In this document: one piece after another, positions 1 through 64,000 of the stretch
Layout of the letters: every line of letters starts with the position of its first letter
How positions within the stretch are numbered: the stretch's first letter is position 1
Assembly: GCA_037137535.1 (NCBI GenBank)
Contig: JBAXKC010000005.1
Coordinates: forward strand, 1-64,000
Direction: 5' to 3'
Length of the DNA stretch: 64,000 nucleotides
Origin: a bacterium
GTDB taxonomy: Bacteria; Cyanobacteriota; Vampirovibrionia; Gastranaerophilales; JBAXKC01
The notes under the pieces: generated by a model
What the model saw: only the letters and a program-made list of their open reading frames with translations
Told to the model about the DNA's origin: nothing
Database searches by the model: none
Translations under genes and position numbers: made by a program

Positions 1-2
1 AG

Positions 3-221
3 AAAAATCAGGATGTTTATTTTTTATACTTTTCAGGTACTTTGCGTAACTCCTGATATAATATTGCCGAAAAAGCTTATTTGACAATTATTGACCTAGC
101 TATACCAAAAATCAAAGGTTCGGATTTTAGGAATTTATTATTACATCTATTAGATTTTTGTGAAAAAAGAGATATTAAAGTAAATTCATCTAAAGTGGTT
201 AAATTTTTAGAAAGTTTGTAG
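3..221 (+). pseudogene. 3' fragment of a coding region entering from the left edge, interrupted by an in-frame TGA at 54-56
   Basis: Frame from base 3 reads KNQDVYFLYFSGTLRNS*YNIAEKAYLTIIDLAIPKIKGSDFRNLLLHLLDFCEKRDIKVNSSKVVKFLESL* (TAG 219-221) and looks protein-like on both sides of the stop. Confidence 0.35.
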
Positions 222-433
222 GGTGGGTTTTAACCCACTCTATTACTATTATTAAATTTATAATTGACGAAGATAAATATGGTAATAAATGTCATTTTAT
301 AAAAGATATCAACGAGAACATTGACCGCCTAAAAGTAACGGGTATTCTCGATGATAACAATATTATGAACAATCAGTTCAAAGCTAGTGAGCAAATCTAA
401 CAGTTTATGGACATGGTTTAAACCCTACCCTAT
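218..433. repeat. Inverted pair of degenerate GTAG-type REP-like palindromes (REPIN/MITE-like)
   Basis: GTAGGGTGGGTTTTAACCCAC at 218-238; imperfect inverted copy TGGTTTAAACCCTACCCTAT at 414-433. Confidence 0.45.
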
Positions 434-465
434 AAATTAATAATACGATTAGAAAATAGCTAAAA

Positions 466-936
466 CTATTTTGACCAAGCACTTTTTAATCCATCCCAAT
501 CATCTTTGCTTTTACATATTGCCACTTTACAATAATCATTCTGAGAACTTGCCTGTGATTCAATAACAATTAACTTACCACCCATTCTCTCAACAATAGA
601 TCTATCAAATTGCATTAAAGTGTAACATGCCTCTAAATTGCCAGTACCTCTTAATGGACAGTGAACATGTATTTCCCCTATTGCAACTGTATCGGACAGA
701 TAAGTAATAGGGAACTTTTCTTTTGGTTTTGGCATCTGCTCCGTCCATCCGCCTGCTATTTTTTCTAAGCTGTCTTTAGGAGAGCTACTGTGTATTTTAC
801 TAACTATTATTCCTAAAACATTCATACAGTAAAGAGTAAAATGACGAGATGGCGAGAATTTTGCGAGTGCAGAAAATAACCATAAAACAGTCATAAACAC
901 AGGCATATTGTATATTTTCTTTAAAAATGATTTCAT
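466..936 (-). CDS. Hypothetical protein with hydrophobic N-terminal region and His/Cys motif (HVHCP...C...C), possibly V4R-like metal-binding fold
   Basis: 156 aa ORF; AAAGGA RBS upstream; motifs EIHVHCPL, EACYTLM, YCKVAI. Confidence 0.55.
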   Translation of the reverse strand: MKSFLKKIYNMPVFMTVLWLFSALAKFSPSRHFTLYCMNVLGIIVSKIHSSSPKDSLEKIAGGWTEQMPKPKEKFPITYLSDTVAIGEIHVHCPLRGTGNLEACYTLMQFDRSIVERMGGKLIVIESQASSQNDYCKVAICKSKDDWDGLKSAWSK

Positions 937-1053
937 TTATTGTTCCTTTTAAGCTGAAATTATACCAGATTGAATTATTAATTATAATATCGCCATAAAT
1001 GCCACTAGTAAAGGCTTAATCTATTGATGAAGTCTTAATTGTTTCTATGTTTA

Positions 1054-1069
1054 CAGGGTTTAAACCCTG
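1054..1069. repeat. Perfect 16-bp palindrome CAGGGTTTAAACCCTG between divergent genes
   Basis: Read directly; shares the TTTAAACCCT core with 417-426 and 50199-50208. Confidence 0.5.
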
Positions 1070-1242
1070 CTTTTTAAATTAAAGGTTATTCCTGAAATTA
1101 TTGATTCTGTTAGCTGTCAAGGTTATTGTAATATTTACACAATAGATTTTATATTTATTATTATAAATTAGCAATTTTTATAGACTTTTATTTTTATCAT
1201 TATATCATCCCCATAGAGTAATAATAACTAAAGGATAACCTT

Positions 1243-2808
1243 ATGTTGGATATTCAAAGAAATAATTTTAATGTAATAACAAATAATAAAACTAAGCCAA
1301 TAATTAGCAAAAGTAATAATGTAAATACAATAAATTCTTCATACAAGAGTTCATTAGTTCCTTTAAACACCCTCAAAGCATATAACATGTCTGTCTTTAA
1401 AGGAGCCGTTGTTAAGAATGATAAGCAAGTGGAAGAAACAGAAAAAGCTTTAAATCATATTATTGCAGATAATTTTTTTTATTGTCAGGATGGTAAAATT
1501 CCGCATGCAAGCCTGATGGAATTAGTAATGAAAGGAATTGAACCAAAAATTCAAGTAACTCCTGTAAATACCTATGAATTAACAGAACAACTCCCATATA
1601 AAGGTATTTACTTTAACTTCTATGACAAGGTAATAGAAGAAATAGAAAAAAAAATCGAAACAGGTCATAAGTTCGGTTCGGTTTGTATTTCAACAGTAGG
1701 CTGTGAATTAAGTTTCGAAGAGTTTGGAAAATTTATTGGTATAGACGAAATCAACAATGAAAATAGAGGTGTTTTAAAATACAAAGATAAAATACTTGAA
1801 AAATTAAAGCAATCTCACGAATTATACCTTAATGAAGGTGTTCAAAATAAAATTAACAACATTGAAAATACTGCAATAAAAGAACTCTTCAATGAATTAA
1901 TAGATATTGAGGAAGTGAAAAAGAATGGTTATTTATATGATAGATTATTGGAAAATTTAGATAATAATCAAGAATATCAAAAATTAAATGAAATAAGATT
2001 AAAATCAAGAATTTTTGAAAATATACAAAAATTTAACGAATTATCAAAAAAAGTACCTGTGTATTTTGCGGCAGGCAATAGTGGACCTGATTACTTTGAC
2101 TTATATTCTCTATCTAATGTTATTTCTATGGGTGTATTAGATAATTCAGGGCAAGAAGCGGCTTATTCTGCTTCTAATGACTTAATTTCCGAATTTGATT
2201 CAGTAAATATTAGTGTTTATACCTGTATGAATAAAGACGGAAGCATAGGGCTATCAAATAGCAAAAACAACACGCCAATATTATCTATACCTGAACATTC
2301 TCGATTAACAAAGAACATAAATGCTGAATATAGCAGTAAGTTTTATGGTAAATCTCCAACTTCTCATATTAGTAGTGCTGAAACTATTAATATATTAAAA
2401 AATATTTGTTCAAACAATAAACGAGATTTATATACAAATCTTATAGATTCTGATTTTTTTGATAAACATCCTGAAATTAACGAAAAATTAATTAATATAA
2501 GCGACTACATGGCACTTGAACATAAAAACATTGATGAAATTGATTCTAATGCTAAATATGTTTTATGCATTGATGTTGCAAAAGATTCTGTAGTTAAAAC
2601 AAAAAGGATGAGACAAACAATTTTGATGGGACAAGCTGGTAAGGAGTTGCGTAAATTTATCTTTTTAGGAGTTGATAAAGAAAATAAACTTTATTTTCTT
2701 CCTAACAGCAAATGTATAGAAAACATTGAGGGCGGAACTTCTTTCGTTGGGCCAAAACGTGCTGCCATAAAAGCAAAAGAAATATTGAATAAAGACCATA
2801 TCATTTGA
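1243..2808 (+). CDS. Divergent S8 (subtilisin-like) serine peptidase
   Basis: Ordered motifs IIADN (Asp), PHASLM (His), FAAGNSG (oxyanion Asn), GGTSFVGP (Ser); no classical signal peptide. Confidence 0.65.
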   Translation: MLDIQRNNFNVITNNKTKPIISKSNNVNTINSSYKSSLVPLNTLKAYNMSVFKGAVVKNDKQVEETEKALNHIIADNFFYCQDGKIPHASLMELVMKGIEPKIQVTPVNTYELTEQLPYKGIYFNFYDKVIEEIEKKIETGHKFGSVCISTVGCELSFEEFGKFIGIDEINNENRGVLKYKDKILEKLKQSHELYLNEGVQNKINNIENTAIKELFNELIDIEEVKKNGYLYDRLLENLDNNQEYQKLNEIRLKSRIFENIQKFNELSKKVPVYFAAGNSGPDYFDLYSLSNVISMGVLDNSGQEAAYSASNDLISEFDSVNISVYTCMNKDGSIGLSNSKNNTPILSIPEHSRLTKNINAEYSSKFYGKSPTSHISSAETINILKNICSNNKRDLYTNLIDSDFFDKHPEINEKLINISDYMALEHKNIDEIDSNAKYVLCIDVAKDSVVKTKRMRQTILMGQAGKELRKFIFLGVDKENKLYFLPNSKCIENIEGGTSFVGPKRAAIKAKEILNKDHII

Positions 2809-2959
2809 ATAAAAAATGAACCGACTTTTATTTAATAGACTTTGTATGTTTTTAGGCTGGGTTATACTATAAAAGCCTGTAATATAAGACAATTTTGCTG
2901 TATTTATTGAAACGAATTATTGCAAAAAATATTTTTCAAAAAAAAATAACAAAAAGTAG

Positions 2960-2988
2960 TTGCATTTAAAAAATCAGCGTTTTATAAT
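2960..2988 (+). promoter_or_regulatory. sigma-70-type promoter of tRNA-Asp
   Basis: TTGCAT (2960-2965), 17 bp, TATAAT (2983-2988); A-rich upstream tract; 14 nt before the tRNA. Confidence 0.75.
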
Positions 2989-3002
2989 AAGTACATAGCC
3001 AA

Positions 3003-3076
<74 letters not shown>

Positions 3077-3108
3077 TTTTTTAAAAACTAATCATTGAAT
3101 TGAAATAT

Positions 3109-3142
3109 AAAAGTGAAAGACCGCAAGGAATTTCACTTTTTT
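3109..3142 (+). terminator. Intrinsic terminator after the tRNA
   Basis: AAAAGTGAAA...TTTCACTTTT stem followed by Ts. Confidence 0.6.
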
Positions 3143-3405
3143 CATTTTCCAGCTTTGGCACAACAAATAAAACTACTTTACCTGTATATATAATTATTAT
3201 TAAATATTTATTGTATATATTAATTGACCAATAATTATTTTTTCTAAAAGAACTCTACTTCTTTATATATAAAAAAATTAATTCGTTTACTTAATACGAA
3301 TGATTACTTTTTTCTATAAAAATAGTACAATTGGCTTAATTATTTGTGATTTTAGGATTGTTAATAGTTGAAAAAAACTAAAACTATATTTGAGAGGTAA
3401 ATTGA

Positions 3406-4740
3406 ATGAAACTTCATTGGCAAATCCTTGTAGCGCTCGGGCTTGGCGCTAAACGAAATTGGCCCATCTTTATAGCACTTTTGGCGGGTGTTCTTGTCGG
3501 AGCATTCTTTCCAATTTTGGGAGCAGAGACTTCACCTTTTTATAAAGGTTTATGGGTCGTAGGTCAAATCTTTATCAGGCTTATTCAAATGGTTGTAATT
3601 CCACTTGTAGTAAGTGCGATTGTTGTTGGTATTGCCAGCCTTGGTGACAGTAAGCAATTAGGCAAGATAGGCTTAAAAATGGTAATTTATTATTTCTTGA
3701 TTACCGTTACAGCTGTTTCAATCGGTGCGGTTCTTGCTTCATTATTCCACCCTGGTACATTTGCTCAAGGTTTAATTAATCCTGATGTTGCTAAAACCGT
3801 TCAGGATAAGTTCCTTAGTTATCATCCAAGTCAACTTCAATTAGCTAAATTGTACTTAGACTTTATCCCGAGCAATCCTTTTACGGCTCTTGCTTCACCT
3901 AATTTCCAGCTTATACCTGTTATATTATTTGTTATCATATTTGGTTCAGCATTAGCTTTCATTGGAGAAATCAACAGACCTGTTGTTTCTTTCTTTGAGT
4001 CAGTTTTTGCTGCAACTATGAAAGTTACCGATTGGGTAATGATTCTTGCAGCTCCAGGTATTTTCTCATTAACAGCTTATACCGTTGCAAAAGCCGGCCC
4101 TGGTGTTTTTGAAAAACTTTCTTTCTATATGGCAACTTTAGGAATAGGTCTTGCTATTCAATTATTTGTGACATATCCGCTTATGCTCAGAATCTTTAGT
4201 AAAGTAAACTTTGTTTCACTTATTAAAGCTGTTGCTGAAGCCATGATGGTTGCTTTTGGTACTGCAAGCAGTTCTGCTACTTTACCGGTTACAATTGCTT
4301 GTTGCGAAAGAAGAGCCGGAATTTCAAACAAAATTTGCAGCTTTGTTCTACCATTAGGTGCAACTATGAATATGGATGCTACTGCTATGTTCCAAGTTAT
4401 TGCAGTTCTATTTTTAACTCAAGCATACGGTATTCATTTAGGACCTGCTAAGGTGATAATGGTTGCTATTCTTGCAATGGTTGCTTCCAGTACGGCTGCT
4501 GGTATTCCTAGCGGTGGATGGATTACACTTGCTTTGATTTTAAGTGGTATTGGTCTTTCAGTAGAACAAGTAGCACAAGGTTTTACAATTATATTTGTTG
4601 TTGACAGAATCCTTGATATGTTTAGAACTGTAATAAACGTAACCAGCGATACTGTTGTAGCTGCTATAATTGCAGATAACGAAGGCGAACTTGATCACGA
4701 ATTGCTTGGTAATCAAGAAGTTTGGAAAGAAGTAGTTTAA
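3406..4740 (+). CDS. Dicarboxylate/amino acid:cation symporter (GltP/GltPh, DAACS family)
   Basis: Signature motifs FGTASSSATLP, PLGATMNMDAT, DRILDMFRTVINVTSD; many TM segments. Confidence 0.93.
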   Translation: MKLHWQILVALGLGAKRNWPIFIALLAGVLVGAFFPILGAETSPFYKGLWVVGQIFIRLIQMVVIPLVVSAIVVGIASLGDSKQLGKIGLKMVIYYFLITVTAVSIGAVLASLFHPGTFAQGLINPDVAKTVQDKFLSYHPSQLQLAKLYLDFIPSNPFTALASPNFQLIPVILFVIIFGSALAFIGEINRPVVSFFESVFAATMKVTDWVMILAAPGIFSLTAYTVAKAGPGVFEKLSFYMATLGIGLAIQLFVTYPLMLRIFSKVNFVSLIKAVAEAMMVAFGTASSSATLPVTIACCERRAGISNKICSFVLPLGATMNMDATAMFQVIAVLFLTQAYGIHLGPAKVIMVAILAMVASSTAAGIPSGGWITLALILSGIGLSVEQVAQGFTIIFVVDRILDMFRTVINVTSDTVVAAIIADNEGELDHELLGNQEVWKEVV

Positions 4741-4762
4741 TACTAATTAAATTGAAAATTAT

Positions 4763-4800
4763 AAAAGAGCGGTTAAAATTAAAAATTTACCGCTCTTTTT
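4763..4800 (+). terminator. Intrinsic terminator
   Basis: AAAAGAGCGGT...ACCGCTCTTTTT. Confidence 0.75.
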
Positions 4801-4835
4801 ATTGCAAAATTTTACTAAAAGGGTAAAATTAGTAA

Positions 4836-5588
4836 ATGACAACTATAAAAGAGTTATTAAATAGACCTGAACGATTTATTGCAATATGGGGATACCCAGA
4901 GCCGACTGTGTTAAATGAAGTTCAGCAGAAATACCCAAATCATTATTTTATTGATTTAGACATCAATTATAATGCGATTTCTACAGGAATAATTCCAGAG
5001 GCTTACTGTAAAATAATTAAAAATTTAATTAATAACTCATTTGCTCTTAGAGATAAAATTGATCTGATAGTTGCGTCAACAGGCGAAGAAAAATGTGATT
5101 CAGGTAGGTTTGCATATAAAATATTAAAAGATACAGGTTTTAATATTATTTCAACAACTTTTACCGAATATGAAGATATTCCTCATCAAACACCAATTTC
5201 CGAAAGCACTTTGCCTTTAAAAGATAAAATTATTACAATTATGGATAATATTTTATTAAAAAATACTTATAATTTGGAGAAATCCAACGCTAAGTTTGGT
5301 TTTTGGGGTGTTCCTCCTAATGATTTGTCAATTTTAGACTTATTCCCTAATGAAACCCATGTTTTTGGTTGGACAAGATGCGTAGAAGCTAAAAGACCTG
5401 CTGATCTTGATATTGAGCTTATGGTCAATCCCGAGATACCCACTGTTTTTTTCTCTCAGACGTTTTGTGCAAAAATGCAATTAGCAAAGTATCTTGCGGA
5501 TAAATATAATGGTTTATATGTAGATGCTGATGATATAGCCTCTAATTCCGTAAAAGCCAAAATCGAAGCATTTTTAAGGTTAAGGTAA
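4836..5588 (+). CDS. Short Cys-containing protein resembling 2-hydroxyacyl-CoA dehydratase (HgdAB/FldBC-type) subunits
   Basis: Motifs EAYCKII, GEEKCDSG, WTRCVE, QTFCAK and C-terminal KIEAFL; one base from an activator ATPase gene. Confidence 0.5.
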   Translation: MTTIKELLNRPERFIAIWGYPEPTVLNEVQQKYPNHYFIDLDINYNAISTGIIPEAYCKIIKNLINNSFALRDKIDLIVASTGEEKCDSGRFAYKILKDTGFNIISTTFTEYEDIPHQTPISESTLPLKDKIITIMDNILLKNTYNLEKSNAKFGFWGVPPNDLSILDLFPNETHVFGWTRCVEAKRPADLDIELMVNPEIPTVFFSQTFCAKMQLAKYLADKYNGLYVDADDIASNSVKAKIEAFLRLR

Positions 5589-5589
5589 T

Positions 5590-6339
5590 ATGCCAAAGTT
5601 GATTGTTGATGCAGGTACAACCTGGACAAAATTATTTGAATTATTTGAAGTTAATGAGGATTTTTCTTTAAATCCTTTACTTATCGATTTTTCTTTTAAC
5701 CTTGAAAATTATCAATTTAAAGATATTAATGAAAATATGATTTTGGGAAATATTTATATATTTCCATCAAGAGAGATAAATAAATTATCAATTGATTTTG
5801 ACGCTGCTACGGGGCATATGGCAAAGAGTAAAATAAAAGCTGAAGGCAAGTATGAAAATGAAATAATAGCTCTTGCTTGCGGCTCAAAAAAGCTTATAAA
5901 TAACCTTGACGATGCAACGATAATTGATATCGGAAGCAGAGACATAAAGTGGATTAAATTTAAAGACGGTAAATATAAAGATTTAGATTGGAATGGAGCT
6001 TGTGGCAGTGCAACAGGAGCAACTCTTGAGATGCTTTGCAAGTTTTATAATATTAATCCGTTAAATTTGGTTGAAAATAAAGATAAAATCCCTCTTACTT
6101 GCGGTGTTTTCGGTATGGAAAAAATTATGGACTTAATTGCAAATGGAGCTCAGCCTTCTGATGCAATTGCTATGTTTATCCATGGATTGGCTTTTAATAC
6201 TTGGAACTTCGCAAAAAATCCCGAGAAAATCTATCTCTCGGGAGGATTTTGTGAAAATGAATGTTTTATAAAATCGTTGAGTTTTTATTGTGAAGTTATA
6301 AAACTAGGTCGATTTGCTCTTCTTGAAGGTCTTTATTAG
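5590..6339 (+). CDS. BadF/BadG/BcrA/BcrD-type ATPase (CoA-substrate-specific enzyme activator, ASKHA fold)
   Basis: IVDAGTTWTK, ATGH, IIDIGSRDIK, WNGACGSATG, LTCGVFG, LSGG motifs, including the two cluster-type Cys. Confidence 0.85.
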   Translation: MPKLIVDAGTTWTKLFELFEVNEDFSLNPLLIDFSFNLENYQFKDINENMILGNIYIFPSREINKLSIDFDAATGHMAKSKIKAEGKYENEIIALACGSKKLINNLDDATIIDIGSRDIKWIKFKDGKYKDLDWNGACGSATGATLEMLCKFYNINPLNLVENKDKIPLTCGVFGMEKIMDLIANGAQPSDAIAMFIHGLAFNTWNFAKNPEKIYLSGGFCENECFIKSLSFYCEVIKLGRFALLEGLY

Positions 6340-7010
6340 GCAAGTATGCCTTTTGTATTTTCAATTGATTCAGAATTAAAAGAATATAATCTTGCAGGTC
6401 TTTTAGAAGAGAGTTTTGTAAACTCTTCAAGTTCATTAAGAATTCCTAATGAAATCATTTTCTTTCTAAAATTACGCTTATCCATTTCTTTATCAAGAAT
6501 TAATTCATAAGTTTTCTGAAGCTCTGTTAAAGTAAATTTATCAGGCAATAACTGGAATGCAACAGGTGTATATTCCAGTCTGTCCCTTAATTTTCTAAGA
6601 GCATAATCAATAATATCTTTGTGGTCAAACGCTAAAGGCGGCATATTGTAGACTGAATGCCAAGCAACATCTTTTGTGTCTATATCAGAATCAGCAAGTT
6701 TAATAAGATCTGCTCTAATTAGTGCAAAATAAGATACTGTGATTACCCTTGCATTTGGATAACGGTCAGGGTCGCCGAAGGTGTAAAGCTGTTCAAGATA
6801 AACATCTTTTACATGTGTTTTCTCTAATAAAACCCTTTTTGCCGCTTCGTCAAGATTTTCAGATAATCTGATAAATCCTCCCGGAATCGCCCATTTTTCT
6901 TTGTAAGGCTCACGTCCTCTTTGAATTAAAAGAACTTCCAGTTTTTTCTTTCTAATGGTAAAAATCACTATGTCTACCGTGACTTCATGCGTTTTAGTTT
7001 CTTGAACCAT
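6336..7010 (-). CDS. NrtR-like Nudix hydrolase with C-terminal winged helix
   Basis: WAIPGGFI Nudix region, LEQLYTFGDPDR, LAFDH, FTLTELQ..YE, DKRNFRKK, RPARLYSF. Confidence 0.88.
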   Translation of the reverse strand: MVQETKTHEVTVDIVIFTIRKKKLEVLLIQRGREPYKEKWAIPGGFIRLSENLDEAAKRVLLEKTHVKDVYLEQLYTFGDPDRYPNARVITVSYFALIRADLIKLADSDIDTKDVAWHSVYNMPPLAFDHKDIIDYALRKLRDRLEYTPVAFQLLPDKFTLTELQKTYELILDKEMDKRNFRKKMISLGILNELEEFTKLSSKRPARLYSFNSESIENTKGILA

Positions 7011-7195
7011 GTTGCACTTTCATCAATAAATCTATCTAACTCTAAAGATTACTATAATTTCGGACTAGCAAAATTATAAACGAATACTCGACTGTTGTTA
7101 ATACATTATTTGTTCGGTAAGGACTTAATTTGCAATACTATATCTTTATTTTATTAATATTCTTTACAAAAGTATAATAAATGACCTAATAAAAT

Positions 7196-7223
7196 TAAAG
7201 TAATTCATTTGTTTAGACGATAA
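7196..7223 (+). promoter_or_regulatory. Candidate sigma-28 (FliA/SigD)-type promoter upstream of the large GH13 gene
   Basis: TAAAG, 15 bp, GACGATAA; close to the TAAAG...GCCGATAA consensus. Confidence 0.5.
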
Positions 7224-7494
7224 ATAAAATAAGAGATGCTTTGTAAAAAATATTAATATTCTATCGATTATTGGTTGAACTGTGATGAAAGGAGAAGAGA
7301 GATATTTTGTGATGGGAATATTAACATGTATATTCAAATTTTATGTTTGTTTATAAAGCATGTGTAGATTTGTAAAATTTATATTTACATGTATGAAAAT
7401 TTAGGCAAGATTTTGTAATTTGAACTTTTATTTACATGTAGCCATGCAAATATAAATTATAGAGAGTATTAATTTATCAGAAGGGGCAACCAAA

Positions 7495-10400
7495 ATGGTA
7501 GATATTCAACAAAACAGACTAAAACTCAACTTAAACGGAGAGATGAAGCTTAACCAGAAGAGGGGAATCGAGAACAAACAAAAACCTGACAATGTAGCAT
7601 TTACCGGTCATCAATTAAAAATTAATGATAAAGGTAATAAAGAATTTCATTTTTACCTTCCTGTTGCGTCTGATAAAAAAGAAAATGCTAAACTTGTAGT
7701 TAAATTGGCTGAAGAACTTGCAAACGGTCAATATAAAATTATTAAAGATGTTGATTCTAAAGAACTCACTAAAGATGGTGGATTAAAATCTTGGGCTGTT
7801 GATGTTAAAGAAACCTTCGGCAAAGAAGAAAAATCTGCAAATAATAACAAATTAAGACTTCTTTATAAGTTTGAAGTTGATAACAATGAAGTTTTAGATA
7901 AAACTTTATCAACAAATGTTGACGGTCAAGATTTTAACGTGGCTACATTACATACCAGAGCTGTAATTGAAACTCCTCACAGTATGTATCATTTAATGCC
8001 TGATAACTTTAATCCTAAATTTGCAACTTATACAAAAGCAAATGCTGAGAAAGTAAATGCAGGTTCAGGTTTATATATTAGAAATAGCAATGGAACTTTC
8101 TTAAAAGTTGCTGATGAAAATGTAGCAAATTTAAAAGGTAAAGATACTCAATTTTATGTAAGAAACGAATCAAATCCAAAAATTGACAATAAAGAAAATT
8201 ATATTGATTATGCTGTCAGACAACACTACTTTAACAAGTTTGGCGGTACTCTTAAAGGCATAAGCGAAAAACTTGATTACTTGAAAGACTTTGGTGTTTC
8301 AAGAATTCTTAGTACACCTGTATTCGGTCAGGATCAGATATCTAACCATGGTTACTGGACCACAAACCCATACCAAATTACACAAACAGTTGGTACTCAT
8401 AACTCCTTTATGGATATAAATAAACAGTTATATACAAAAGGTATGGCTTGGGTAGCTGATGGTGCTTTCGTAAACGAAGGCTGGGAAGGTATACACATTA
8501 ATAACATCACTAAATGGGGCGATAAATCACCGTTCTTCCATTGGTTTGAAACATTTGATTTTCCAATGCACCCATTAAAAGCGGGCTTGCTTCCTGAAAA
8601 TGATGAAGCCTATAAAAATTGTGCAATAAAAGTAATCAATAGCCCTATTGATATTAAACTTAATTCAAAAGGCGAATATGAAGACAAAAAAGGTGAAGCT
8701 AATAAGAGCTATGACCCAACAAAGCCTACTTATATTCAACTTTTAGACAGAAGATTTGCAACAAAAGAACAAATGCAAAGCAATGAGCCTATCAGAAAAT
8801 ATGACAATATGGCTCCTGTTAATCCTGCAACTGGTGAAGCTATTGATCCTAACGAAGTTAAAACATGGAAAGATGGCGTTCAACCTGTATTAATGGAAGT
8901 TCCTGCTTCAGAAGTTAAAGAAAAATTCACAAAAGAAGATGGATTAGTTTCTATCTTAAGATCTGTTCTTGATTTAATTCCTGGTGATATTGGAACATTG
9001 ATTTTCGGTAAGCCAAAAGTAACACAACCATCTCTTGAAAAACTTAAACAATGGCAAGATGCTCATTTGGAAATTCAACAAGCTGATAAATCCGGTGGTA
9101 CCACTCTTTGGGTAGGGAATAAAGATATACATAAGCTTAGATTTATGTTGCCAAACGATAAAACAGCTGAATTAAGTAAAAAAGTAGGATTAGATACACT
9201 AAATAAATCAACTGCACAGGTTCAAGATTATATTCTTCAAGTAGGTAAATATTGGACTGATGAAGTTGATAAGACTATTACTCAATATACAGCTGATAAA
9301 ATTGGTGAGAAATTATCTAATGATGCTGATTATAAAGCGGCAGAAGCGATACAAACACCTGACAAAAAAGCAGAAGCAAAAGCAAAGGCTACTTTAAAGG
9401 TTATTAAGTCAATGGCAGATGATAAAACTCTTCCTGCTAAATTAAATACACAATTAAATGAAGCAATGCTTGTTAATTTCTTTAAAGATGAATATAATTT
9501 AAAACTGCCTAAAGCTGAAAACATTACAGATGGTTTAATGTCATATCCTCTTGACGCAATAGAGTTTCCAAGAGAAATTTGCGGAATTTTATCTACTCCT
9601 TTCATTAAAAAATTGGCTAATGATCATGATGAAACCTCTAAATCAAGATATCAGATAAGCACAAATCCTGAATTAATGAAAACTCGTAGCCCTATCTATA
9701 AGAAAATGGATAAGGTCTACTCTGAGGACATGAAAAATCGTACATTAAAGATATTAAATCAGTTACCTAAAGAGACTTTAGATAAACTTATCGACCCAAA
9801 AACAAAAGACATTAAAGATACCGATGAAGCTAAAATGGCGTTTAGAATTATTGCAGGTGATATTTCTAAATATATTACTGTTAAAGCTCTTACTAACCAC
9901 AAATTAGGTTTTGATGAGAAAAATCCTGATAAAGGTATTGATTTAACTCACGATGGCAGTAAGTTCTTATCAGCTGATATTGATGCACAAAAACCTGTTG
10001 ATAATCCTTACAAAGGTCTTCATGATGATTTTTATAAATATACAAAACTTATCACAACAACACCTGAGTCTGAAGCAGACAGCTTAGTTGATGCTTTAAA
10101 AACAGGTATTAATAATGATTCAAGATTTGGTGATTCTCAAGACTTTGCAAAATATCTTGAAGCAAAATTAAAAAATGTTATGGATAAAGATGTTCTTCCA
10201 CTTGCTAAACTTTGCGTAGACAGATCAGAATCAGGTCTTGAATGGCGTATTGACGCAGCGAAAGACGTTGCTGATATGGATAGTAAAATAGAAGGAAAAT
10301 CAAAACTTGAAGATTTAGCAGTTGGCACAGCTAAGTTTTGGAAAAAGTTTAATGAAACAGTAAGAGATATTAACCCAAGAGCTTATACTATCGGTGAAGT

Positions 10401-12021
10401 AACTGATTATGGTGGTAAAGAGGAAAAGCAACTTATTGAAGATACTGGATTTACTACTCAGTCTAATTATCGTTATTTTTATGGAACTCCTGCTTTATAT
10501 GCAGGTGGTAAACATGAAAATGAAGGTCCAACAATAGGTAATCTTAAAGCGAAATTTGATAATCCTAGCGATACTGGATATCCTGGTTTCTTACACTCTG
10601 GACCTCAAGATAATGTCAACTTCTCTCATGTATTCCAAAGTAACCATGATGCATCAAGAGTTTTAACAAAATTAGTGTTTAATTCTATAGTTGATCCTGA
10701 TGATAAATCAGACTATAAAGATAAATTAACAGGTGATCAAGAACACGATAACATTATGAAAATGAGAAATCAGATTTGTCGCTCTTTTGATGATGTTATT
10801 AAGACAAGTAAAGTGTTAAATCATTCAGAAGACTTTATAGCTCTAAATGATAATGAGAAAAAATTACTTAAAGATTCTATTGTTAAAATTGCTAATGAAT
10901 ATTCTGGTTATGACAAAGATGATATTGTTGTAGAAAGAGGAACAGAACAAGAAAAAATAAATAAAGTTGCAATGCAAAATAATTTTGCTTCAAGAGGAAT
11001 TGGTCATAACTTTGATGACATTATGAAAAAGCTAAAAACTGAAAACCCTGACCTTTATAAAAAAATAGAACCAAAACTTTACGAGTTAAAAAACGAAGTT
11101 AGTCAAAACTTCCTTGCTCCTGCTCTTAGTAAATATTTGACAATGCTTCCTTTAGTTGTTGCTTTACCTGGTTCCCCTACAATGTATCAAGGTGATGAAC
11201 TTGGTGAATTAGGTTTAGAATCTCAAGGTAAAAATATGTACCTATCAAATAGAAATCCTATTCCTTGGGATAAAATGAATGGTGACAATAAAGTCAACTT
11301 TATTGCTGATTTCCAAAGAAAAGTTCAAGATATTTATTCACTTAGACAAAAACCTGAATTATCTCCATTAGTTAATGGTTCAACTATTCCAATGAAGTAT
11401 GATGGTGATAATAATGATAATCAGAATAAACTTGGGTTTTCTCTGAATGTTTTATATAGATATAATCAAGAGCGAGATGTTATTGCTGTATTAAACAGAA
11501 ATGGACTAGGTGCAAAAAGAAGTGAATCTGAAGTTAAATCTTATAAAGTTGAAGGTGGATTAGTTCTGAATGATGAAAAGAATGATGCATTTAGAGGCTG
11601 GGGCACTTCTTATGAAAAAAAATCTAACTATGTAGGACTAACAAATGATACAACTTATATTCCGATTATCATAGACAAAGATGGCAATCAAATCAGTTAT
11701 AATAAAAAAGATATTCAAGACAATATTACAAACAAAAAGATTGCTAATCTTCCTGAAGGTATAACTTTAACATCATCAGATGCTGAAATTGATAGGGTTA
11801 TCAATAATATGAAATTCAAAACAGTAAAAGAAGGAAATACATATAAACTTGTTCCTGCAAACGGTAATAAAGACTTCAGCGTTGATGGTTCAGCAATGTA
11901 CTTCTACAGAGAGAATACTTTCCAAGAAGAAGCTGACAAAAAAGAAAAAAACAAGATAAGTTTCACAGGTAAATATGGTTCATTAAAACCAGGAATGAAA
12001 AATGTAAACATTAGCGGATAG
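7495..12021 (+). CDS. Very large GH13 (alpha-amylase family) enzyme with long insertions
   Basis: MYHLMPDNF, GGTLKGISEKLDYLKDFGV, SNHGYW, catalytic WRIDAAKD / IGEV / SNHD, LPGSPTMYQGDE, NRNPIPW. Confidence 0.88.
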   Translation: MVDIQQNRLKLNLNGEMKLNQKRGIENKQKPDNVAFTGHQLKINDKGNKEFHFYLPVASDKKENAKLVVKLAEELANGQYKIIKDVDSKELTKDGGLKSWAVDVKETFGKEEKSANNNKLRLLYKFEVDNNEVLDKTLSTNVDGQDFNVATLHTRAVIETPHSMYHLMPDNFNPKFATYTKANAEKVNAGSGLYIRNSNGTFLKVADENVANLKGKDTQFYVRNESNPKIDNKENYIDYAVRQHYFNKFGGTLKGISEKLDYLKDFGVSRILSTPVFGQDQISNHGYWTTNPYQITQTVGTHNSFMDINKQLYTKGMAWVADGAFVNEGWEGIHINNITKWGDKSPFFHWFETFDFPMHPLKAGLLPENDEAYKNCAIKVINSPIDIKLNSKGEYEDKKGEANKSYDPTKPTYIQLLDRRFATKEQMQSNEPIRKYDNMAPVNPATGEAIDPNEVKTWKDGVQPVLMEVPASEVKEKFTKEDGLVSILRSVLDLIPGDIGTLIFGKPKVTQPSLEKLKQWQDAHLEIQQADKSGGTTLWVGNKDIHKLRFMLPNDKTAELSKKVGLDTLNKSTAQVQDYILQVGKYWTDEVDKTITQYTADKIGEKLSNDADYKAAEAIQTPDKKAEAKAKATLKVIKSMADDKTLPAKLNTQLNEAMLVNFFKDEYNLKLPKAENITDGLMSYPLDAIEFPREICGILSTPFIKKLANDHDETSKSRYQISTNPELMKTRSPIYKKMDKVYSEDMKNRTLKILNQLPKETLDKLIDPKTKDIKDTDEAKMAFRIIAGDISKYITVKALTNHKLGFDEKNPDKGIDLTHDGSKFLSADIDAQKPVDNPYKGLHDDFYKYTKLITTTPESEADSLVDALKTGINNDSRFGDSQDFAKYLEAKLKNVMDKDVLPLAKLCVDRSESGLEWRIDAAKDVADMDSKIEGKSKLEDLAVGTAKFWKKFNETVRDINPRAYTIGEVTDYGGKEEKQLIEDTGFTTQSNYRYFYGTPALYAGGKHENEGPTIGNLKAKFDNPSDTGYPGFLHSGPQDNVNFSHVFQSNHDASRVLTKLVFNSIVDPDDKSDYKDKLTGDQEHDNIMKMRNQICRSFDDVIKTSKVLNHSEDFIALNDNEKKLLKDSIVKIANEYSGYDKDDIVVERGTEQEKINKVAMQNNFASRGIGHNFDDIMKKLKTENPDLYKKIEPKLYELKNEVSQNFLAPALSKYLTMLPLVVALPGSPTMYQGDELGELGLESQGKNMYLSNRNPIPWDKMNGDNKVNFIADFQRKVQDIYSLRQKPELSPLVNGSTIPMKYDGDNNDNQNKLGFSLNVLYRYNQERDVIAVLNRNGLGAKRSESEVKSYKVEGGLVLNDEKNDAFRGWGTSYEKKSNYVGLTNDTTYIPIIIDKDGNQISYNKKDIQDNITNKKIANLPEGITLTSSDAEIDRVINNMKFKTVKEGNTYKLVPANGNKDFSVDGSAMYFYRENTFQEEADKKEKNKISFTGKYGSLKPGMKNVNISG

Positions 12022-12042
12022 CCAATCGATTATTAAAATTAT

Positions 12043-12080
12043 AGAAAGCAGGAATATAGACTTCCTGCTTTCTGTTTTTT
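12043..12080 (+). terminator. Intrinsic terminator
   Basis: AGAAAGCAGGAA...TTCCTGCTTTCT followed by a T run. Confidence 0.8.
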
Positions 12081-12118
12081 ATACTTAATTTTTAGTTCTA
12101 AAATTATATTGAGATAAA

Positions 12119-13876
12119 ATGAGCAGAAATTATAAGAAAAATATATTAAATAAACATAAGTTTAATATCATAAATCATCATTTTGAATTTAATGAATTAC
12201 AGCCCGATATTACTCATTATGAAGATTATAAAACGGCATTATTTGCGGTAAATAAAGTTCTTGATATAAAAGTCCCAGCAAAACGCTTAGATAAATATAT
12301 TTTATATAAGTTTGCAATGGAATGCTCCGTTGCGTTATCAAATCCTCTTATTAATTTAGTTATTAATTCCGAGAAAAGCTTTTTAAATCTTAGAAAAATA
12401 CAGGATAATAAGACTTATGCTGATGCAATTCTTAAAAAAGAGAAAAAATGTGACCTTAATAGAGTAAATAACTTTAAAATACTATATAAAAAGTTTAAAA
12501 ATGAGCAAACAGAAGAAACTTTTCGAGAAGTTGAGAGTTTAATTGAGGAATATTTTACTTTTCCTGAAGAGGATAAATCGGAAATATTTGATTTTAATAT
12601 AAATCTTTCTAGTATTGATTTCAGTTATTATAATAAGGATTATCAAAGAACAGCCGAATATATTCATAACACATGGAAAAAATTAGCTAAGCAAACAGCA
12701 AAAACTTCTTATAGTTCGCTTATTCCGTTGCCAAAACCTTTTATTGTCCCTGGGGGTAGGTTTAGAGAGATTTATTATTGGGATAGCTTTTATACAATTA
12801 TAGGTTTGCTGATTTCAAAGCTCGATTATATGGCAAAAAATATGGTTGATAACTTTTTGTATCTGGTGGAATATTTGGGCTTTATCCCCAACAGTAACCG
12901 AGTTTATCATCTAAGTCGCTCTCAACCACCGTATTTAGCGGAAATGATTGAAACTATCCGCCCTAAATGCTCAAAAAAATGGCTAAAAAGAGCTTTTAAC
13001 TTAGCAAAAAAAGAATATTTTTATTATTGGATGAATCCACAGACTAATTACCTCGAAGGGTATGGGCTTAATAGGTATTTTGATCCTGTAAATCAAGCCA
13101 GACCTGAAAGTTATGGTTCTGATAATGTAAATAGTTTTATTGGCTATGACTATTATTCTCATGAACGAAGTGAATGCGAGTCAGGATGGGATTTTACACG
13201 AAGATTTCATGATAGGGCTCATGATTTTATTCCTGTTGATTTGAATTGTTTGTTATATCGTTATGAAAAACTTTTTGAAAAATGGTCATTGTTATTCGGT
13301 AATTTTGATGAGGCCAAATATTGGAAAAATAAAGCAATTCAGCGTAAATCTAATATTAATAAATATCTTTGGAATGAAAGCGAAGGGCTTTATTTTGATT
13401 ATGATCTTATAAAACAAAAGCATTCGGATTTTAAATCATCAGCAGGTTTTATGCCCTTAAAAATGAAAGTTGCAGGAAAATTGCAAGCTGAAAAAGTTAG
13501 AAAAAATATAGTCGAAAAATTTGAAACTGATAATGGTGTTGTATCTTCCTATGGTATTTATGAGCAATCTTCTTACTGCAAAGAACCCTCTGAATACCAA
13601 TGGGATAGCCCTAATGGTTGGGCTCCTATTCAATTTATTACTGTTTATGGGCTTTTAAATTATGGTTATGAAGAGGATGCTAAAAGAATTGCTAAAAAAT
13701 GGCTTGATTTTAATACAAGAATTTTTCTGACAACCGGAAGTATGTTTGAAAAATACAACGTAATACAAGGAAGTGCAAAGGCTGAAACAAGCTATCCTCA
13801 ACAAACAGGTTTTGGTTGGACAAATGGAGTTTATCTTGATTTTTTATCAAATTTCATAGATAAAGCTGATAAATAA
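12119..13876 (+). CDS. Alpha,alpha-trehalase (GH37)
   Basis: PGGRFREIYYWDS, SRSQPP, RPESY, CESGWDF, QWDSPNGWAP, FEKY, GFGWTNG; no signal peptide. Confidence 0.93.
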   Translation: MSRNYKKNILNKHKFNIINHHFEFNELQPDITHYEDYKTALFAVNKVLDIKVPAKRLDKYILYKFAMECSVALSNPLINLVINSEKSFLNLRKIQDNKTYADAILKKEKKCDLNRVNNFKILYKKFKNEQTEETFREVESLIEEYFTFPEEDKSEIFDFNINLSSIDFSYYNKDYQRTAEYIHNTWKKLAKQTAKTSYSSLIPLPKPFIVPGGRFREIYYWDSFYTIIGLLISKLDYMAKNMVDNFLYLVEYLGFIPNSNRVYHLSRSQPPYLAEMIETIRPKCSKKWLKRAFNLAKKEYFYYWMNPQTNYLEGYGLNRYFDPVNQARPESYGSDNVNSFIGYDYYSHERSECESGWDFTRRFHDRAHDFIPVDLNCLLYRYEKLFEKWSLLFGNFDEAKYWKNKAIQRKSNINKYLWNESEGLYFDYDLIKQKHSDFKSSAGFMPLKMKVAGKLQAEKVRKNIVEKFETDNGVVSSYGIYEQSSYCKEPSEYQWDSPNGWAPIQFITVYGLLNYGYEEDAKRIAKKWLDFNTRIFLTTGSMFEKYNVIQGSAKAETSYPQQTGFGWTNGVYLDFLSNFIDKADK

Positions 13877-13992
13877 CTCGAGTCGCTAATTCAAATTATC
13901 AAAAACAGCCCATAGCCAACCATCAGTGGCAAAGAGGCTATACCTCTTTTGCATTTCTAAATATTTTTGATAATTTAAAACTTAATAAGAAT

Positions 13993-15615
13993 TTATTTTC
14001 TGTTTTTAAGCTGATCTTCAACTAATTTTCTTGATTCAGGCGGTATTAATCTTTTGCAGGTATCCCAAATATAGGTAAAACTTTTACCGTTAGTTTCGTG
14101 GTTTACGTTGTCATATAAGCAATAGCCTTGTTCACCATTGGTATTCGCTGCAATTGCATCATTAAATCTGCAATATCCGCAATTTAAGCAAACTTTAAGA
14201 TTAAATCCTTTGTCGTTTAATTTACGGATTATTTCTTCAAGAGCGTGATCAATTCTTGGATAAATTGCACTTGGCAATTTTTTTTCTCTGAAAATAAAAT
14301 TAATTTGATTTTCTTTATCGCCTTTAACAAGTTCCAGTTTGCATTTTAATTCTTTTCTTCCGTCTGTTAAGGTTGCATCAATTTTTTCATATAAATCTTC
14401 AACAATTTTAGTTTTAGCTTTTTTCTTGAAAAGTGTTTTCAAACTTATGTTAAAGCTAAAGCCCTGTAATGTAGATAAAATTAGGATAATTGGGTTGAAA
14501 ATCAATAGCATTAAGGCACTTTTATAATCTGTAAATCCAGAGCGAGCTACTATCAACTCAGTAAATTTTATAAAAGCATAACTTAATATTGCTAATAAAA
14601 ATATTTTGTCATGAATTATATGTGAAAATTTTAAATTTGTATAATGGGCTCTAATAAACCATAAAAGAGAAGTTAGGCCTAAATATACTATTCCTGATGG
14701 AAATATAAGAGAGGTTAAAAGTTCTTTCGCCTTTAGGCTAAAGTTTCTACAATAAAGAACTTCAAGATTATTCTTAAAGGTAGTGAATTTTTTATATCTT
14801 CTTATATATTCGTCTAATTTTGCTGAGGTTAAAGATTCGGAATATTTTCTTAAAACTTGTATATCCTGACAAAATGCGATTTTTATTTTATTTTTTGCAA
14901 GTTTAAATGAATATTCGTATTCTTCAAAACCGTTGTCTGTTATGTTGTAAATATAATTTTCTGCAATATTTTGTTTAATTGCAAAAACGTCACTATCGAT
15001 TATATTATATAATCCTGCATAATATCGTCCATGAATATTTACTCTATTTCTGATTTTATTTTTAAAGCAAACTAATTGAGTAATTAAATCGGGATAATTA
15101 TTTAATGGAACGGTATCACCCATAACAACAGGTTTATCAATAATTGCAGTATTTACGTTTGATAAAAAGTCAGGCTTTACAAGACAATCTGAGCTTAAAA
15201 ACACATAAGCATTACTTGTTTCGGTAGTTACAATCCTTTCCATTAACCATGCAAAAGATTTGTATTTACCGATTGGCCCAACATCGGTTTTTATTCTCCA
15301 AATGCGGCAGCCACCAAGTATTTCAAGGAGTTTTGAGCTGTTGTCCGTGCAATTATCTAAAATAACGTTTATAGAAAATTTATCTTTTTCATAATTTTGC
15401 TTTTTAAATGCTTCTATCAGCTCGATTATACCTGAAGCATTATTGTGCGAATATATTACAACAGAAAGGTTTTGAGAGTATTTAGGCTCATAATCCCTTT
15501 GCATAATATCTTTTATATGCCCTTTTGATGAACAAAGCACTATTAATAGCTTATAAAGCAAATAATAGGCAATATAAGCAAAAATACACCAGCTTAAAAT
15601 TTCTATAAAGATCAT
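13993..15615 (-). CDS. GT2-like membrane protein with degenerate catalytic motifs, fused to a Cys-rich C-terminal domain
   Basis: N-terminal TM; SVVIYSHN, LDNCTD; FLSSD in place of DxD; EYIRRY in place of QxxRW; further TMs; tail CLNCGYC...GYCL...WDTC. Confidence 0.7.
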   Translation of the reverse strand: MIFIEILSWCIFAYIAYYLLYKLLIVLCSSKGHIKDIMQRDYEPKYSQNLSVVIYSHNNASGIIELIEAFKKQNYEKDKFSINVILDNCTDNSSKLLEILGGCRIWRIKTDVGPIGKYKSFAWLMERIVTTETSNAYVFLSSDCLVKPDFLSNVNTAIIDKPVVMGDTVPLNNYPDLITQLVCFKNKIRNRVNIHGRYYAGLYNIIDSDVFAIKQNIAENYIYNITDNGFEEYEYSFKLAKNKIKIAFCQDIQVLRKYSESLTSAKLDEYIRRYKKFTTFKNNLEVLYCRNFSLKAKELLTSLIFPSGIVYLGLTSLLWFIRAHYTNLKFSHIIHDKIFLLAILSYAFIKFTELIVARSGFTDYKSALMLLIFNPIILILSTLQGFSFNISLKTLFKKKAKTKIVEDLYEKIDATLTDGRKELKCKLELVKGDKENQINFIFREKKLPSAIYPRIDHALEEIIRKLNDKGFNLKVCLNCGYCRFNDAIAANTNGEQGYCLYDNVNHETNGKSFTYIWDTCKRLIPPESRKLVEDQLKNRK

Positions 15616-15711
15616 TAATAGTTACCGTATTGTATACCTGTTATATGTTATTTTACCTAAAATTTAGCGCTTATGATTACTCTGTATGCTGTATCTATTA
15701 GAAAAGCAATT

Positions 15712-16398
15712 TTAAATTTGGTCAATTTGCGGGAAAACGTAAATTCTTCCGTTATCTCCTCGCCATCTTATCCAGCCTACTGGTGTGGCTTTGTTGAAAT
15801 CAATTATTTTAACCATCATCCAATTACCTCGAATGTAAACAAGATTTATGTCTTTTGCCCAGTAATAATCGTTTCTTAGGAGTTGTCCATTTTCATCGGG
15901 GGCAGTTCTTACTTTTTTAAGGTTTGCAGGAGTTCCTGAAAAAATATAAATACCATATTTTTTCCCATATTCCTCCATGAATTCTTTCCATGTATAAAAT
16001 TTTCCGCCACTATCTTTTTTTATCCAGCCTTTTGCCCCTGAAGTTTTATCATATAAAACTTCATAGGCCTTATCTGTTTCATCTGTAACGATCATTAATG
16101 CTATTTTATTTTCAGGCTTGAATGCTAAAAACATGTTTTTAGAGCCCAGATTATTGGGTAAACAGTCAAAGCTCATTTCATCCCATTTTGCTTCTACTAC
16201 TTCATTTGCATCATCGTCAGCATCGGCATAAATTTTTATGTCTTGTGGTGCAAAGTATAAACCCATTCCAAAGTTATTTATTCCATCGCCGCTTCCAGGC
16301 AAATAACCATACGCTAAAACAATATTTTGATTGAATAGACAACATATAAATAATAATAGCATTAATACTTTCTTAGCTTTTTTAAAACAATTAAACAT
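15712..16398 (-). CDS. Exported hypothetical protein with SH3-like segments
   Basis: Sec-type signal peptide; repeated ..GWI.. segments (AKGWIKK, PVGWIRW) and VRTAPD. Confidence 0.6.
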   Translation of the reverse strand: MFNCFKKAKKVLMLLLFICCLFNQNIVLAYGYLPGSGDGINNFGMGLYFAPQDIKIYADADDDANEVVEAKWDEMSFDCLPNNLGSKNMFLAFKPENKIALMIVTDETDKAYEVLYDKTSGAKGWIKKDSGGKFYTWKEFMEEYGKKYGIYIFSGTPANLKKVRTAPDENGQLLRNDYYWAKDINLVYIRGNWMMVKIIDFNKATPVGWIRWRGDNGRIYVFPQIDQI

Positions 16399-16501
16399 AA
16401 AAATCCTTATATATAGGCTGATTATTTCGATAAATCAGAGTCTTACCCAGCTTTGTTTCTTCCTATTTAATTATAGCAATTAGTTACAGCATCTAACAAG
16501 T

Positions 16502-16533
16502 ATTAACGCTGCATTTAATTGTGCAGCGTTAAT
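16502..16533 (-). terminator. Hairpin downstream of the maf gene
   Basis: ATTAACGCTGCA...TGCAGCGTTAAT. Confidence 0.55.
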
Positions 16534-16551
16534 TTAACTTATTATTTGACG

Positions 16552-18405
16552 TTAGACTGTTTCTATTAATCCAATTAATTCTTCACATGCTTTAATAAAG
16601 GTTTCAAATAAATCTTTTTCTAAAAACATATTGTGTTTAATATCTTCCAGTCTTGGCAGAATTGCCATTTTATATTTTTTTGTATAATCCAGCAATTCAC
16701 CTTGTAAATAATTGGATAAAAATACATTTTTTATTACTTTATCTCTTGTTTCACTCATTTCAAGTTTGATATTTTCAATTTTTGCTTGTAATAAGTTATT
16801 TTGAAGTTCTTTATTACCAAACATTGTACAAATTTGCTTTAATTCATCATAAATTATCTTAGATGAGTTTTCTATGTCTATTAATTCTTGTTTCTGACTT
16901 GAGAATGATTCTTTTATATTAATTAAAGCCTTATTCCATCTTTGATTATTGTCTTCAGAAACTGTTTTTATTATTGAATTTATATCAATGTTGTTTAATT
17001 CTACTTCTTTTATTGCCTCTTCGAGGTTAATATATTCCATTCCTTTGATATAAGCACCTTTTAAAGAAGTGTTTATTATTGTTTCATTCTCTGTCTTTTT
17101 AGAGAAAATATCTTCAAAATGTCTTATAAAGGAAGCGTAATCATCTCTTGAAGGAATATTATTTCCTTCTTTATCTTTTACAATAACTAATTTTTTTGTA
17201 ATCGGTGTGGTGTAGCCTAAATCAATTTCACCTTTTTCATTAACTTTTAGTTCTGTGCCATGAGCATAAATTTTATTATTTATAAAAGCAAGGTCTAATC
17301 CTGTAAATATAATTTTTTTGCACCCTAAGACTTTTGCAAAGGCATAACACATTATTGCTACAGTTCCACCAGATTCATAAAGACCAAGTTCATCTTTTGA
17401 ACTATCTTTTATCCATCTGCCAATTTCATCGGTTCTTGTGTAGTAAAGAGTTTTTGATTTGAATTCTTTTGTAAAAAGATGGTTGTCAGCTCTTGATGAT
17501 ACTAACATATTGTTTTGTTTCAAGTATTCCTGATCTGCCTTAAAATCATTAAATCCATCTACAAGTGTGAACATTTTTTCTGCATCTGCAAATGCCATAA
17601 AGTCAGGTATAAAGTTTTGTTCCTGTAAAAATTTTATTGCCTGTCCTACAGCGATTACAACGAATTTTTCTCTATTTTCTTTTATAAGTTCAAAGTTTTC
17701 TGCCAAGGAAGGACCTGATGCTAATATTAATGCAGGTTTTTCTGTTAATTTATCTGCTAAATAGCCTGCTGGCATTGCTTTTTCGTAAGATTTTATATTT
17801 GTTATCGAGTTTTTTGTCCAAGTTTTACAAAGATTAAAGATAGTATTTTGATCTACTGACCTTCCTTCACATATTTCTAATGCTTTAGCTGTCAGTAACA
17901 TTAATTCATCTGTTGCAAGTTTTGCATAAGAATTTAAGAATAAAAATTCTACTTTATCACCTTGTAAGTATTCATTTGCCAGTTTTTCAAATAATTCATC
18001 AAGATTATTTGTTATAAATACTCTGTCGTCTGAAAATTCTTTTGAAAAGTCAACATATTCAAGTATAAATCTTAAAACTTCGATAAAAGGTTCATAAAGG
18101 TAAATTCTTGAGGTTGAGTTAATGTAAGCTCTTTTGAATAAATATCCTAATCCAAGCCCAAAAACAATTTGTATATCTTTAGCTTTTAATTCACTTCTTA
18201 CATTTTTATTCCATGTAAACATTGCTTCTCTAACAGGATCTTTTTGATCATGTAGCAATTCGCCATTATAGCTTATAATTATATCTTTTGAATCGGCTTC
18301 GAATACTTCTATTTTTTTGCTTATTTCTGTAATATTAAGCTCTTTTAATTTTTGCGCAAGTTCAGGATTTTTAGCAGTTAAAACTTTAAGATTATTTTCA
18401 AACAT
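16552..18405 (-). CDS. Motility-associated factor (Maf, DUF115/MAF_flag10) flagellin glycosyltransferase
   Basis: MFENNLK, VFGLGLGY, ILASGPSL, PDF..FAD, GGTVA, GLDLAF, INTS..GAYI; neighbours a NeuB-family gene. Confidence 0.85.
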   Translation of the reverse strand: MFENNLKVLTAKNPELAQKLKELNITEISKKIEVFEADSKDIIISYNGELLHDQKDPVREAMFTWNKNVRSELKAKDIQIVFGLGLGYLFKRAYINSTSRIYLYEPFIEVLRFILEYVDFSKEFSDDRVFITNNLDELFEKLANEYLQGDKVEFLFLNSYAKLATDELMLLTAKALEICEGRSVDQNTIFNLCKTWTKNSITNIKSYEKAMPAGYLADKLTEKPALILASGPSLAENFELIKENREKFVVIAVGQAIKFLQEQNFIPDFMAFADAEKMFTLVDGFNDFKADQEYLKQNNMLVSSRADNHLFTKEFKSKTLYYTRTDEIGRWIKDSSKDELGLYESGGTVAIMCYAFAKVLGCKKIIFTGLDLAFINNKIYAHGTELKVNEKGEIDLGYTTPITKKLVIVKDKEGNNIPSRDDYASFIRHFEDIFSKKTENETIINTSLKGAYIKGMEYINLEEAIKEVELNNIDINSIIKTVSEDNNQRWNKALINIKESFSSQKQELIDIENSSKIIYDELKQICTMFGNKELQNNLLQAKIENIKLEMSETRDKVIKNVFLSNYLQGELLDYTKKYKMAILPRLEDIKHNMFLEKDLFETFIKACEELIGLIETV

Positions 18406-18415
18406 GTCTACCCCT

Positions 18416-18898
18416 TTAATTATCTAATATTAAATCTATAACTTCTCTAAAAGCCCCATCACCTGCTTGAGCGTTTGTTATATAAATGCCTTCCAACTTT
18501 TGGACTTTATAATTTGCCCCTGGAACAGTAACAGCAACGCCTGCAACTTCAAGTGCGGATATGTCGTTAATATCATCGCCAAGATAACAGACGTTTTCAG
18601 GTTTTAAGTTGTATTTTTCAATAATTTCATTTAACGCTAGAGCTTTATGCTTGATTCCTTTATGAACGTCCTCAAGTTTAAATCTACGAGAAATATTATC
18701 AATTATCGGACTGTCTTCACCCGAAATAATACCTACTGTCAATCCGTTTTTCACAGCAAGAGATAGTCCCATTATGTCTTTGAAGCTAACTTTTTTTACT
18801 TCTTCATCGCTGATAGAGGATAAATAAACTCCACCATCAGTTAATATGCCGTCAAAGTCTGTTACTATAAGTTTAATTTTGTTAAATTTATTTAGCAT
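18416..18898 (-). CDS. KdsC/YrbI-family HAD phosphatase
   Basis: TDFDGILTDG, IISG, YLGDDINDI, GDGAFREV. Confidence 0.9.
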   Translation of the reverse strand: MLNKFNKIKLIVTDFDGILTDGGVYLSSISDEEVKKVSFKDIMGLSLAVKNGLTVGIISGEDSPIIDNISRRFKLEDVHKGIKHKALALNEIIEKYNLKPENVCYLGDDINDISALEVAGVAVTVPGANYKVQKLEGIYITNAQAGDGAFREVIDLILDN

Positions 18899-19775
18899 TA
18901 ATCGGATTACTCACCCTTCTAAGCTTTTTAATTATTGGTTTTTCGCTATCGAATACATGTTTATGTCCATCACCTAATAATGAAGGGATTTCTCTTATAT
19001 CTCTAAGCAGTCTGTATAAGCCCTGTCCTTCAAGACTTGCTGCATGGTCAGAGCCCCACATTGTTCTATCAAGTGTTATATGTCTTTCAACTGATACTGC
19101 ACCAAGCACAACTGCAATAACTGTTGGAGTTACGCCTTTTTCATGTCCGCTATAACCGATAGGAAGGTTTGGATATTTTTCTAAAAATTCTTTGATAACT
19201 AATAAATTTGCTTCATGGTTATCTGTTGGATAGGTAGAAGTACAGTGGTAAAGAACGACTTCATCTCCCAGTAATTCTAAAGCATGGTCAATTTCTTCAA
19301 GTGTGCTCATTCCTGTTGAAAGCAAAATAGGTTTGCCTTTAGCTTTTGTGTGTTTTAAAAGATTGTCGTCTGTTAATGATGCAGATGAAATTTTATAACA
19401 AGGCGGATTAAATTGATCTATAAAATCGACTGATGCTTCATCCCAGCAGGAAGCAAACCATAGAATTCCTCTTTGTTTGCAATATTCGTCTATTTCTTTA
19501 TATTCTTCATAGCCAAATTCAAGACCTCTTTTCAAATCCCCGTTTGTTTCACCAAATGGATTTGGTCTTGGCATTTCCAATTCTTTTTGTGTATAAACTA
19601 CTTCTACAGTTCTTTTTTGGAATTTAACAGCATCACATCCGCAAGAAACAGCACTATCAATTAATTTTTTAGCTATTTCTACGCTTCCGTTGTGATTTAT
19701 ACCAATTTCAGCAATGACAAAGCATGATTGACCCTCGCCAACTATTTTATTGCCTATTTTTATAGATTTTCTCAT
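18888..19775 (-). CDS. NeuB-family nonulosonic acid synthase, short form
   Basis: IAEIGINHNG, DAVKFQKR, STGMS, HCTSTYP, GYSGHE, ERHITLDR. Confidence 0.92.
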   Translation of the reverse strand: MRKSIKIGNKIVGEGQSCFVIAEIGINHNGSVEIAKKLIDSAVSCGCDAVKFQKRTVEVVYTQKELEMPRPNPFGETNGDLKRGLEFGYEEYKEIDEYCKQRGILWFASCWDEASVDFIDQFNPPCYKISSASLTDDNLLKHTKAKGKPILLSTGMSTLEEIDHALELLGDEVVLYHCTSTYPTDNHEANLLVIKEFLEKYPNLPIGYSGHEKGVTPTVIAVVLGAVSVERHITLDRTMWGSDHAASLEGQGLYRLLRDIREIPSLLGDGHKHVFDSEKPIIKKLRRVSNPINAK

Positions 19776-19899
19776 TTAATTTTAACCTCATACTCGCACA
19801 TTACAGGTTTTACTATACTAACATAGGAGTATGAGTATTATCTTGATTTAAATAGTGTATAATTTTTTGCTGATTTATTTGAATACTTGTGATTTAGAG

Positions 19900-20994
19900 T
19901 TATTCAGGATTATTTTTTTTAGTTTTTTCTAAGTATTCTTTGTAAAGATCTGCATAAGAATTTTCATAAATCTCAGGATCATTATACATAGTTTCTTCTT
20001 CTTGTTTGTTATCTATTTTTGCATTTTCTGCAAATGATTTTAATTCTTTGTTTAATATTTCATTGTTTTCGTCATTATCAAGTTCAGTCAAAACATTTAT
20101 ACTGTTTGCCGTTGAGCCTAATACCATTTGTTTTCCGTTTATTTCAACAAGGTGAATATCTTTTCCCTGACCGATTGAAGTTGAGGAAAGTAAATTGAAA
20201 TTCAGTTTCTTTTTATTTTTAAGTCCATTAGAAGCACCAAGGGTAGGAGTTTTACCTGTGATTTTCATGTATAAACCCCAAACAATAAAAATAATAAGCA
20301 ATACAAAGGCCAATCCTCCAATAACAGTTCCAAAATCAGGTCCTGAGCTTTTACTTGGAGTTTGTAAGAAATTAGTCTCAGATGTTTTTGTTATTTCTTT
20401 TTTATTCGGATAATCATGTATTCCACTCAAAATAGAAGGTTGTTCTTCTGTGTTTTCTTTATTTATGGCATTTTGTTTTGCTATTTTATCTGTTTCCTTG
20501 CTTTCATTTACGGTATTTATTTTTTCAGCCTGTTTATTAGTTTCTGTGCTTGTTATTGTCTTAATTGGTTCATTCTTTTCAGTTATAGGCTGATTTGCTT
20601 TAATACTTTTAGGCGCAACCGCTAATGATGGTTTTACCGCATTTTCTTTAATCGGATTATTTTTAAGTGTTTTATGTTTATTTGTGGTTATTGGTTTTTT
20701 TTCTATGTTTTGAGTTGGTTTATTTGAAATTACAGTCTTTTTTTCTGTATTTTTAGGTATTATCGTTATTTTTTGTGTTTTTTTAGGTTGTTCTGTCTGT
20801 ATTGCCGTTTGTTTCGTTTCAAATAATTTGTTTTTAGTTTCTATATTGTTTTCGTTATTTATATTTACATTTTTAAGTTTAAAATTGCCAAACTCAAAAA
20901 TATTTGCCATTGTTTTAGATGGCAAAATAGCTGATATCAAAGTGAATAAAACTATTAATAATAGTAGTTTTTTATAATTATTTTTAAGTGGCAA
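19900..20994 (-). CDS. fliO: FliO/FliZ-like flagellar biosynthesis protein with long N-terminal low-complexity extension
   Basis: Single TM followed by LLSSTSIGQGKDIHLVEINGKQMVLGSTANSINVLTEL; directly after cheY; TTG start. Confidence 0.7.
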   Translation of the reverse strand: MPLKNNYKKLLLLIVLFTLISAILPSKTMANIFEFGNFKLKNVNINNENNIETKNKLFETKQTAIQTEQPKKTQKITIIPKNTEKKTVISNKPTQNIEKKPITTNKHKTLKNNPIKENAVKPSLAVAPKSIKANQPITEKNEPIKTITSTETNKQAEKINTVNESKETDKIAKQNAINKENTEEQPSILSGIHDYPNKKEITKTSETNFLQTPSKSSGPDFGTVIGGLAFVLLIIFIVWGLYMKITGKTPTLGASNGLKNKKKLNFNLLSSTSIGQGKDIHLVEINGKQMVLGSTANSINVLTELDNDENNEILNKELKSFAENAKIDNKQEEETMYNDPEIYENSYADLYKEYLEKTKKNNPE

Positions 20995-21089
20995 TTTATA
21001 TCTCCTAAAAAAATAGCTCTAACTAACAAAATTGTACCAAATTTTGTTACTTTAGAACTATTTTACTATAAGAAAAGAAATTATTTAAA

Positions 21090-21449
21090 TTAACCTAATA
21101 CTTTTTTAACAGATTCAATAACTCTGTTAGGTTGGAAAGGTTTAACAATAAAATCTTTAGCCCCTGCTTGAATGGATTCAATAACCATTGATTGTTGACC
21201 CATAGCAGAACACATGATAACTTTAGCCGCTGTATTATGTGTCATTATTTGTTTTAACGCTTGAATCCCGTCACATTGAGGCATTGTAATATCCATAGTA
21301 ACTAAATCAGGTGTTAATTCTTTGTATTTATCAAATGCTTCAACGCCATTAGCTGCCTCACCAACAACTTCATAGCCATTTTTAGTAAGAATGTCTTTAA
21401 GCATCATTCTCATAAATGCAGCATCATCAGCAATTAGTACTCTAGCCAT
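21090..21449 (-). CDS. cheY: Chemotaxis response regulator CheY
   Basis: IADDAAFMRMML, TMDITMP, SAMGQQ, FIVKPF (Bacillus/Thermotoga-type). Confidence 0.95.
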   Translation of the reverse strand: MARVLIADDAAFMRMMLKDILTKNGYEVVGEAANGVEAFDKYKELTPDLVTMDITMPQCDGIQALKQIMTHNTAAKVIMCSAMGQQSMVIESIQAGAKDFIVKPFQPNRVIESVKKVLG

Positions 21450-21469
21450 TTATATAGTTCTCCTTACCA

Positions 21470-21964
21470 TTATATTTCTTGTTCCAGTTGACCAATTATT
21501 CTTACAGATACAATACCTGTTGCTACGTCCAGTTTGAGAGTTCTGCCTTTATTGCCTCCTGTATCGGCAGCTTTAACAGTCAAGCCTTCTTTACTTAGTG
21601 CAGCTTTAACCGCTATTGTATTACGCATTCCAACGTTTAGTATATTAGAACCCTTTTCCAGGTTAAACATTTGAGATCCGCCGGCCATTTTTAAAACCAT
21701 ATTTTGTTTTTTAGCTCCAAGTTTGTATAACTTTGCTAAAATTTCAGGAACGGCTTTATCTGCATACTTACCAAGCAAGGTAATTTCTTTTGTTACATTT
21801 GTACTATCGGGTAAAACTACATGGACCATGCCTCCAACTTTCGCCATTGGGTCATAAATAGTTAATCCTATGCATGATCCTAAACCTGGAGCTACTAATG
21901 AAGTTCCAGCCGAATTTGTTACTTGTATTTCACCCATTCCTACATTTACAATCGCCTTAATCAT
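21470..21964 (-). CDS. cheD: Chemoreceptor glutamine deamidase CheD
   Basis: GLGSCIG, GMVHVVLP, KYAD, KMAGG.QMF, DTGG..GR. Confidence 0.95.
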   Translation of the reverse strand: MIKAIVNVGMGEIQVTNSAGTSLVAPGLGSCIGLTIYDPMAKVGGMVHVVLPDSTNVTKEITLLGKYADKAVPEILAKLYKLGAKKQNMVLKMAGGSQMFNLEKGSNILNVGMRNTIAVKAALSKEGLTVKAADTGGNKGRTLKLDVATGIVSVRIIGQLEQEI

Positions 21965-22575
21965 ATCGTTTTGCTTTTTTCCTTCAAGTAGTCCACTAGT
22001 TTTTCAGTAGATGTATTATCAAGCATTAATATATAATATCCTTCGATAACTTCCTCACCGACTATTAGTTTTGTGCCAATAACTGATATTTTGTCAATTT
22101 CTGAACACAAAGAAGGTATTATAGATCCTACTAATGCACCTAGCATATCTTTTCCGAGTTGTGGAGGAGTTAGATCAACTTTATCTTCAAGCATTGATGC
22201 TAAAGCCCCTACATATGCCCCTGAAATAATGTTAGATACTTCAAGTATTACTGAGTCAGAATCAATGTCATATCCTTGAGCTGCAAGTTTATAAAGTTTA
22301 TTTGCATCTTCTTCAAGAAGTAAGAATACGATTATTCCTGAAAGTGCTTCGCTAATTTCAATAAAGATAACATTTACGTATTTTTCTGCTCCACCTAAAA
22401 CCATTGATAGTTCAGGCAATATGCAGTTTTTTACGAAAGGAATTTGAATATCAACTCTTCTGTCAAGCATAATTGATAAAGCTGTTGCTGCATTACCTGC
22501 ACCAATATTACCAACTTCTTTAAGAATATCAAGTTCAATTTCATTATTTATCTTTTTATTCATTAACTGCTCCAA
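21961..22575 (-). CDS. cheC: CheC phosphatase
   Basis: DILKEVGNIGAGNAATALS and second repeat LEVSNIISGAY. Confidence 0.93.
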   Translation of the reverse strand: MEQLMNKKINNEIELDILKEVGNIGAGNAATALSIMLDRRVDIQIPFVKNCILPELSMVLGGAEKYVNVIFIEISEALSGIIVFLLLEEDANKLYKLAAQGYDIDSDSVILEVSNIISGAYVGALASMLEDKVDLTPPQLGKDMLGALVGSIIPSLCSEIDKISVIGTKLIVGEEVIEGYYILMLDNTSTEKLVDYLKEKSKTI

Positions 22576-23431
22576 TCAAGGATTCTACATCAGCATTGAG
22601 TTCAATTAGGTCACCAATTAAAGTTTCAACGCTTGATGCTACTTGCGGAACTTTTAGATAAGTTAAAGCGCTTAAATCCATTTTATACATCATCCCGTCA
22701 GCGCCAATGCCTGCTCCTAGCATCATTGTTATCGCATCAGCTATGTGAATAATAGCAATAAGATGCGTATCCGCACAATTTTCTTGTATAGCAAGTTCAT
22801 AGCTATGGTGGTATTTAATTGATGATATTAGCTTATCCGGGAAATTCCATTTTTCTGCTATTGCAGCACCAATCGTGCAATGGTCTCCACCAACTATTCT
22901 TTCTTCAGCTATATAAAATGGAATATTCTCTCTAGCAACCATAGCTAAAATTGTTTGATATGAATCTTTTACACTTTCGTGTAGAATCAGTTTGCCTATA
23001 TCTCTTAATAGTCCTGCGACAAATGCTGTTTCAGGATCTTTGTAGCCTGACATTTCTGCCAAATATCTCGAATAGACAGCACATGTTACTGCATTTCTCC
23101 ATAAATCACCTTTAGCAAGATCATAACCATCAAGTTCTTTTTTAAGAACTCCATTCGATACGGCTAAAAAGATTATACTTTTTAGTGATTTTAATCCAAT
23201 TTTTGGTATTGCTTCATTAATAGAAGATATTTTACGAGAAAAACCATAATGAGCTGAATTACACACTTTTAAAATGTGTGTTGTTAATGCTAAATCTACT
23301 GAAATGACTTCTGCCAGCTTCTGAACGCTTATATCTTCATCATCAAGCATCTTCGCAGCTTTTACAGCCACAGCGGACATTTCAGGCAATTTATCAACTT
23401 TATCAATTAAACTTTGAACTATTTGGTTCAT
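22556..23431 (-). CDS. HDOD domain protein
   Basis: LPEM..VA, D..LT..ILK..NSA.YG, AF.AGLLRDIGK, DH..IGA.IAEKWNFP, YHH. Confidence 0.9.
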   Translation of the reverse strand: MNQIVQSLIDKVDKLPEMSAVAVKAAKMLDDEDISVQKLAEVISVDLALTTHILKVCNSAHYGFSRKISSINEAIPKIGLKSLKSIIFLAVSNGVLKKELDGYDLAKGDLWRNAVTCAVYSRYLAEMSGYKDPETAFVAGLLRDIGKLILHESVKDSYQTILAMVARENIPFYIAEERIVGGDHCTIGAAIAEKWNFPDKLISSIKYHHSYELAIQENCADTHLIAIIHIADAITMMLGAGIGADGMMYKMDLSALTYLKVPQVASSVETLIGDLIELNADVESLIGAVNE

Positions 23432-23464
23432 ATATTTCCCTTGCCAAGTACATACGATTTTGTC

Positions 23465-23989
23465 TTAATTTGCTGCTTCTGCTGTTATTTTTACAAGTTC
23501 GGCAACTTCAGCTATTTTATTGTAATTTACATCTTCATCTAAATTTAAGAACTTTTGTGGATTAAGTAGAATTAGTAATCTATCTTGATATTTACCGACA
23601 CCCCATAAAAAATCTGTATCACTGTCCATTTCTATTGGTGGCGGCTCAATATCTTTTGCAGAAAGATGTACTACTTCTGATACTGAATCAACAATTAATC
23701 CCATCATTTCTTCATCTATCTCAAGTACCATTACTCTTGTTTCACTGGTTTTTTCTGTTGATAGATTGTCAAAGTTGAATTTTTTTCTTCCGTCGATTAC
23801 TGGAATAATATGACCTCTAAGGTTTATTACCCCTTCGACATATGCAGGTGCTTTAGGAATTCTGGTTGCTTCTTGAGCCATAATTATTTCTTGAACTGTA
23901 GTTATTGGAACTGCATATTCTTCATAACCAAGTTGAAAAATTATCATTTGTATTTCTTCCTGACCTGCTTCAAGTAGTTCGTTTATCAT
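23465..23989 (-). CDS. cheW: CheW adaptor
   Basis: YAVPI..VQEI, GVINLRG.IIPVID, GLIVDSV. Confidence 0.95.
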   Translation of the reverse strand: MINELLEAGQEEIQMIIFQLGYEEYAVPITTVQEIIMAQEATRIPKAPAYVEGVINLRGHIIPVIDGRKKFNFDNLSTEKTSETRVMVLEIDEEMMGLIVDSVSEVVHLSAKDIEPPPIEMDSDTDFLWGVGKYQDRLLILLNPQKFLNLDEDVNYNKIAEVAELVKITAEAAN

Positions 23990-23994
23990 AACTC

Positions 23995-26034
23995 CTACTC
24001 CTTCTTATTTTTCTTTATTAATGAATTTACGTTTATAATTAGAGCAACTCTGCCGTTTCCTAATGTGGTAGCTCCTGAAATGTATTCATCAACATGTAAT
24101 TTTTTGCTTATTGGCTTAATTACAACTTCTTGTTGTCCAATTAATTGAGAAACAATTACACCTACTGACTTGCCTTGTGATTTTACAATAACGACAATAA
24201 GTGGTTTTTTCGGATCTGTTTTACCATTAGGAACTGAGAGCAGATCTTGAAGTCTTACTAGCGGAAGAGTATGTCCTCTTAGTACGATTACTTCTTTGTT
24301 TTGAACTTTTTTAACTTGGTTTGGATATATTTCAATAACTTCACTAATATAGTTCAAAGGCATAGCATAGGTTTCATCTATGACTTTAACCAGTAAAGCT
24401 TGAACAATAGCCATTGTTGACGGTAGGCTTATTGTTATTGTTGTTCCAATATTAACTTTGGAGTCAATATAAACAGTCCCGCCCAGCATTGCTATTTTTG
24501 TTTTTACAACGTCCATACCAACGCCACGTCCGGATATATCAGTTGCAACTTGTGTTGTTGAAAAACCAGGCATAAATATTATGTCTAATGCTTCAGCTTC
24601 ACTAAGATTTCTAGTTTGTTCTTCAGTCATCAAGCCTTTTTTAACGGCTATTTGTTTTAACCTTACAGGATCAATACCTTTTCCGTCATCTACAACTTTA
24701 ATAAGGATATTATCCCCTTCGTTGAATGCTGATAATTCGATTGTTCCTTTTGATGATTTGCCTTTTTCAATACGTTCTTGAGGATTTTCTAATCCATGGT
24801 CAAGAGAATTTCTTATAAGGTGAACTAAAGGATCTCCAATTTCGTCAATTACAACTCTGTCAATTTCTGTTTCTTTTCCAGTAATTTTAAGATTTACTTC
24901 TTTTTTTAATTCTTTCGATAAATCTCTTACCAGACGTGGAAATCTGTTAAATACCTGCTCTATGGAAACCATTCTCAACTTCATTACAATTTCTTGAATA
25001 TCAGTTGTAATGTTACCCATTGATGAGATTGCGGAAGATAAATCATTCTCTTTTAATTCATTGGAAATCTGCGCTATTCTGGTTCTGCTGATTACAAGTT
25101 CACCGACCAGATTCATAAGTTTATCAAGCCTGCCTGCATTTACTCTTATTGTTTGAGGCATTGCTTTGGTGATTGTAGTTTGATTAGCTGCAATAGTTTC
25201 TTTTTCTTCTATGCTCTTTTCTTCAGTTTTCTCTTCTGCGTTAGAGGGTACACTTTGAATGCTTGCAGAATAACTGCTATTTAGTGCTGTCAAGTCAACA
25301 TCACCAACATCAACTGCTTCTATTTCAGATATTCTCATTATGATATCTGTAATAGTTTTGTTGTCAGATTTAGTGACTAAGAATAGTTTAAAGGATTTTT
25401 CAAACTCACCATTCTCTAATGCTTCTGCTTCAGGAATTGATTTTATTACTTCACCAAGTGTCTCTAAAGCACTATTTGCCATATAGGATCTTACTCCCGG
25501 CAATACACAATCTGAAACTAAATGAATGGTTACTTCTTTTAAAGTAAAGCCCTTTTGAGCTGCTTCAAAAGCGATAGCAATTTCATATTGGTTAAAAGCT
25601 TGATCAGCTTCTTTTTTGACTTCTACAGCAGGTGCTGATCCTGTGCTCGATGAAGATAAAGCATCCTTCAAGTCGCTGATTAAATCTTTTGTACTTGAAA
25701 GATTATCGCTATATTCATTATTTATTATTTGCTCAACTAATGTTTCTAACTTATCGAGGCATTTGAATAATACATCGATTAATTTGGAATTAGGTACTAT
25801 TGTGCCACTTCTTAGTGGATCAAGAACATCTTCCATCTGGTGGGTTAAGTCTCCTATGGCATTAAATCCCATAGTTTTTGACATACCCTTTAGAGTATGT
25901 GCAACTCTAAAGATATCATTAAGAACTTCTAAGTCACCTGGATTTGATTCTAGTTTTAATAAACTTTCATTTAGTTTCTGAAGGTTTTCTCTTGACTCGT
26001 CTATAAAAAGCCCTATATATTGATCCAGTTCCAC
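23995..26034 (-). CDS. cheA: Chemotaxis histidine kinase CheA
   Basis: Hpt FRVAHTLKG, P2 domain, LMNLVGELV, HLIRNSLDHG, DDGKG, SGRGVGMDVV, C-terminal CheW domain; GTG start. Confidence 0.97.
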   Translation of the reverse strand: MELDQYIGLFIDESRENLQKLNESLLKLESNPGDLEVLNDIFRVAHTLKGMSKTMGFNAIGDLTHQMEDVLDPLRSGTIVPNSKLIDVLFKCLDKLETLVEQIINNEYSDNLSSTKDLISDLKDALSSSSTGSAPAVEVKKEADQAFNQYEIAIAFEAAQKGFTLKEVTIHLVSDCVLPGVRSYMANSALETLGEVIKSIPEAEALENGEFEKSFKLFLVTKSDNKTITDIIMRISEIEAVDVGDVDLTALNSSYSASIQSVPSNAEEKTEEKSIEEKETIAANQTTITKAMPQTIRVNAGRLDKLMNLVGELVISRTRIAQISNELKENDLSSAISSMGNITTDIQEIVMKLRMVSIEQVFNRFPRLVRDLSKELKKEVNLKITGKETEIDRVVIDEIGDPLVHLIRNSLDHGLENPQERIEKGKSSKGTIELSAFNEGDNILIKVVDDGKGIDPVRLKQIAVKKGLMTEEQTRNLSEAEALDIIFMPGFSTTQVATDISGRGVGMDVVKTKIAMLGGTVYIDSKVNIGTTITISLPSTMAIVQALLVKVIDETYAMPLNYISEVIEIYPNQVKKVQNKEVIVLRGHTLPLVRLQDLLSVPNGKTDPKKPLIVVIVKSQGKSVGVIVSQLIGQQEVVIKPISKKLHVDEYISGATTLGNGRVALIINVNSLIKKNKKE

Positions 26035-26151
26035 TAATTTTCACTCCTCAAATTAGTATTTAACTAAGTTAACTTTTAGATTTTATAAAAAATAATTTCA
26101 GATTTAGCTAACTATACTATTATACAAAATTTTGCTACTAACTCAATACAT

Positions 26152-26179
26152 TTATCGTTTTTTTAAACAAAAAGTTGTA
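26152..26179 (-). promoter_or_regulatory. Weak sigma-28-like promoter upstream of cheA
   Basis: Minus strand TACAA, 15 bp, AACGATAA. Confidence 0.35.
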
Positions 26180-26242
26180 TTTATTGCAAAATTGACATAA
26201 TTGGATATATAAAAGTGATATTGAAATAACTGATAAAATCAA

Positions 26243-26818
26243 TTATTTCAAAGAGTTGATAAGAAAATTCCATACTTCAATAGTTTGATTATTAATATAT
26301 AGCTTTCTGTCAACAAGACTTTTTATTGTTGCTCCATAACAAATTAATATGCCTGCATCAATATTGTTTTTTTCTTTAACTTCATTCAATACTTTATTTC
26401 TAAAGGCAATATCTCTTGTTTCCGCTTCGATTTTGTCGGCTAAAAATACTATTTTCTCAATCATAGACATATTAATTCTGCCAACAGTGTGAAATCTTAT
26501 TGAGTTTAAAATTTCTTCATCCTTTATTCCAAAAAGATTTTCAGCCATAAAAGCACCCACTGGAGAGTGCAATGTTTTTACGCTGTTTTTTTCTTCTTCA
26601 CTTACAGGTAAATTATTTTCGTCAATTATATTGAGTAGCTCGCTATTTTTTATACTTTTGGCTGTGTCATGCAGTAAACCGCCTAATGCTGCTTTTTCTT
26701 CATCTTCATTAAACATTATAGCCAGCTCTCTTGCTGATTGTTCGACACCTAGGACGTGCCTATATCTTTCCTCATCAAGATTATTTTTGAGCCAGTTTCT
26801 TATTTTATCGAGTTGCAT
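26243..26818 (-). CDS. yqeK: YqeK-family HD hydrolase (Ap4A symmetrical hydrolase)
   Basis: RYRHVLGV, LLHDTAK, LHSPVGA, FHTVG, FLADKIE; follows nadD. Confidence 0.9.
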   Translation of the reverse strand: MQLDKIRNWLKNNLDEERYRHVLGVEQSARELAIMFNEDEEKAALGGLLHDTAKSIKNSELLNIIDENNLPVSEEEKNSVKTLHSPVGAFMAENLFGIKDEEILNSIRFHTVGRINMSMIEKIVFLADKIEAETRDIAFRNKVLNEVKEKNNIDAGILICYGATIKSLVDRKLYINNQTIEVWNFLINSLK

Positions 26819-26827
26819 TTTATACCT

Positions 26828-27412
26828 CTATAGATACAAACTATTTTGCAGAATATAATCTTCCACTACTTCTGATACTAAATATTTTATTGATTTTTTA
26901 TTATTAATTCTTTTTCTTATCATCGAAGACGAAATTTCAATAGCAGGTGCTTTTATTAATGTATAATGGTAGTTTTCAACTTTTACTTTTTCAACATTGC
27001 CTTCTTCATCAGGTCTTTCAATAACAATAAAATCCAATAAATTTTTAAGCTCTTCTGATTTATACCAAGTTTGTATTAAATTAAAAGCATCCGTTCCGAT
27101 GATAAATTTGAATTTTTCTTTAGTATTTGGAAAAATATTTTTCAGTTTTAAAATTGTATTATATGTGTAGGATTTTTCATTATCGTTAAATTCTATATCA
27201 CTCACTTCAAAGTAAGGATTATTTTTTATTGCCAATTTAACCAAATTTAATCGATGAAAAGGCGATTCTATATTTTTATCCCTGTGAGGTGGGTTAAAAG
27301 ATGGGATAAATATAACCTTATCAGCATTTAATTCGGTTCTTACATATTCGGCCATTATTAAATGACCGGTATGAATTGGGTTAAACGTTCCGGCGTAAAT
27401 TACTATGTTCAT
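26828..27412 (-). CDS. nadD: Nicotinate-nucleotide adenylyltransferase
   Basis: GTFNPIHTGH, PPHR, SYT, IIGTD, W, ISSSMIR. Confidence 0.95.
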   Translation of the reverse strand: MNIVIYAGTFNPIHTGHLIMAEYVRTELNADKVIFIPSFNPPHRDKNIESPFHRLNLVKLAIKNNPYFEVSDIEFNDNEKSYTYNTILKLKNIFPNTKEKFKFIIGTDAFNLIQTWYKSEELKNLLDFIVIERPDEEGNVEKVKVENYHYTLIKAPAIEISSSMIRKRINNKKSIKYLVSEVVEDYILQNSLYL

Positions 27413-27416
27413 TTCT

Positions 27417-28289
27417 TTATAGAGCTAAATTCTCAACTAATTTAGTAACAAAGTTTTTAAAATCTTCTCTTTTTGCTTCACCATTTATGATAAAGTCAGC
27501 ATTTTTTATTGTCGGTAAAACGTAGGTTTTTGCTCTTGTCATTGCTTTATTATAAACGCTGTCAGCTACTTCGCCGATTAATTTTCTTTTTTCTGCTCTT
27601 TCATACCATCTTTGTCGTTGTACTGTTTCATCAATATCTACAAAAAATGTAAAATCAAAAATATCATTCAGTTCTTCTCGAAGGGTAAATATTCCTTCGG
27701 AAACAATTACAGGTGTCGGTGTCGCAAGTCTATACTTGTCATATCTGATAGCTCTATGATCCATTGTATATTTTGGAATCCAAACTTCATTTCCTAAAAT
27801 AAGTTGTTCAATGTGAGATTTTAGTAAAGATAGTTCTATTGCTTCAGGAACATCATAGTCGTAATTTTTTGCAAAATTTTCAAAACTGCCTGCCGCTGCT
27901 ATCATTTCTGAACGGTCGTGATAATAATCATCGGTATTAACTCTCGTTACTGGTTGTGGATGATTTAATTTATTTGCATTTTGATTTATGCATTCAATTA
28001 TATCTAACGCAAAGGTTGATTTACCGCTTGCGGTTGCTCCTGCTATGCCTATTGTTACAGGTCGTTTTACGGCACCTGAAAGGAAATAGGCTAGTTTTTG
28101 AATAGCACCTTTATTAACAAAATGAAAAACGGGTTTATCCAGTTTTTCATTTTCTTCAAAGATATTTAATAATTTTTTTTCAATTGATTGAATGGATTCA
28201 GTATCAACAACTGATGCAAAGGATCCATCATGAAACTTATGAGTCAATTTTGTTTCGCTATAAGTCATTTCTGATAAATTAGCTGCCAT
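27417..28289 (-). CDS. Uridine kinase/phosphoribulokinase-family P-loop kinase with N-terminal extension
   Basis: GIAGATASGKST, TDDYY, YDVPEA, VSEGIF. Confidence 0.8.
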   Translation of the reverse strand: MAANLSEMTYSETKLTHKFHDGSFASVVDTESIQSIEKKLLNIFEENEKLDKPVFHFVNKGAIQKLAYFLSGAVKRPVTIGIAGATASGKSTFALDIIECINQNANKLNHPQPVTRVNTDDYYHDRSEMIAAAGSFENFAKNYDYDVPEAIELSLLKSHIEQLILGNEVWIPKYTMDHRAIRYDKYRLATPTPVIVSEGIFTLREELNDIFDFTFFVDIDETVQRQRWYERAEKRKLIGEVADSVYNKAMTRAKTYVLPTIKNADFIINGEAKREDFKNFVTKLVENLAL

Positions 28290-28434
28290 TATATCCCTCT
28301 TTCATCAAAGATCCAAGCCAACATGCTCTTTTTGTTTTATTAAAACAAAGCCCCAAGAAAAATTGCTTAATTTTTTATATTAAAATCCAAAATGTTTTCA
28401 TTTGCAATGTTTTTTCTCTTACATATTACTATTC

Positions 28435-30024
28435 TTAATCTTCTGTTTCCGTTGTTAATGGCGGTATTGCCTTAATGAATTTTGTTTTAACTTTTTTAAA
28501 AATATCAAAGGCTATATTAAGTTTTAAAAGTATTGCTGCAGTAAAATAAGTAATCGTGCAAACTACTGTATATACACATAATTTAGCGGCAAGATAAATT
28601 GATGTGTCCGATATAAAGTGATTAAGTATTAGTTTTGTGCTTAATCCTACTGCTACCATTGCCATTGTGGCAATAAACATTTTTAAGGCAGGTGTTCTTA
28701 ACCTTAAATAATCAAGATCAGTTTTCTTTTTTATTAATATAGCTAAAATAATGCAGTTAATTGCTGTAACCGCTGTAGTGGAGAGTGTAATCGCTCCAAT
28801 TCCTAAGTGCTTTATGAAGGCAAAATCAAAAATGAAATTTGTTAATATTGAAAATACGGCTACTTTAAAAGGAGTTTTAGAGTCTCCAAAAGCGTAAAAT
28901 ATTCTTGTTAAAGTGTCTCTTGCAACATATGGAATTATTGAAAAAGTTAAGTATATTAAAGCCCATGATACCATTATCGTGTCATGGTGAGTAAAGTGTT
29001 TTTTTTCAAAAATTAATTTTATTCCATCAAAAGAATAAAGAATGATAAAGGCCAGTATTGGAAATGATAAAAACCATAAGGAATTTATACCTTTGTGGAA
29101 ATATTCTCGAAGTGATACCATATCTTTTTTTGCAACAAAGGATGCAAACATAGGAAACAAAGGCACTAACATAGCTGTCATAATAATACCGACGGGGAAT
29201 TGGAATATTCTATTAGCATAATTTATAGCAGACCATGCACCTAATACAAGCCATGAGGTAAAGAACATATCTACATATATATTTGCCTGACCAATGGTTG
29301 TGCTTACCATTGCAGGCAACAAGACATTTAATATTTTCTTTATTCTTGGATCGAAAAACTTAAATTCAGGCTTATATCTGAATCCAGATTTTAAGAATAC
29401 TGGTAATTGTAAGACTAACTGCCCTATTGCTCCAATTAGCGTACCCCATGCAAGCACACTTCCTCCAAATGTTCCATTGAAAAAATATATAGCTATAATT
29501 AGAGCTATGCTTGCTACTGTTGGACTTAAAGAAGTAAACAGGAACTCTTTGTAAACATTTGAGATTCCGTATAGTATTCCAATTAATCCACCTATAAACA
29601 TAATTGGCGACATTATTTTTAGTTGCAGTGCAGCTAAATGATGAAGTTGAGGTGTTGCTTTATTTGCAATTACATAAATAATTTGATCTGAAAAGAAAAA
29701 AACTAAAATGGAGATGATGAAAAACACAATAGCTGTTAATGTTAAAAAGGAATTTAACAGGCTTTGCCTGTCTTTATCTGCTATTGATCCTATGTTATCA
29801 ATTTCGCTTGAGAAAATTGCTACTGTTGCAGTGTGAAAAGGGCCACCTAGTCCACCTAGTAATATCAATGCAAATGCAGGTATCTGATAGGAATAGTTGT
29901 ATGCTTCAATTACTAAAGAGGTCCCATAGGCATGAGCTGCAACTACATCACGTCCAAACCCTACTAATTTGCTGAAAATAGTTATTAATGCGATTAATCC
30001 CGCTACTTTAAATAAATTATTCAT
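28435..30024 (-). CDS. murJ: Lipid II flippase MurJ/MviN
   Basis: SKLVGFGRD, YANRIFQFPVGI, RIFYAFGDSKTP; about 14 TM segments. Confidence 0.93.
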   Translation of the reverse strand: MNNLFKVAGLIALITIFSKLVGFGRDVVAAHAYGTSLVIEAYNYSYQIPAFALILLGGLGGPFHTATVAIFSSEIDNIGSIADKDRQSLLNSFLTLTAIVFFIISILVFFFSDQIIYVIANKATPQLHHLAALQLKIMSPIMFIGGLIGILYGISNVYKEFLFTSLSPTVASIALIIAIYFFNGTFGGSVLAWGTLIGAIGQLVLQLPVFLKSGFRYKPEFKFFDPRIKKILNVLLPAMVSTTIGQANIYVDMFFTSWLVLGAWSAINYANRIFQFPVGIIMTAMLVPLFPMFASFVAKKDMVSLREYFHKGINSLWFLSFPILAFIILYSFDGIKLIFEKKHFTHHDTIMVSWALIYLTFSIIPYVARDTLTRIFYAFGDSKTPFKVAVFSILTNFIFDFAFIKHLGIGAITLSTTAVTAINCIILAILIKKKTDLDYLRLRTPALKMFIATMAMVAVGLSTKLILNHFISDTSIYLAAKLCVYTVVCTITYFTAAILLKLNIAFDIFKKVKTKFIKAIPPLTTETED

Positions 30025-30027
30025 TCT

Positions 30028-31734
30028 TTAATCGGCCCCAATTACTTCTGCCCATACTTTTACTGATTTGTTGTTTTCACTTCGCTCTAGCGGATAATAA
30101 ACAATATTATTGTTTCCTTTCCTAGCGAATTTATCAAGATTTACCTTAACGATGTCTGTTTTTTTCTTTAATTCAGGAATTTCTAATAACGTTCCATTTA
30201 CGGATAAAATTATATGTTCAGGTTTGTCCCTGTTGTCTATATTTAAGGTTAATTTAGGAATATCTTCATAAAATTCTTTATATATCGGATAATAGTTGTC
30301 TGAGGATATACTAATTGGTGCTAAGCCTAGAGAAATGCCGTCATAATAATGTTTTAAGATATTATCAAAAGTCCAACCTTTTGAGGACAAATATCCTGCG
30401 CCAAATTGACTCATTCCTACACCATGACCTAATCCGCCACCGTAAATTATTATATCGTTTAATAAACCTTGTTGGTCATATTGATTTGAAAAGACTATGT
30501 TTGCACTTGGCAACATTTTCCCATCTTTTTCAAGCAGTCTTCTTACTGCTAGCTCTTTTTTTACTACCCATTCACCGTTTTCTGACATTATCTTTAAAAG
30601 TTTTACTTTACCCGATACGCCTCTTTCAATTGTTTCAAATCCGATAAAACCCACTATCTTTGTGCCTTCAATAAACTTGGGTTCAACCAGCCCTATTTTT
30701 GATAGTTGTATTAAGTTTTTGCTTAGTAAATCTTCCAGCTCTGCCTTTGTAAAATCTTTTTGCCATCTGTAAAAATTTGAATTCATGTCAAACGTTTCTG
30801 GCTTTGAAGAATAAAAATCAAAGGCGGATTTTTCATCATTTAGGGGGGGGATCCCTACAATATCAGGTTTTCCTTTTAAATACGGCAAAGGTTTTACAAA
30901 TTCATGATTATTTGCATCGGTAAAAGCATTTTCATAACTTTCTGTATAACCGCCCGCAGTTGAGCTGTAAAGAGCAAGTATGGGTTTACCTTCATATAAT
31001 GCTGCTATACCTTTTGTCTCTTCTATTGCTTGGTTGCTTAGCGGTGATTCAGTTGCCGCTCCATAATACACCTGACATTGTACCGAATCACATATATCAA
31101 ATTGCTTATAAGGGTATACTCTTGGCCTTGTTGCATAATTTCTTGCTGCTACCGCTTGAGCTTTTAAGGCTTCAATCCCGAAGGATACAGGCATTTCATT
31201 CGGCACTACACCTTTTAGATACTCTTCTAGCGGTAATACATTTATAACGGAAAGAGTATTTTTTCGGTTTGATGCTTTTGTTATTTCAATTGTGCCTTTG
31301 TATTTTGCAGGTTTGTTTCCTCTTTTAAGTCCTGCTATTTCAATTGGTTTTCCCGATAATGAAGTGACAATAACAGGACCTTCTATTCCCTCATTTATTA
31401 TTGTTCCTGATTGGTCATAAAGGGCAATTTTATCATCTTTTGCGGCAAATTTTATTACTTTAAACGGTTCTACCGTCATTATTTGAGTTCCATTTGTTTT
31501 ATCGTTTAGTAAAAATTGACCATCGCTGGTTACTGCTGTTTTTTCATACTCCAGTCTGCCAAAGTCTTGAGTGCTTATTCCAACTCTTATTAAGCCACTT
31601 TGTTCAATCTCTTGAGCAGAAGCTCTTAATCCATGTCCATTAAAAAAGAAAAGACAATAAATAAGTATTAGTTGTGATAAGACAAAAAGAGTTATTGTTA
31701 TTATTATATTTTTTTTAGTTAATTTTTTTTCCAC
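30028..31734 (-). CDS. SpoIID/LytB-domain lytic transglycosylase
   Basis: LEEYLKGVVPNEM, ALKAQAVAARNY, CQVY, YSSTAGG, GHGVGMSQFGA, ILKHYY; N-terminal TM. Confidence 0.92.
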   Translation of the reverse strand: MEKKLTKKNIIITITLFVLSQLILIYCLFFFNGHGLRASAQEIEQSGLIRVGISTQDFGRLEYEKTAVTSDGQFLLNDKTNGTQIMTVEPFKVIKFAAKDDKIALYDQSGTIINEGIEGPVIVTSLSGKPIEIAGLKRGNKPAKYKGTIEITKASNRKNTLSVINVLPLEEYLKGVVPNEMPVSFGIEALKAQAVAARNYATRPRVYPYKQFDICDSVQCQVYYGAATESPLSNQAIEETKGIAALYEGKPILALYSSTAGGYTESYENAFTDANNHEFVKPLPYLKGKPDIVGIPPLNDEKSAFDFYSSKPETFDMNSNFYRWQKDFTKAELEDLLSKNLIQLSKIGLVEPKFIEGTKIVGFIGFETIERGVSGKVKLLKIMSENGEWVVKKELAVRRLLEKDGKMLPSANIVFSNQYDQQGLLNDIIIYGGGLGHGVGMSQFGAGYLSSKGWTFDNILKHYYDGISLGLAPISISSDNYYPIYKEFYEDIPKLTLNIDNRDKPEHIILSVNGTLLEIPELKKKTDIVKVNLDKFARKGNNNIVYYPLERSENNKSVKVWAEVIGAD

Positions 31735-31830
31735 AATATCACCGCTTGATTATAATCAGGTAATCATAATTATTATCATTAATAGCGCATAATCAAGAGA
31801 TTAATTTTTTATGTAAATAATAGTGAAGTT

Positions 31831-33483
31831 TTAAATTTCAATTTTCTCTAAAGATTGTTTATTAAATGCTTTTGAACGTTCATTAAGCAATAGTGATTTG
31901 CTTACACTACTTTCAATAAGAGCCCATGGTAAAGTTTCTTCATCACTTCTATTTCTTAAAGCATACCAATCAAAATCAGGGATTATTTCTTTTTCTTCTT
32001 TGCTCAGCTCTTTATAAATTGAGTTCCAATCAGAGATGTTTCCACCTGATTTATAGACTTTTTCGATAATATTTGCAGTTCTTCTGTCTGCTCTTGATAA
32101 AAAGGCTTGAATATAGTCCCATCTTGCACTTGTCGGTTTGAAATCCACATGAATTTTAGCTAACCCCTTTTTTAGCAGTTCAATTCGTTTTTTTATTTCT
32201 TTATTAGCAAGACGTTCTTCTCTTTCAAAGGGGGTTTGGGCTTTTGGCACAAAAGAGCTTACGCTTAACGTGATTTTAAATCCTTTTTTGACAGATTTAA
32301 GTCTTTTCATTAATTCTATAAATTCATAAATATCATCATCTGTTTCAGTCGGTAAACCTATCATTCCATAGATTTTAACACCTGTAAGTCCGTTTTCTGA
32401 TGCTGTTTTTATGCAATTAACAATCATTTCTTCAGTTAGACGCTTGTTTATGACTTTTCTTAGTCTTTCGCTTCCTGCTTCTACTGCTATGGTTATATTT
32501 TTTTGTCCGCATTCTGCAAGCATTTGAGCTACCTGCGGAGTTAATCTGTCTGCTCTTAAAGAAGAAACCGATACTTCAAACTTTTTTTCTTTTCTTCTAT
32601 TACTTAAATAAGTGCAAATTTTCTCAAAATCTGGATGTAATGAAATTAATGCGCCTAATAATCCCAGTTTGCTTGAGTGTTCAAGCCCTATTTCTATTGC
32701 TTTTATTATTTCTTCGTAGTCAGGGTATCTTGTTGGTAACGTTAAATAGCTTGCAATGCAGAATCTGCAGCGCATTGGACAGCCTCTTGAGATTTCAATT
32801 AAGAACATATTAGAGAAAGCTATATTTTCTGAGATTATAGGTGTGTATAAGCATTTATTAAGCGGTTTTGTTACTTTACGTTCAATGCTCTTAGGGGTTT
32901 CTTTACAAAGTGTTTTTATTGATGAGATTGTAAAATTTTCATTATAGGTAAACTCATATAATGAAGGAACATAAACGCCTTCCAGTTTTGAAAGTGCTAT
33001 AAGTTTTTCGTTTTTTGTTTTGTGCTTATTTTGTTTTAAAACGTCTATTATTTCGTCAAAAAGCTCTTCTCCGTCCCCTACCAAGAAAAAATCAAAAAAG
33101 GCTGAAAAAGGTTCGGGATTTGCTGTTACTACAGGACCACCCGCAAATAAAAGAGGATAGTTTTCATCTCTGTCTATGCTTTTTAATGGAATATTGAATT
33201 TATCAAGTATTTTAAATATACCTAGAAAATCTAACTCAAAAGAAAATGAAAAACCTGCCAGTTGTACATTTTTGGCATTATGAAAAGTTTTTTCCGTATC
33301 GGTAAAAATTCTTTCAGGTTTTACATCAGGATTTTCGTCTAAAAGTCTGAAAAGATAAGGATAGCCTAAAGATGACATGCCAATTGAGAAATCGGCAGGA
33401 AAACAAAACCAGACAGGCATTGCATCCGAATTTTTAACGGCAGGTTTATAAATGAACTTTTCAGCATTTTTAGGTGTTTTCAT
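31831..33483 (-). CDS. Radical SAM protein (TIGR03960-like, B12-binding-type N-terminus)
   Basis: EISRGCPMRCRFC, GGP...NPEP, GDGEE, SSLRAD, EAGSERLR, GLPTET, FVPKAQTPF. Confidence 0.85.
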   Translation of the reverse strand: MKTPKNAEKFIYKPAVKNSDAMPVWFCFPADFSIGMSSLGYPYLFRLLDENPDVKPERIFTDTEKTFHNAKNVQLAGFSFSFELDFLGIFKILDKFNIPLKSIDRDENYPLLFAGGPVVTANPEPFSAFFDFFLVGDGEELFDEIIDVLKQNKHKTKNEKLIALSKLEGVYVPSLYEFTYNENFTISSIKTLCKETPKSIERKVTKPLNKCLYTPIISENIAFSNMFLIEISRGCPMRCRFCIASYLTLPTRYPDYEEIIKAIEIGLEHSSKLGLLGALISLHPDFEKICTYLSNRRKEKKFEVSVSSLRADRLTPQVAQMLAECGQKNITIAVEAGSERLRKVINKRLTEEMIVNCIKTASENGLTGVKIYGMIGLPTETDDDIYEFIELMKRLKSVKKGFKITLSVSSFVPKAQTPFEREERLANKEIKKRIELLKKGLAKIHVDFKPTSARWDYIQAFLSRADRRTANIIEKVYKSGGNISDWNSIYKELSKEEKEIIPDFDWYALRNRSDEETLPWALIESSVSKSLLLNERSKAFNKQSLEKIEI

Positions 33484-33646
33484 AATATTAATAATATACC
33501 ATTTAAAAATAATAAGTTTTAAAATAAAGATAACCAGTTAGAAATACTATAAACTTATTTTTATTTCATCAAAGATTTAAAGGATTTATTAAAAGTGTTA
33601 GTTTAAAATAATGAGTAAAATACAAATAATATAGAAATAGTGATAG

Positions 33647-34699
33647 ATGAACTTAAAACTTTCTAAAAATGAAATAATTGAGTTACTTTCAGAAAATGAT
33701 ATTTTGAAGCTAGCTGGAATTGCTGATGAAGTTAAGCAAGAGCTTCATTATAATACTGATATAGCTACTTTTGTGGTTGACAGAAATATTAACTATACAA
33801 ATATTTGCAGTTGTAAATGTAAATTTTGTGCATTTTATAAAACAAAAGATCAGGATGATTCGTATATTCTTTTTTATCCCGAAATTAAAGAAAAAATTCA
33901 AGAATTAGTTGATATTAAAGGTACACAGATTTTAATGCAAGGTGGATTGAACTCAGCGCTTGGCTTTGACTATTATTTGAATATTGTTTCTTCTATAAAA
34001 AAAGATTTTCCTTCTATTGATATACATTCTTTTTCACCTGCTGAAATTGATTTTATTGCTAAAAATGAAAAGATAAGCCACATCGAAGTGATTCAAGAGT
34101 TTAAAAAACTGGGATTATCTTCAATTCCGGGTGGTGGTGCTGAAATATTAAGTGATAATATCAGAAATAAAATTAGTCCCAATAAAATAACTTCTGAAAG
34201 ATGGCTTGAAATCATGAAGTCTGTTCATGAACTGGGAATGAGTTCCACTGCTACAATGGTTTATGGTTTTGGTGAATCGTTGGAAGATATATTTGAACAT
34301 CTTGAAAAAATTAAAAAATTACAGTCAGAAACAGGCGGATTTACTGCGTTTATTCCATGGAGTTTTGCAGCTGAAAATACTGAGCTTGCTTCTAACGTAA
34401 AATTTTATGAAACAACTGCCTTTGACTACTTAAAAATTCTTGCTGTTTCAAGGATAATGCTTAATAATATAAAAAATATTCAAGTATCATGGGTTACACA
34501 AGGATTAAAAGTTGCTCAATTGGGCTTGAAGTTTGGAGCCAATGATTTTGGCGGTACAATGTTAGAAGAAAATGTAGTAAAAGCAGCAGGAGTTGTTAAT
34601 AAATCTACTAAAACTGAAATAATCAAAAATATTAAAATGGCTGGTTTCGTTCCCGCACAAAGAAATACAGCTTATGAACTTTTAAACATTTATAATTAG
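33647..34699 (+). CDS. mqnC: CofH/MqnC-family radical SAM, probably cyclic dehypoxanthinyl futalosine synthase
   Basis: DRNINYTNIC...CKFCAF, ILMQGG, IPGGGAEIL, FIPW, NIQVSWVTQG, GANDFGGTMLEENVV. Confidence 0.8.
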   Translation: MNLKLSKNEIIELLSENDILKLAGIADEVKQELHYNTDIATFVVDRNINYTNICSCKCKFCAFYKTKDQDDSYILFYPEIKEKIQELVDIKGTQILMQGGLNSALGFDYYLNIVSSIKKDFPSIDIHSFSPAEIDFIAKNEKISHIEVIQEFKKLGLSSIPGGGAEILSDNIRNKISPNKITSERWLEIMKSVHELGMSSTATMVYGFGESLEDIFEHLEKIKKLQSETGGFTAFIPWSFAAENTELASNVKFYETTAFDYLKILAVSRIMLNNIKNIQVSWVTQGLKVAQLGLKFGANDFGGTMLEENVVKAAGVVNKSTKTEIIKNIKMAGFVPAQRNTAYELLNIYN

Positions 34700-34728
34700 A
34701 GCTACATATATATATTTAAGGAGAAGTC

Positions 34729-36084
34729 ATGAAAAATACCGTTAACCAGTCAATAATGCCCAAAACCGCTGTTATTAACGAAAATGGACACCTTCAGGTG
34801 GGTGGTTGTGACGTTGTGGATTTAGTCGAAAAATACGGTTCACCTCTTTATGTATATGACGAAGAAACAGTAAGATCAGCATGTAGAGAATATAAAGAAG
34901 CCTTTTCCGCTTATCCTGATACAAAAATTTTATATGCTTCAAAAGCATTTTTGACACAAGCAATGGCTTGTATATTTGCTCAAGAAGGATTAGGACTTGA
35001 CGTTGTTTCGGGTGGGGAAATATATACAGCTTACAAAGCAGGCTTTCCTCTTGAAAGAGCTTATTTCAACGGGAACAATAAATCTTCAGAAGAACTAGAG
35101 CTTGCAATAGATACAGGCGTTGGCAGAGTAACGGTTGATAATTTCTTTGAGCTGGCTTTGCTTGATAGTGTTGCAAAATCAAAAGAAACAACAGTGAAAA
35201 TTTTATTAAGAATTACACCTGGTATTGATGTTCATACTCATGAATATATTAAAACAGGGACTTTAGATAGTAAATTCGGTTTTGATATGACGCAGCTTGA
35301 CGAAGCGATTGAGTTAATTAAAGAAGAATATTCAAATCTTGAATTAGTGGGGCTTCATGCTCATATAGGTTCACAAATATTTGAAATTGCTCAACCTTAT
35401 AATGATTTAATCGAAGTTGTTTCAAAGCAATTTGCTTTAATTAGAGAAAAGCATAACATTGAATTAACAGAAATGAATGTTGGCGGTGGACTTGGCATAA
35501 CTTATACTCAAGTTGATAATCCTCCATCCATGTTTGAACTTGCTGAAGTTATATTAAAAGCGTTTAATAAATGTAATGAAGAATATAAATTAAATAGTCC
35601 TACTTTGATAATTGAACCGGGTAGAAGTGCAATTTGTACATCAGGCGTTACTTTATATACTGTAGGAAGTGCTAAACAAGTTCCTGAAGGTAGAAAATAT
35701 ATTGCTGTAGATGGTGGAATGGCTGATAATCCAAGACCTTCAATGTATCAGGCAAAATATCATGCGATTGTAGCTAATAAAGCCAATGAAACAGCAACCG
35801 AAACAGTTACTATGGCAGGAAGATATTGTGAATCAGGCGATATCCTTATTAGAGATATTGAACTTCCTGAAACTGAAGCAGGAGATATCATTTGTGTATT
35901 TAACACAGGAGCTTACAATTATTCAATGGCAAGCAACTATAACAGAGTACCAAGACCTGCTGCCGTAATAGTCGAAAATGCTAATTCTGATATAATTATA
36001 GAAAGAGAATCTTATGATAATCTTATTTGCCTGGATAAAGTTCCTCAAAGATTATCCTGTAAGAAACCGGAAGGTGTTTTATAG
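34729..36084 (+). CDS. lysA: Diaminopimelate decarboxylase
   Basis: YASKAF, DVVSGGE, HIGSQI, EPGR, DGGM.DNPRP, CESGD, GAYNYSMASNYN. Confidence 0.96.
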   Translation: MKNTVNQSIMPKTAVINENGHLQVGGCDVVDLVEKYGSPLYVYDEETVRSACREYKEAFSAYPDTKILYASKAFLTQAMACIFAQEGLGLDVVSGGEIYTAYKAGFPLERAYFNGNNKSSEELELAIDTGVGRVTVDNFFELALLDSVAKSKETTVKILLRITPGIDVHTHEYIKTGTLDSKFGFDMTQLDEAIELIKEEYSNLELVGLHAHIGSQIFEIAQPYNDLIEVVSKQFALIREKHNIELTEMNVGGGLGITYTQVDNPPSMFELAEVILKAFNKCNEEYKLNSPTLIIEPGRSAICTSGVTLYTVGSAKQVPEGRKYIAVDGGMADNPRPSMYQAKYHAIVANKANETATETVTMAGRYCESGDILIRDIELPETEAGDIICVFNTGAYNYSMASNYNRVPRPAAVIVENANSDIIIERESYDNLICLDKVPQRLSCKKPEGVL

Positions 36085-36956
36085 TGCTGAATTACCTGCA
36101 AGGAATTGATTTAAAAGATATTGTATACTCAATTAAAGGGTTAAATCCCGTTAATTTTATTGAGTTAACTTTCCTTGTTATCGTCATTTTTATAATCTAT
36201 AGGAAAATCAAGGGTTCACAGGCTGAGCAACTTCTAAAAGGCATATTAATGCTCTTTCTTGCTCTTATTTTAAGTCATGTTTTTCAGTTGCATATAATAG
36301 GTAAAGTCCTTGAAAGTATCGTGAATATAGTAATTTTCAGTTTGGTTGTTATTTTTCAGCCTGAATTGAGAAGATTACTCGGTTATCTGGGGCAACCGGG
36401 GATAATTAATAAAAATATACTTTCTCCTCAACGAGACTCTGATACAAAATCTATTGTCGATGAAATTATTGAAGCAGTTAAGCATCTAAGTAAATCACAT
36501 ATTGGAGCTTTGCTGGTATTTAAAAATGTCGTTGGGAATGAAAGTTTTCTTGAAGTTGGGACAAAATTAAATGCTAATGTAACTCATGAATTGATATTAA
36601 CTATTTTTCACCCGAATACACCTTTGCATGACGGTGCAACAGTAATAAGCAATGATCAAATTGTTGCTGCGGGCGTATTATTGCCATTAACAGAAGATCC
36701 TACTCTTAGTTGGAAGTACGGCACAAGACACAGAGCTGCTATTGGAATGTCAGAAGTCAGTGATGCTGTTTGCCTTGTTGTTTCAGAAGAAACAGGTGAT
36801 ATTTCTATGGCTCAAGGTGGATTGTTGACCAAATTCTCTAATACTGATGAATTAAAAAGAGAACTTATGGCTGTTTTAGGTTGCAATGAAGACGAGGATA
36901 AAAATATTACTTTAGATAAGAATTCTTTGACCTTTGGTTTGTTCAAGCATAAATAG
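36084..36956 (+). CDS. cdaA: Diadenylate cyclase CdaA (3 TM plus DAC domain)
   Basis: IFQPELRR, PLHDGA, GTRHRAAIG, VSEETG; GTG start overlaps the lysA stop. Confidence 0.93.
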   Translation: MLNYLQGIDLKDIVYSIKGLNPVNFIELTFLVIVIFIIYRKIKGSQAEQLLKGILMLFLALILSHVFQLHIIGKVLESIVNIVIFSLVVIFQPELRRLLGYLGQPGIINKNILSPQRDSDTKSIVDEIIEAVKHLSKSHIGALLVFKNVVGNESFLEVGTKLNANVTHELILTIFHPNTPLHDGATVISNDQIVAAGVLLPLTEDPTLSWKYGTRHRAAIGMSEVSDAVCLVVSEETGDISMAQGGLLTKFSNTDELKRELMAVLGCNEDEDKNITLDKNSLTFGLFKHK

Positions 36957-36994
36957 ATTTTTAGCTTAATTGCTTTTTACTTTATTACTTTTAA

Positions 36995-37028
36995 ATAAAA
37001 TCAGCTTAATATTAGGCTGATTTTATTT
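36995..37028 (+). terminator. Intrinsic terminator
   Basis: ATAAAATCAGC...GCTGATTTTAT followed by Ts. Confidence 0.55.
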
Positions 37029-37090
37029 GTGTTTTCTTTGTTTATCTCATAGAATGGCTATAATAGATTAATCCTTTTGGAGCATTAAGT

Positions 37091-38452
37091 TTGGCAGAGC
37101 ATATTATTGAAAAAAAATTGGAAAAATTGCCGCCACAAAGTTTAGAAGCAGAACAGGCTGTTCTGGGGGCTTTGTTAGTAAATCCTATTGCTATAACAAG
37201 AGTTATAGAGACGTTAAAAGCTGATAGTTTCTATAAACAGGCACATAAGGTGATTTATTCTGTTGTTATTTCTTTATATAACGGAAATGAGCCTATTGAT
37301 GTCGTAACTGTATCCGAGCAATTAAGAGATATGGGCAAACTTGACATGGTTGGCGGACGTTCTTATATAAATGATTTGGCATTATCTGTAATAACTACTG
37401 CAAATATAGAATATTATGCAAAAATAATTTCAGAAAAGCATATAAGAAGAGAACTTATAAGAGCGAACTCTGAAATTGTAACTATGGCCTTTGAAGAAAA
37501 TGAAATCGGTAGCTTGCTTGATTTTGCCGAGCATGAGATTTTTTCAATTGCTCAAGGTAAAGCCTCAAATGATTTAGTACCTGTTAAAGATTTCGTTATG
37601 ACTTGTTATAGTCAGATTGAGATGAGATACAATAATCGTGATGAGATTATTGGTGTGCCTACAGGGTTTTATGATCTTGATAATATGACGGCAGGGCTTC
37701 AGCCTTCTGATTTGATAATTTTAGCGGCAAGACCTTCTATGGGTAAAACTGCTTTTTGTTTGAATATTGCACAAGAAGTCGGAATTAGAAAAAAAATTCC
37801 TGTTGCTATATTCAGTTTAGAGATGTCAAAAGAGCAACTTGTTCAGCGTATGTTATGTTCAGAGGCTGAGATCGATTCTAATAGGCTTAGAACAGGTCAT
37901 ATGCAGACAGAAGACTGGGGAAGACTTGCTAATGCAATGGGAGTCTTATCTGATGCGCCTATATTTATTGATGATAGCGCAGGGGCAACTGTTTTAGACA
38001 TTAGAGCAAAATGTAGAAGACTTGCAATGGAGCATGGTAATTTAGGTTTAGTTATTATTGACTATTTACAGCTCATGGAAGGCCCTGAAGGCAAAAATGA
38101 TAGGGTTCAAGTAATTTCTGCTATATCAAGAGGCTTGAAAAACCTTGCAAGAGAGATTAAAGCACCTGTTATAGCATTATCTCAGTTATCAAGGGCTGTA
38201 GAATCAAGACAAATTAAAAAGCCTATGCTTAGTGATCTTAGAGAGAGCGGAAGTATTGAGCAAGATGCTGATATTGTTATGTTCATTTATAGGGATGAGT
38301 ATTACAATCAGGAAAATACTGATCTTAAAGGAAAAGCGGAAATTATTATTGCAAAACAAAGAAACGGCCCTGTTGGATCTGTTGAGCTTTTATTCCAATC
38401 AAATATAACTAAGTTTAAAAATCAGGCAACTGTTAGAACACATAGTTTTTAA
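37091..38452 (+). CDS. dnaB: Replicative DNA helicase, no intein
   Basis: PPQSLEAEQAVLG, AARPSMGKT, FSLEM, IDYLQL, SQLSR, LRESGSIEQDAD, KQRNGP; TTG start. Confidence 0.97.
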   Translation: MAEHIIEKKLEKLPPQSLEAEQAVLGALLVNPIAITRVIETLKADSFYKQAHKVIYSVVISLYNGNEPIDVVTVSEQLRDMGKLDMVGGRSYINDLALSVITTANIEYYAKIISEKHIRRELIRANSEIVTMAFEENEIGSLLDFAEHEIFSIAQGKASNDLVPVKDFVMTCYSQIEMRYNNRDEIIGVPTGFYDLDNMTAGLQPSDLIILAARPSMGKTAFCLNIAQEVGIRKKIPVAIFSLEMSKEQLVQRMLCSEAEIDSNRLRTGHMQTEDWGRLANAMGVLSDAPIFIDDSAGATVLDIRAKCRRLAMEHGNLGLVIIDYLQLMEGPEGKNDRVQVISAISRGLKNLAREIKAPVIALSQLSRAVESRQIKKPMLSDLRESGSIEQDADIVMFIYRDEYYNQENTDLKGKAEIIIAKQRNGPVGSVELLFQSNITKFKNQATVRTHSF

Positions 38453-38567
38453 AAGTTAAAATATTTTAAATAAATAAGCTTAATACTAAAGTGCTATTAA
38501 GTTTATTAGTATTATAATTTTTTTGATATTTTTCTTTCTTAATATAGCTCTTAATCTATATTCTTTT

Positions 38568-38595
38568 ACAAGCATTTTAGACAATTGTCCGATGA
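38568..38595 (+). promoter_or_regulatory. Candidate sigma-28-like promoter
   Basis: ACAAG, 15 bp, TCCGATGA upstream of the response regulator. Confidence 0.4.
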
Positions 38596-38681
38596 TAATA
38601 GATTGCAAAAAAGTCTAATATTGAATTAATAAATCATAAAAAGATTTAATTGAAATTTAGAGAAGAGAGAAGGGGAAGAAT

Positions 38682-39353
38682 ATGCATGAAAATAAAATTA
38701 GGCTTCTCATGGTTGAAGATCACAAATTATTAAGAGTAGGTTTGAAATCTATATTTGAAGAATATTCGAATTTAGAAGTTGTCGGAGAGGCAGAGGATGG
38801 GGCTACTTCGGTAAAATTAGCCAAAGAACTTAATCCTGACGTAGTTTTAATGGATATTGGCTTACCTGTAATGAACGGAATTGAGGCAACCAAAAAAATC
38901 AAGGAATATAATCCAGATATTAAGGTTATAGTTTTAACTTCTCATCACACAGAAGACGAGGTTATTCAAGTTATTGCAGCAGGTGCTAATGCTTTTGCAA
39001 TGAAAGATATTAAAACAGAATATTTAATCATGGTTATTCAGTCTGTAAATGAAGGTGCTTTTTGGCTTGATCCTGCAATTGCAAAAGTTGTACTTGAAAA
39101 AAAACCTGCTATTATGACTCAACAAAAGCCTCAATCAAGAGCAAGTTTTAAAGCTGAGCATTCTAATCTTACTGAAAGAGAGTATGAAGTGTTAAAGTTG
39201 GTTGTAGACGGTCAATCCAATAACGATATCGCTAAAACTCTTAATATTAGCGAACATACAGCTAAAGCTCATGTTTGCAGTATTATTCAAAAATTAGTTG
39301 TAGATGATAGAACACAAGCCGCAGTAAAAGCCCTTAAAGATGGCTTAGTTTAA
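38682..39353 (+). CDS. NarL/LuxR-family DNA-binding response regulator
   Basis: VEDH, LMDIGLP, LTS, LTEREYEVL, SN..IA..L.ISE.T.K.H, DRTQA. Confidence 0.95.
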   Translation: MHENKIRLLMVEDHKLLRVGLKSIFEEYSNLEVVGEAEDGATSVKLAKELNPDVVLMDIGLPVMNGIEATKKIKEYNPDIKVIVLTSHHTEDEVIQVIAAGANAFAMKDIKTEYLIMVIQSVNEGAFWLDPAIAKVVLEKKPAIMTQQKPQSRASFKAEHSNLTEREYEVLKLVVDGQSNNDIAKTLNISEHTAKAHVCSIIQKLVVDDRTQAAVKALKDGLV

Positions 39354-39485
39354 TCTTTTAAATGGGGAGCAGTAAAGTTATTACTGCTTCCTTAGGTTTT
39401 AGCCATAATTAATATAACTGATTTACCCATTGTCTTTTTGTAAAAATAATTTATAATTTATTAAGCATTATAAAAATAAAAAATT

Positions 39486-39932
39486 GTGGGTTTTATGGAA
39501 GAATTGTGGAAAATTGAATTTACTGATGATTTATTAACAGGAATTAATGAAGTTGACGATGCGCATAGGCAATTGGCACAAAGTGCGAATGATCTTTATG
39601 AAATGTGTATAAATATTGATACAAAAAAAAATGATTTACTTGATTACATGGAAAAAGTTCAAGATGTATTATGCGCTCATTTTGATAAGGAAATAGCATT
39701 GTTTGAGTCTTATAATCTGGATGATTGTCAAGCACATAAGCAAATACATGAAAAGTTTAAAGAATCTGTTTTGAATTTAGTAACAAAACCAAGTCCTGTT
39801 TTAGTAAAAGGTATGATGTTAAATCAGCTTATTAATCACTATCTTAAAGATCATTTTTTAAAAGAAGATAAAGAATGCATTATTAAGATACGAAAAATAA
39901 ACTCTGATCGTCTAAAAGATAACTTAAATTAG
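39486..39932 (+). CDS. Hemerythrin-like di-iron protein
   Basis: TGINEVDDAH, HFDKE, HKQIH, HFLKED. Confidence 0.85.
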   Translation: MGFMEELWKIEFTDDLLTGINEVDDAHRQLAQSANDLYEMCINIDTKKNDLLDYMEKVQDVLCAHFDKEIALFESYNLDDCQAHKQIHEKFKESVLNLVTKPSPVLVKGMMLNQLINHYLKDHFLKEDKECIIKIRKINSDRLKDNLN

Positions 39933-40015
39933 TTATTTAGAAATTAATATATGGGAGAAGAAAGTTATAATTCTTTATAACTTTCTTTATTTTATAGGTG
40001 TAATATGAAAATTAT

Positions 40016-40301
40016 ATGAATAATGAAAGTGATTTAATTGAATATATAGATAAAACTAAGAGATTATTTTATAAACATTTTGATACTGAAGTCGCTTTGT
40101 TTCGTAAATTAAATTTAGAAGAATGTGATTATCATGAAAATTTACACTTTGAATTTAAAGAGGATCTTGCTGATTTAACTCTAGAAATGTTCCTGTGCTT
40201 ACTAAAGCACTAAGGTTAAATTAAATAGTTTTATATTACTTGAAAAATCATTTACCTATGTATGATAAGACTTGTATTGAAAAATAAGGAAATTAAAATA
40301 A
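40016..40301 (+). pseudogene. Degraded tandem paralog of the upstream hemerythrin
   Basis: HFDTE..HENLH in the 65 aa ORF; after a frameshift near 40180 similarity resumes as RNVPVLTKALRLN*IVLYYLKNHLPMYDKTCIEK, matching PSPVLVKGMMLNQLINHYLKDHFLKEDKECIIK; N-terminal His region absent. Confidence 0.75.
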
Positions 40302-40429
40302 ATTTATTTTTATCTCTATGTAAATCTAATGCGTTTGATTATTGGTTATAAATAAAGTAATATGATACAATCAAGCTATTAATATCAGATTTATTGTATT
40401 AAATCTGCCGTTAAATTCAGAAAGGTTTA

Positions 40430-40714
40430 ATGATGAGTGACAATCAAAATAAAGTCATTTCACTCGCTGGTGCAAGAGAAAAAGATAAAGAAAAGCAATC
40501 AGATAAAAGTAATGAAAACAAAGAACCTCAGGTTCATTGTTCATTTTGTGGACGACCAAATTTTCAGGTTCTAAAAATGATAAAAGGTCCAGGGGTTAAT
40601 ATTTGCTCTGAGTGTGTAATGATTTGTATTCAGTTTTTAATTCTTGAAGATAGAGTTTCCTCTCCGGAAGTACAAAGGGTTTTAGACCAGTTTTGGCAAG
40701 GGTTTAGAAAATAA
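40430..40714 (+). CDS. Stand-alone ClpX-type C4 zinc-finger protein
   Basis: CSFCGR...MIKGPGVNICSECV; no AAA+ domain. Confidence 0.85.
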   Translation: MMSDNQNKVISLAGAREKDKEKQSDKSNENKEPQVHCSFCGRPNFQVLKMIKGPGVNICSECVMICIQFLILEDRVSSPEVQRVLDQFWQGFRK

Positions 40715-42444
40715 TGTCAAAGAGAACATTATCAAAACTTCAAATAAGATCAGAGATTTTATCAATATTATCAGTATTTAATAATATTGAAGATACTCCT
40801 AAAGAAAAACAGGATGAGGTTCTAAAGTCATTAAAGACCATAGAAAATAAATCTGATGTATTTGATTTTTTGCTTAAAGAATTGCCTAAATTAAGTATTG
40901 AACAAGCTCAAGTTGTAATTTATCTGTTTATTGAATTGGGTTCTTTGGATGAATTAAAAGAACCGTTATGGGCTTTTATAAAAGATTCTAATTCTTCTGA
41001 TGAACTTAAAGATCTCGCAGGTATTGCTTTACGTAGTCTTGGTGATGTTTCGGATACTCAGGTTTTTTTAAATTATCTTGATGATCCAAAAGCTGTTATT
41101 GATAAAGAAACTCAAAAGTTGCTTGAACTTGCAAAAATCAATCCGGAAGCGCAAATCGATTTTTTTGATTTTTTATTTTCGCTTCCTGAGGAAGAACAAC
41201 TTTCTCTTATAAGTTCATTAAAAACAGATTATTCAGGTGAATATATTGTAAATGTTCTTGTTCCCGCCTTGGAGTCAAACCCTTCGGGCAGAATTAAAGA
41301 AGCTTTAATAGAGGCATTGGGTGAAAGTAAGAATGAAGGTGCTGTTTCAATATTAAATGATATAGTTGATAATTCTACTGATTTGAAATTGAAGAAATTA
41401 GCTAAAAAAAATCTGACATTATTAAAAATTTCCGGCATAGATATAGAAAATAACATAGCTGATAAAAGAGGTGATACTCTTTGTAAGCATACCGATATAT
41501 ATGAATGTTACGCTAGTAATGTTGATGGTGTTGGTAATCAGGGCATTATTATAAGTAGAATAAAACCAAATCAAGATATTATGATGTTTACTGTCGTTAT
41601 AAATGATCTTGAAGGTATTGTTGATTGTTTTGGTTTTAACGGTATAAGTAAAACTGATTTTTCGAGAATTATTCATAAATTTCAAGAGAAATCAACACGT
41701 CTTTCGGTTTCGCCTGAATATTGCAAGTATAAACTTATACAGGCTGAAAGAATTAACAAAAAAAATAATTCAAATATTACTTATGAATATTCAGCATGGA
41801 AGATATTAACTCATGACTTTTTAGCGTTAGAAGAGCCTGTTGAAAATATTGCATTGGCTTGGGGGAATATTAATTATATATTTCAAGGATGTAATCTTTA
41901 TAATTATCCCGATTTTAAATACTGGTTTTTTGAAGAGTCAGATCATCCTAAAATTAAAGAATTTTTAGATAAAATTGTTAATAATATTCTTAAAGATGTG
42001 ACTTATTATAAAGAAAATATAGATAAGTTGTTTGTATATTTGAATAATGAAATAAAATTAATTCTTCCTGAAATTTTTGATGATAAATTAAGGGCTTGTT
42101 ATAAAAACAGATTACTAAATATCGCATATCTTATGGATTTGCAAGGATTTAACTCTTTTAGAAATATATCAAGTTCTGTTGCTATTTCACTTGATGCTAA
42201 TTATAAAGTACCATTATCTGAAAATGTATTTGTTTTTGAATTGATGAAAAAAACTGTTAGTGAAGGTTTTTTACGACACAGGCAAAAACTTAAAGATGCT
42301 CAGCTAAATTCACAATTTGTAACATCATGGAATATTAAAAAATTGAAACAAGCTCAAGAACCTTTGCCGGCTTGTGATGATAGTGGAGTTTGCGAGATAA
42401 TTGACCTTTTATATGAAGAATGGATGTTTAAACCGTCATGTTAG
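40714..42444 (+). CDS. Hypothetical protein with HEAT-like repeats and an uncharacterised C-terminal domain
   Basis: ALRSLG, LVPALE...ALIEALGE...AVSILND; DGVGNQG and GIVDCFG motifs; overlaps both neighbours. Confidence 0.65.
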   Translation: MSKRTLSKLQIRSEILSILSVFNNIEDTPKEKQDEVLKSLKTIENKSDVFDFLLKELPKLSIEQAQVVIYLFIELGSLDELKEPLWAFIKDSNSSDELKDLAGIALRSLGDVSDTQVFLNYLDDPKAVIDKETQKLLELAKINPEAQIDFFDFLFSLPEEEQLSLISSLKTDYSGEYIVNVLVPALESNPSGRIKEALIEALGESKNEGAVSILNDIVDNSTDLKLKKLAKKNLTLLKISGIDIENNIADKRGDTLCKHTDIYECYASNVDGVGNQGIIISRIKPNQDIMMFTVVINDLEGIVDCFGFNGISKTDFSRIIHKFQEKSTRLSVSPEYCKYKLIQAERINKKNNSNITYEYSAWKILTHDFLALEEPVENIALAWGNINYIFQGCNLYNYPDFKYWFFEESDHPKIKEFLDKIVNNILKDVTYYKENIDKLFVYLNNEIKLILPEIFDDKLRACYKNRLLNIAYLMDLQGFNSFRNISSSVAISLDANYKVPLSENVFVFELMKKTVSEGFLRHRQKLKDAQLNSQFVTSWNIKKLKQAQEPLPACDDSGVCEIIDLLYEEWMFKPSC

Positions 42445-42875
42445 ATGAAAGATTTATAGGGCTTGATGTAGGTAATAAGAGAATCGGCGTATCTTTAAGT
42501 GATAGGTTGCTTCTTACTGCTCAGCCCCTAAAGACGATTAATAGAATGCCTGAAGTTAAGGCAATAGAAGAATTGTCAAAAATAATAAAAGAAAACGGAG
42601 TGACAGGTATAGTTGTAGGGCTTCCAAAAAATATGAACGGCTCTATAGGTTTTCAAGCTGATAATGTACAAAATTTTGCAGAACTGCTTGAACAAAGTTT
42701 TAATCTTGATATAATTTTTGAAGATGAAAGATTATCTAGTAGACAAGCGGAAAGGTTTTTATCGGAACAAAACGTAAAACCTTCTCGCAATAAAGGGTTA
42801 ATAGACGTTGCCTCAGCGGCAATAATATTACAATTGTATTTGGACAAAAGGAGAATTCAAAATGGAAGATCTTAA
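42438..42875 (+). CDS. ruvX: RuvX/YqgF pre-16S rRNA nuclease
   Basis: GLDVG.KRIGVS.SD, VVGLP..MNG, DERLSS, D..SA..IL..YL. Confidence 0.93.
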   Translation: MLDERFIGLDVGNKRIGVSLSDRLLLTAQPLKTINRMPEVKAIEELSKIIKENGVTGIVVGLPKNMNGSIGFQADNVQNFAELLEQSFNLDIIFEDERLSSRQAERFLSEQNVKPSRNKGLIDVASAAIILQLYLDKRRIQNGRS

Positions 42876-43218
42876 CAATATTGAAACAAAAATCATCAGA
42901 ACTCAGGATGAAAATGGCGAAGTTCATAACTTTGAGCTTGTTGATGTTGTAGAAGTAGACGGAAATGAGTATGGTTTATTAGTTTACGTTGATGAAGATG
43001 AAACTGCTGAAACTGAAAAATCAGAAGGTTGTGGATGCAGCAACGAAGAGTGTGGTTGTGAAGAAGAAGAAGAAATTATCATTATGAAATTAAATAAAAG
43101 TGGTGAGTCTTATTCATTCGAAACAATCGAAGACGATGATGAATTCAGCAAAGTTGTTGAATATCTTGAAACAGAATGTGCTGATGATGACGAAGAAGAT
43201 GAAGAAGACGCAGAATAA
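42862..43218 (+). CDS. DUF1292-like acidic protein
   Basis: DENGEVHNFE, EYGLL, IEDDDEF..V; follows yqgF as in Firmicutes; Cys-containing insert GCGCSNEECGC. Confidence 0.8.
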   Translation: MEDLNNIETKIIRTQDENGEVHNFELVDVVEVDGNEYGLLVYVDEDETAETEKSEGCGCSNEECGCEEEEEIIIMKLNKSGESYSFETIEDDDEFSKVVEYLETECADDDEEDEEDAE

Positions 43219-43234
43219 GTTTCTTTAATCCAAT

Positions 43235-43276
43235 AAATCCCTCCTGAGTTTTAATGATGCAGGAGGGATTTGTTTG
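43235..43276 (+). terminator. Intrinsic terminator
   Basis: AAATCCCTCCTG...CAGGAGGGATTT. Confidence 0.75.
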
Positions 43277-43340
43277 TAAATGCAATTATTCATTTTATAA
43301 ATGTGTTAGTATTAATTAGCAATATTAAATTAGTTATGAG

Positions 43341-43757
43341 GTGTGTCTTTTGACAGTAATTTTAGAATATAGAGAAATTCTTTCAACAGGCATAAAAAAA
43401 ATTGATGACCAACATAAAAAACTATATCAGCTGATAAATGATTTATTTACAGCGTGCGTTAATGGTTATGATAAAGAAATGATTTCTACTATTCTTTCCG
43501 ATCTTGCCGAGTATATTGACGTTCATTTTAAAGATGAAGAAGATATAATGCAGTCTGTGGGCTACTCTGATTTTTTAATTCATAAATCGGAACATGATAA
43601 ATTTTATAGTCTTGTTGTAGGGATTTTGAAAGAGTATGAATTAACAGGTGTAACTGATAATTTAATAAATGATACAAAGAAACTTTTAGTAGACTGGCTT
43701 TTAAGTCATTTAAATCATTTTGATAAAAAGTTGGCAATTTTCATCAAATCTCAGTAA
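43341..43757 (+). CDS. Bacteriohemerythrin
   Basis: TGIKKIDDQH, HFKDEE, HKSEH, WLLSHLNHFD. Confidence 0.92.
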   Translation: MCLLTVILEYREILSTGIKKIDDQHKKLYQLINDLFTACVNGYDKEMISTILSDLAEYIDVHFKDEEDIMQSVGYSDFLIHKSEHDKFYSLVVGILKEYELTGVTDNLINDTKKLLVDWLLSHLNHFDKKLAIFIKSQ

Positions 43758-43823
43758 TTATGTTAAGAAATAATTCTAAAGATAAAGTATTGTTAATATT
43801 TTGCTCAAAAACAACAAATTCAT

Positions 43824-43851
43824 AGAAGTTTTTTTTAAAAGCTGCCGATAC
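43824..43851 (+). promoter_or_regulatory. Candidate sigma-28-type promoter of the three-gene operon
   Basis: AGAAG, 15 bp, GCCGATAC. Confidence 0.5.
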
Positions 43852-44097
43852 AAATGGTAGCTTTTTAGTTTTAGAAGTTGAGAGTTTGTTTTAAGAGAGA
43901 AGTTTAGCTTATGGGAAAAAATTGTTTTTTCAATTCATGTTTCATATTTGAAAATATGCTAAATAGCATGTATTTAAGTGCTTTTGGGCATGTAAACAAT
44001 TGTAAAAAAAAGTATAAATATGAGAGTTTTTTTAACATGTTTTTAATTTATATGACTTTTTATTATTACGATAGAATTTGGGCTGAGGTCATAATTA

Positions 44098-45411
44098 ATG
44101 GTTAGCAAAATAGATAACTCAAAATTGTTTGAAAAATTTGCTTTGAAGCCACAGCAACAGCAAGCTCCTGCTCCTGTGACACAGCAGGCTGAAGTTGTTC
44201 CTGTTCAGGTTCAAAAGGAAATGGAAGGGGTTCAAGCAAAGACTCACGAGCCAAAGCAAGATGAACTTAACATCGGGCATGCATCGGATCACATGGTTTC
44301 TAATGATGCTCTTACAAAAATGAAAGTCCAAGTCGAAAAGACATCAAAGCTACCTGAATACGCTATTAGGGGAATGAAAGGCGATCAGGATGCTAATTTC
44401 TATGAGTTTTTAGAATTAGGTAAAGTTCCTTATTTTCTTGGTGGTGCTGTTTTAACTGCATGTTATGCTGCCGGTGGTAAGGGGGCTGCTCCATTTGTAA
44501 CAAGAATGGGAGCCGGTGCTGCATTTTTCTATACAGCTGCAATGTTAGGAAAGAATGCTATTGCTCTTCCTGTTCAGTTATTAAGAGGTATTGATCTTAA
44601 TCATCCTTACAGAGATATTGTAGATTGTAGAGCAGTAGATGCTCAAGGTACATCTCCGAAAAAGAAAGAATATCACAAAGTATTTGAAAGTATCGACTTT
44701 ACAAGATGGGATCTTCTTGAAAATCATGAAAAAGGAGATGTTAAAAACAACCCAAGGCTTATTAACGCTAAATATGACCGTATCGCTAAGAAAATGGGCA
44801 TAAAAGAAAAAGACCTTAATGACTCAGATAGCACATTAAGAGCTTATATCAAGAAAACACTTGTCATGAGTAAAGCTGCTCAATATATGAGTATAGCTTT
44901 ATTTGCACCACTAGCTATTGGTGTAGCTAATGTTCGTGAAATGGAATCACTTGGTCATAATATGTTTGGAGATATTGCTAAACATCTTGCAAAGCCTAAG
45001 GCTGACGCTACTATTGCCTCAACAACAAAGGATGTGTTCAGTATTATAAAATCTGCTACAACTGATGTTATTGGTAGATCCTTTAAATCACTATGGACAG
45101 GTGAGGGTAATACGCATACTATAAAGGGTGTTAAAAATACAATAGGAAGCGTGAAAACATCTGACCTCTTTAAGCAAATGACAGGTGGAGAGTTCTTCCA
45201 ATCATTAAATGGATTGCTTAAGAAACATGGCGGAAAAGCATTAATCCTTGCTCCGTTAGTAACATCAGTAGCCGCAAACGCATGGATTTACTTCCACACA
45301 AATGCAGGCAAGAAAAAAGTATTACCTGCCGCAGAGTTTGCTATCGATAAGCAAAGACTTGCTGAACAATCAGCTCAAGGGGACAACACTCAACAAGTTA
45401 AGCCACAGTAG
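44098..45411 (+). CDS. Hypothetical Gly/Ala-rich membrane-associated protein, paralog of the next gene
   Basis: 437 aa; GAGG RBS; Q/P-rich N-terminus; several moderately hydrophobic helices. Confidence 0.75.
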   Translation: MVSKIDNSKLFEKFALKPQQQQAPAPVTQQAEVVPVQVQKEMEGVQAKTHEPKQDELNIGHASDHMVSNDALTKMKVQVEKTSKLPEYAIRGMKGDQDANFYEFLELGKVPYFLGGAVLTACYAAGGKGAAPFVTRMGAGAAFFYTAAMLGKNAIALPVQLLRGIDLNHPYRDIVDCRAVDAQGTSPKKKEYHKVFESIDFTRWDLLENHEKGDVKNNPRLINAKYDRIAKKMGIKEKDLNDSDSTLRAYIKKTLVMSKAAQYMSIALFAPLAIGVANVREMESLGHNMFGDIAKHLAKPKADATIASTTKDVFSIIKSATTDVIGRSFKSLWTGEGNTHTIKGVKNTIGSVKTSDLFKQMTGGEFFQSLNGLLKKHGGKALILAPLVTSVAANAWIYFHTNAGKKKVLPAAEFAIDKQRLAEQSAQGDNTQQVKPQ

Positions 45412-45428
45412 GGTTAGGGGATATTAAA

Positions 45429-48158
45429 ATGGTTAACATTAATCGAAATCTCACATTTACAAATGCAGACTTGATTAAAAAACAGTTTCAGATGAAGCCG
45501 TCTAATCAGCAAGCTCAACCTGCTCCTGTGGTTGAAAATAGTCCGCAAAAAGCTAATCAGGAATTGATTGCAGATACATTAAAATTAAGAAACGTTGAGC
45601 CTGACAAACCAAAAGGTAAAACATTTAACAGAGGTCTTCTTCAGTGGCCACAAGAAATATATGAAACCAACGTTAAAGGTGCAAAAGTTCTTTGGAAAGC
45701 TATGGCTAAAGGCGAAGGCAACGATAAAGATATCGGAAGCCTTAACGATTTAGCGTTAGGTTTGGGCAGTTTAGGTATTGCTGCTGCTTTAGCACTTAGA
45801 CCTAAGGCTTCCCCTGCCGAAAGAGCTATGGAATTTGCCGGTTTTGGAACATGGTTTGCAGCGCAAGCTATTTGGCCAAAAACTATTCTCGCAGGACCTG
45901 TTAAATTTTTTACCGGTGTAGATATTAATAAAACTTATCAGCATAGTGAAGGCAAAATTAATAGAACGCTTACTGATCCTCAATATATTCCTTGGGATCA
46001 CTATACTCAAAAAGAATATGATGAAGTTGGTAAAAAATGTCATATTCCTGAAAATATCAAAGATAGAAATAAACATGTTCAAAATAAAATCAGACAGGTT
46101 GGCGTTCAGTCAAATACTTTATGGATGCTGACAGCAGGTTTTTCAACTCCGTTAATTTCCAGTTTATTTGCTGATAGATTAAGACCGGCTGTTGCAGGTG
46201 GTCTTGAGATGGTAAATGAAACAAAAAATTCTATGAAGTTATTCGGATTCAAGAAAACACTTCACGATAGAATTGATAGAGCTCTTCAAAATCTTGAACA
46301 TAAGATGATTCCTAACGCTACAGGTAACGGATTAGGTTCTGTGGGTAGAGGTGTTCAAAACTTCTTCATTAGTGCTGATAATATGTTAGGAACTATTAAA
46401 AAGCCTATTTTATCCACAGTTCAACATCTTGTCGGCTATAAGCCTGAAGAAGCATTAAAAGGTTTTGATTCTAAAGCTGAATCTATTTCTAAGAAAACTG
46501 CTGAGCAAATGGAAAAATTACTTGAGTCTAATCCTAATAAAGAGAAAATGACAAGTGAATTAGCAAATATGTTTAAAGATTCTAGTGAATTAGGTTCATT
46601 TAGACATACTGACTTATTTAACAGTATTGTTAAAACTGTATCTTCTAAAATGGATGAAATTCCTGGAAAAGATGCGACTAAACAAGCAGAGCTTAAAAAA
46701 CAAATCGTTAGTGTTGTTTCATCGGCTAAGAAATTTGTTGAGATGGCAAAAGATGTTGAAGGCTATGCTAAAACAACACTCGGTAATTACGCTGATACAA
46801 CTATAGCTCACGCTTGGGATCAAGCTCCTAGAGAAATGATGGATGCTTTAAGACTTCCTAATGCTGTAAGAGTTAAATTACAAAGTGTTAACGGTCAAAC
46901 TCCTAATGGTATAAGTGCAGTTGCTCTTGAAATTTCTGATTATATTCATAAACTTCCTGCTGCTGAAAGAGAAGAAGTTAAAATTGCATTAGATAATGTT
47001 ATTCATAAGCACGATAGTAAGTTATCAGGAATGGCTGAGAGAGTAGGTGTTGTCTTTACTGAAGGAGGAGCTAAAGAGACTGAAAATGGTGTAATGCAAA
47101 AATTAAGAGCATACTCTAAAGACCTTAGCACTCAACTTTATGATAGTGATGATTTTAAAACAGCAAATATTTATATGGATAATCTGAGTAATATGGTCAG
47201 AGATCGTATTATGAATACAAAAAATTCCTTCCATAAAATGCCTGTGTTATTTGAAGCTCATACAAAAGAAGTTGAATTAATTGCTGAGTATAATAAAAAG
47301 AATCCGACTAAAGCTATTGATCTTAAAAATGGCGTGACTAATATAGTAATGGAATTGTCAAGTAAACCTAAGGAAGCACTTAACGATCATGAAAAAACAT
47401 TACTTGAGGGTCTAACTAAATCAATGAAGTTTAAGAGTACTTTTGATCCGCATAACTTAATGACAGTTGACAAAGGTGTAAGTTTAGATGAATTCTTAAA
47501 TAAATGCAGAGCGATTTATGGAAGTAATCCTGCAACAGAAGCTAAAGGCACTATAAATGAGATGTTAAATCAATTATTTGTGTCAATGTATAAAATTGAG
47601 GATACAGGTAAGGATCTCAGTAAATGGACAGAGGCAGCTCTTACTGATTTATTAAAAGGTGATAATCAATTAGCAAAACAATTAAAATCTGCAAGTGGTG
47701 ATGACCTTAAACATATGCTTGAGGCTAATGATCACCAGTTAGAAAAAACGATTAATTCTCATTTGGGTGAATTATTTAATCAAGCTAAGTCAACAATGAC
47801 AGAAAAAGGTTTAATATCACTTACTGAAGATTCAATTAAAGCTATATTTAATGAAACCTTTAATAAAGCGGGTATTGATGTTTCTCATTCGTTAAAAACA
47901 CAAGCATTTATTGAAGAAAAAGCTGATGCTCTTGCTCCAAAACTTAAATCAGCTGGAGCTTGGTTAGGTAAAGCTCTTGATAAATTTATCGCAGATGCAG
48001 CAGGTGAGACTGTACTTTACAGAGGTTGGTTGACAAAAGTCGGTAGTGCATTCGCTGTTCTTACAGGTGTAACATTAATCGCTTCATCAATGATGGGCAA
48101 GAAAAACAAATATAATCCGGGTGTCTATGAGGTAAGGGAGACCAAGAAATATGAATAA
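45429..48158 (+). CDS. Large hypothetical protein: hydrophobic N-terminal domain, long helical middle, C-terminal hydrophobic helix
   Basis: 909 aa; overlaps the start of the downstream GH13 gene; N-terminal domain similar to the 44098 protein. Confidence 0.75.
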   Translation: MVNINRNLTFTNADLIKKQFQMKPSNQQAQPAPVVENSPQKANQELIADTLKLRNVEPDKPKGKTFNRGLLQWPQEIYETNVKGAKVLWKAMAKGEGNDKDIGSLNDLALGLGSLGIAAALALRPKASPAERAMEFAGFGTWFAAQAIWPKTILAGPVKFFTGVDINKTYQHSEGKINRTLTDPQYIPWDHYTQKEYDEVGKKCHIPENIKDRNKHVQNKIRQVGVQSNTLWMLTAGFSTPLISSLFADRLRPAVAGGLEMVNETKNSMKLFGFKKTLHDRIDRALQNLEHKMIPNATGNGLGSVGRGVQNFFISADNMLGTIKKPILSTVQHLVGYKPEEALKGFDSKAESISKKTAEQMEKLLESNPNKEKMTSELANMFKDSSELGSFRHTDLFNSIVKTVSSKMDEIPGKDATKQAELKKQIVSVVSSAKKFVEMAKDVEGYAKTTLGNYADTTIAHAWDQAPREMMDALRLPNAVRVKLQSVNGQTPNGISAVALEISDYIHKLPAAEREEVKIALDNVIHKHDSKLSGMAERVGVVFTEGGAKETENGVMQKLRAYSKDLSTQLYDSDDFKTANIYMDNLSNMVRDRIMNTKNSFHKMPVLFEAHTKEVELIAEYNKKNPTKAIDLKNGVTNIVMELSSKPKEALNDHEKTLLEGLTKSMKFKSTFDPHNLMTVDKGVSLDEFLNKCRAIYGSNPATEAKGTINEMLNQLFVSMYKIEDTGKDLSKWTEAALTDLLKGDNQLAKQLKSASGDDLKHMLEANDHQLEKTINSHLGELFNQAKSTMTEKGLISLTEDSIKAIFNETFNKAGIDVSHSLKTQAFIEEKADALAPKLKSAGAWLGKALDKFIADAAGETVLYRGWLTKVGSAFAVLTGVTLIASSMMGKKNKYNPGVYEVRETKKYE

Positions 48159-50118
48159 CGTTCAAAATAACAATAATCAGTTTATTGTAAAACTTCCTTT
48201 GAATAAAACTAATCAGCCGTTACCTCAACAGCCTGTGTATGTTGCTCCTGCGGCTACACATGTGAATCAGCAGCCAAATCAGGTAGTTTATGCAAATAAT
48301 ATTCCTAATATTTTCTTTAAATCACCACAACCTCAAAAAGCTGTTGTTGCTCCACAAGTAGCTCCACAGCAACAAGCTAATACTCAATCAATGTCGTCAG
48401 ATTGGGTTTCAAGTTGGATAAAAGTTAAAATGCCTGCAGCGGCTAATGCTTCAACAGCAGTAGCAAAGGCTGCTCCGGTTCAGAAAATATCTGATGTGAA
48501 ACTTGATCCGAATTTTCATTGGAAAAACGACCTTAGGCAGTTATTCCACGAAAATAAAGCTTGTATTATGGCAGTGTTAATGAATACATTCAATGCTAAA
48601 GATAAAGATGGTGACAGATTAATTCAACCGTCTAAAGGTGAAGAATTCGGCACTTGGTATAATGGTATCGAGCGTCTTGATGAGATGAAAGCATTAGGTA
48701 TTAATACATTACACATTCTTCCTCCAAACCCACCCGGTGCAAAAGGTGCTATGGGGAACAACGGTTCAAGATATGCTGTTGATGATTATACTAAATTAGA
48801 TCCAATGCTTGATGATCCAAAATGTCCTCTTGGCGTGGAAGATGAAGCAAAATTATTCATTCAGGAAGCTCATAAACGTGGTATCAGAGTAATGTTTGAC
48901 CTTGCAAGCTGTTTCTCAATCGATCAGTTTGAAAAATCTGCTGCTAATCAAGATAAAAATCCTGCAACTCCAAAAGTAGCTGTAAATCCTGACGGTACAC
49001 CGGCTATTCCTCAAGGTTGGGAAGACATTAGAATGATGGATCCTTGGGAAGATAAAGATAAGAGAATTTTACACAAAGGCTTGATGGATTATCATAAAAA
49101 ATTCATTGATTTGGCACAAAGAATTGGTGTTGATGGTATCAGAGCTGACGTTGCAAGAGCGAAACCTGTTGAATTCTGGAATGAATTAATTGCATATTCC
49201 AGAAGTAAAGATCCAAACTTCTGCTGGTTAGCTGAAAGCTATTGTTATGAAGATGCCTCACCAATGCAAAACGTACCTGCTGATAGACCTGAAGAGCTGT
49301 TAAAAGTTGGTTTCGATTCATACTATGGTCAAGATCACTTATTCCCATTATGGAAAAACAGTAAAGATTTCCATGACAATATGCTTCTAAACCTTGATCT
49401 TTCACATAAAGTAGGGCCTAATAAGTCTGTAATCGGTTCAATGCATACCCATGATGATAGAAGTCCTATGTCAAACGGTGGCGCTCCATACTGTTGTTTA
49501 ACAGCAGGCGCTCAACTTACATTACCGATGACTAATCCATACTTTACAATCGGTTTTGAATCAGGTGACAGATATTTATATCCATACGATGGCAAGCCTG
49601 TTCAAGGTTGGGCAAGAACAGACTCTAAAACCTATGTAACTCATAGTGAGTTTATCGACATCTTTAATACGTCAGATAAACCGCATGGCGATAATCCTGA
49701 AATCGGCCAATATATGACTGATATGACAAAAGTTAGAAAGCAATATGAAGATGTTATTACCAAAGGTTCTTACATTCCGTTAAAAACTACTAATAAAGAA
49801 GATTTAATTATCGGTTATGCAAGACACTATAACGGTAAAACCTTACTTGCTATTGCTAACAAAGATGTAAATGCTGTTCAGCAAGGAAAAGTGAAAGTAC
49901 CAACTTTAAAAGAAGGACAAGTTCTTAAAGATCTTTCACCTGCTTATGGTGCACCAAGTAATTATGTCGCTAAAAACGGAGAAGTTGACGTAGAACTTGG
50001 ACCAGCTAGATTCCATCTTTTTGAAATTGATACACCTGAAATAGAAAAAGCTGCTGATGGCGTATATTCTCAAAACCTTGATTTATCTATGTATGAACAA
50101 ACTCCAATAAAAGATTAA
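48151..50118 (+). CDS. GH13 alpha-amylase family enzyme with Q/P/N-rich N-terminal extension
   Basis: RLDEMKALGINTLHILP, GSRYAV.DY, AHKRGIRVMFD, catalytic GIRADVA / LAES / HTHDD. Confidence 0.88.
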   Translation: MNNVQNNNNQFIVKLPLNKTNQPLPQQPVYVAPAATHVNQQPNQVVYANNIPNIFFKSPQPQKAVVAPQVAPQQQANTQSMSSDWVSSWIKVKMPAAANASTAVAKAAPVQKISDVKLDPNFHWKNDLRQLFHENKACIMAVLMNTFNAKDKDGDRLIQPSKGEEFGTWYNGIERLDEMKALGINTLHILPPNPPGAKGAMGNNGSRYAVDDYTKLDPMLDDPKCPLGVEDEAKLFIQEAHKRGIRVMFDLASCFSIDQFEKSAANQDKNPATPKVAVNPDGTPAIPQGWEDIRMMDPWEDKDKRILHKGLMDYHKKFIDLAQRIGVDGIRADVARAKPVEFWNELIAYSRSKDPNFCWLAESYCYEDASPMQNVPADRPEELLKVGFDSYYGQDHLFPLWKNSKDFHDNMLLNLDLSHKVGPNKSVIGSMHTHDDRSPMSNGGAPYCCLTAGAQLTLPMTNPYFTIGFESGDRYLYPYDGKPVQGWARTDSKTYVTHSEFIDIFNTSDKPHGDNPEIGQYMTDMTKVRKQYEDVITKGSYIPLKTTNKEDLIIGYARHYNGKTLLAIANKDVNAVQQGKVKVPTLKEGQVLKDLSPAYGAPSNYVAKNGEVDVELGPARFHLFEIDTPEIEKAADGVYSQNLDLSMYEQTPIKD

Positions 50119-50145
50119 TCTAGTAAAATAACTAAATTAATTATA

Positions 50146-50180
50146 AAAATCCCTTACATTATTTAAGATGTAAGGGATTT
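50146..50180 (+). terminator. Intrinsic terminator
   Basis: AAAATCCCTTACAT...ATGTAAGGGATTTT. Confidence 0.8.
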
Positions 50181-50471
50181 TAGCTATAAAGACGGGCATT
50201 TAAACCCTAATGCCAGCTTGCCGTTTTATGACAAAGTCCGACTAGAATAAAAACGCCCTATATTTAATAACCCTGCATAAGGTAATTCCATAAAAAAGAT
50301 AAATCGCAACAGTATCGTAACATTGACTTCACGTCTTGTATTAACTTATCTTTTCTTATCCTTTATAAATATATCATTATGTTATATAAACAACATCGGT
50401 TGTTCGTTCTACAACAATTGTCTATAATTACAAATATATTACCATAATATTGTTGTACAACAATTGGCTTA

Positions 50472-52394
50472 TTATGTTAATTTAGCTATTTTTTCCGCTA
50501 GCTGAGCAATTTCCTCACAGTTATCAGCAGAAACATTTATAAGTTTAGTTATTTCAGTCATTTCTTTACCAGCTTCATTCATGTTAGTTTCAAGTTTGTC
50601 TGAAATTTTATTCATTAACTCTACTTGCTTCTGAATTATGGATTCACTAGATTTAGTTGAATCTACAACTTCTTTAGATTGTTCAGAAAGTTTTCTTACT
50701 TCATCCGCTACAATTGCAAAGCCACGTCCATGATCACCCGCACGAGCTGCTTCAATAGAAGCATTAAGTGAGAGTAAATTTGTCATACCTGCTATATTTA
50801 CAATTTCTTTTGATGCTTCAATAAATTCATTAACGCTTTGTTCAACACTATAAATACTATTTTTTAAATCACTTGAGGTTTTAATAAGATTAATTATTTG
50901 TTCTTTTATTTGTTCCGTATTTGCACTATTTTCTTTATTTGAATTAGCGACATTTAATACTTTTTCTATAATCTTATCCACATTTGTTTTAAGAATAGTT
51001 GATGATTCCTCTTTTTCTGCATTAATTTCCTGTAATTCTGCTGTCATTTGTTGTAGTTTACAATTTTGTGCATTTATCATGTCATGTTCTATTTTAAGCT
51101 CTTTTTTATTATAAAATATGCAGTTTTTTAAATGATTAGTATTATTAAATATAGAAAGGGCCATATTTTTACAATTGCCATATCCGCAAGCATTACAGTT
51201 TATGTTTTTATCTTTTTCAGTATATTTATGCAGTTTTATAAATACTTCATTCAATTCGCTTTGATTTGGAATTAATATTTTTACATCAGAAGATTTATTT
51301 TTGTATTTTCTAATAAAATCATTCAAGTCTATTTCTTTGTTAAACATATCAAATAAAGGATAGGTATTTTTATTAAATATATTCTTTGAGCTTTTTTCTT
51401 TGATTTTTTGTTTTTTTGCTAAATTCATTTTATTATCAAGATCATCTATGTGACGATCTTTACATGTCCCTGTCCCCAAATTGCAGCCGAAAGAACAGTT
51501 TAAAATATCTACAATAAGAGGCAAATTTTTATTTTCTTTTACTCTTTTATTATATGAATCAAGGTAACTATATGCATGCTCATTACCTTCTACCTGTCTT
51601 ACCCAGGCATCAGGTATATGGAATTCTACGTTTTCTCTAAGACCACCTGGTCTTGAGAAGGTTAAGCCTAATCCACATCCGATATCATCAAAGTCTGTTT
51701 CTTCATAGCTATTTAGGTTTATATTATTTCTTTTTAAATAATTCTCTATTTTTTTATAGGTAATATTATATGAAATATAACCATTAGTATTGGGATCATT
51801 AAATTCATCTGTTTTTCCAAGACAAGGTGATAAAAAGGCTATGTTATCATTTATTTTTTTATAATTTTTCATGTAAATAGCAGTACAGAGAGCAGGACTA
51901 TGAACAGGTGAGGTTTTTTCGATTAATTCAGGTTTGTATTTTTCTATATAATTAACAATTGCAGGACAAGGCTGTGCAATGACAGAGTCTAAATTTTTAG
52001 TAGTAATCGCTTTGATATAAGCCCATGTACATAGATCAGCACCAAATGACACATCATATATTAAATTTATACCTTTGCTTTTAAAAAATGAAAAAAGTTT
52101 TTTGTAATTGTCAAAATTCAACCTTGCTGCAGGAGCTGCAACAATGGATAATTTTTTACCTTTTTTTAAATCTTCAAAAAATAATTCTGTATCATCATTA
52201 TATCTACGAGCATTATGATCACATTCCTCTATACAATGTCCACAATTTATACATTTATAAGGATCAACTTTAATTTTATTATCGTTGTTTTCGTCTAAAT
52301 AGGCTATATTGGCGTATATTGCAGGACAACCATTTATGCATTTATTGCAACCGACACAATTCTCTTCAATTGTGTAAACAATATTATTCTTCAT
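50472..52394 (-). CDS. Soluble chemoreceptor: 2x[4Fe-4S], [FeFe]-hydrogenase-like domain, FeS domain and MCP signalling domain
   Basis: CVGCNKC...CP, CINCGHC...[65 protein letters not shown]. Confidence 0.9.
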
Positions 52395-52606
52395 TATTTT
52401 GACCCAGCTTCCTTTTTATTTTATTTTAAATCCAACATACATAATCGATATTTTTTCTTTAATTATAATTAGAAAACAATATAGTAATAATAAAAAAATT
52501 TATAATCTATCCTCTTGTCATACTAACTAATGAAAGATTTAATTTTATGAAACATAATTAGTTTAACTTTTATACGGTGGTTATGATAATTTATGAGGTA
52601 TTTACC

Positions 52607-52912
52607 ATGAATGTTTCAAGAATTGATGGTTTTAAAGAAGAAATGCATAATGCTACTGAATCAATGAAAACTAGAATATCAGAAGTTCAAGGTAAAGTTG
52701 AAGAGAATATTAATAAAGCTATGGTTGTTACTGCTGACAGTTTAGAAAATACGGCAAAAAAATTTAACGGTACTGCTGAAGTTTTACGAGAAAAAAATGC
52801 TCAAACTATTAAAAATGATGTATCTGAGCTTGTTAAAAAATATCCTGCTTATACTTTTGTTGGTGCTATGGTTATAGGCTTTATTTTTGGCAAAATGCTT
52901 TCAAAACGATAG
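52607..52912 (+). CDS. DUF883/YqjD-ElaB-like tail-anchored small protein
   Basis: Helical body plus VKKYP...GAMVIGFIFG tail; ATG at 52607 after GAGG preferred over the track start 52577. Confidence 0.65.
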   Translation: MNVSRIDGFKEEMHNATESMKTRISEVQGKVEENINKAMVVTADSLENTAKKFNGTAEVLREKNAQTIKNDVSELVKKYPAYTFVGAMVIGFIFGKMLSKR

Positions 52913-52925
52913 GAGGATTGTAGCT

Positions 52926-53267
52926 TTGTTTAAAAATGAACCAAATTTTAAAGAGAAAAATAATATTCCGCATCTAATTAAAGAAATAGTTAATGAATTT
53001 TTAAATTTGACATTAAAGCACATAAGTTTAATAAAATTTGATATAAAACATGATATTAGAGTTGCAATAAGTCATATATTATTAGGTCTTTTATGCATTT
53101 TTATGGGATTTTGCGGACTTATTTTTCTTGGGTTTTTCTTTATTCTGATGCTGACTAAAGCTTTACCGCTATGGTTGGCTACTTTGTTGGTAGCGTTATT
53201 GTATTTTGTCATTTCTATAATTTTGCTGGCTTTTGCAATGAATAAAATTAACATTGAAAAATTTTAG
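52926..53267 (+). CDS. YqjE/phage-holin-3_6-like two-TM membrane protein
   Basis: AGGAGG (52911-52916) then in-frame TTG at 52926; ISLIKFDIK, two TMs, LPLWLATL. Confidence 0.65.
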   Translation: MFKNEPNFKEKNNIPHLIKEIVNEFLNLTLKHISLIKFDIKHDIRVAISHILLGLLCIFMGFCGLIFLGFFFILMLTKALPLWLATLLVALLYFVISIILLAFAMNKINIEKF

Positions 53268-53290
53268 CATAATATATTTGGAGATTTAAA

Positions 53291-53596
53291 ATGGATAAAA
53301 GACATGAACTTCTAAACGATATTGAGCGTTCGCAGGAGCGCATTCAAGATGATATCTCTCATATTGGAGATATTATTCATAATAAAACTAATATAGCGGA
53401 TGCAATAAAAAAACATCCGTTTCAATCTCTTGCTATTGGAACAGCAGCAGGTTTTGCATTGGCATTTATTTCTACCCCTATTGGAAGAGTAGTTATTAAA
53501 TCACTTATAGGTTCTGCTGTTGCTACTGCCGGTGCTCATTATTCCAAAAAGGGAATAGATTATTTACAATTATTAAAAGAGAAAAAAGTTGTTTAA
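53291..53596 (+). CDS. DUF3618/YqjK-like small protein
   Basis: DIERSQERI..DI, IKKHPFQSLAIG.AAGF. Confidence 0.6.
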   Translation: MDKRHELLNDIERSQERIQDDISHIGDIIHNKTNIADAIKKHPFQSLAIGTAAGFALAFISTPIGRVVIKSLIGSAVATAGAHYSKKGIDYLQLLKEKKVV

Positions 53597-54324
53597 AGTG
53601 GTTTCTTTTTAGGTATTCCTGCCTTACGTGGATAATGAGAGGAAGTGTTCCCGACTTTCTTTATTATTAGTATATTTCTATCAGTATTTTCTATTGAATA
53701 ATCTATTTGTTTTACAGACTCGCCTTTGAGGGTCTGTAAAGCTTTTTGGGCTTCGTTAAGTTCTTCTTGAGCTTCTTTTGCTTTATATGCTGCAAATATA
53801 CCGTCCTTTTTAACAAATGGCAGGCAATATTCGCATAGTATATTAAGTCGACTTACTGCTCTTGCAACAGAAATATCAAATTTTTCTCTCATTTCGACAG
53901 TATGTGCCAGATCTTCCGCTCTTCCGTTTACTGTTTTAATTCGGTCTGTTAATTCTAATATTTCTGCCAATTCTTTAATAAAGTTAATTTTTTTACCAAC
54001 TGAATCCACAGCAGTTAAAGTCCATGTGTCAAATAAAATAATCAGCGGAACTCCAGGAAAACCACCACCACAGCCAATATCAATAATAGAAAGGTTCTTT
54101 TTTTCTCTAATTTCTTCATCAAGATATAAGGAAATAGAGTCTGCGAAATGCTTTGTCATAACTGTTTCATAGCTTGCATCGCTGACTATATTTGTATGTT
54201 CGTTAAACTTATTTAAAAATTCAAAATATTTTCCGAAAAGTTCAATTTGCTTTTCGTTTAATTCAATATCAAATTCTTTTATTTTATTTATTAAAAGTTC
54301 CATAATTTTATCGTCCTTTAGCAT
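53593..54324 (-). CDS. rsmG: 16S rRNA m7G527 methyltransferase (start may be the ATG at 54303)
   Basis: KHFADS, DIGCGGGFPG, DSVGKK, RAE, ARAV, YPRKAGIPKKKPL. Confidence 0.95.
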   Translation of the reverse strand: MLKDDKIMELLINKIKEFDIELNEKQIELFGKYFEFLNKFNEHTNIVSDASYETVMTKHFADSISLYLDEEIREKKNLSIIDIGCGGGFPGVPLIILFDTWTLTAVDSVGKKINFIKELAEILELTDRIKTVNGRAEDLAHTVEMREKFDISVARAVSRLNILCEYCLPFVKKDGIFAAYKAKEAQEELNEAQKALQTLKGESVKQIDYSIENTDRNILIIKKVGNTSSHYPRKAGIPKKKPL

Positions 54325-56995
54325 TCTTTATTCGTTCCATAATAATATTAAAACGAACTTCTCCTATTTCATTCATTATTTGTCTTATTTTTCGGTCAAT
54401 TTTTTCAGAGCTGTCTGTAGAAATTGTAGCTCCTATGGTTTTTCTTGAGAGGATAAAGTTTTTTAGAGATTTTTCATAATCTCTTACATTTAAGAAAAAA
54501 TCGCCAAGATCAAATAAGGAACCTGCAACAAGATAAATATCTTTAGAGCTTTTTGCTGATTCTAGTCCCATATTCAAATAATCAAGGGCTTTATCATTAT
54601 TACCTTGGTAAATATATATATTTGCAAGTTTATTAATTGTTTTATATTCACCATCAAAGTTTTTATTTATTCTGTCAACATTTAATGATTTCTGATAAAA
54701 GTTTAGTGCATTATCAAAGTTGTTATTTTCTTCATAAATAGCCGCAATATTTGCTAATGCTTCCGCTAAGAAAATATTTTGTTCAATATTTTGAAATTCA
54801 GCACATTTTTTATAATATTCCAAAGCTTTTGAAATATTATTCATATCATCATAAACCAGAGCCAGTTTGAATGCAGTAAGAGCATATTGTTCTTTACTTT
54901 GAGCTGTTTCATTTTTTTCTGCAAATTGAAGTGATTTTAAATAATAAGTTATAGCAAGTTCAGCATTTTTCCTGTAATCATAAATCTCCGCTAATCCTGT
55001 GTATGCCTCTGATAGTATTTCATTATTCAGATTATTATTTTTGTCATTAATAACTCTTTTAAAGGCTTTTAGTGCTTCGTCATGTTTATAACTTTCGCTA
55101 TAGGCATTACCAAGCATATTATTTACTTTATTTGCGGTTATATAGTCATTTTCTTGTTGATAAAAGTCTATTGACTCATTATAATAAACCGCTGCATCTT
55201 CATATTTATGCATTTCGGCTAAAATATCAGCTATTTGTATAGATATTTGAGCAACTTGTTTTTTATCTCCTAATGATTTTGAAAGATTTAATGCTTTTTT
55301 ATATTGATAAAAAGCTAAATCAAGTTTATGTGCTTTTTGAAACTCATCTGCTTTTTCAAGTAATTCTTTTCTTTCTTGTGTAGGTGAAATCTTTTCTTCT
55401 TGTTCGGTTGTTTGATCATTTTCTTGAAAAAATATTGGAATAATTAATTTTGACGGGTCAGTTTTTTCTCTTGATAAATCTTCATTAATAGATTCTTCTT
55501 CTAATAATTTTTTTTCATCATCAGAAAGTTCAAAACCTAAATCATCGTCATCCATGTCTTGAATGGTTTCGATTAATTTCTTTTTGAAATTATTGTCTAT
55601 ATTTACTGTTTCGTTGTCTTCAAAGTTTAAGACACTTTCTTCATTTGTATTTTCAATGTTTTTACTTTGTTGTTTCTCTTGTTTATTGGGATTTTTCTGT
55701 GCAGGAGGCATTTGTGATTTTTTAAAATCATAAAATTGATTTGGAGTTGATGCCAATATATTAAAATTGGTTTTAAATTTCGTGCTTATTTTATAGTGAT
55801 AATATTGTTCTGTGTGTAAAAGTTTTCGAGAAAGAGTTATTTCTCTTTCATTTATTGGTTTTGGTATTTGATTTGAGTAAAATTCATGTAAGAAATTATG
55901 AATTTTACCTTTTTCATTTGTGGCAATATGTTTATATATAAGATTTTTAATCATAGGCTTAATGTAGTAATTACCGTTATTATCGGTTACTATCATAAGC
56001 TCTTTGAGTTTATTTATTTTGTGTTCTAAATCACCTTCCGCATTAAGTTTTTGCAGTAGGCTTATTTTTACGGGGTGTCTTAATGCTGATAAAAACCTGC
56101 ATAATTTTATACAATCTTGCGGAATAATATCATATATTTTTTCTATAATATATTCTTCAAAACTTTCTTTTCTTGACGAATATTCTCCAATTAAATCAAA
56201 TGGTGTTATTTTTAAGTTTATTACACCATTTATAAACCATAATAAACTTTCAGGATAACCTCTAGTTATTTCAAAGGCCTGATAAAGTGTGTTTTCATAG
56301 CCTATTAAATTATGATCTTTAAATATTTGCAACGCATGGTTATCATCAAGGCCGCCCAGCTTTATGCGAGAACTGTTTTTCTCGTTAAGGTTAAGTCCTG
56401 ATACCAATAATTTTTGCGAAGAAATAATTAACTTAATATTTGGAAATTTAAGTAAATAGTTCAAAAACTTTGCTATTTCTTCATCGGCAAAGTTGAAATT
56501 TTTGTCGGTTAAAAACTCTAATGAGTCTATAGCTATAATTAACGGTCTTTTTAAGTTTTTTATATACTCTATAACTTTTCTATCAATGGATAAAGTTGAT
56601 GAAGCTTTTATATCACGGGCAAGCTCTGTGTTTTTTTTGAAGAATTTATTCAAATAAGAATATAAAGAAACGATTATATCATCGAGATTAGTTATTTGTG
56701 AGCATTCATAATAAAAACGTAAAATAGAATCATCAAGGCTAAGAAAAAGTGATTTTATAAATTCTGTTTTTCCTACTCCATAAAATCCATTTATAACTAA
56801 AGCTTTTCTCATCTCTGAATTTATTGTTCTGATGGCTTCTTTAAAGTGTTCATTTCGATTTATTAAAATATAAGGTGTGTTTTTATTGATATGTTTTACT
56901 TTTGCTTTGTTTAAAACGTCTAAAATTCCGTCAAATTCTTGTATTGACGGGCTAATATTGTCGGTTAATGCAGTTTTAAAGAAAGATTTTCTCAT
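54308..56995 (-). CDS. STAND-like P-loop NTPase with acidic linker and C-terminal TPR array
   Basis: Walker A GFYGVGKT, Walker B IIAIDSLE, TRGYP (GxP), then multiple TPRs (LGNAY...ALKAF, LAEIY...AITYY, IAAIY...ALNFY). Confidence 0.75.
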   Translation of the reverse strand: MRKSFFKTALTDNISPSIQEFDGILDVLNKAKVKHINKNTPYILINRNEHFKEAIRTINSEMRKALVINGFYGVGKTEFIKSLFLSLDDSILRFYYECSQITNLDDIIVSLYSYLNKFFKKNTELARDIKASSTLSIDRKVIEYIKNLKRPLIIAIDSLEFLTDKNFNFADEEIAKFLNYLLKFPNIKLIISSQKLLVSGLNLNEKNSSRIKLGGLDDNHALQIFKDHNLIGYENTLYQAFEITRGYPESLLWFINGVINLKITPFDLIGEYSSRKESFEEYIIEKIYDIIPQDCIKLCRFLSALRHPVKISLLQKLNAEGDLEHKINKLKELMIVTDNNGNYYIKPMIKNLIYKHIATNEKGKIHNFLHEFYSNQIPKPINEREITLSRKLLHTEQYYHYKISTKFKTNFNILASTPNQFYDFKKSQMPPAQKNPNKQEKQQSKNIENTNEESVLNFEDNETVNIDNNFKKKLIETIQDMDDDDLGFELSDDEKKLLEEESINEDLSREKTDPSKLIIPIFFQENDQTTEQEEKISPTQERKELLEKADEFQKAHKLDLAFYQYKKALNLSKSLGDKKQVAQISIQIADILAEMHKYEDAAVYYNESIDFYQQENDYITANKVNNMLGNAYSESYKHDEALKAFKRVINDKNNNLNNEILSEAYTGLAEIYDYRKNAELAITYYLKSLQFAEKNETAQSKEQYALTAFKLALVYDDMNNISKALEYYKKCAEFQNIEQNIFLAEALANIAAIYEENNNFDNALNFYQKSLNVDRINKNFDGEYKTINKLANIYIYQGNNDKALDYLNMGLESAKSSKDIYLVAGSLFDLGDFFLNVRDYEKSLKNFILSRKTIGATISTDSSEKIDRKIRQIMNEIGEVRFNIIMERIKNAKGR

Positions 56996-57146
56996 ACTTA
57001 GAATATTTTACTAGGTAATTGTCTTTTTTTCCATAAATTATTAATATGATTGAGATTTTATAATGTGTAAAGTAATCTTAACAAATATAGCAATTATACC
57101 AATTTAGTAGTTTTTATAATTATATATAAGGAGGTAAAATCTATTT

Positions 57147-57803
57147 ATGATTAATTCAAATTATAATTCACAGGTTGCATTTGCAGGAAAAGAGAAAACA
57201 GAGAAAAAATCTGCATATCCTGAAAAACAATCTGATAATATAAAAAGAGTTGCCGTTAATACTGCTGTTACTGTAGGGACAGGGGCAGCGTTGGGTGCCG
57301 GTGCTGCTGTAGGTATAAATGAGTTTGCTGTTTCTAAAGTAACTAATGGTATTAAAGAAGTTACTGATACATTTAATAGTAAGTTTCTAAATTCAGATGT
57401 TGCAGAAAAAGTGATTTGTGAAGACTCTCATCCTATTGTTCAACTGGGAGAAAAAATTTCTGATGGATTGAGAGCAGTAAAAAACATATTTGGTTTACCA
57501 AAAAATAATGAATTTAGAACAGGCTTTAATGATGCTCTTGAATCTGCTGCATTTGTCGGAGAAAACAGATATTACTTAAACGGTAATATCGATGAAATTG
57601 GACAGAATGTATTACCTTTTATAAATAATTTCAGAGATGAAATGGTTAATCATATTAGAAGTTGCACAAAAAAGACTATTCTTCCTTTTGCTGCTATTGG
57701 TGCAGCAACTGCTTTAATTCTAGGAACAGCCGGAAGTTTGACTATTCATGGAGTTAAGGATATTTTTAGAACTGATAAAAAAGAAGAAACTTCTAAAGCA
57801 TAG
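57147..57803 (+). CDS. Hypothetical protein with two Gly/Ala-rich hydrophobic segments
   Basis: AAGGAGG RBS; GTGAALGAGAAVG and AAIGAATALILGTAG; N-terminal QVAFAG. Confidence 0.75.
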   Translation: MINSNYNSQVAFAGKEKTEKKSAYPEKQSDNIKRVAVNTAVTVGTGAALGAGAAVGINEFAVSKVTNGIKEVTDTFNSKFLNSDVAEKVICEDSHPIVQLGEKISDGLRAVKNIFGLPKNNEFRTGFNDALESAAFVGENRYYLNGNIDEIGQNVLPFINNFRDEMVNHIRSCTKKTILPFAAIGAATALILGTAGSLTIHGVKDIFRTDKKEETSKA

Positions 57804-57910
57804 ACTTTGAAATTTAAACAAATATTACTAAAAGCTTTAGTCTCTACTAAGGCTTTTAGTTTTTTCATGGGATAATTGTATAGTCATAGTTCAATATTTG
57901 GGGAAAAGAC

Positions 57911-58720
57911 ATGACACAGAATAAAATTAAAGTTGCTGTATGCGGCGCATGTGGCAAAATGGGGCAAGAAGTAATCAGAGCCGTATTAAATGAAGCTGAT
58001 TTAGAGCTTGTTGCGGCTATTGATATTCAAAATACTGGAAAAGATATCGGAGAAATTGTTAATAATACAACTTCTGGCGTAAAAGTAACTAAAGATTTAA
58101 AAGAAACACTTTTGAACTCTAAATCTGATGTTATAGTTGACTTTACATCACCTGAGCTTATCTATAAAAGCTCGATAACTGCTATTGAATGTGGTGTCCG
58201 TCCTGTAATAGGTACAACAGGTTTAAGTGAAGAGCAACTTGCTGAATTAAAAAGACTTTCAGAAGAAAATAAACTTAGCGTATTAATCGCTCCTAACTTT
58301 GCAATTGGTGCGGTTTTAATGATGATGTATGCAGCTCAAGCTTCAAAATATTTTGAACATGCTGAAATTATTGAATTACATCACAATAGAAAAAAAGATG
58401 CTCCATCAGGAACAGCAATTAAAACAGCTCAATTAATGACCGAAGCTCGCAAAGAATTCAGCAAGGATAATATTCCCGAAACTGAATTTATAGAAGGCGC
58501 AAGAGGCGGAGTTACCGACTCAAATATCCATATTCACAGCGTAAGACTTCCGGGTTATATTGCCAGTCAGGAAGTTATTTTTGGAGCTATGGGACAAACC
58601 TTTACTATCAGGCATGATTCCTTCAATAGAGAATGTTATATGCCAGGTGTAGTTTTAGCGATAAAACATGTTATGAAAAATAATGATTTTGTATATGGAT
58701 TAGAAAACATATTATTATAA
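57911..58720 (+). CDS. dapB: 4-hydroxy-tetrahydrodipicolinate reductase
   Basis: GACGKMG, VDFT, GTTG, APNFAIG, ELHHNRKKDAPSGTA, HSVRLPG. Confidence 0.96.
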   Translation: MTQNKIKVAVCGACGKMGQEVIRAVLNEADLELVAAIDIQNTGKDIGEIVNNTTSGVKVTKDLKETLLNSKSDVIVDFTSPELIYKSSITAIECGVRPVIGTTGLSEEQLAELKRLSEENKLSVLIAPNFAIGAVLMMMYAAQASKYFEHAEIIELHHNRKKDAPSGTAIKTAQLMTEARKEFSKDNIPETEFIEGARGGVTDSNIHIHSVRLPGYIASQEVIFGAMGQTFTIRHDSFNRECYMPGVVLAIKHVMKNNDFVYGLENILL

Positions 58721-58731
58721 GGATAAAATCT

Positions 58732-59748
58732 ATGAAAAAGCCTAATATAGCAGTTCTTGGCGCAACAGGCGTTGTAGGAAGCGAAATATTAAAAATATTA
58801 TCAGAAAAAAACTTTCCGTTTGAAAATATAAAATTCCTTGCTAGTGCTAGAAGTGCAGGTAAAGATATTCAATTTAACGGTAAAACTTATAAAATTGAAG
58901 AAGCTACTCCTGAATCATTTGAAGGAGTAAATATTGTTCTTTCTTCCGCAGGAGCAGCGACAAGTAAAGCTCTTGCTCATGAAGCAGTAAAAAGAGGGGC
59001 TGTAGTAGTTGATAATACCAGTTTATTCAGAATGGAAAAGGATGTTCCGCTTGTAATAGCAGGTGTTAATGATGAAGATTTAAGAAACCATAAAGGCATT
59101 ATTGCAAATCCTAACTGTTCTACTTCACAACTTATGCTAGCTTTAAAACCGCTTCACGATTATGCAACAATAAAAAGACTAGTAGTTAGTACATATCAGT
59201 CAGTTAGTGGTGCAGGTATAGAAGCTATTAATGAATTAACAGAAAATACTAAAGCTACGCTTGAAAATAAAAACTACGAAAATAAAGTATTTAAAAAATC
59301 TATTGGCTTTAATGTTATTCCTCAAATTGATGTTTTCCTTGACAATGGATACACAAAAGAGGAAATGAAAGTCGTAAATGAAACTAAGAAAATCCTTCAC
59401 TTACCTGAAAATACTCCTATTGCTACAACAGCGGTAAGAGTTCCTGTTTATATCAGTCATAGTGAAGCTGTAAACGTAGAGTTTGAAAAAGAGCTTTCTC
59501 CTGAAAAAGCTAGAGAAATTCTCTCAACTGCTTTTGGTGTTGTAGTTGAAGACAATCCTTCAGACTTTGTATTCCCTACTCCTGTTGAAACAGCAGGAAA
59601 AGACCCTGTTTATGTAGGAAGAATAAGAAAAGATCTTTCCTGTGAAAATGGAATTGCAATGTGGGTTGTTGCTGATAATTTAAGAATCGGTGCTGCTCTC
59701 AATACTGTAAGAATTGCCGAAAAACTCGTAGAAATGGGTTTATACTAA
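58732..59748 (+). CDS. asd: Aspartate-semialdehyde dehydrogenase
   Basis: GATGVVG, ANPNCST, STYQSVSGAG, RVPV..SHSE, DNLRIGAA. Confidence 0.96.
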   Translation: MKKPNIAVLGATGVVGSEILKILSEKNFPFENIKFLASARSAGKDIQFNGKTYKIEEATPESFEGVNIVLSSAGAATSKALAHEAVKRGAVVVDNTSLFRMEKDVPLVIAGVNDEDLRNHKGIIANPNCSTSQLMLALKPLHDYATIKRLVVSTYQSVSGAGIEAINELTENTKATLENKNYENKVFKKSIGFNVIPQIDVFLDNGYTKEEMKVVNETKKILHLPENTPIATTAVRVPVYISHSEAVNVEFEKELSPEKAREILSTAFGVVVEDNPSDFVFPTPVETAGKDPVYVGRIRKDLSCENGIAMWVVADNLRIGAALNTVRIAEKLVEMGLY

Positions 59749-59767
59749 ATTTATAAAGGAGCTGAAA

Positions 59768-60658
59768 ATGTCTTTAAGATATAATGCCGGAGAAGTTATT
59801 ACAGCAATGGCAACTCCGTTTAATGATAAATTGGCAATTGATTTTGAAGCAGTTGAAAAACTTGTTGAACATTTAATAAATAACGGTAGTGATGCTATTT
59901 TAGTGGCAGGAACAACAGGCGAATCTCCAACTTTAACTCATGAAGAAGAGTTTGAGCTTTTATCAGTTGTAAAGTCTGTTGCAAAAGGTAGAGTTAAAGT
60001 TATTATGGGAGCAGGCTCAAATAGTACTGATACCGCTGTTGCATCTACTAAAAGAGTTACAGCAATTGGCGCAGATGCTATTTTGACTGTAGTTCCATAT
60101 TATAATAAACCGTCACAACGAGGACTTATCGAGCATTTTGGCGCAATTGCAAAGGCGGCGGATATTCCTATAATGCTCTACAATATACCTGGAAGAACAG
60201 GCATAAATATGCAACCTGAAACAATTGTAAAAGTTGCTGAAGAAAATAAAAATATTTTTGCGGTAAAACAAAGCAACGCAGACCTAGATTTAGTTAGTGA
60301 AATTGCTTCAACTGCTCCCGAAGGATTTGTTGTATATAGCGGTGATGACAGCTTAACCTTACCTATGATGTCTTTAGGCGCTTATGGTGTTGTTAGTGTT
60401 GCAAGTCATATAATTGGTAACGATATTAAAGAGATGATTTCTTGCTTTAATAGAGGTGAAAATCAAAAAGCTAGAGAAATTCACTATAAATGTTTCCCTG
60501 TATTTAAAGCTATTTTCACAGCACCAAATCCTGTGCCTATAAAAGCTTGTCTTGAAAGAATAGGAATCATGTCTGATAATGTGAGATTACCGCTTGTTTC
60601 TCTGTCAAATGAGGAAAAAGCTGTTCTTCTTAAAGTTATCGAGCAATTTGAAGGCTAA
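59768..60658 (+). CDS. dapA: 4-hydroxy-tetrahydrodipicolinate synthase
   Basis: GTTGESPTL, PYYNKP, LYNIPGRTG, AVKQS, YSGDD, PNPVPIK. Confidence 0.96.
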   Translation: MSLRYNAGEVITAMATPFNDKLAIDFEAVEKLVEHLINNGSDAILVAGTTGESPTLTHEEEFELLSVVKSVAKGRVKVIMGAGSNSTDTAVASTKRVTAIGADAILTVVPYYNKPSQRGLIEHFGAIAKAADIPIMLYNIPGRTGINMQPETIVKVAEENKNIFAVKQSNADLDLVSEIASTAPEGFVVYSGDDSLTLPMMSLGAYGVVSVASHIIGNDIKEMISCFNRGENQKAREIHYKCFPVFKAIFTAPNPVPIKACLERIGIMSDNVRLPLVSLSNEEKAVLLKVIEQFEG

Positions 60659-60683
60659 TAATTTAAAAATAATTTTGTGAATT

Positions 60684-60712
60684 TACCCCGTACTTTAATA
60701 TACGGGGTATTC
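60684..60712 (+). terminator. Hairpin after dapA
   Basis: TACCCCGTA...TACGGGGTA. Confidence 0.6.
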
Positions 60713-60792
60713 TATTGTAAAAGCTTATTATTGACAATTTTTAATGTATAATTTATTGCCGAGGCTATAAAAACAGATAAAAGGTAAACTAG

Positions 60793-61512
60793 ATGAATAG
60801 ATATAACCGAAATATTTTAATGATTGAAGAGAGCGGACAACAAAAACTTTTAAATTCAAAAATATTAATTGCAGGTGCAGGTGGATTGGGTTCAACTGTC
60901 ATTGTAAATCTTGCCTCTTTGGGTATAGGAAAATTAGGCATAATTGATAATGACAAATTAGATATTACTAATCTTAACAGGCAATATATTCATAAATTTG
61001 AAAATATCGGCAAAGATAAAGTTGACTCTGCTGAAGAGTGGATTAAGTCTTTTAACCCTGATATTGAAGTAGAAAAATTCAAATTAAGACTAAATGAAGA
61101 TAATGCGGAAAGTATTATTTCAAAATTCGATCTTGTAATTGATTGTTTTGATTCTTATGCGTCAAAATTCATATTAAATGACATTTGTAATAAACTGAAG
61201 AAACCGCTTATTCATGGCGGTGTAATGGAATATAGCGGTCAAGTTCTAACAATTTTTCCTGAAAAATCAGCATGTTTAAGGTGTATTTTTCCCGATGCAA
61301 ATCTTGATGCTTATGTGGTTAAAGGAATTATAAGTCCGACAGTAAGCGTTATTGCTTCATTGCAGGCAATGGAAGCAGCTAAGGTTATTTTAGGGGAAGA
61401 TAACCTTTTAATCGATAAACTTCTTACTTATAACGGCAAACTTCAAGAATTTAAGAAAATTAACCTGACCAAAAATCAGGCATGTCCTTTGTGTTCCACT
61501 TTAAAAGTATAA
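60793..61512 (+). CDS. ThiF/MoeB/HesA-family E1-like adenylyltransferase
   Basis: RYNRN, GAGGLG, TNLNRQ, DCFD, CLRC, CPLC. Confidence 0.92.
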   Translation: MNRYNRNILMIEESGQQKLLNSKILIAGAGGLGSTVIVNLASLGIGKLGIIDNDKLDITNLNRQYIHKFENIGKDKVDSAEEWIKSFNPDIEVEKFKLRLNEDNAESIISKFDLVIDCFDSYASKFILNDICNKLKKPLIHGGVMEYSGQVLTIFPEKSACLRCIFPDANLDAYVVKGIISPTVSVIASLQAMEAAKVILGEDNLLIDKLLTYNGKLQEFKKINLTKNQACPLCSTLKV

Positions 61513-61598
61513 ATGGTTGCTCTTGAATTAATCTATTAGATATAACAAAAGACAAGTCTTAATTTTCAAAGACATGTCTTTTCTTTATTAGACAGTAG

Positions 61599-64000
61599 TT
61601 ATTCCACAGAGAAAATATCCTCTAAATCCTGATAAGTCAATGCTTTTCCTATTGATCTGTCTACAGAAATAATGGTATCTGCAATATCACGTTTTTTCTC
61701 TTTTAATTTCATTATTTTTTCTTCAACAGAGTTTTTTGTAATAAACCTGTAAACGAAAACATTTTTGGTTTGTCCAATTCTGTAAGCTCTATCAGTTGCC
61801 TGATCTTCAACAGCAGGATTCCACCATGGGTCATAATGAATTACATAGTCGGCACCTGTTAAATTCAGACCTGTTCCGCCCGCTTTAAGACTTATTAAAA
61901 ATATGGGGATGCTATCGTCATTATTGAAGTTATTTACTCTTTCGGCTCGGTCTTTTGTTGAACCGGTAAGATACTCATGTTTTATGCCTTTTTCTTCAAG
62001 CCATTCTTTAACAATATCAAGCATTTGAACAAATTGACTGAATAATAAAATTCTATGTCCCTCGCTTATGATTTCTTCGAGCATTTCTTTTAAATGTTCA
62101 AATTTACCTGATGTTTCAATGCCTCTTTCACCTTGTTTATCAAAGAGTTTTGGATGGCAACAGATTTGTCTTAATCTTAATAGAGCGGCAAAAATAGACA
62201 TTTGACTTTTTTCAATTCCGTCCTTTTGCACTTTTGCCATAAGTTCTTTTTTAGTGCTGTCAAGAACATCAAGATAAAAGTCTTTTTGTTCAGGCAACAT
62301 GTGACAATATGCAATGTTTTCAACTTTATCGGGAAGGTCTTTTGCAATATCTCTTTTCATTCTTCTAAGAATAAACGGATAAATTTGTTTTTTAAGTTTG
62401 GATTCGACCAGCCTGTCTTCTCTCTCTTGAATTGGAACTAAATACCTTGATTTAAACTCTTTATCATCATATAAAAAGCCCGGCATTAAGAAGTCAAAAA
62501 CTGACCATAATTCGTTAATGCTGTTTTCTATCGGTGTACCTGAAAGAGCGATTCTATGTTGTGCATTAAGCTGTTTTGCCGATTGTGCGGTAATTGAATC
62601 AGAGTTTTTAATATTTTGTGATTCATCAAGAATAATAAATCTGAAATTATATTTTTTTAACTCTTCAATATCTCTTCTTAACAACGCATAACTGGTAATT
62701 ATTATGTCATGCTTGTCAATTTTACCGAAAGAATCTTTTCTTGATGAGCCTGTTAAGTTTAAATATTTTAATTTTGGCGTAAATTTCTCAATCTCCGCTT
62801 CCCAGTTAAAAACAACTGAAGTCGGACAAACTACTAATGTCGGCATAAGTTTATCTTCTTCTTTCGCCTTTAGAATGAGAGCGAGAGTCTGAAGTGTTTT
62901 ACCAAGACCCATATCATCAGCAAGTATTCCGTTTAGTCCGTAATCATATAAGAACCATAACCAGTTAAGACCTTTTATCTGATATTCTCTGAGATCGGCT
63001 TTTAGACCTTTTGGTTTGCTTATGTCTTCAAGTGTATTAAAAGATTTGATTTGTGTCCAAAATCTTTCAAATTTTTCGCTCATTTCAATTTTTACATTTT
63101 GCTCGATTAATTCATTAACAAGACCTGCTCTATATGTTTTTATTTTATAAACGTCTTCTCCGTTTATTTTTTGAGCATCAAAACTCGTCAAACTCTTTGT
63201 AAAGTTAAGAATGAGAGCTAATGGTATTTCGACATAGCCTTTATTGTAAGCATTTATATATTTTTTTCCATGTAAAAAAGCTTGAATTACATCATCTGTA
63301 GCTATTTCAACTTCCCCTGAAATCATTTTTACAGCCATTAAGAAACTATCGGCAGATTTTTCAAAATCTAAATGTGCAGAAACTACAAGCGGTTCAGGTA
63401 ATACAGTAATTAATGAAAAATCTCCTGTTTCTTCAAAAATCCAGTCATCTCCTGCTTTAGGTTTATAAAAATTATAAAAATCTACTGCATCATCGCCTTC
63501 TACTTGAAGGTTATTTGTTTGCATCGGATAAAATTTACAGGTCTGTAAAGAGTTATAAGCTTGCTGTTCATGTTTTAAATCTCTTTTTAGCCAGTATATA
63601 ATTTCTTCTTCAGGTTTTTTAACTGTAACATAAGGCGTTTTATCAGCGAGTTTGCCAAAAGGAACTCTTGTGCCGTCATACTCAAATTCTAATGCCGCTT
63701 TTATTGTGTTATTTTCTAAAAGTTCCATTGTAACTATATTAGTAGGTATTTTTTGTTCTAGGTTCAGTTTGCCTAATGTTTCAGATATTTCTACAGGCAT
63801 GACTTCTTTTATCTTAGGAAGTTCTTCATATATGAATTTTCCGCCGTCAGCATCCCTTATATCAGTAAAAGTGGATTTTGTTAAATAAGGAGGTAATTTC
63901 ATAAGTTTGATATTTGTCGGGAATACAAATTGCTTGTATCTTCCCCATTGAGAATGTTTTGAGTAATATCTTATTTCTTCAAAAGGAAGTATTTCATCAA
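61599..64000 (-). CDS. SNF2/SWI2-family helicase, 5' end beyond the window
   Basis: LREYQ..G, ILADDMGLGKT, DESQNIKN, SGTPIEN, LFSQF, GGTGLNLT, WWNPAVEDQATDRAYRIGQ; frame stays open from the ATG at 63902 to the window edge. Confidence 0.95.
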   Translation of the reverse strand, partial: DEILPFEEIRYYSKHSQWGRYKQFVFPTNIKLMKLPPYLTKSTFTDIRDADGGKFIYEELPKIKEVMPVEISETLGKLNLEQKIPTNIVTMELLENNTIKAALEFEYDGTRVPFGKLADKTPYVTVKKPEEEIIYWLKRDLKHEQQAYNSLQTCKFYPMQTNNLQVEGDDAVDFYNFYKPKAGDDWIFEETGDFSLITVLPEPLVVSAHLDFEKSADSFLMAVKMISGEVEIATDDVIQAFLHGKKYINAYNKGYVEIPLALILNFTKSLTSFDAQKINGEDVYKIKTYRAGLVNELIEQNVKIEMSEKFERFWTQIKSFNTLEDISKPKGLKADLREYQIKGLNWLWFLYDYGLNGILADDMGLGKTLQTLALILKAKEEDKLMPTLVVCPTSVVFNWEAEIEKFTPKLKYLNLTGSSRKDSFGKIDKHDIIITSYALLRRDIEELKKYNFRFIILDESQNIKNSDSITAQSAKQLNAQHRIALSGTPIENSINELWSVFDFLMPGFLYDDKEFKSRYLVPIQEREDRLVESKLKKQIYPFILRRMKRDIAKDLPDKVENIAYCHMLPEQKDFYLDVLDSTKKELMAKVQKDGIEKSQMSIFAALLRLRQICCHPKLFDKQGERGIETSGKFEHLKEMLEEIISEGHRILLFSQFVQMLDIVKEWLEEKGIKHEYLTGSTKDRAERVNNFNNDDSIPIFLISLKAGGTGLNLTGADYVIHYDPWWNPAVEDQATDRAYRIGQTKNVFVYRFITKNSVEEKIMKLKEKKRDIADTIISVDRSIGKALTYQDLEDIFSVE

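Follow-up and report, generated by a model that had tools for sequence, protein, structure and literature searches.

A three-gene locus of Vampirovibrionia encoding two paralogous helical proteins of an undescribed family and a divergent GH13 enzyme

The Vampirovibrionia, a sister lineage of Cyanobacteria that does not photosynthesise, are frequent in animal guts and have hardly been cultured. The locus analysed here encodes two helical proteins, hereafter A and B, next to an enzyme of glycoside hydrolase family 13 (GH13), hereafter C, and several described systems bear comparison with it. The solved GH13 enzymes nearest to C are intracellular and include Thermotoga AmyB (4gkl), the maltosyltransferase of Thermotoga maritima (1gju), an amylase of Lactobacillus plantarum (3dhu) and GlgE (3zss, 4u2y). 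That a protein of GH13 fold can permanently accompany a membrane protein has a precedent in the SLC3/SLC7 transporters, in which an SLC3 heavy chain accompanies an SLC7 membrane subunit. Type III translocator pairs and pore formers of the ClyA/YaxAB type resemble A and B in several respects: the two helical proteins are encoded together, contain a helical hairpin of moderate hydrophobicity, begin with a disordered N-terminus and lack a Sec signal. The PS2 S-layer protein of Corynebacterium glutamicum (9hpn, 9gk2), all-helical like A and B, carries a C-terminal hydrophobic anchor and, unlike them, a signal peptide.

Set beside the GH13 enzymes, C aligns with their catalytic barrels (profile E 1.5e-24 to 3e-14) and keeps their Asp/Glu/Asp set as well as the Arg and the His of the conserved regions, yet it differs from them by its low identity, its N-terminal extension, the replaced Asn-His of region I, its position in a clade of its own and the fact that it is always encoded beside A and B. 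A heteromeric transporter of the SLC3/SLC7 type is rejected, for C lacks a transmembrane helix (none of its 67 orthologues has a hydrophobic segment) and retains its catalytic residues, and A and B, which show neither an APC/LAT likeness nor a Pfam transporter match, provide no APC-fold partner. The analogy that an earlier note on this DNA drew between A and B and the type III translocators or the two-component alpha-pore formers finds no support: no solved structure matches at E <= 0.001, sequence similarity is lacking, and there is no injectisome, chaperone or toxin context, A and B instead accompanying a metabolic enzyme in almost every related locus. PS2 heads the Foldseek list for B without reaching significance (E 0.073) and is listed for A (E 1.1), but the TM-scores of 0.07-0.12 are meaningless and sequence similarity is absent.

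In the window, that is the whole stretch of 64,000 nucleotides analysed, the trio occupies the + strand as gene A (44098-45411, 437 aa), gene B (45429-48158, 909 aa) and gene C (48151-50118, 655 aa, a divergent GH13). The close spacing first described is confirmed by the ORF coordinates, with 17 nt between the stop of A (45411) and the start of B (45429) and an overlap of 8 nt between the start of C (48151) and the stop of B (48158). The unit is flanked by a terminator-like hairpin on either side. The upstream hairpin (43837-43865, + strand), an 11-pair stem followed by a T run, closes a hemerythrin-like gene (43341-43757, match to PF01814) and marks the 5' boundary of the unit; beyond it extends an AT-rich intergenic leader (43866-44097, + strand), in which a GAGG motif resembling a Shine-Dalgarno sequence can be read directly at 44085-44088. 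A promoter scan returned 29 promoter-like matches against 26.7 expected from shuffles, which is no better than chance, and no Rfam family was found in 43000-51000. Downstream, the single terminator formerly placed at 50146 corresponds to a strong hairpin at about 50141-50189 (+ strand; dG -28.4 kcal/mol, z -5.47, 0 of 200 shuffles equally stable), followed by T-rich sequence and likely to terminate the unit.

The assignment of C to GH13 is upheld by PF00128 (33 bits, cut-off 22), although the match covers residues 161-308 only, and by profile matches in the PDB to 4gkl (1.5e-24), 1gju (9.7e-24), 3dhu and GlgE (7.9e-15), the best solved relative being the alpha-amylase 4gkl; among NCBIfam equivalogs none reaches its cut-off (best 48 bits vs 875). 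Residues 1-125 form a variable, low-complexity N-terminal extension, 60-135 residues long across orthologues, and residues 126-655 the catalytic region, ending in a conserved tail. All 25 orthologues compared share D250, R331, D333, E362, H434 and D435 without exception, and D333 (with R331), E362 and H434-D435 align with 4gkl and 3dhu; the codons of D333 (49147-49149), E362 (49234-49236) and H434-D435 (49450-49455) fall within 49147-49455 of the + strand. D333, E362 and D435 are taken to be the nucleophile, the acid/base and the transition-state Asp of regions II, III and IV, respectively. In region I, D250 is kept and Ser-Cys-Ala/Phe replaces Asn-His, which points to a departure at the subfamily level that leaves GH13 membership intact; transferase relatives of C presumably lack this Asn-His as well. 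Each of the 120 best homologues listed shows an identity to C of 47% or more, and the names given are of Melainabacteria only. Judged by its sequence, C constitutes a distinct GH13 clade with an intact catalytic set; whether hydrolase or transferase, the sequence by itself does not tell.

The collinear domain that the earlier note had perceived in A and B is real, every block listed there being recovered in pairwise as well as in profile-profile alignments. BLASTP aligns residues 7-272 of A with residues 12-242 of B (E 5e-6, 21% identity, 271 columns), and hhalign, run on 27 relatives of A and 26 N-terminal domains of B, pairs profile positions 61-275 of A with 43-222 of B (probability 97.8%, E 1e-12, 178 columns). 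Across the window ORFs of at least 60 aa, moreover, the A profile matches A and B only, and the B profile B and A only. Taken together, these three results exclude chance and indicate true paralogy between A and the N-terminal ~240 residues of B.

A begins with a variable N-terminus (residues 1-60), continues with a conserved core (residues 61-279) made of three Gly/Ala-rich hydrophobic helices and an equally conserved 90-residue loop with a beta hairpin, and, after a variable helical insert (residues 280-378), ends with a C-terminal hydrophobic helix (residues 379-400; 45232-45297, + strand) and a Lys-rich tail. In B, residues 43-242 (45555-46154, + strand) align with the A core in both hhalign and BLASTP, the middle (residues ~250-865) is long, all-helical and poorly conserved, and the C-terminal hydrophobic helix (residues 866-891; 48024-48101, + strand) includes W867 and G890, nearly invariant among orthologues. 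In both proteins this last helix is the most hydrophobic segment and is followed by GKK, as first noticed. The fold is common to A and B: four Gly/Ala-rich hydrophobic helices are packed into a compact bundle with a conserved charged loop, and between helices 3 and 4 comes a variable helical insert, which takes up little space in A but 350-800 residues in B. The model of A (mean pLDDT 74.3, pTM 0.66) reaches block means of 94 at residues 151-170 and 251-260 and of 91-94 at residues 381-400, these high-confidence blocks covering helix 2 with the following loop, the beginning of helix 3 and the whole region of helix 4; the confident parts of the B model are the N-domain and the C-terminal helix. 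The Q/P/N-rich N-termini reported earlier for the three proteins do exist in this genome, yet the Q/P-rich stretches sit in linkers that differ between orthologues.

The description of A and B as membrane-type proteins is uncertain: only the C-terminal helix is clearly hydrophobic, and this in part of the family, while the hydrophobic helices are otherwise marginal and the loops all positive. Kyte-Doolittle maxima of A and B are 1.2-1.7. With membrane energy computed as a simple sum of approximate Hessa-scale values over a 19-residue window and with a threshold of 2 kcal/mol, 42 of the 77 orthologues of A and 48 of the 70 of B lack any window at or below the threshold, and by the same sum the C-terminal helix reaches it in only 34 of the 77 and 9 of the 70. 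Lys and Arg make up 15-29% of every A/B loop; the short loop between helices 1 and 2 has a net charge of about +3, and this loop and the Lys/Arg-rich tail would lie on opposite faces in a four-pass topology. With all loops rich in Lys and Arg, the classical four-pass, positive-inside topology is thus not satisfied by A and B, and, the hydrophobic helices being marginal in addition, they are at most candidates for membrane insertion.

A and B fit no recognised family, as had been suspected, and no confident match to a housekeeping family emerged. For both proteins Pfam and NCBIfam gave nothing above noise and PADLOC and PHROGs 0 families, and Pfam found nothing real in 36 further family members. 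Foldseek returned 0 matches at E <= 0.001 in the PDB, either for the model of A (pLDDT 74) or for the low-confidence model of B (pLDDT 60), and 0 at the same threshold in BFVD for A. A profile of 13 A and 13 B domains had 0 matches at E <= 10 among PDB sequences, and no plasmid or phage sequence was matched by A in tblastn. A phage holin or defence-system protein is rejected on the negative outcome of PHROGs, PADLOC, plasmid/phage tblastn and BFVD alike. The ESM Atlas yielded Melainabacteria clusters only, without a Pfam family; an MTP18 identity, carried by 33% of the members of one cluster (score 0.76), is treated as chance. The profile of 13 A and 13 B domains retrieved 585 matches at E <= 0.001 from 1.84 billion representatives, the best 150 of them all A-like or B-like in length, whereas the weaker 435 may include distant relatives elsewhere, and a whole-length word search with B retrieved 3 proteins only. 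In the literature on alpha-amylase, GH13, glycogen and signature proteins of Melainabacteria/Gastranaerophilales, a description of the A-B-C module was not found. By the measure of these searches, A and B belong to an undescribed family.

The linkage of A and B to a GH13 gene is kept in relatives. B begins less than 100 nt after A in 73 of 75 loci (those with at least 800 nt of room), and C less than 200 nt after B in 67 of 68 loci with enough DNA; the gap between A and B is 1 nt in 44 of 75, and B and C overlap in 45 of 70. When ORFs were clustered over 80 loci, A, B and C were the top three families (78, 70 and 68 loci, respectively), followed by a family present in 47. The related loci, titled Melainabacteria, Gastranaerophilales or Caenarcanum, belong to gut, groundwater and cave genomes, and identity of A is only 30-40% across loci that keep the order and the tight or overlapping junctions; the exception is L006, where C is relocated, still adjacent. 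What ties C to A and B is synteny and gene overlap. The three genes would make up a self-contained, co-translated module specific to Vampirovibrionia (Melainabacteria).

The flanks of the trio in the window are unrelated housekeeping genes (Pfam, 48 other ORFs). When 20 window ORFs (18 flanking the trio, a large second GH13 and a trehalase) were compared by tblastn with the 80 loci, none proved conserved beside the trio, the sole matches being those of the large GH13 (7495-12021), in 7 of the 80. This second enzyme lacks a signal peptide, and no domain common to it and A, B or C was found. A FliO-like gene lies 24 kb from the trio within the window. A Pfam scan of 55 flanking ORFs in 14 divergent loci placed glucan genes by the trio in only some of them, other neighbours being mostly unrelated housekeeping genes. 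A second large GH13 without signal peptide stands beside the trio in 5 of the 14 (L002, L008, L012, L016 and L044), followed in L016 and L044 by a GPH-type sugar symporter; a GlgC-like gene is found near the trio in L006 and a GH57 gene in L019. GlgC, GlgA and a GH57 GlgB are reported in Melainabacteria in a preprint (bioRxiv 10.1101/2021.06.18.448987). Upstream of the trio, loci of the gut clade keep KdsD-like, HAD, PTPS and UppP/BacA genes, none of them a glucan gene, which, like the housekeeping flanks, is a point against the reading preferred below. The solved relatives of C and the neighbours in divergent loci together fit intracellular alpha-glucan metabolism better than secretion.

The heteromeric pair proposed earlier finds weak support in the models. 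Co-models of A and B gave an ipSAE of 0.54, 0.59 and 0.54 over three runs against 0.01 for the best control, with at least 68% of contacts in agreement and a partner pLDDT of at least 65, yet these values fall into a band graded more often wrong than right unless the pairing is likely a priori: of 157 solved complexes 116 attain the mark, as do 2 of 215 mismatches, and at 0.60 or below only 18 of the 157 do so, together with both mismatches. The co-models hint that A and B may form a heteromer.

The reading tentatively preferred here, possible rather than probable, is that A and B are a scaffold at the inner membrane which holds C, a cytoplasmic alpha-glucan enzyme. A and B would pair via their paralogous cores, and the heteromer would sit in, or at the cytoplasmic face of, the inner membrane, with the C-terminal helices as the minimum hold. 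It would keep the signal-less C at a membrane site, where C would trim or transfer alpha-1,4-glucan chains (glycogen or imported malto-oligosaccharides), and the long helical arm of B would act as a spacer or platform.

The earlier note had favoured another course, in which A and B insert into a membrane and deliver or anchor the GH13, for example on a host, prey or storage-granule surface; with the enzyme delivered or displayed outside the cytoplasm, each protein would be recognised through an uncleaved N-terminal signal. Hydropathy detects no hydrophobic N-terminal segment in A, B or C, consistent with the absence of a Sec-type N-terminus from all three; a signal peptide is likewise missing from the second large GH13, both that of the window and those beside the trio in other loci. 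The first decapeptide of B and of C is conserved and gives way to a variable linker (mean column identity 0.65 then 0.16 in B; 0.55 then 0.29 and 0.17 in C), a pattern that would also fit a targeting signal and counts against the scaffold; this conservation, however, derives mostly from one gut clade. The N-termini may bear a likeness to flagellar export substrates, and Pfam finds no flagellin match. The marginal hydrophobic helices of A and B are like those of proteins soluble before insertion, and the same-strand upstream neighbours in the gut clade (KdsD-like, HAD, UppP) are envelope-related. Yet there are 0 fold matches at E <= 0.001 to a translocator, pore former or secretion component, and no secretion apparatus, chaperone or toxin was detected by Pfam beside the trio, be it among the 48 window ORFs, 7 gut-clade neighbours or the 55 of the divergent loci. 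The nearest solved relatives of C are intracellular, and the sugar symporter, GlgC and GH57 neighbours in divergent loci suggest intracellular handling of the substrate. Export, translocation or surface anchoring is on balance unsupported, and is regarded as somewhat unlikely.

An unlikely alternative places A and B outside the membrane, as helical scaffolds that are soluble or peripheral and sit, for instance, on a glucan granule or some other body of the cytoplasm, with C as the enzymatic partner and the hydrophobic helices as protein core. Hydrophobicity is indeed marginal in most orthologues, Lys/Arg-rich segments flank each hydrophobic helix on both sides, the confident core of the A model consists of the four hydrophobic helices, and the middle of B resembles nothing but generic designed helical repeats, the only PDB sequences that the full-length B profile matches (best E 0.0018). 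Against this, the C-terminal helix and basic tail are conserved in A and B in an anchor-like manner, neither protein resembles a carbohydrate-binding module by Pfam, and bacteria are not known to have a glycogen-granule scaffold of this kind.

A broader proposal, quite unlikely as it stands, is that A and B would found a Vampirovibrionia-specific, Sec-independent system by which alpha-glucan enzymes without a signal, namely C and possibly also the large second GH13, reach the envelope or the space beyond it, the short conserved N-terminal peptide ahead of the variable linker of B and C serving for recognition of cargo and machinery and the marginally hydrophobic four-helix core for insertion. 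Very unlikely, too, is the synthesis and export of an alpha-glucan, with C as a transglycosylase and A and B as conduit or anchor for a capsular or periplasmic product. The maltosyltransferase 1gju and GlgE are among the closest solved relatives of C, whose region I keeps the Asp without the usual Asn-His, and envelope genes lie upstream in the gut clade; but the top relative is an amylase, the sequence alone does not tell hydrolase from transferase, maltokinase, TreS and glycosyltransferase genes were not seen by the trio in the scanned loci, and the A/B fold matches no known polysaccharide exporter. Mere co-transcription of lineage-specific envelope or structural proteins (A and B) with an ordinary cytoplasmic amylase (C) would agree with a tie by synteny only and with varying flanking genes, but is improbable, for the persistence of order and tight junctions at such low identity of A is unusual for unrelated genes.

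To sum up, the trio exposes an annotation gap in Vampirovibrionia: it is present in nearly every related locus examined, and A and B are without a described family or fold. The trio is linked to the metabolism of alpha-glucans, a central pathway for fermenters of the gut and the ancestral route of storage in the cyanobacterial line. If A and B tether C, they would represent a new way to organise glycogen or maltodextrin turnover; if they export it, a new secretion route. Under either reading, A and B merit definition as a family and C placement as a GH13 clade of its own.

The three genes follow one another closely on the forward strand: A (44098-45411, +; an ORF of 437 aa) and B (45429-48158, +; 909 aa), two paralogues of an undescribed family, and C (48151-50118, +; 655 aa), a divergent GH13, all exactly where the earlier note had placed them. 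A and B are spaced by 17 nt and B overlaps C by 8 nt. A GAGG motif precedes the start of A, 9 nt away, a terminator-like hairpin (43837-43865) ends the upstream hemerythrin-like gene, and a strong hairpin (about 50141-50189; dG -28.4 kcal/mol, z -5.5) lies 3' of C. Around the operon, an Rfam scan returned no family and a promoter scan no matches above chance. GC content is about 0.28-0.34 in the AT-rich window and 0.28-0.30 in the operon flanks, rising to 0.33-0.38 at 44001-50000, which could be due to an Ala/Gly/Pro-rich composition or to codon choice.

The flanks in the window are unrelated to the trio. On its 5' side, Pfam identifies a ClpX-type zinc-finger protein, RuvX, DUF1292 and hemerythrin, and a 576-aa protein there belongs to no known family; the zinc-finger protein (40430-40714, +; 94 aa) is barely more than its ClpX-type C4 finger, and the stop of its ORF overlaps the start of the 576-aa protein. 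On the 3' side lies a hydrogenase-like chemoreceptor on the opposite strand (50472-52394, -), an unusual fusion of 4Fe-4S ferredoxin domains, an Fe-only-hydrogenase large-subunit domain and a methyl-accepting chemotaxis signalling domain, which may sense redox state or H2. Three small ORFs, overlapping or adjacent, occupy 52577-53596 (+), the middle one matching Holin-X (PF07332) and both outer ones carrying a hydrophobic C-terminal stretch.

In contigs taken at one genome per species, 298 loci encode a relative; the 80 examined are titled Gastranaerophilales, Melainabacteria, Caenarcanum or 'Cyanobacteria bacterium UBA...', some being evidently mislabelled bins. B starts at most 100 nt from the end of A in 73/75 loci with room for it, the two misses being an uncalled start and a fragment, and C starts at most 200 nt from the end of B in 67/68. 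In the one miss (L002, 11026-14921) B and C appear to be in pieces in different frames, through frameshifts or assembly errors, and the A-B-C order is intact; in a Caenarcanum locus (L006) C is placed just 5' of A. A single nucleotide separates A from B in 44/75 loci, and in 45/70 B overlaps C. When ORFs were clustered across the 80 loci, only the families of A, B and C reached at least 68 loci, the next reaching 47. The earlier note had made its reading depend on a linkage to GH13 genes conserved in relatives and, since this linkage is kept across the related loci, the reading survives on that point.

The paralogy of A and B, claimed from collinear blocks, is real: BLASTP aligns them over 271 columns (E 5e-6, 21% identity) with all the listed blocks present, and a profile-profile comparison of 27 A relatives with 26 N-terminal domains of B from related loci agrees (97.8% probability, E 1e-12, 178 columns aligned). 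Among all ORFs of at least 60 aa in the window, the two family profiles each match only A and B. The residues common to both families are mainly Gly and Pro, with one Tyr and one Asp, and this set looks structural rather than catalytic. A 218-aa ORF at 57147-57803 (+) is similar to A and B in style: its N-terminus is rich in Asn, a hydrophobic helix around residues 35-58 is rich in Gly and Ala, and a C-terminal hydrophobic helix precedes a Lys-rich tail; it has no Pfam match, and the A/B profiles detect no homology in it.

Neither A nor B matches Pfam, NCBIfam, PADLOC or PHROGs, 36 additional family members yield no real Pfam domain, and A was not found in plasmids or phages. The joint A+B profile gives no match among PDB sequences at E <= 10; Foldseek with the models of A (PDB, BFVD) and B (PDB; model pLDDT 59.7) gives nothing at E <= 0.001, and matches in the ESM Atlas are to Melainabacteria clusters only, without a Pfam family. 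A word-indexed search recovered 184 relatives of A among 8000 candidates scored; the names given are nearly all Melainabacteria or Gastranaerophilales, the exceptions among those listed being 'bacterium' and 'Fusobacterium sp.'. Against 1.84 billion representatives the joint profile finds 585 proteins at E <= 0.001, the best 150 of which all resemble either A (280-460 aa) or B (585-1224 aa) in length. Searches of the literature on GH13, glycogen and signature proteins of Melainabacteria and Gastranaerophilales turned up no description of the module.

AlphaFold2 models A (mean pLDDT 74.3, pTM 0.66) as all-helical apart from a single beta hairpin at residues 170-194, with long helices at 101-124, 128-163, 243-277 and 364-401 and the best ten-residue blocks averaging a pLDDT of 94 (151-170 and 251-260) and 91-94 (381-400). 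The model of B is weak overall, its confident parts being the N-domain (residues 60-270) and the last helix (850-887). Both proteins are thus built on one plan. A variable N-terminus leads into a conserved amphipathic segment, after which come hydrophobic helices 1 and 2; a charged loop, conserved and 70-90 residues long, connects these to hydrophobic helix 3. The helical insert that follows is variable and spans about 60-100 residues in A against 350-800 in B, and each protein closes with hydrophobic helix 4 and a short basic tail. Orthologues of B range from 579 to 1064 aa, and against PDB sequences the middle of the B profile resembles designed helical repeats only. A 631-aa A-like protein (P0025; locus L007, 1763-3658), on a contig too short for B and C, has two stretches matched by the A+B profile and could represent a fusion or an extended version.

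Complexes of A (residues 60-405) with B (55-270), each with its own alignment, scored ipSAE 0.54, 0.59 and 0.54 against 0.01, 0.00 and 0.00 for three controls, with at least 68% contact agreement between runs and partner pLDDT of at least 65. The tool returns 'weak support': 116/157 solved complexes and 2/215 mismatches reach its benchmark mark, and at scores of 0.60 or less there are only 18/157 solved complexes together with both mismatches. As pairing of the paralogues was likely beforehand, the score is taken as modest support for it.

Whether A and B are membrane proteins is uncertain. Kyte-Doolittle maxima are 1.2-1.7, and a plain sum of Hessa-scale values over 19-residue windows finds no window at or below the mark of 2 kcal/mol in 42/77 A and 48/70 B orthologues; by the same sum the C-terminal helix reaches the mark in 34/77 A and 9/70 B, and no C orthologue (0/67) has such a window. 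Every loop is 15-29% Lys+Arg, the tail and the helix 1-2 loop (short, net about +3) included; a four-pass topology would put these two basic segments on opposite faces, contrary to the positive-inside rule. Of the heteromeric membrane-inserting pair proposed in the earlier note, pairing gains weak support (ipSAE 0.54), and insertion is made uncertain by the positive charge on all loops and by marginal hydrophobicity. All this is consistent with a core of weak hydrophobicity, be it tail-anchored, peripheral or inserted in some unusual manner.

C matches PF00128 above cut-off and reaches no NCBIfam equivalog cut-off. Invariant in 25 orthologues are, in terms of the GH13 conserved regions, D250 (Asp of region I), R331 and D333 (Arg and nucleophile of region II), E362 (acid/base, region III) and H434-D435 (region IV); the usual Asn-His after the region I Asp is replaced. 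By profile, the closest solved relatives of C are two Thermotoga enzymes, AmyB (4gkl, 1.5e-24) and maltosyltransferase (1gju, 9.7e-24), as well as GlgE (about 1e-14) and 3dhu, an amylase from Lactobacillus. The best 120 homologues listed are all at least 47% identical, the names given being Melainabacteria only, and C forms a GH13 clade of its own. Its C-terminal tail is conserved and its first 60-135 residues are variable. In some orthologues (L010, L014, L044) the Gly-Phe-Glu-Ser-Gly-Asp block, which is conserved, precedes an insertion of ~20-60 residues. Two of these loci, L010 and L014, also have some of the longest B proteins (1032-1046 aa), and in L044 B is short (645 aa); the lineage being shared, this does not count as independent evidence.

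The first 140 residues were aligned for 53-55 sequences, mostly of the gut clade (47 loci with common flanking genes), near-duplicates and miscalled starts removed. In B and C the first ten columns are conserved and the linker after them is not (mean column identity 0.65 then 0.16 in B; 0.55 then 0.29 and 0.17 in C), with a weaker pattern in A (0.49 then 0.36). The Q/P-rich stretches pointed out earlier do exist and belong to the variable linkers. A terminal peptide that is conserved and carried on a flexible linker could serve for docking or for targeting. A 521-aa ORF without Pfam match (1243-2808, +) resembles B and a large GH13 of the window in its first dozen residues, which could reflect AT-rich composition or a shared N-terminal element.

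Export or display of the GH13 by A and B would be compatible with such a terminal peptide. The translocator reading is possible but unsupported, and export or display is considered unlikely. A non-membrane scaffold would agree with the marginal hydrophobicity and with the four hydrophobic helices as the confident core of the A model, less readily with the anchor-like C-terminal helix and basic tail conserved in both families, and appears quite unlikely.

A third reading, glucan synthesis and export, touches on the neighbouring genes. In the gut clade (e.g. L018, 7176-9900) the same-strand genes 5' of the trio are always KdsD-like (SIS+CBS), HAD phosphatase, PTPS and UppP/BacA, with PanD 3' of it, an envelope-related company absent from the divergent loci. 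A scan of 55 flanking ORFs from 14 divergent loci finds a second large signal-less GH13 (1242-1449 aa) adjoining the trio in 5/14 (L002, L008, L012, L016, L044), followed by a GPH-type sugar symporter in L016 and L044; a GlgC-like gene lies near the trio in L006 and a GH57 gene in L019. The window's own large GH13 (7495-12021, +; 1508 aa), homologous to those adjoining the trio in these five loci, has no signal-like N-terminus and is followed by a GH37 trehalase (12119-13876, +); only its residues ~220-360 match known GH13 (neopullulanase/cyclomaltodextrinase-like), the other ~1100 match nothing, and it has nothing in common with A, B or C. GlgC, GlgA and a GH57 branching enzyme are reported in Melainabacteria in an excerpt of a preprint (bioRxiv 10.1101/2021.06.18.448987). 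The synthesis-and-export reading is improbable. Mere co-transcription of A/B and C is likewise improbable, gene order and short or overlapping junctions being kept across the related loci.

To sum up, A, B and C make up a genuine, lineage-specific module under strong conservation, whose core is an undescribed family of proteins together with a GH13 clade of its own; as I tentatively favour, A and B may form an inner-membrane scaffold holding a cytoplasmic alpha-glucan enzyme.
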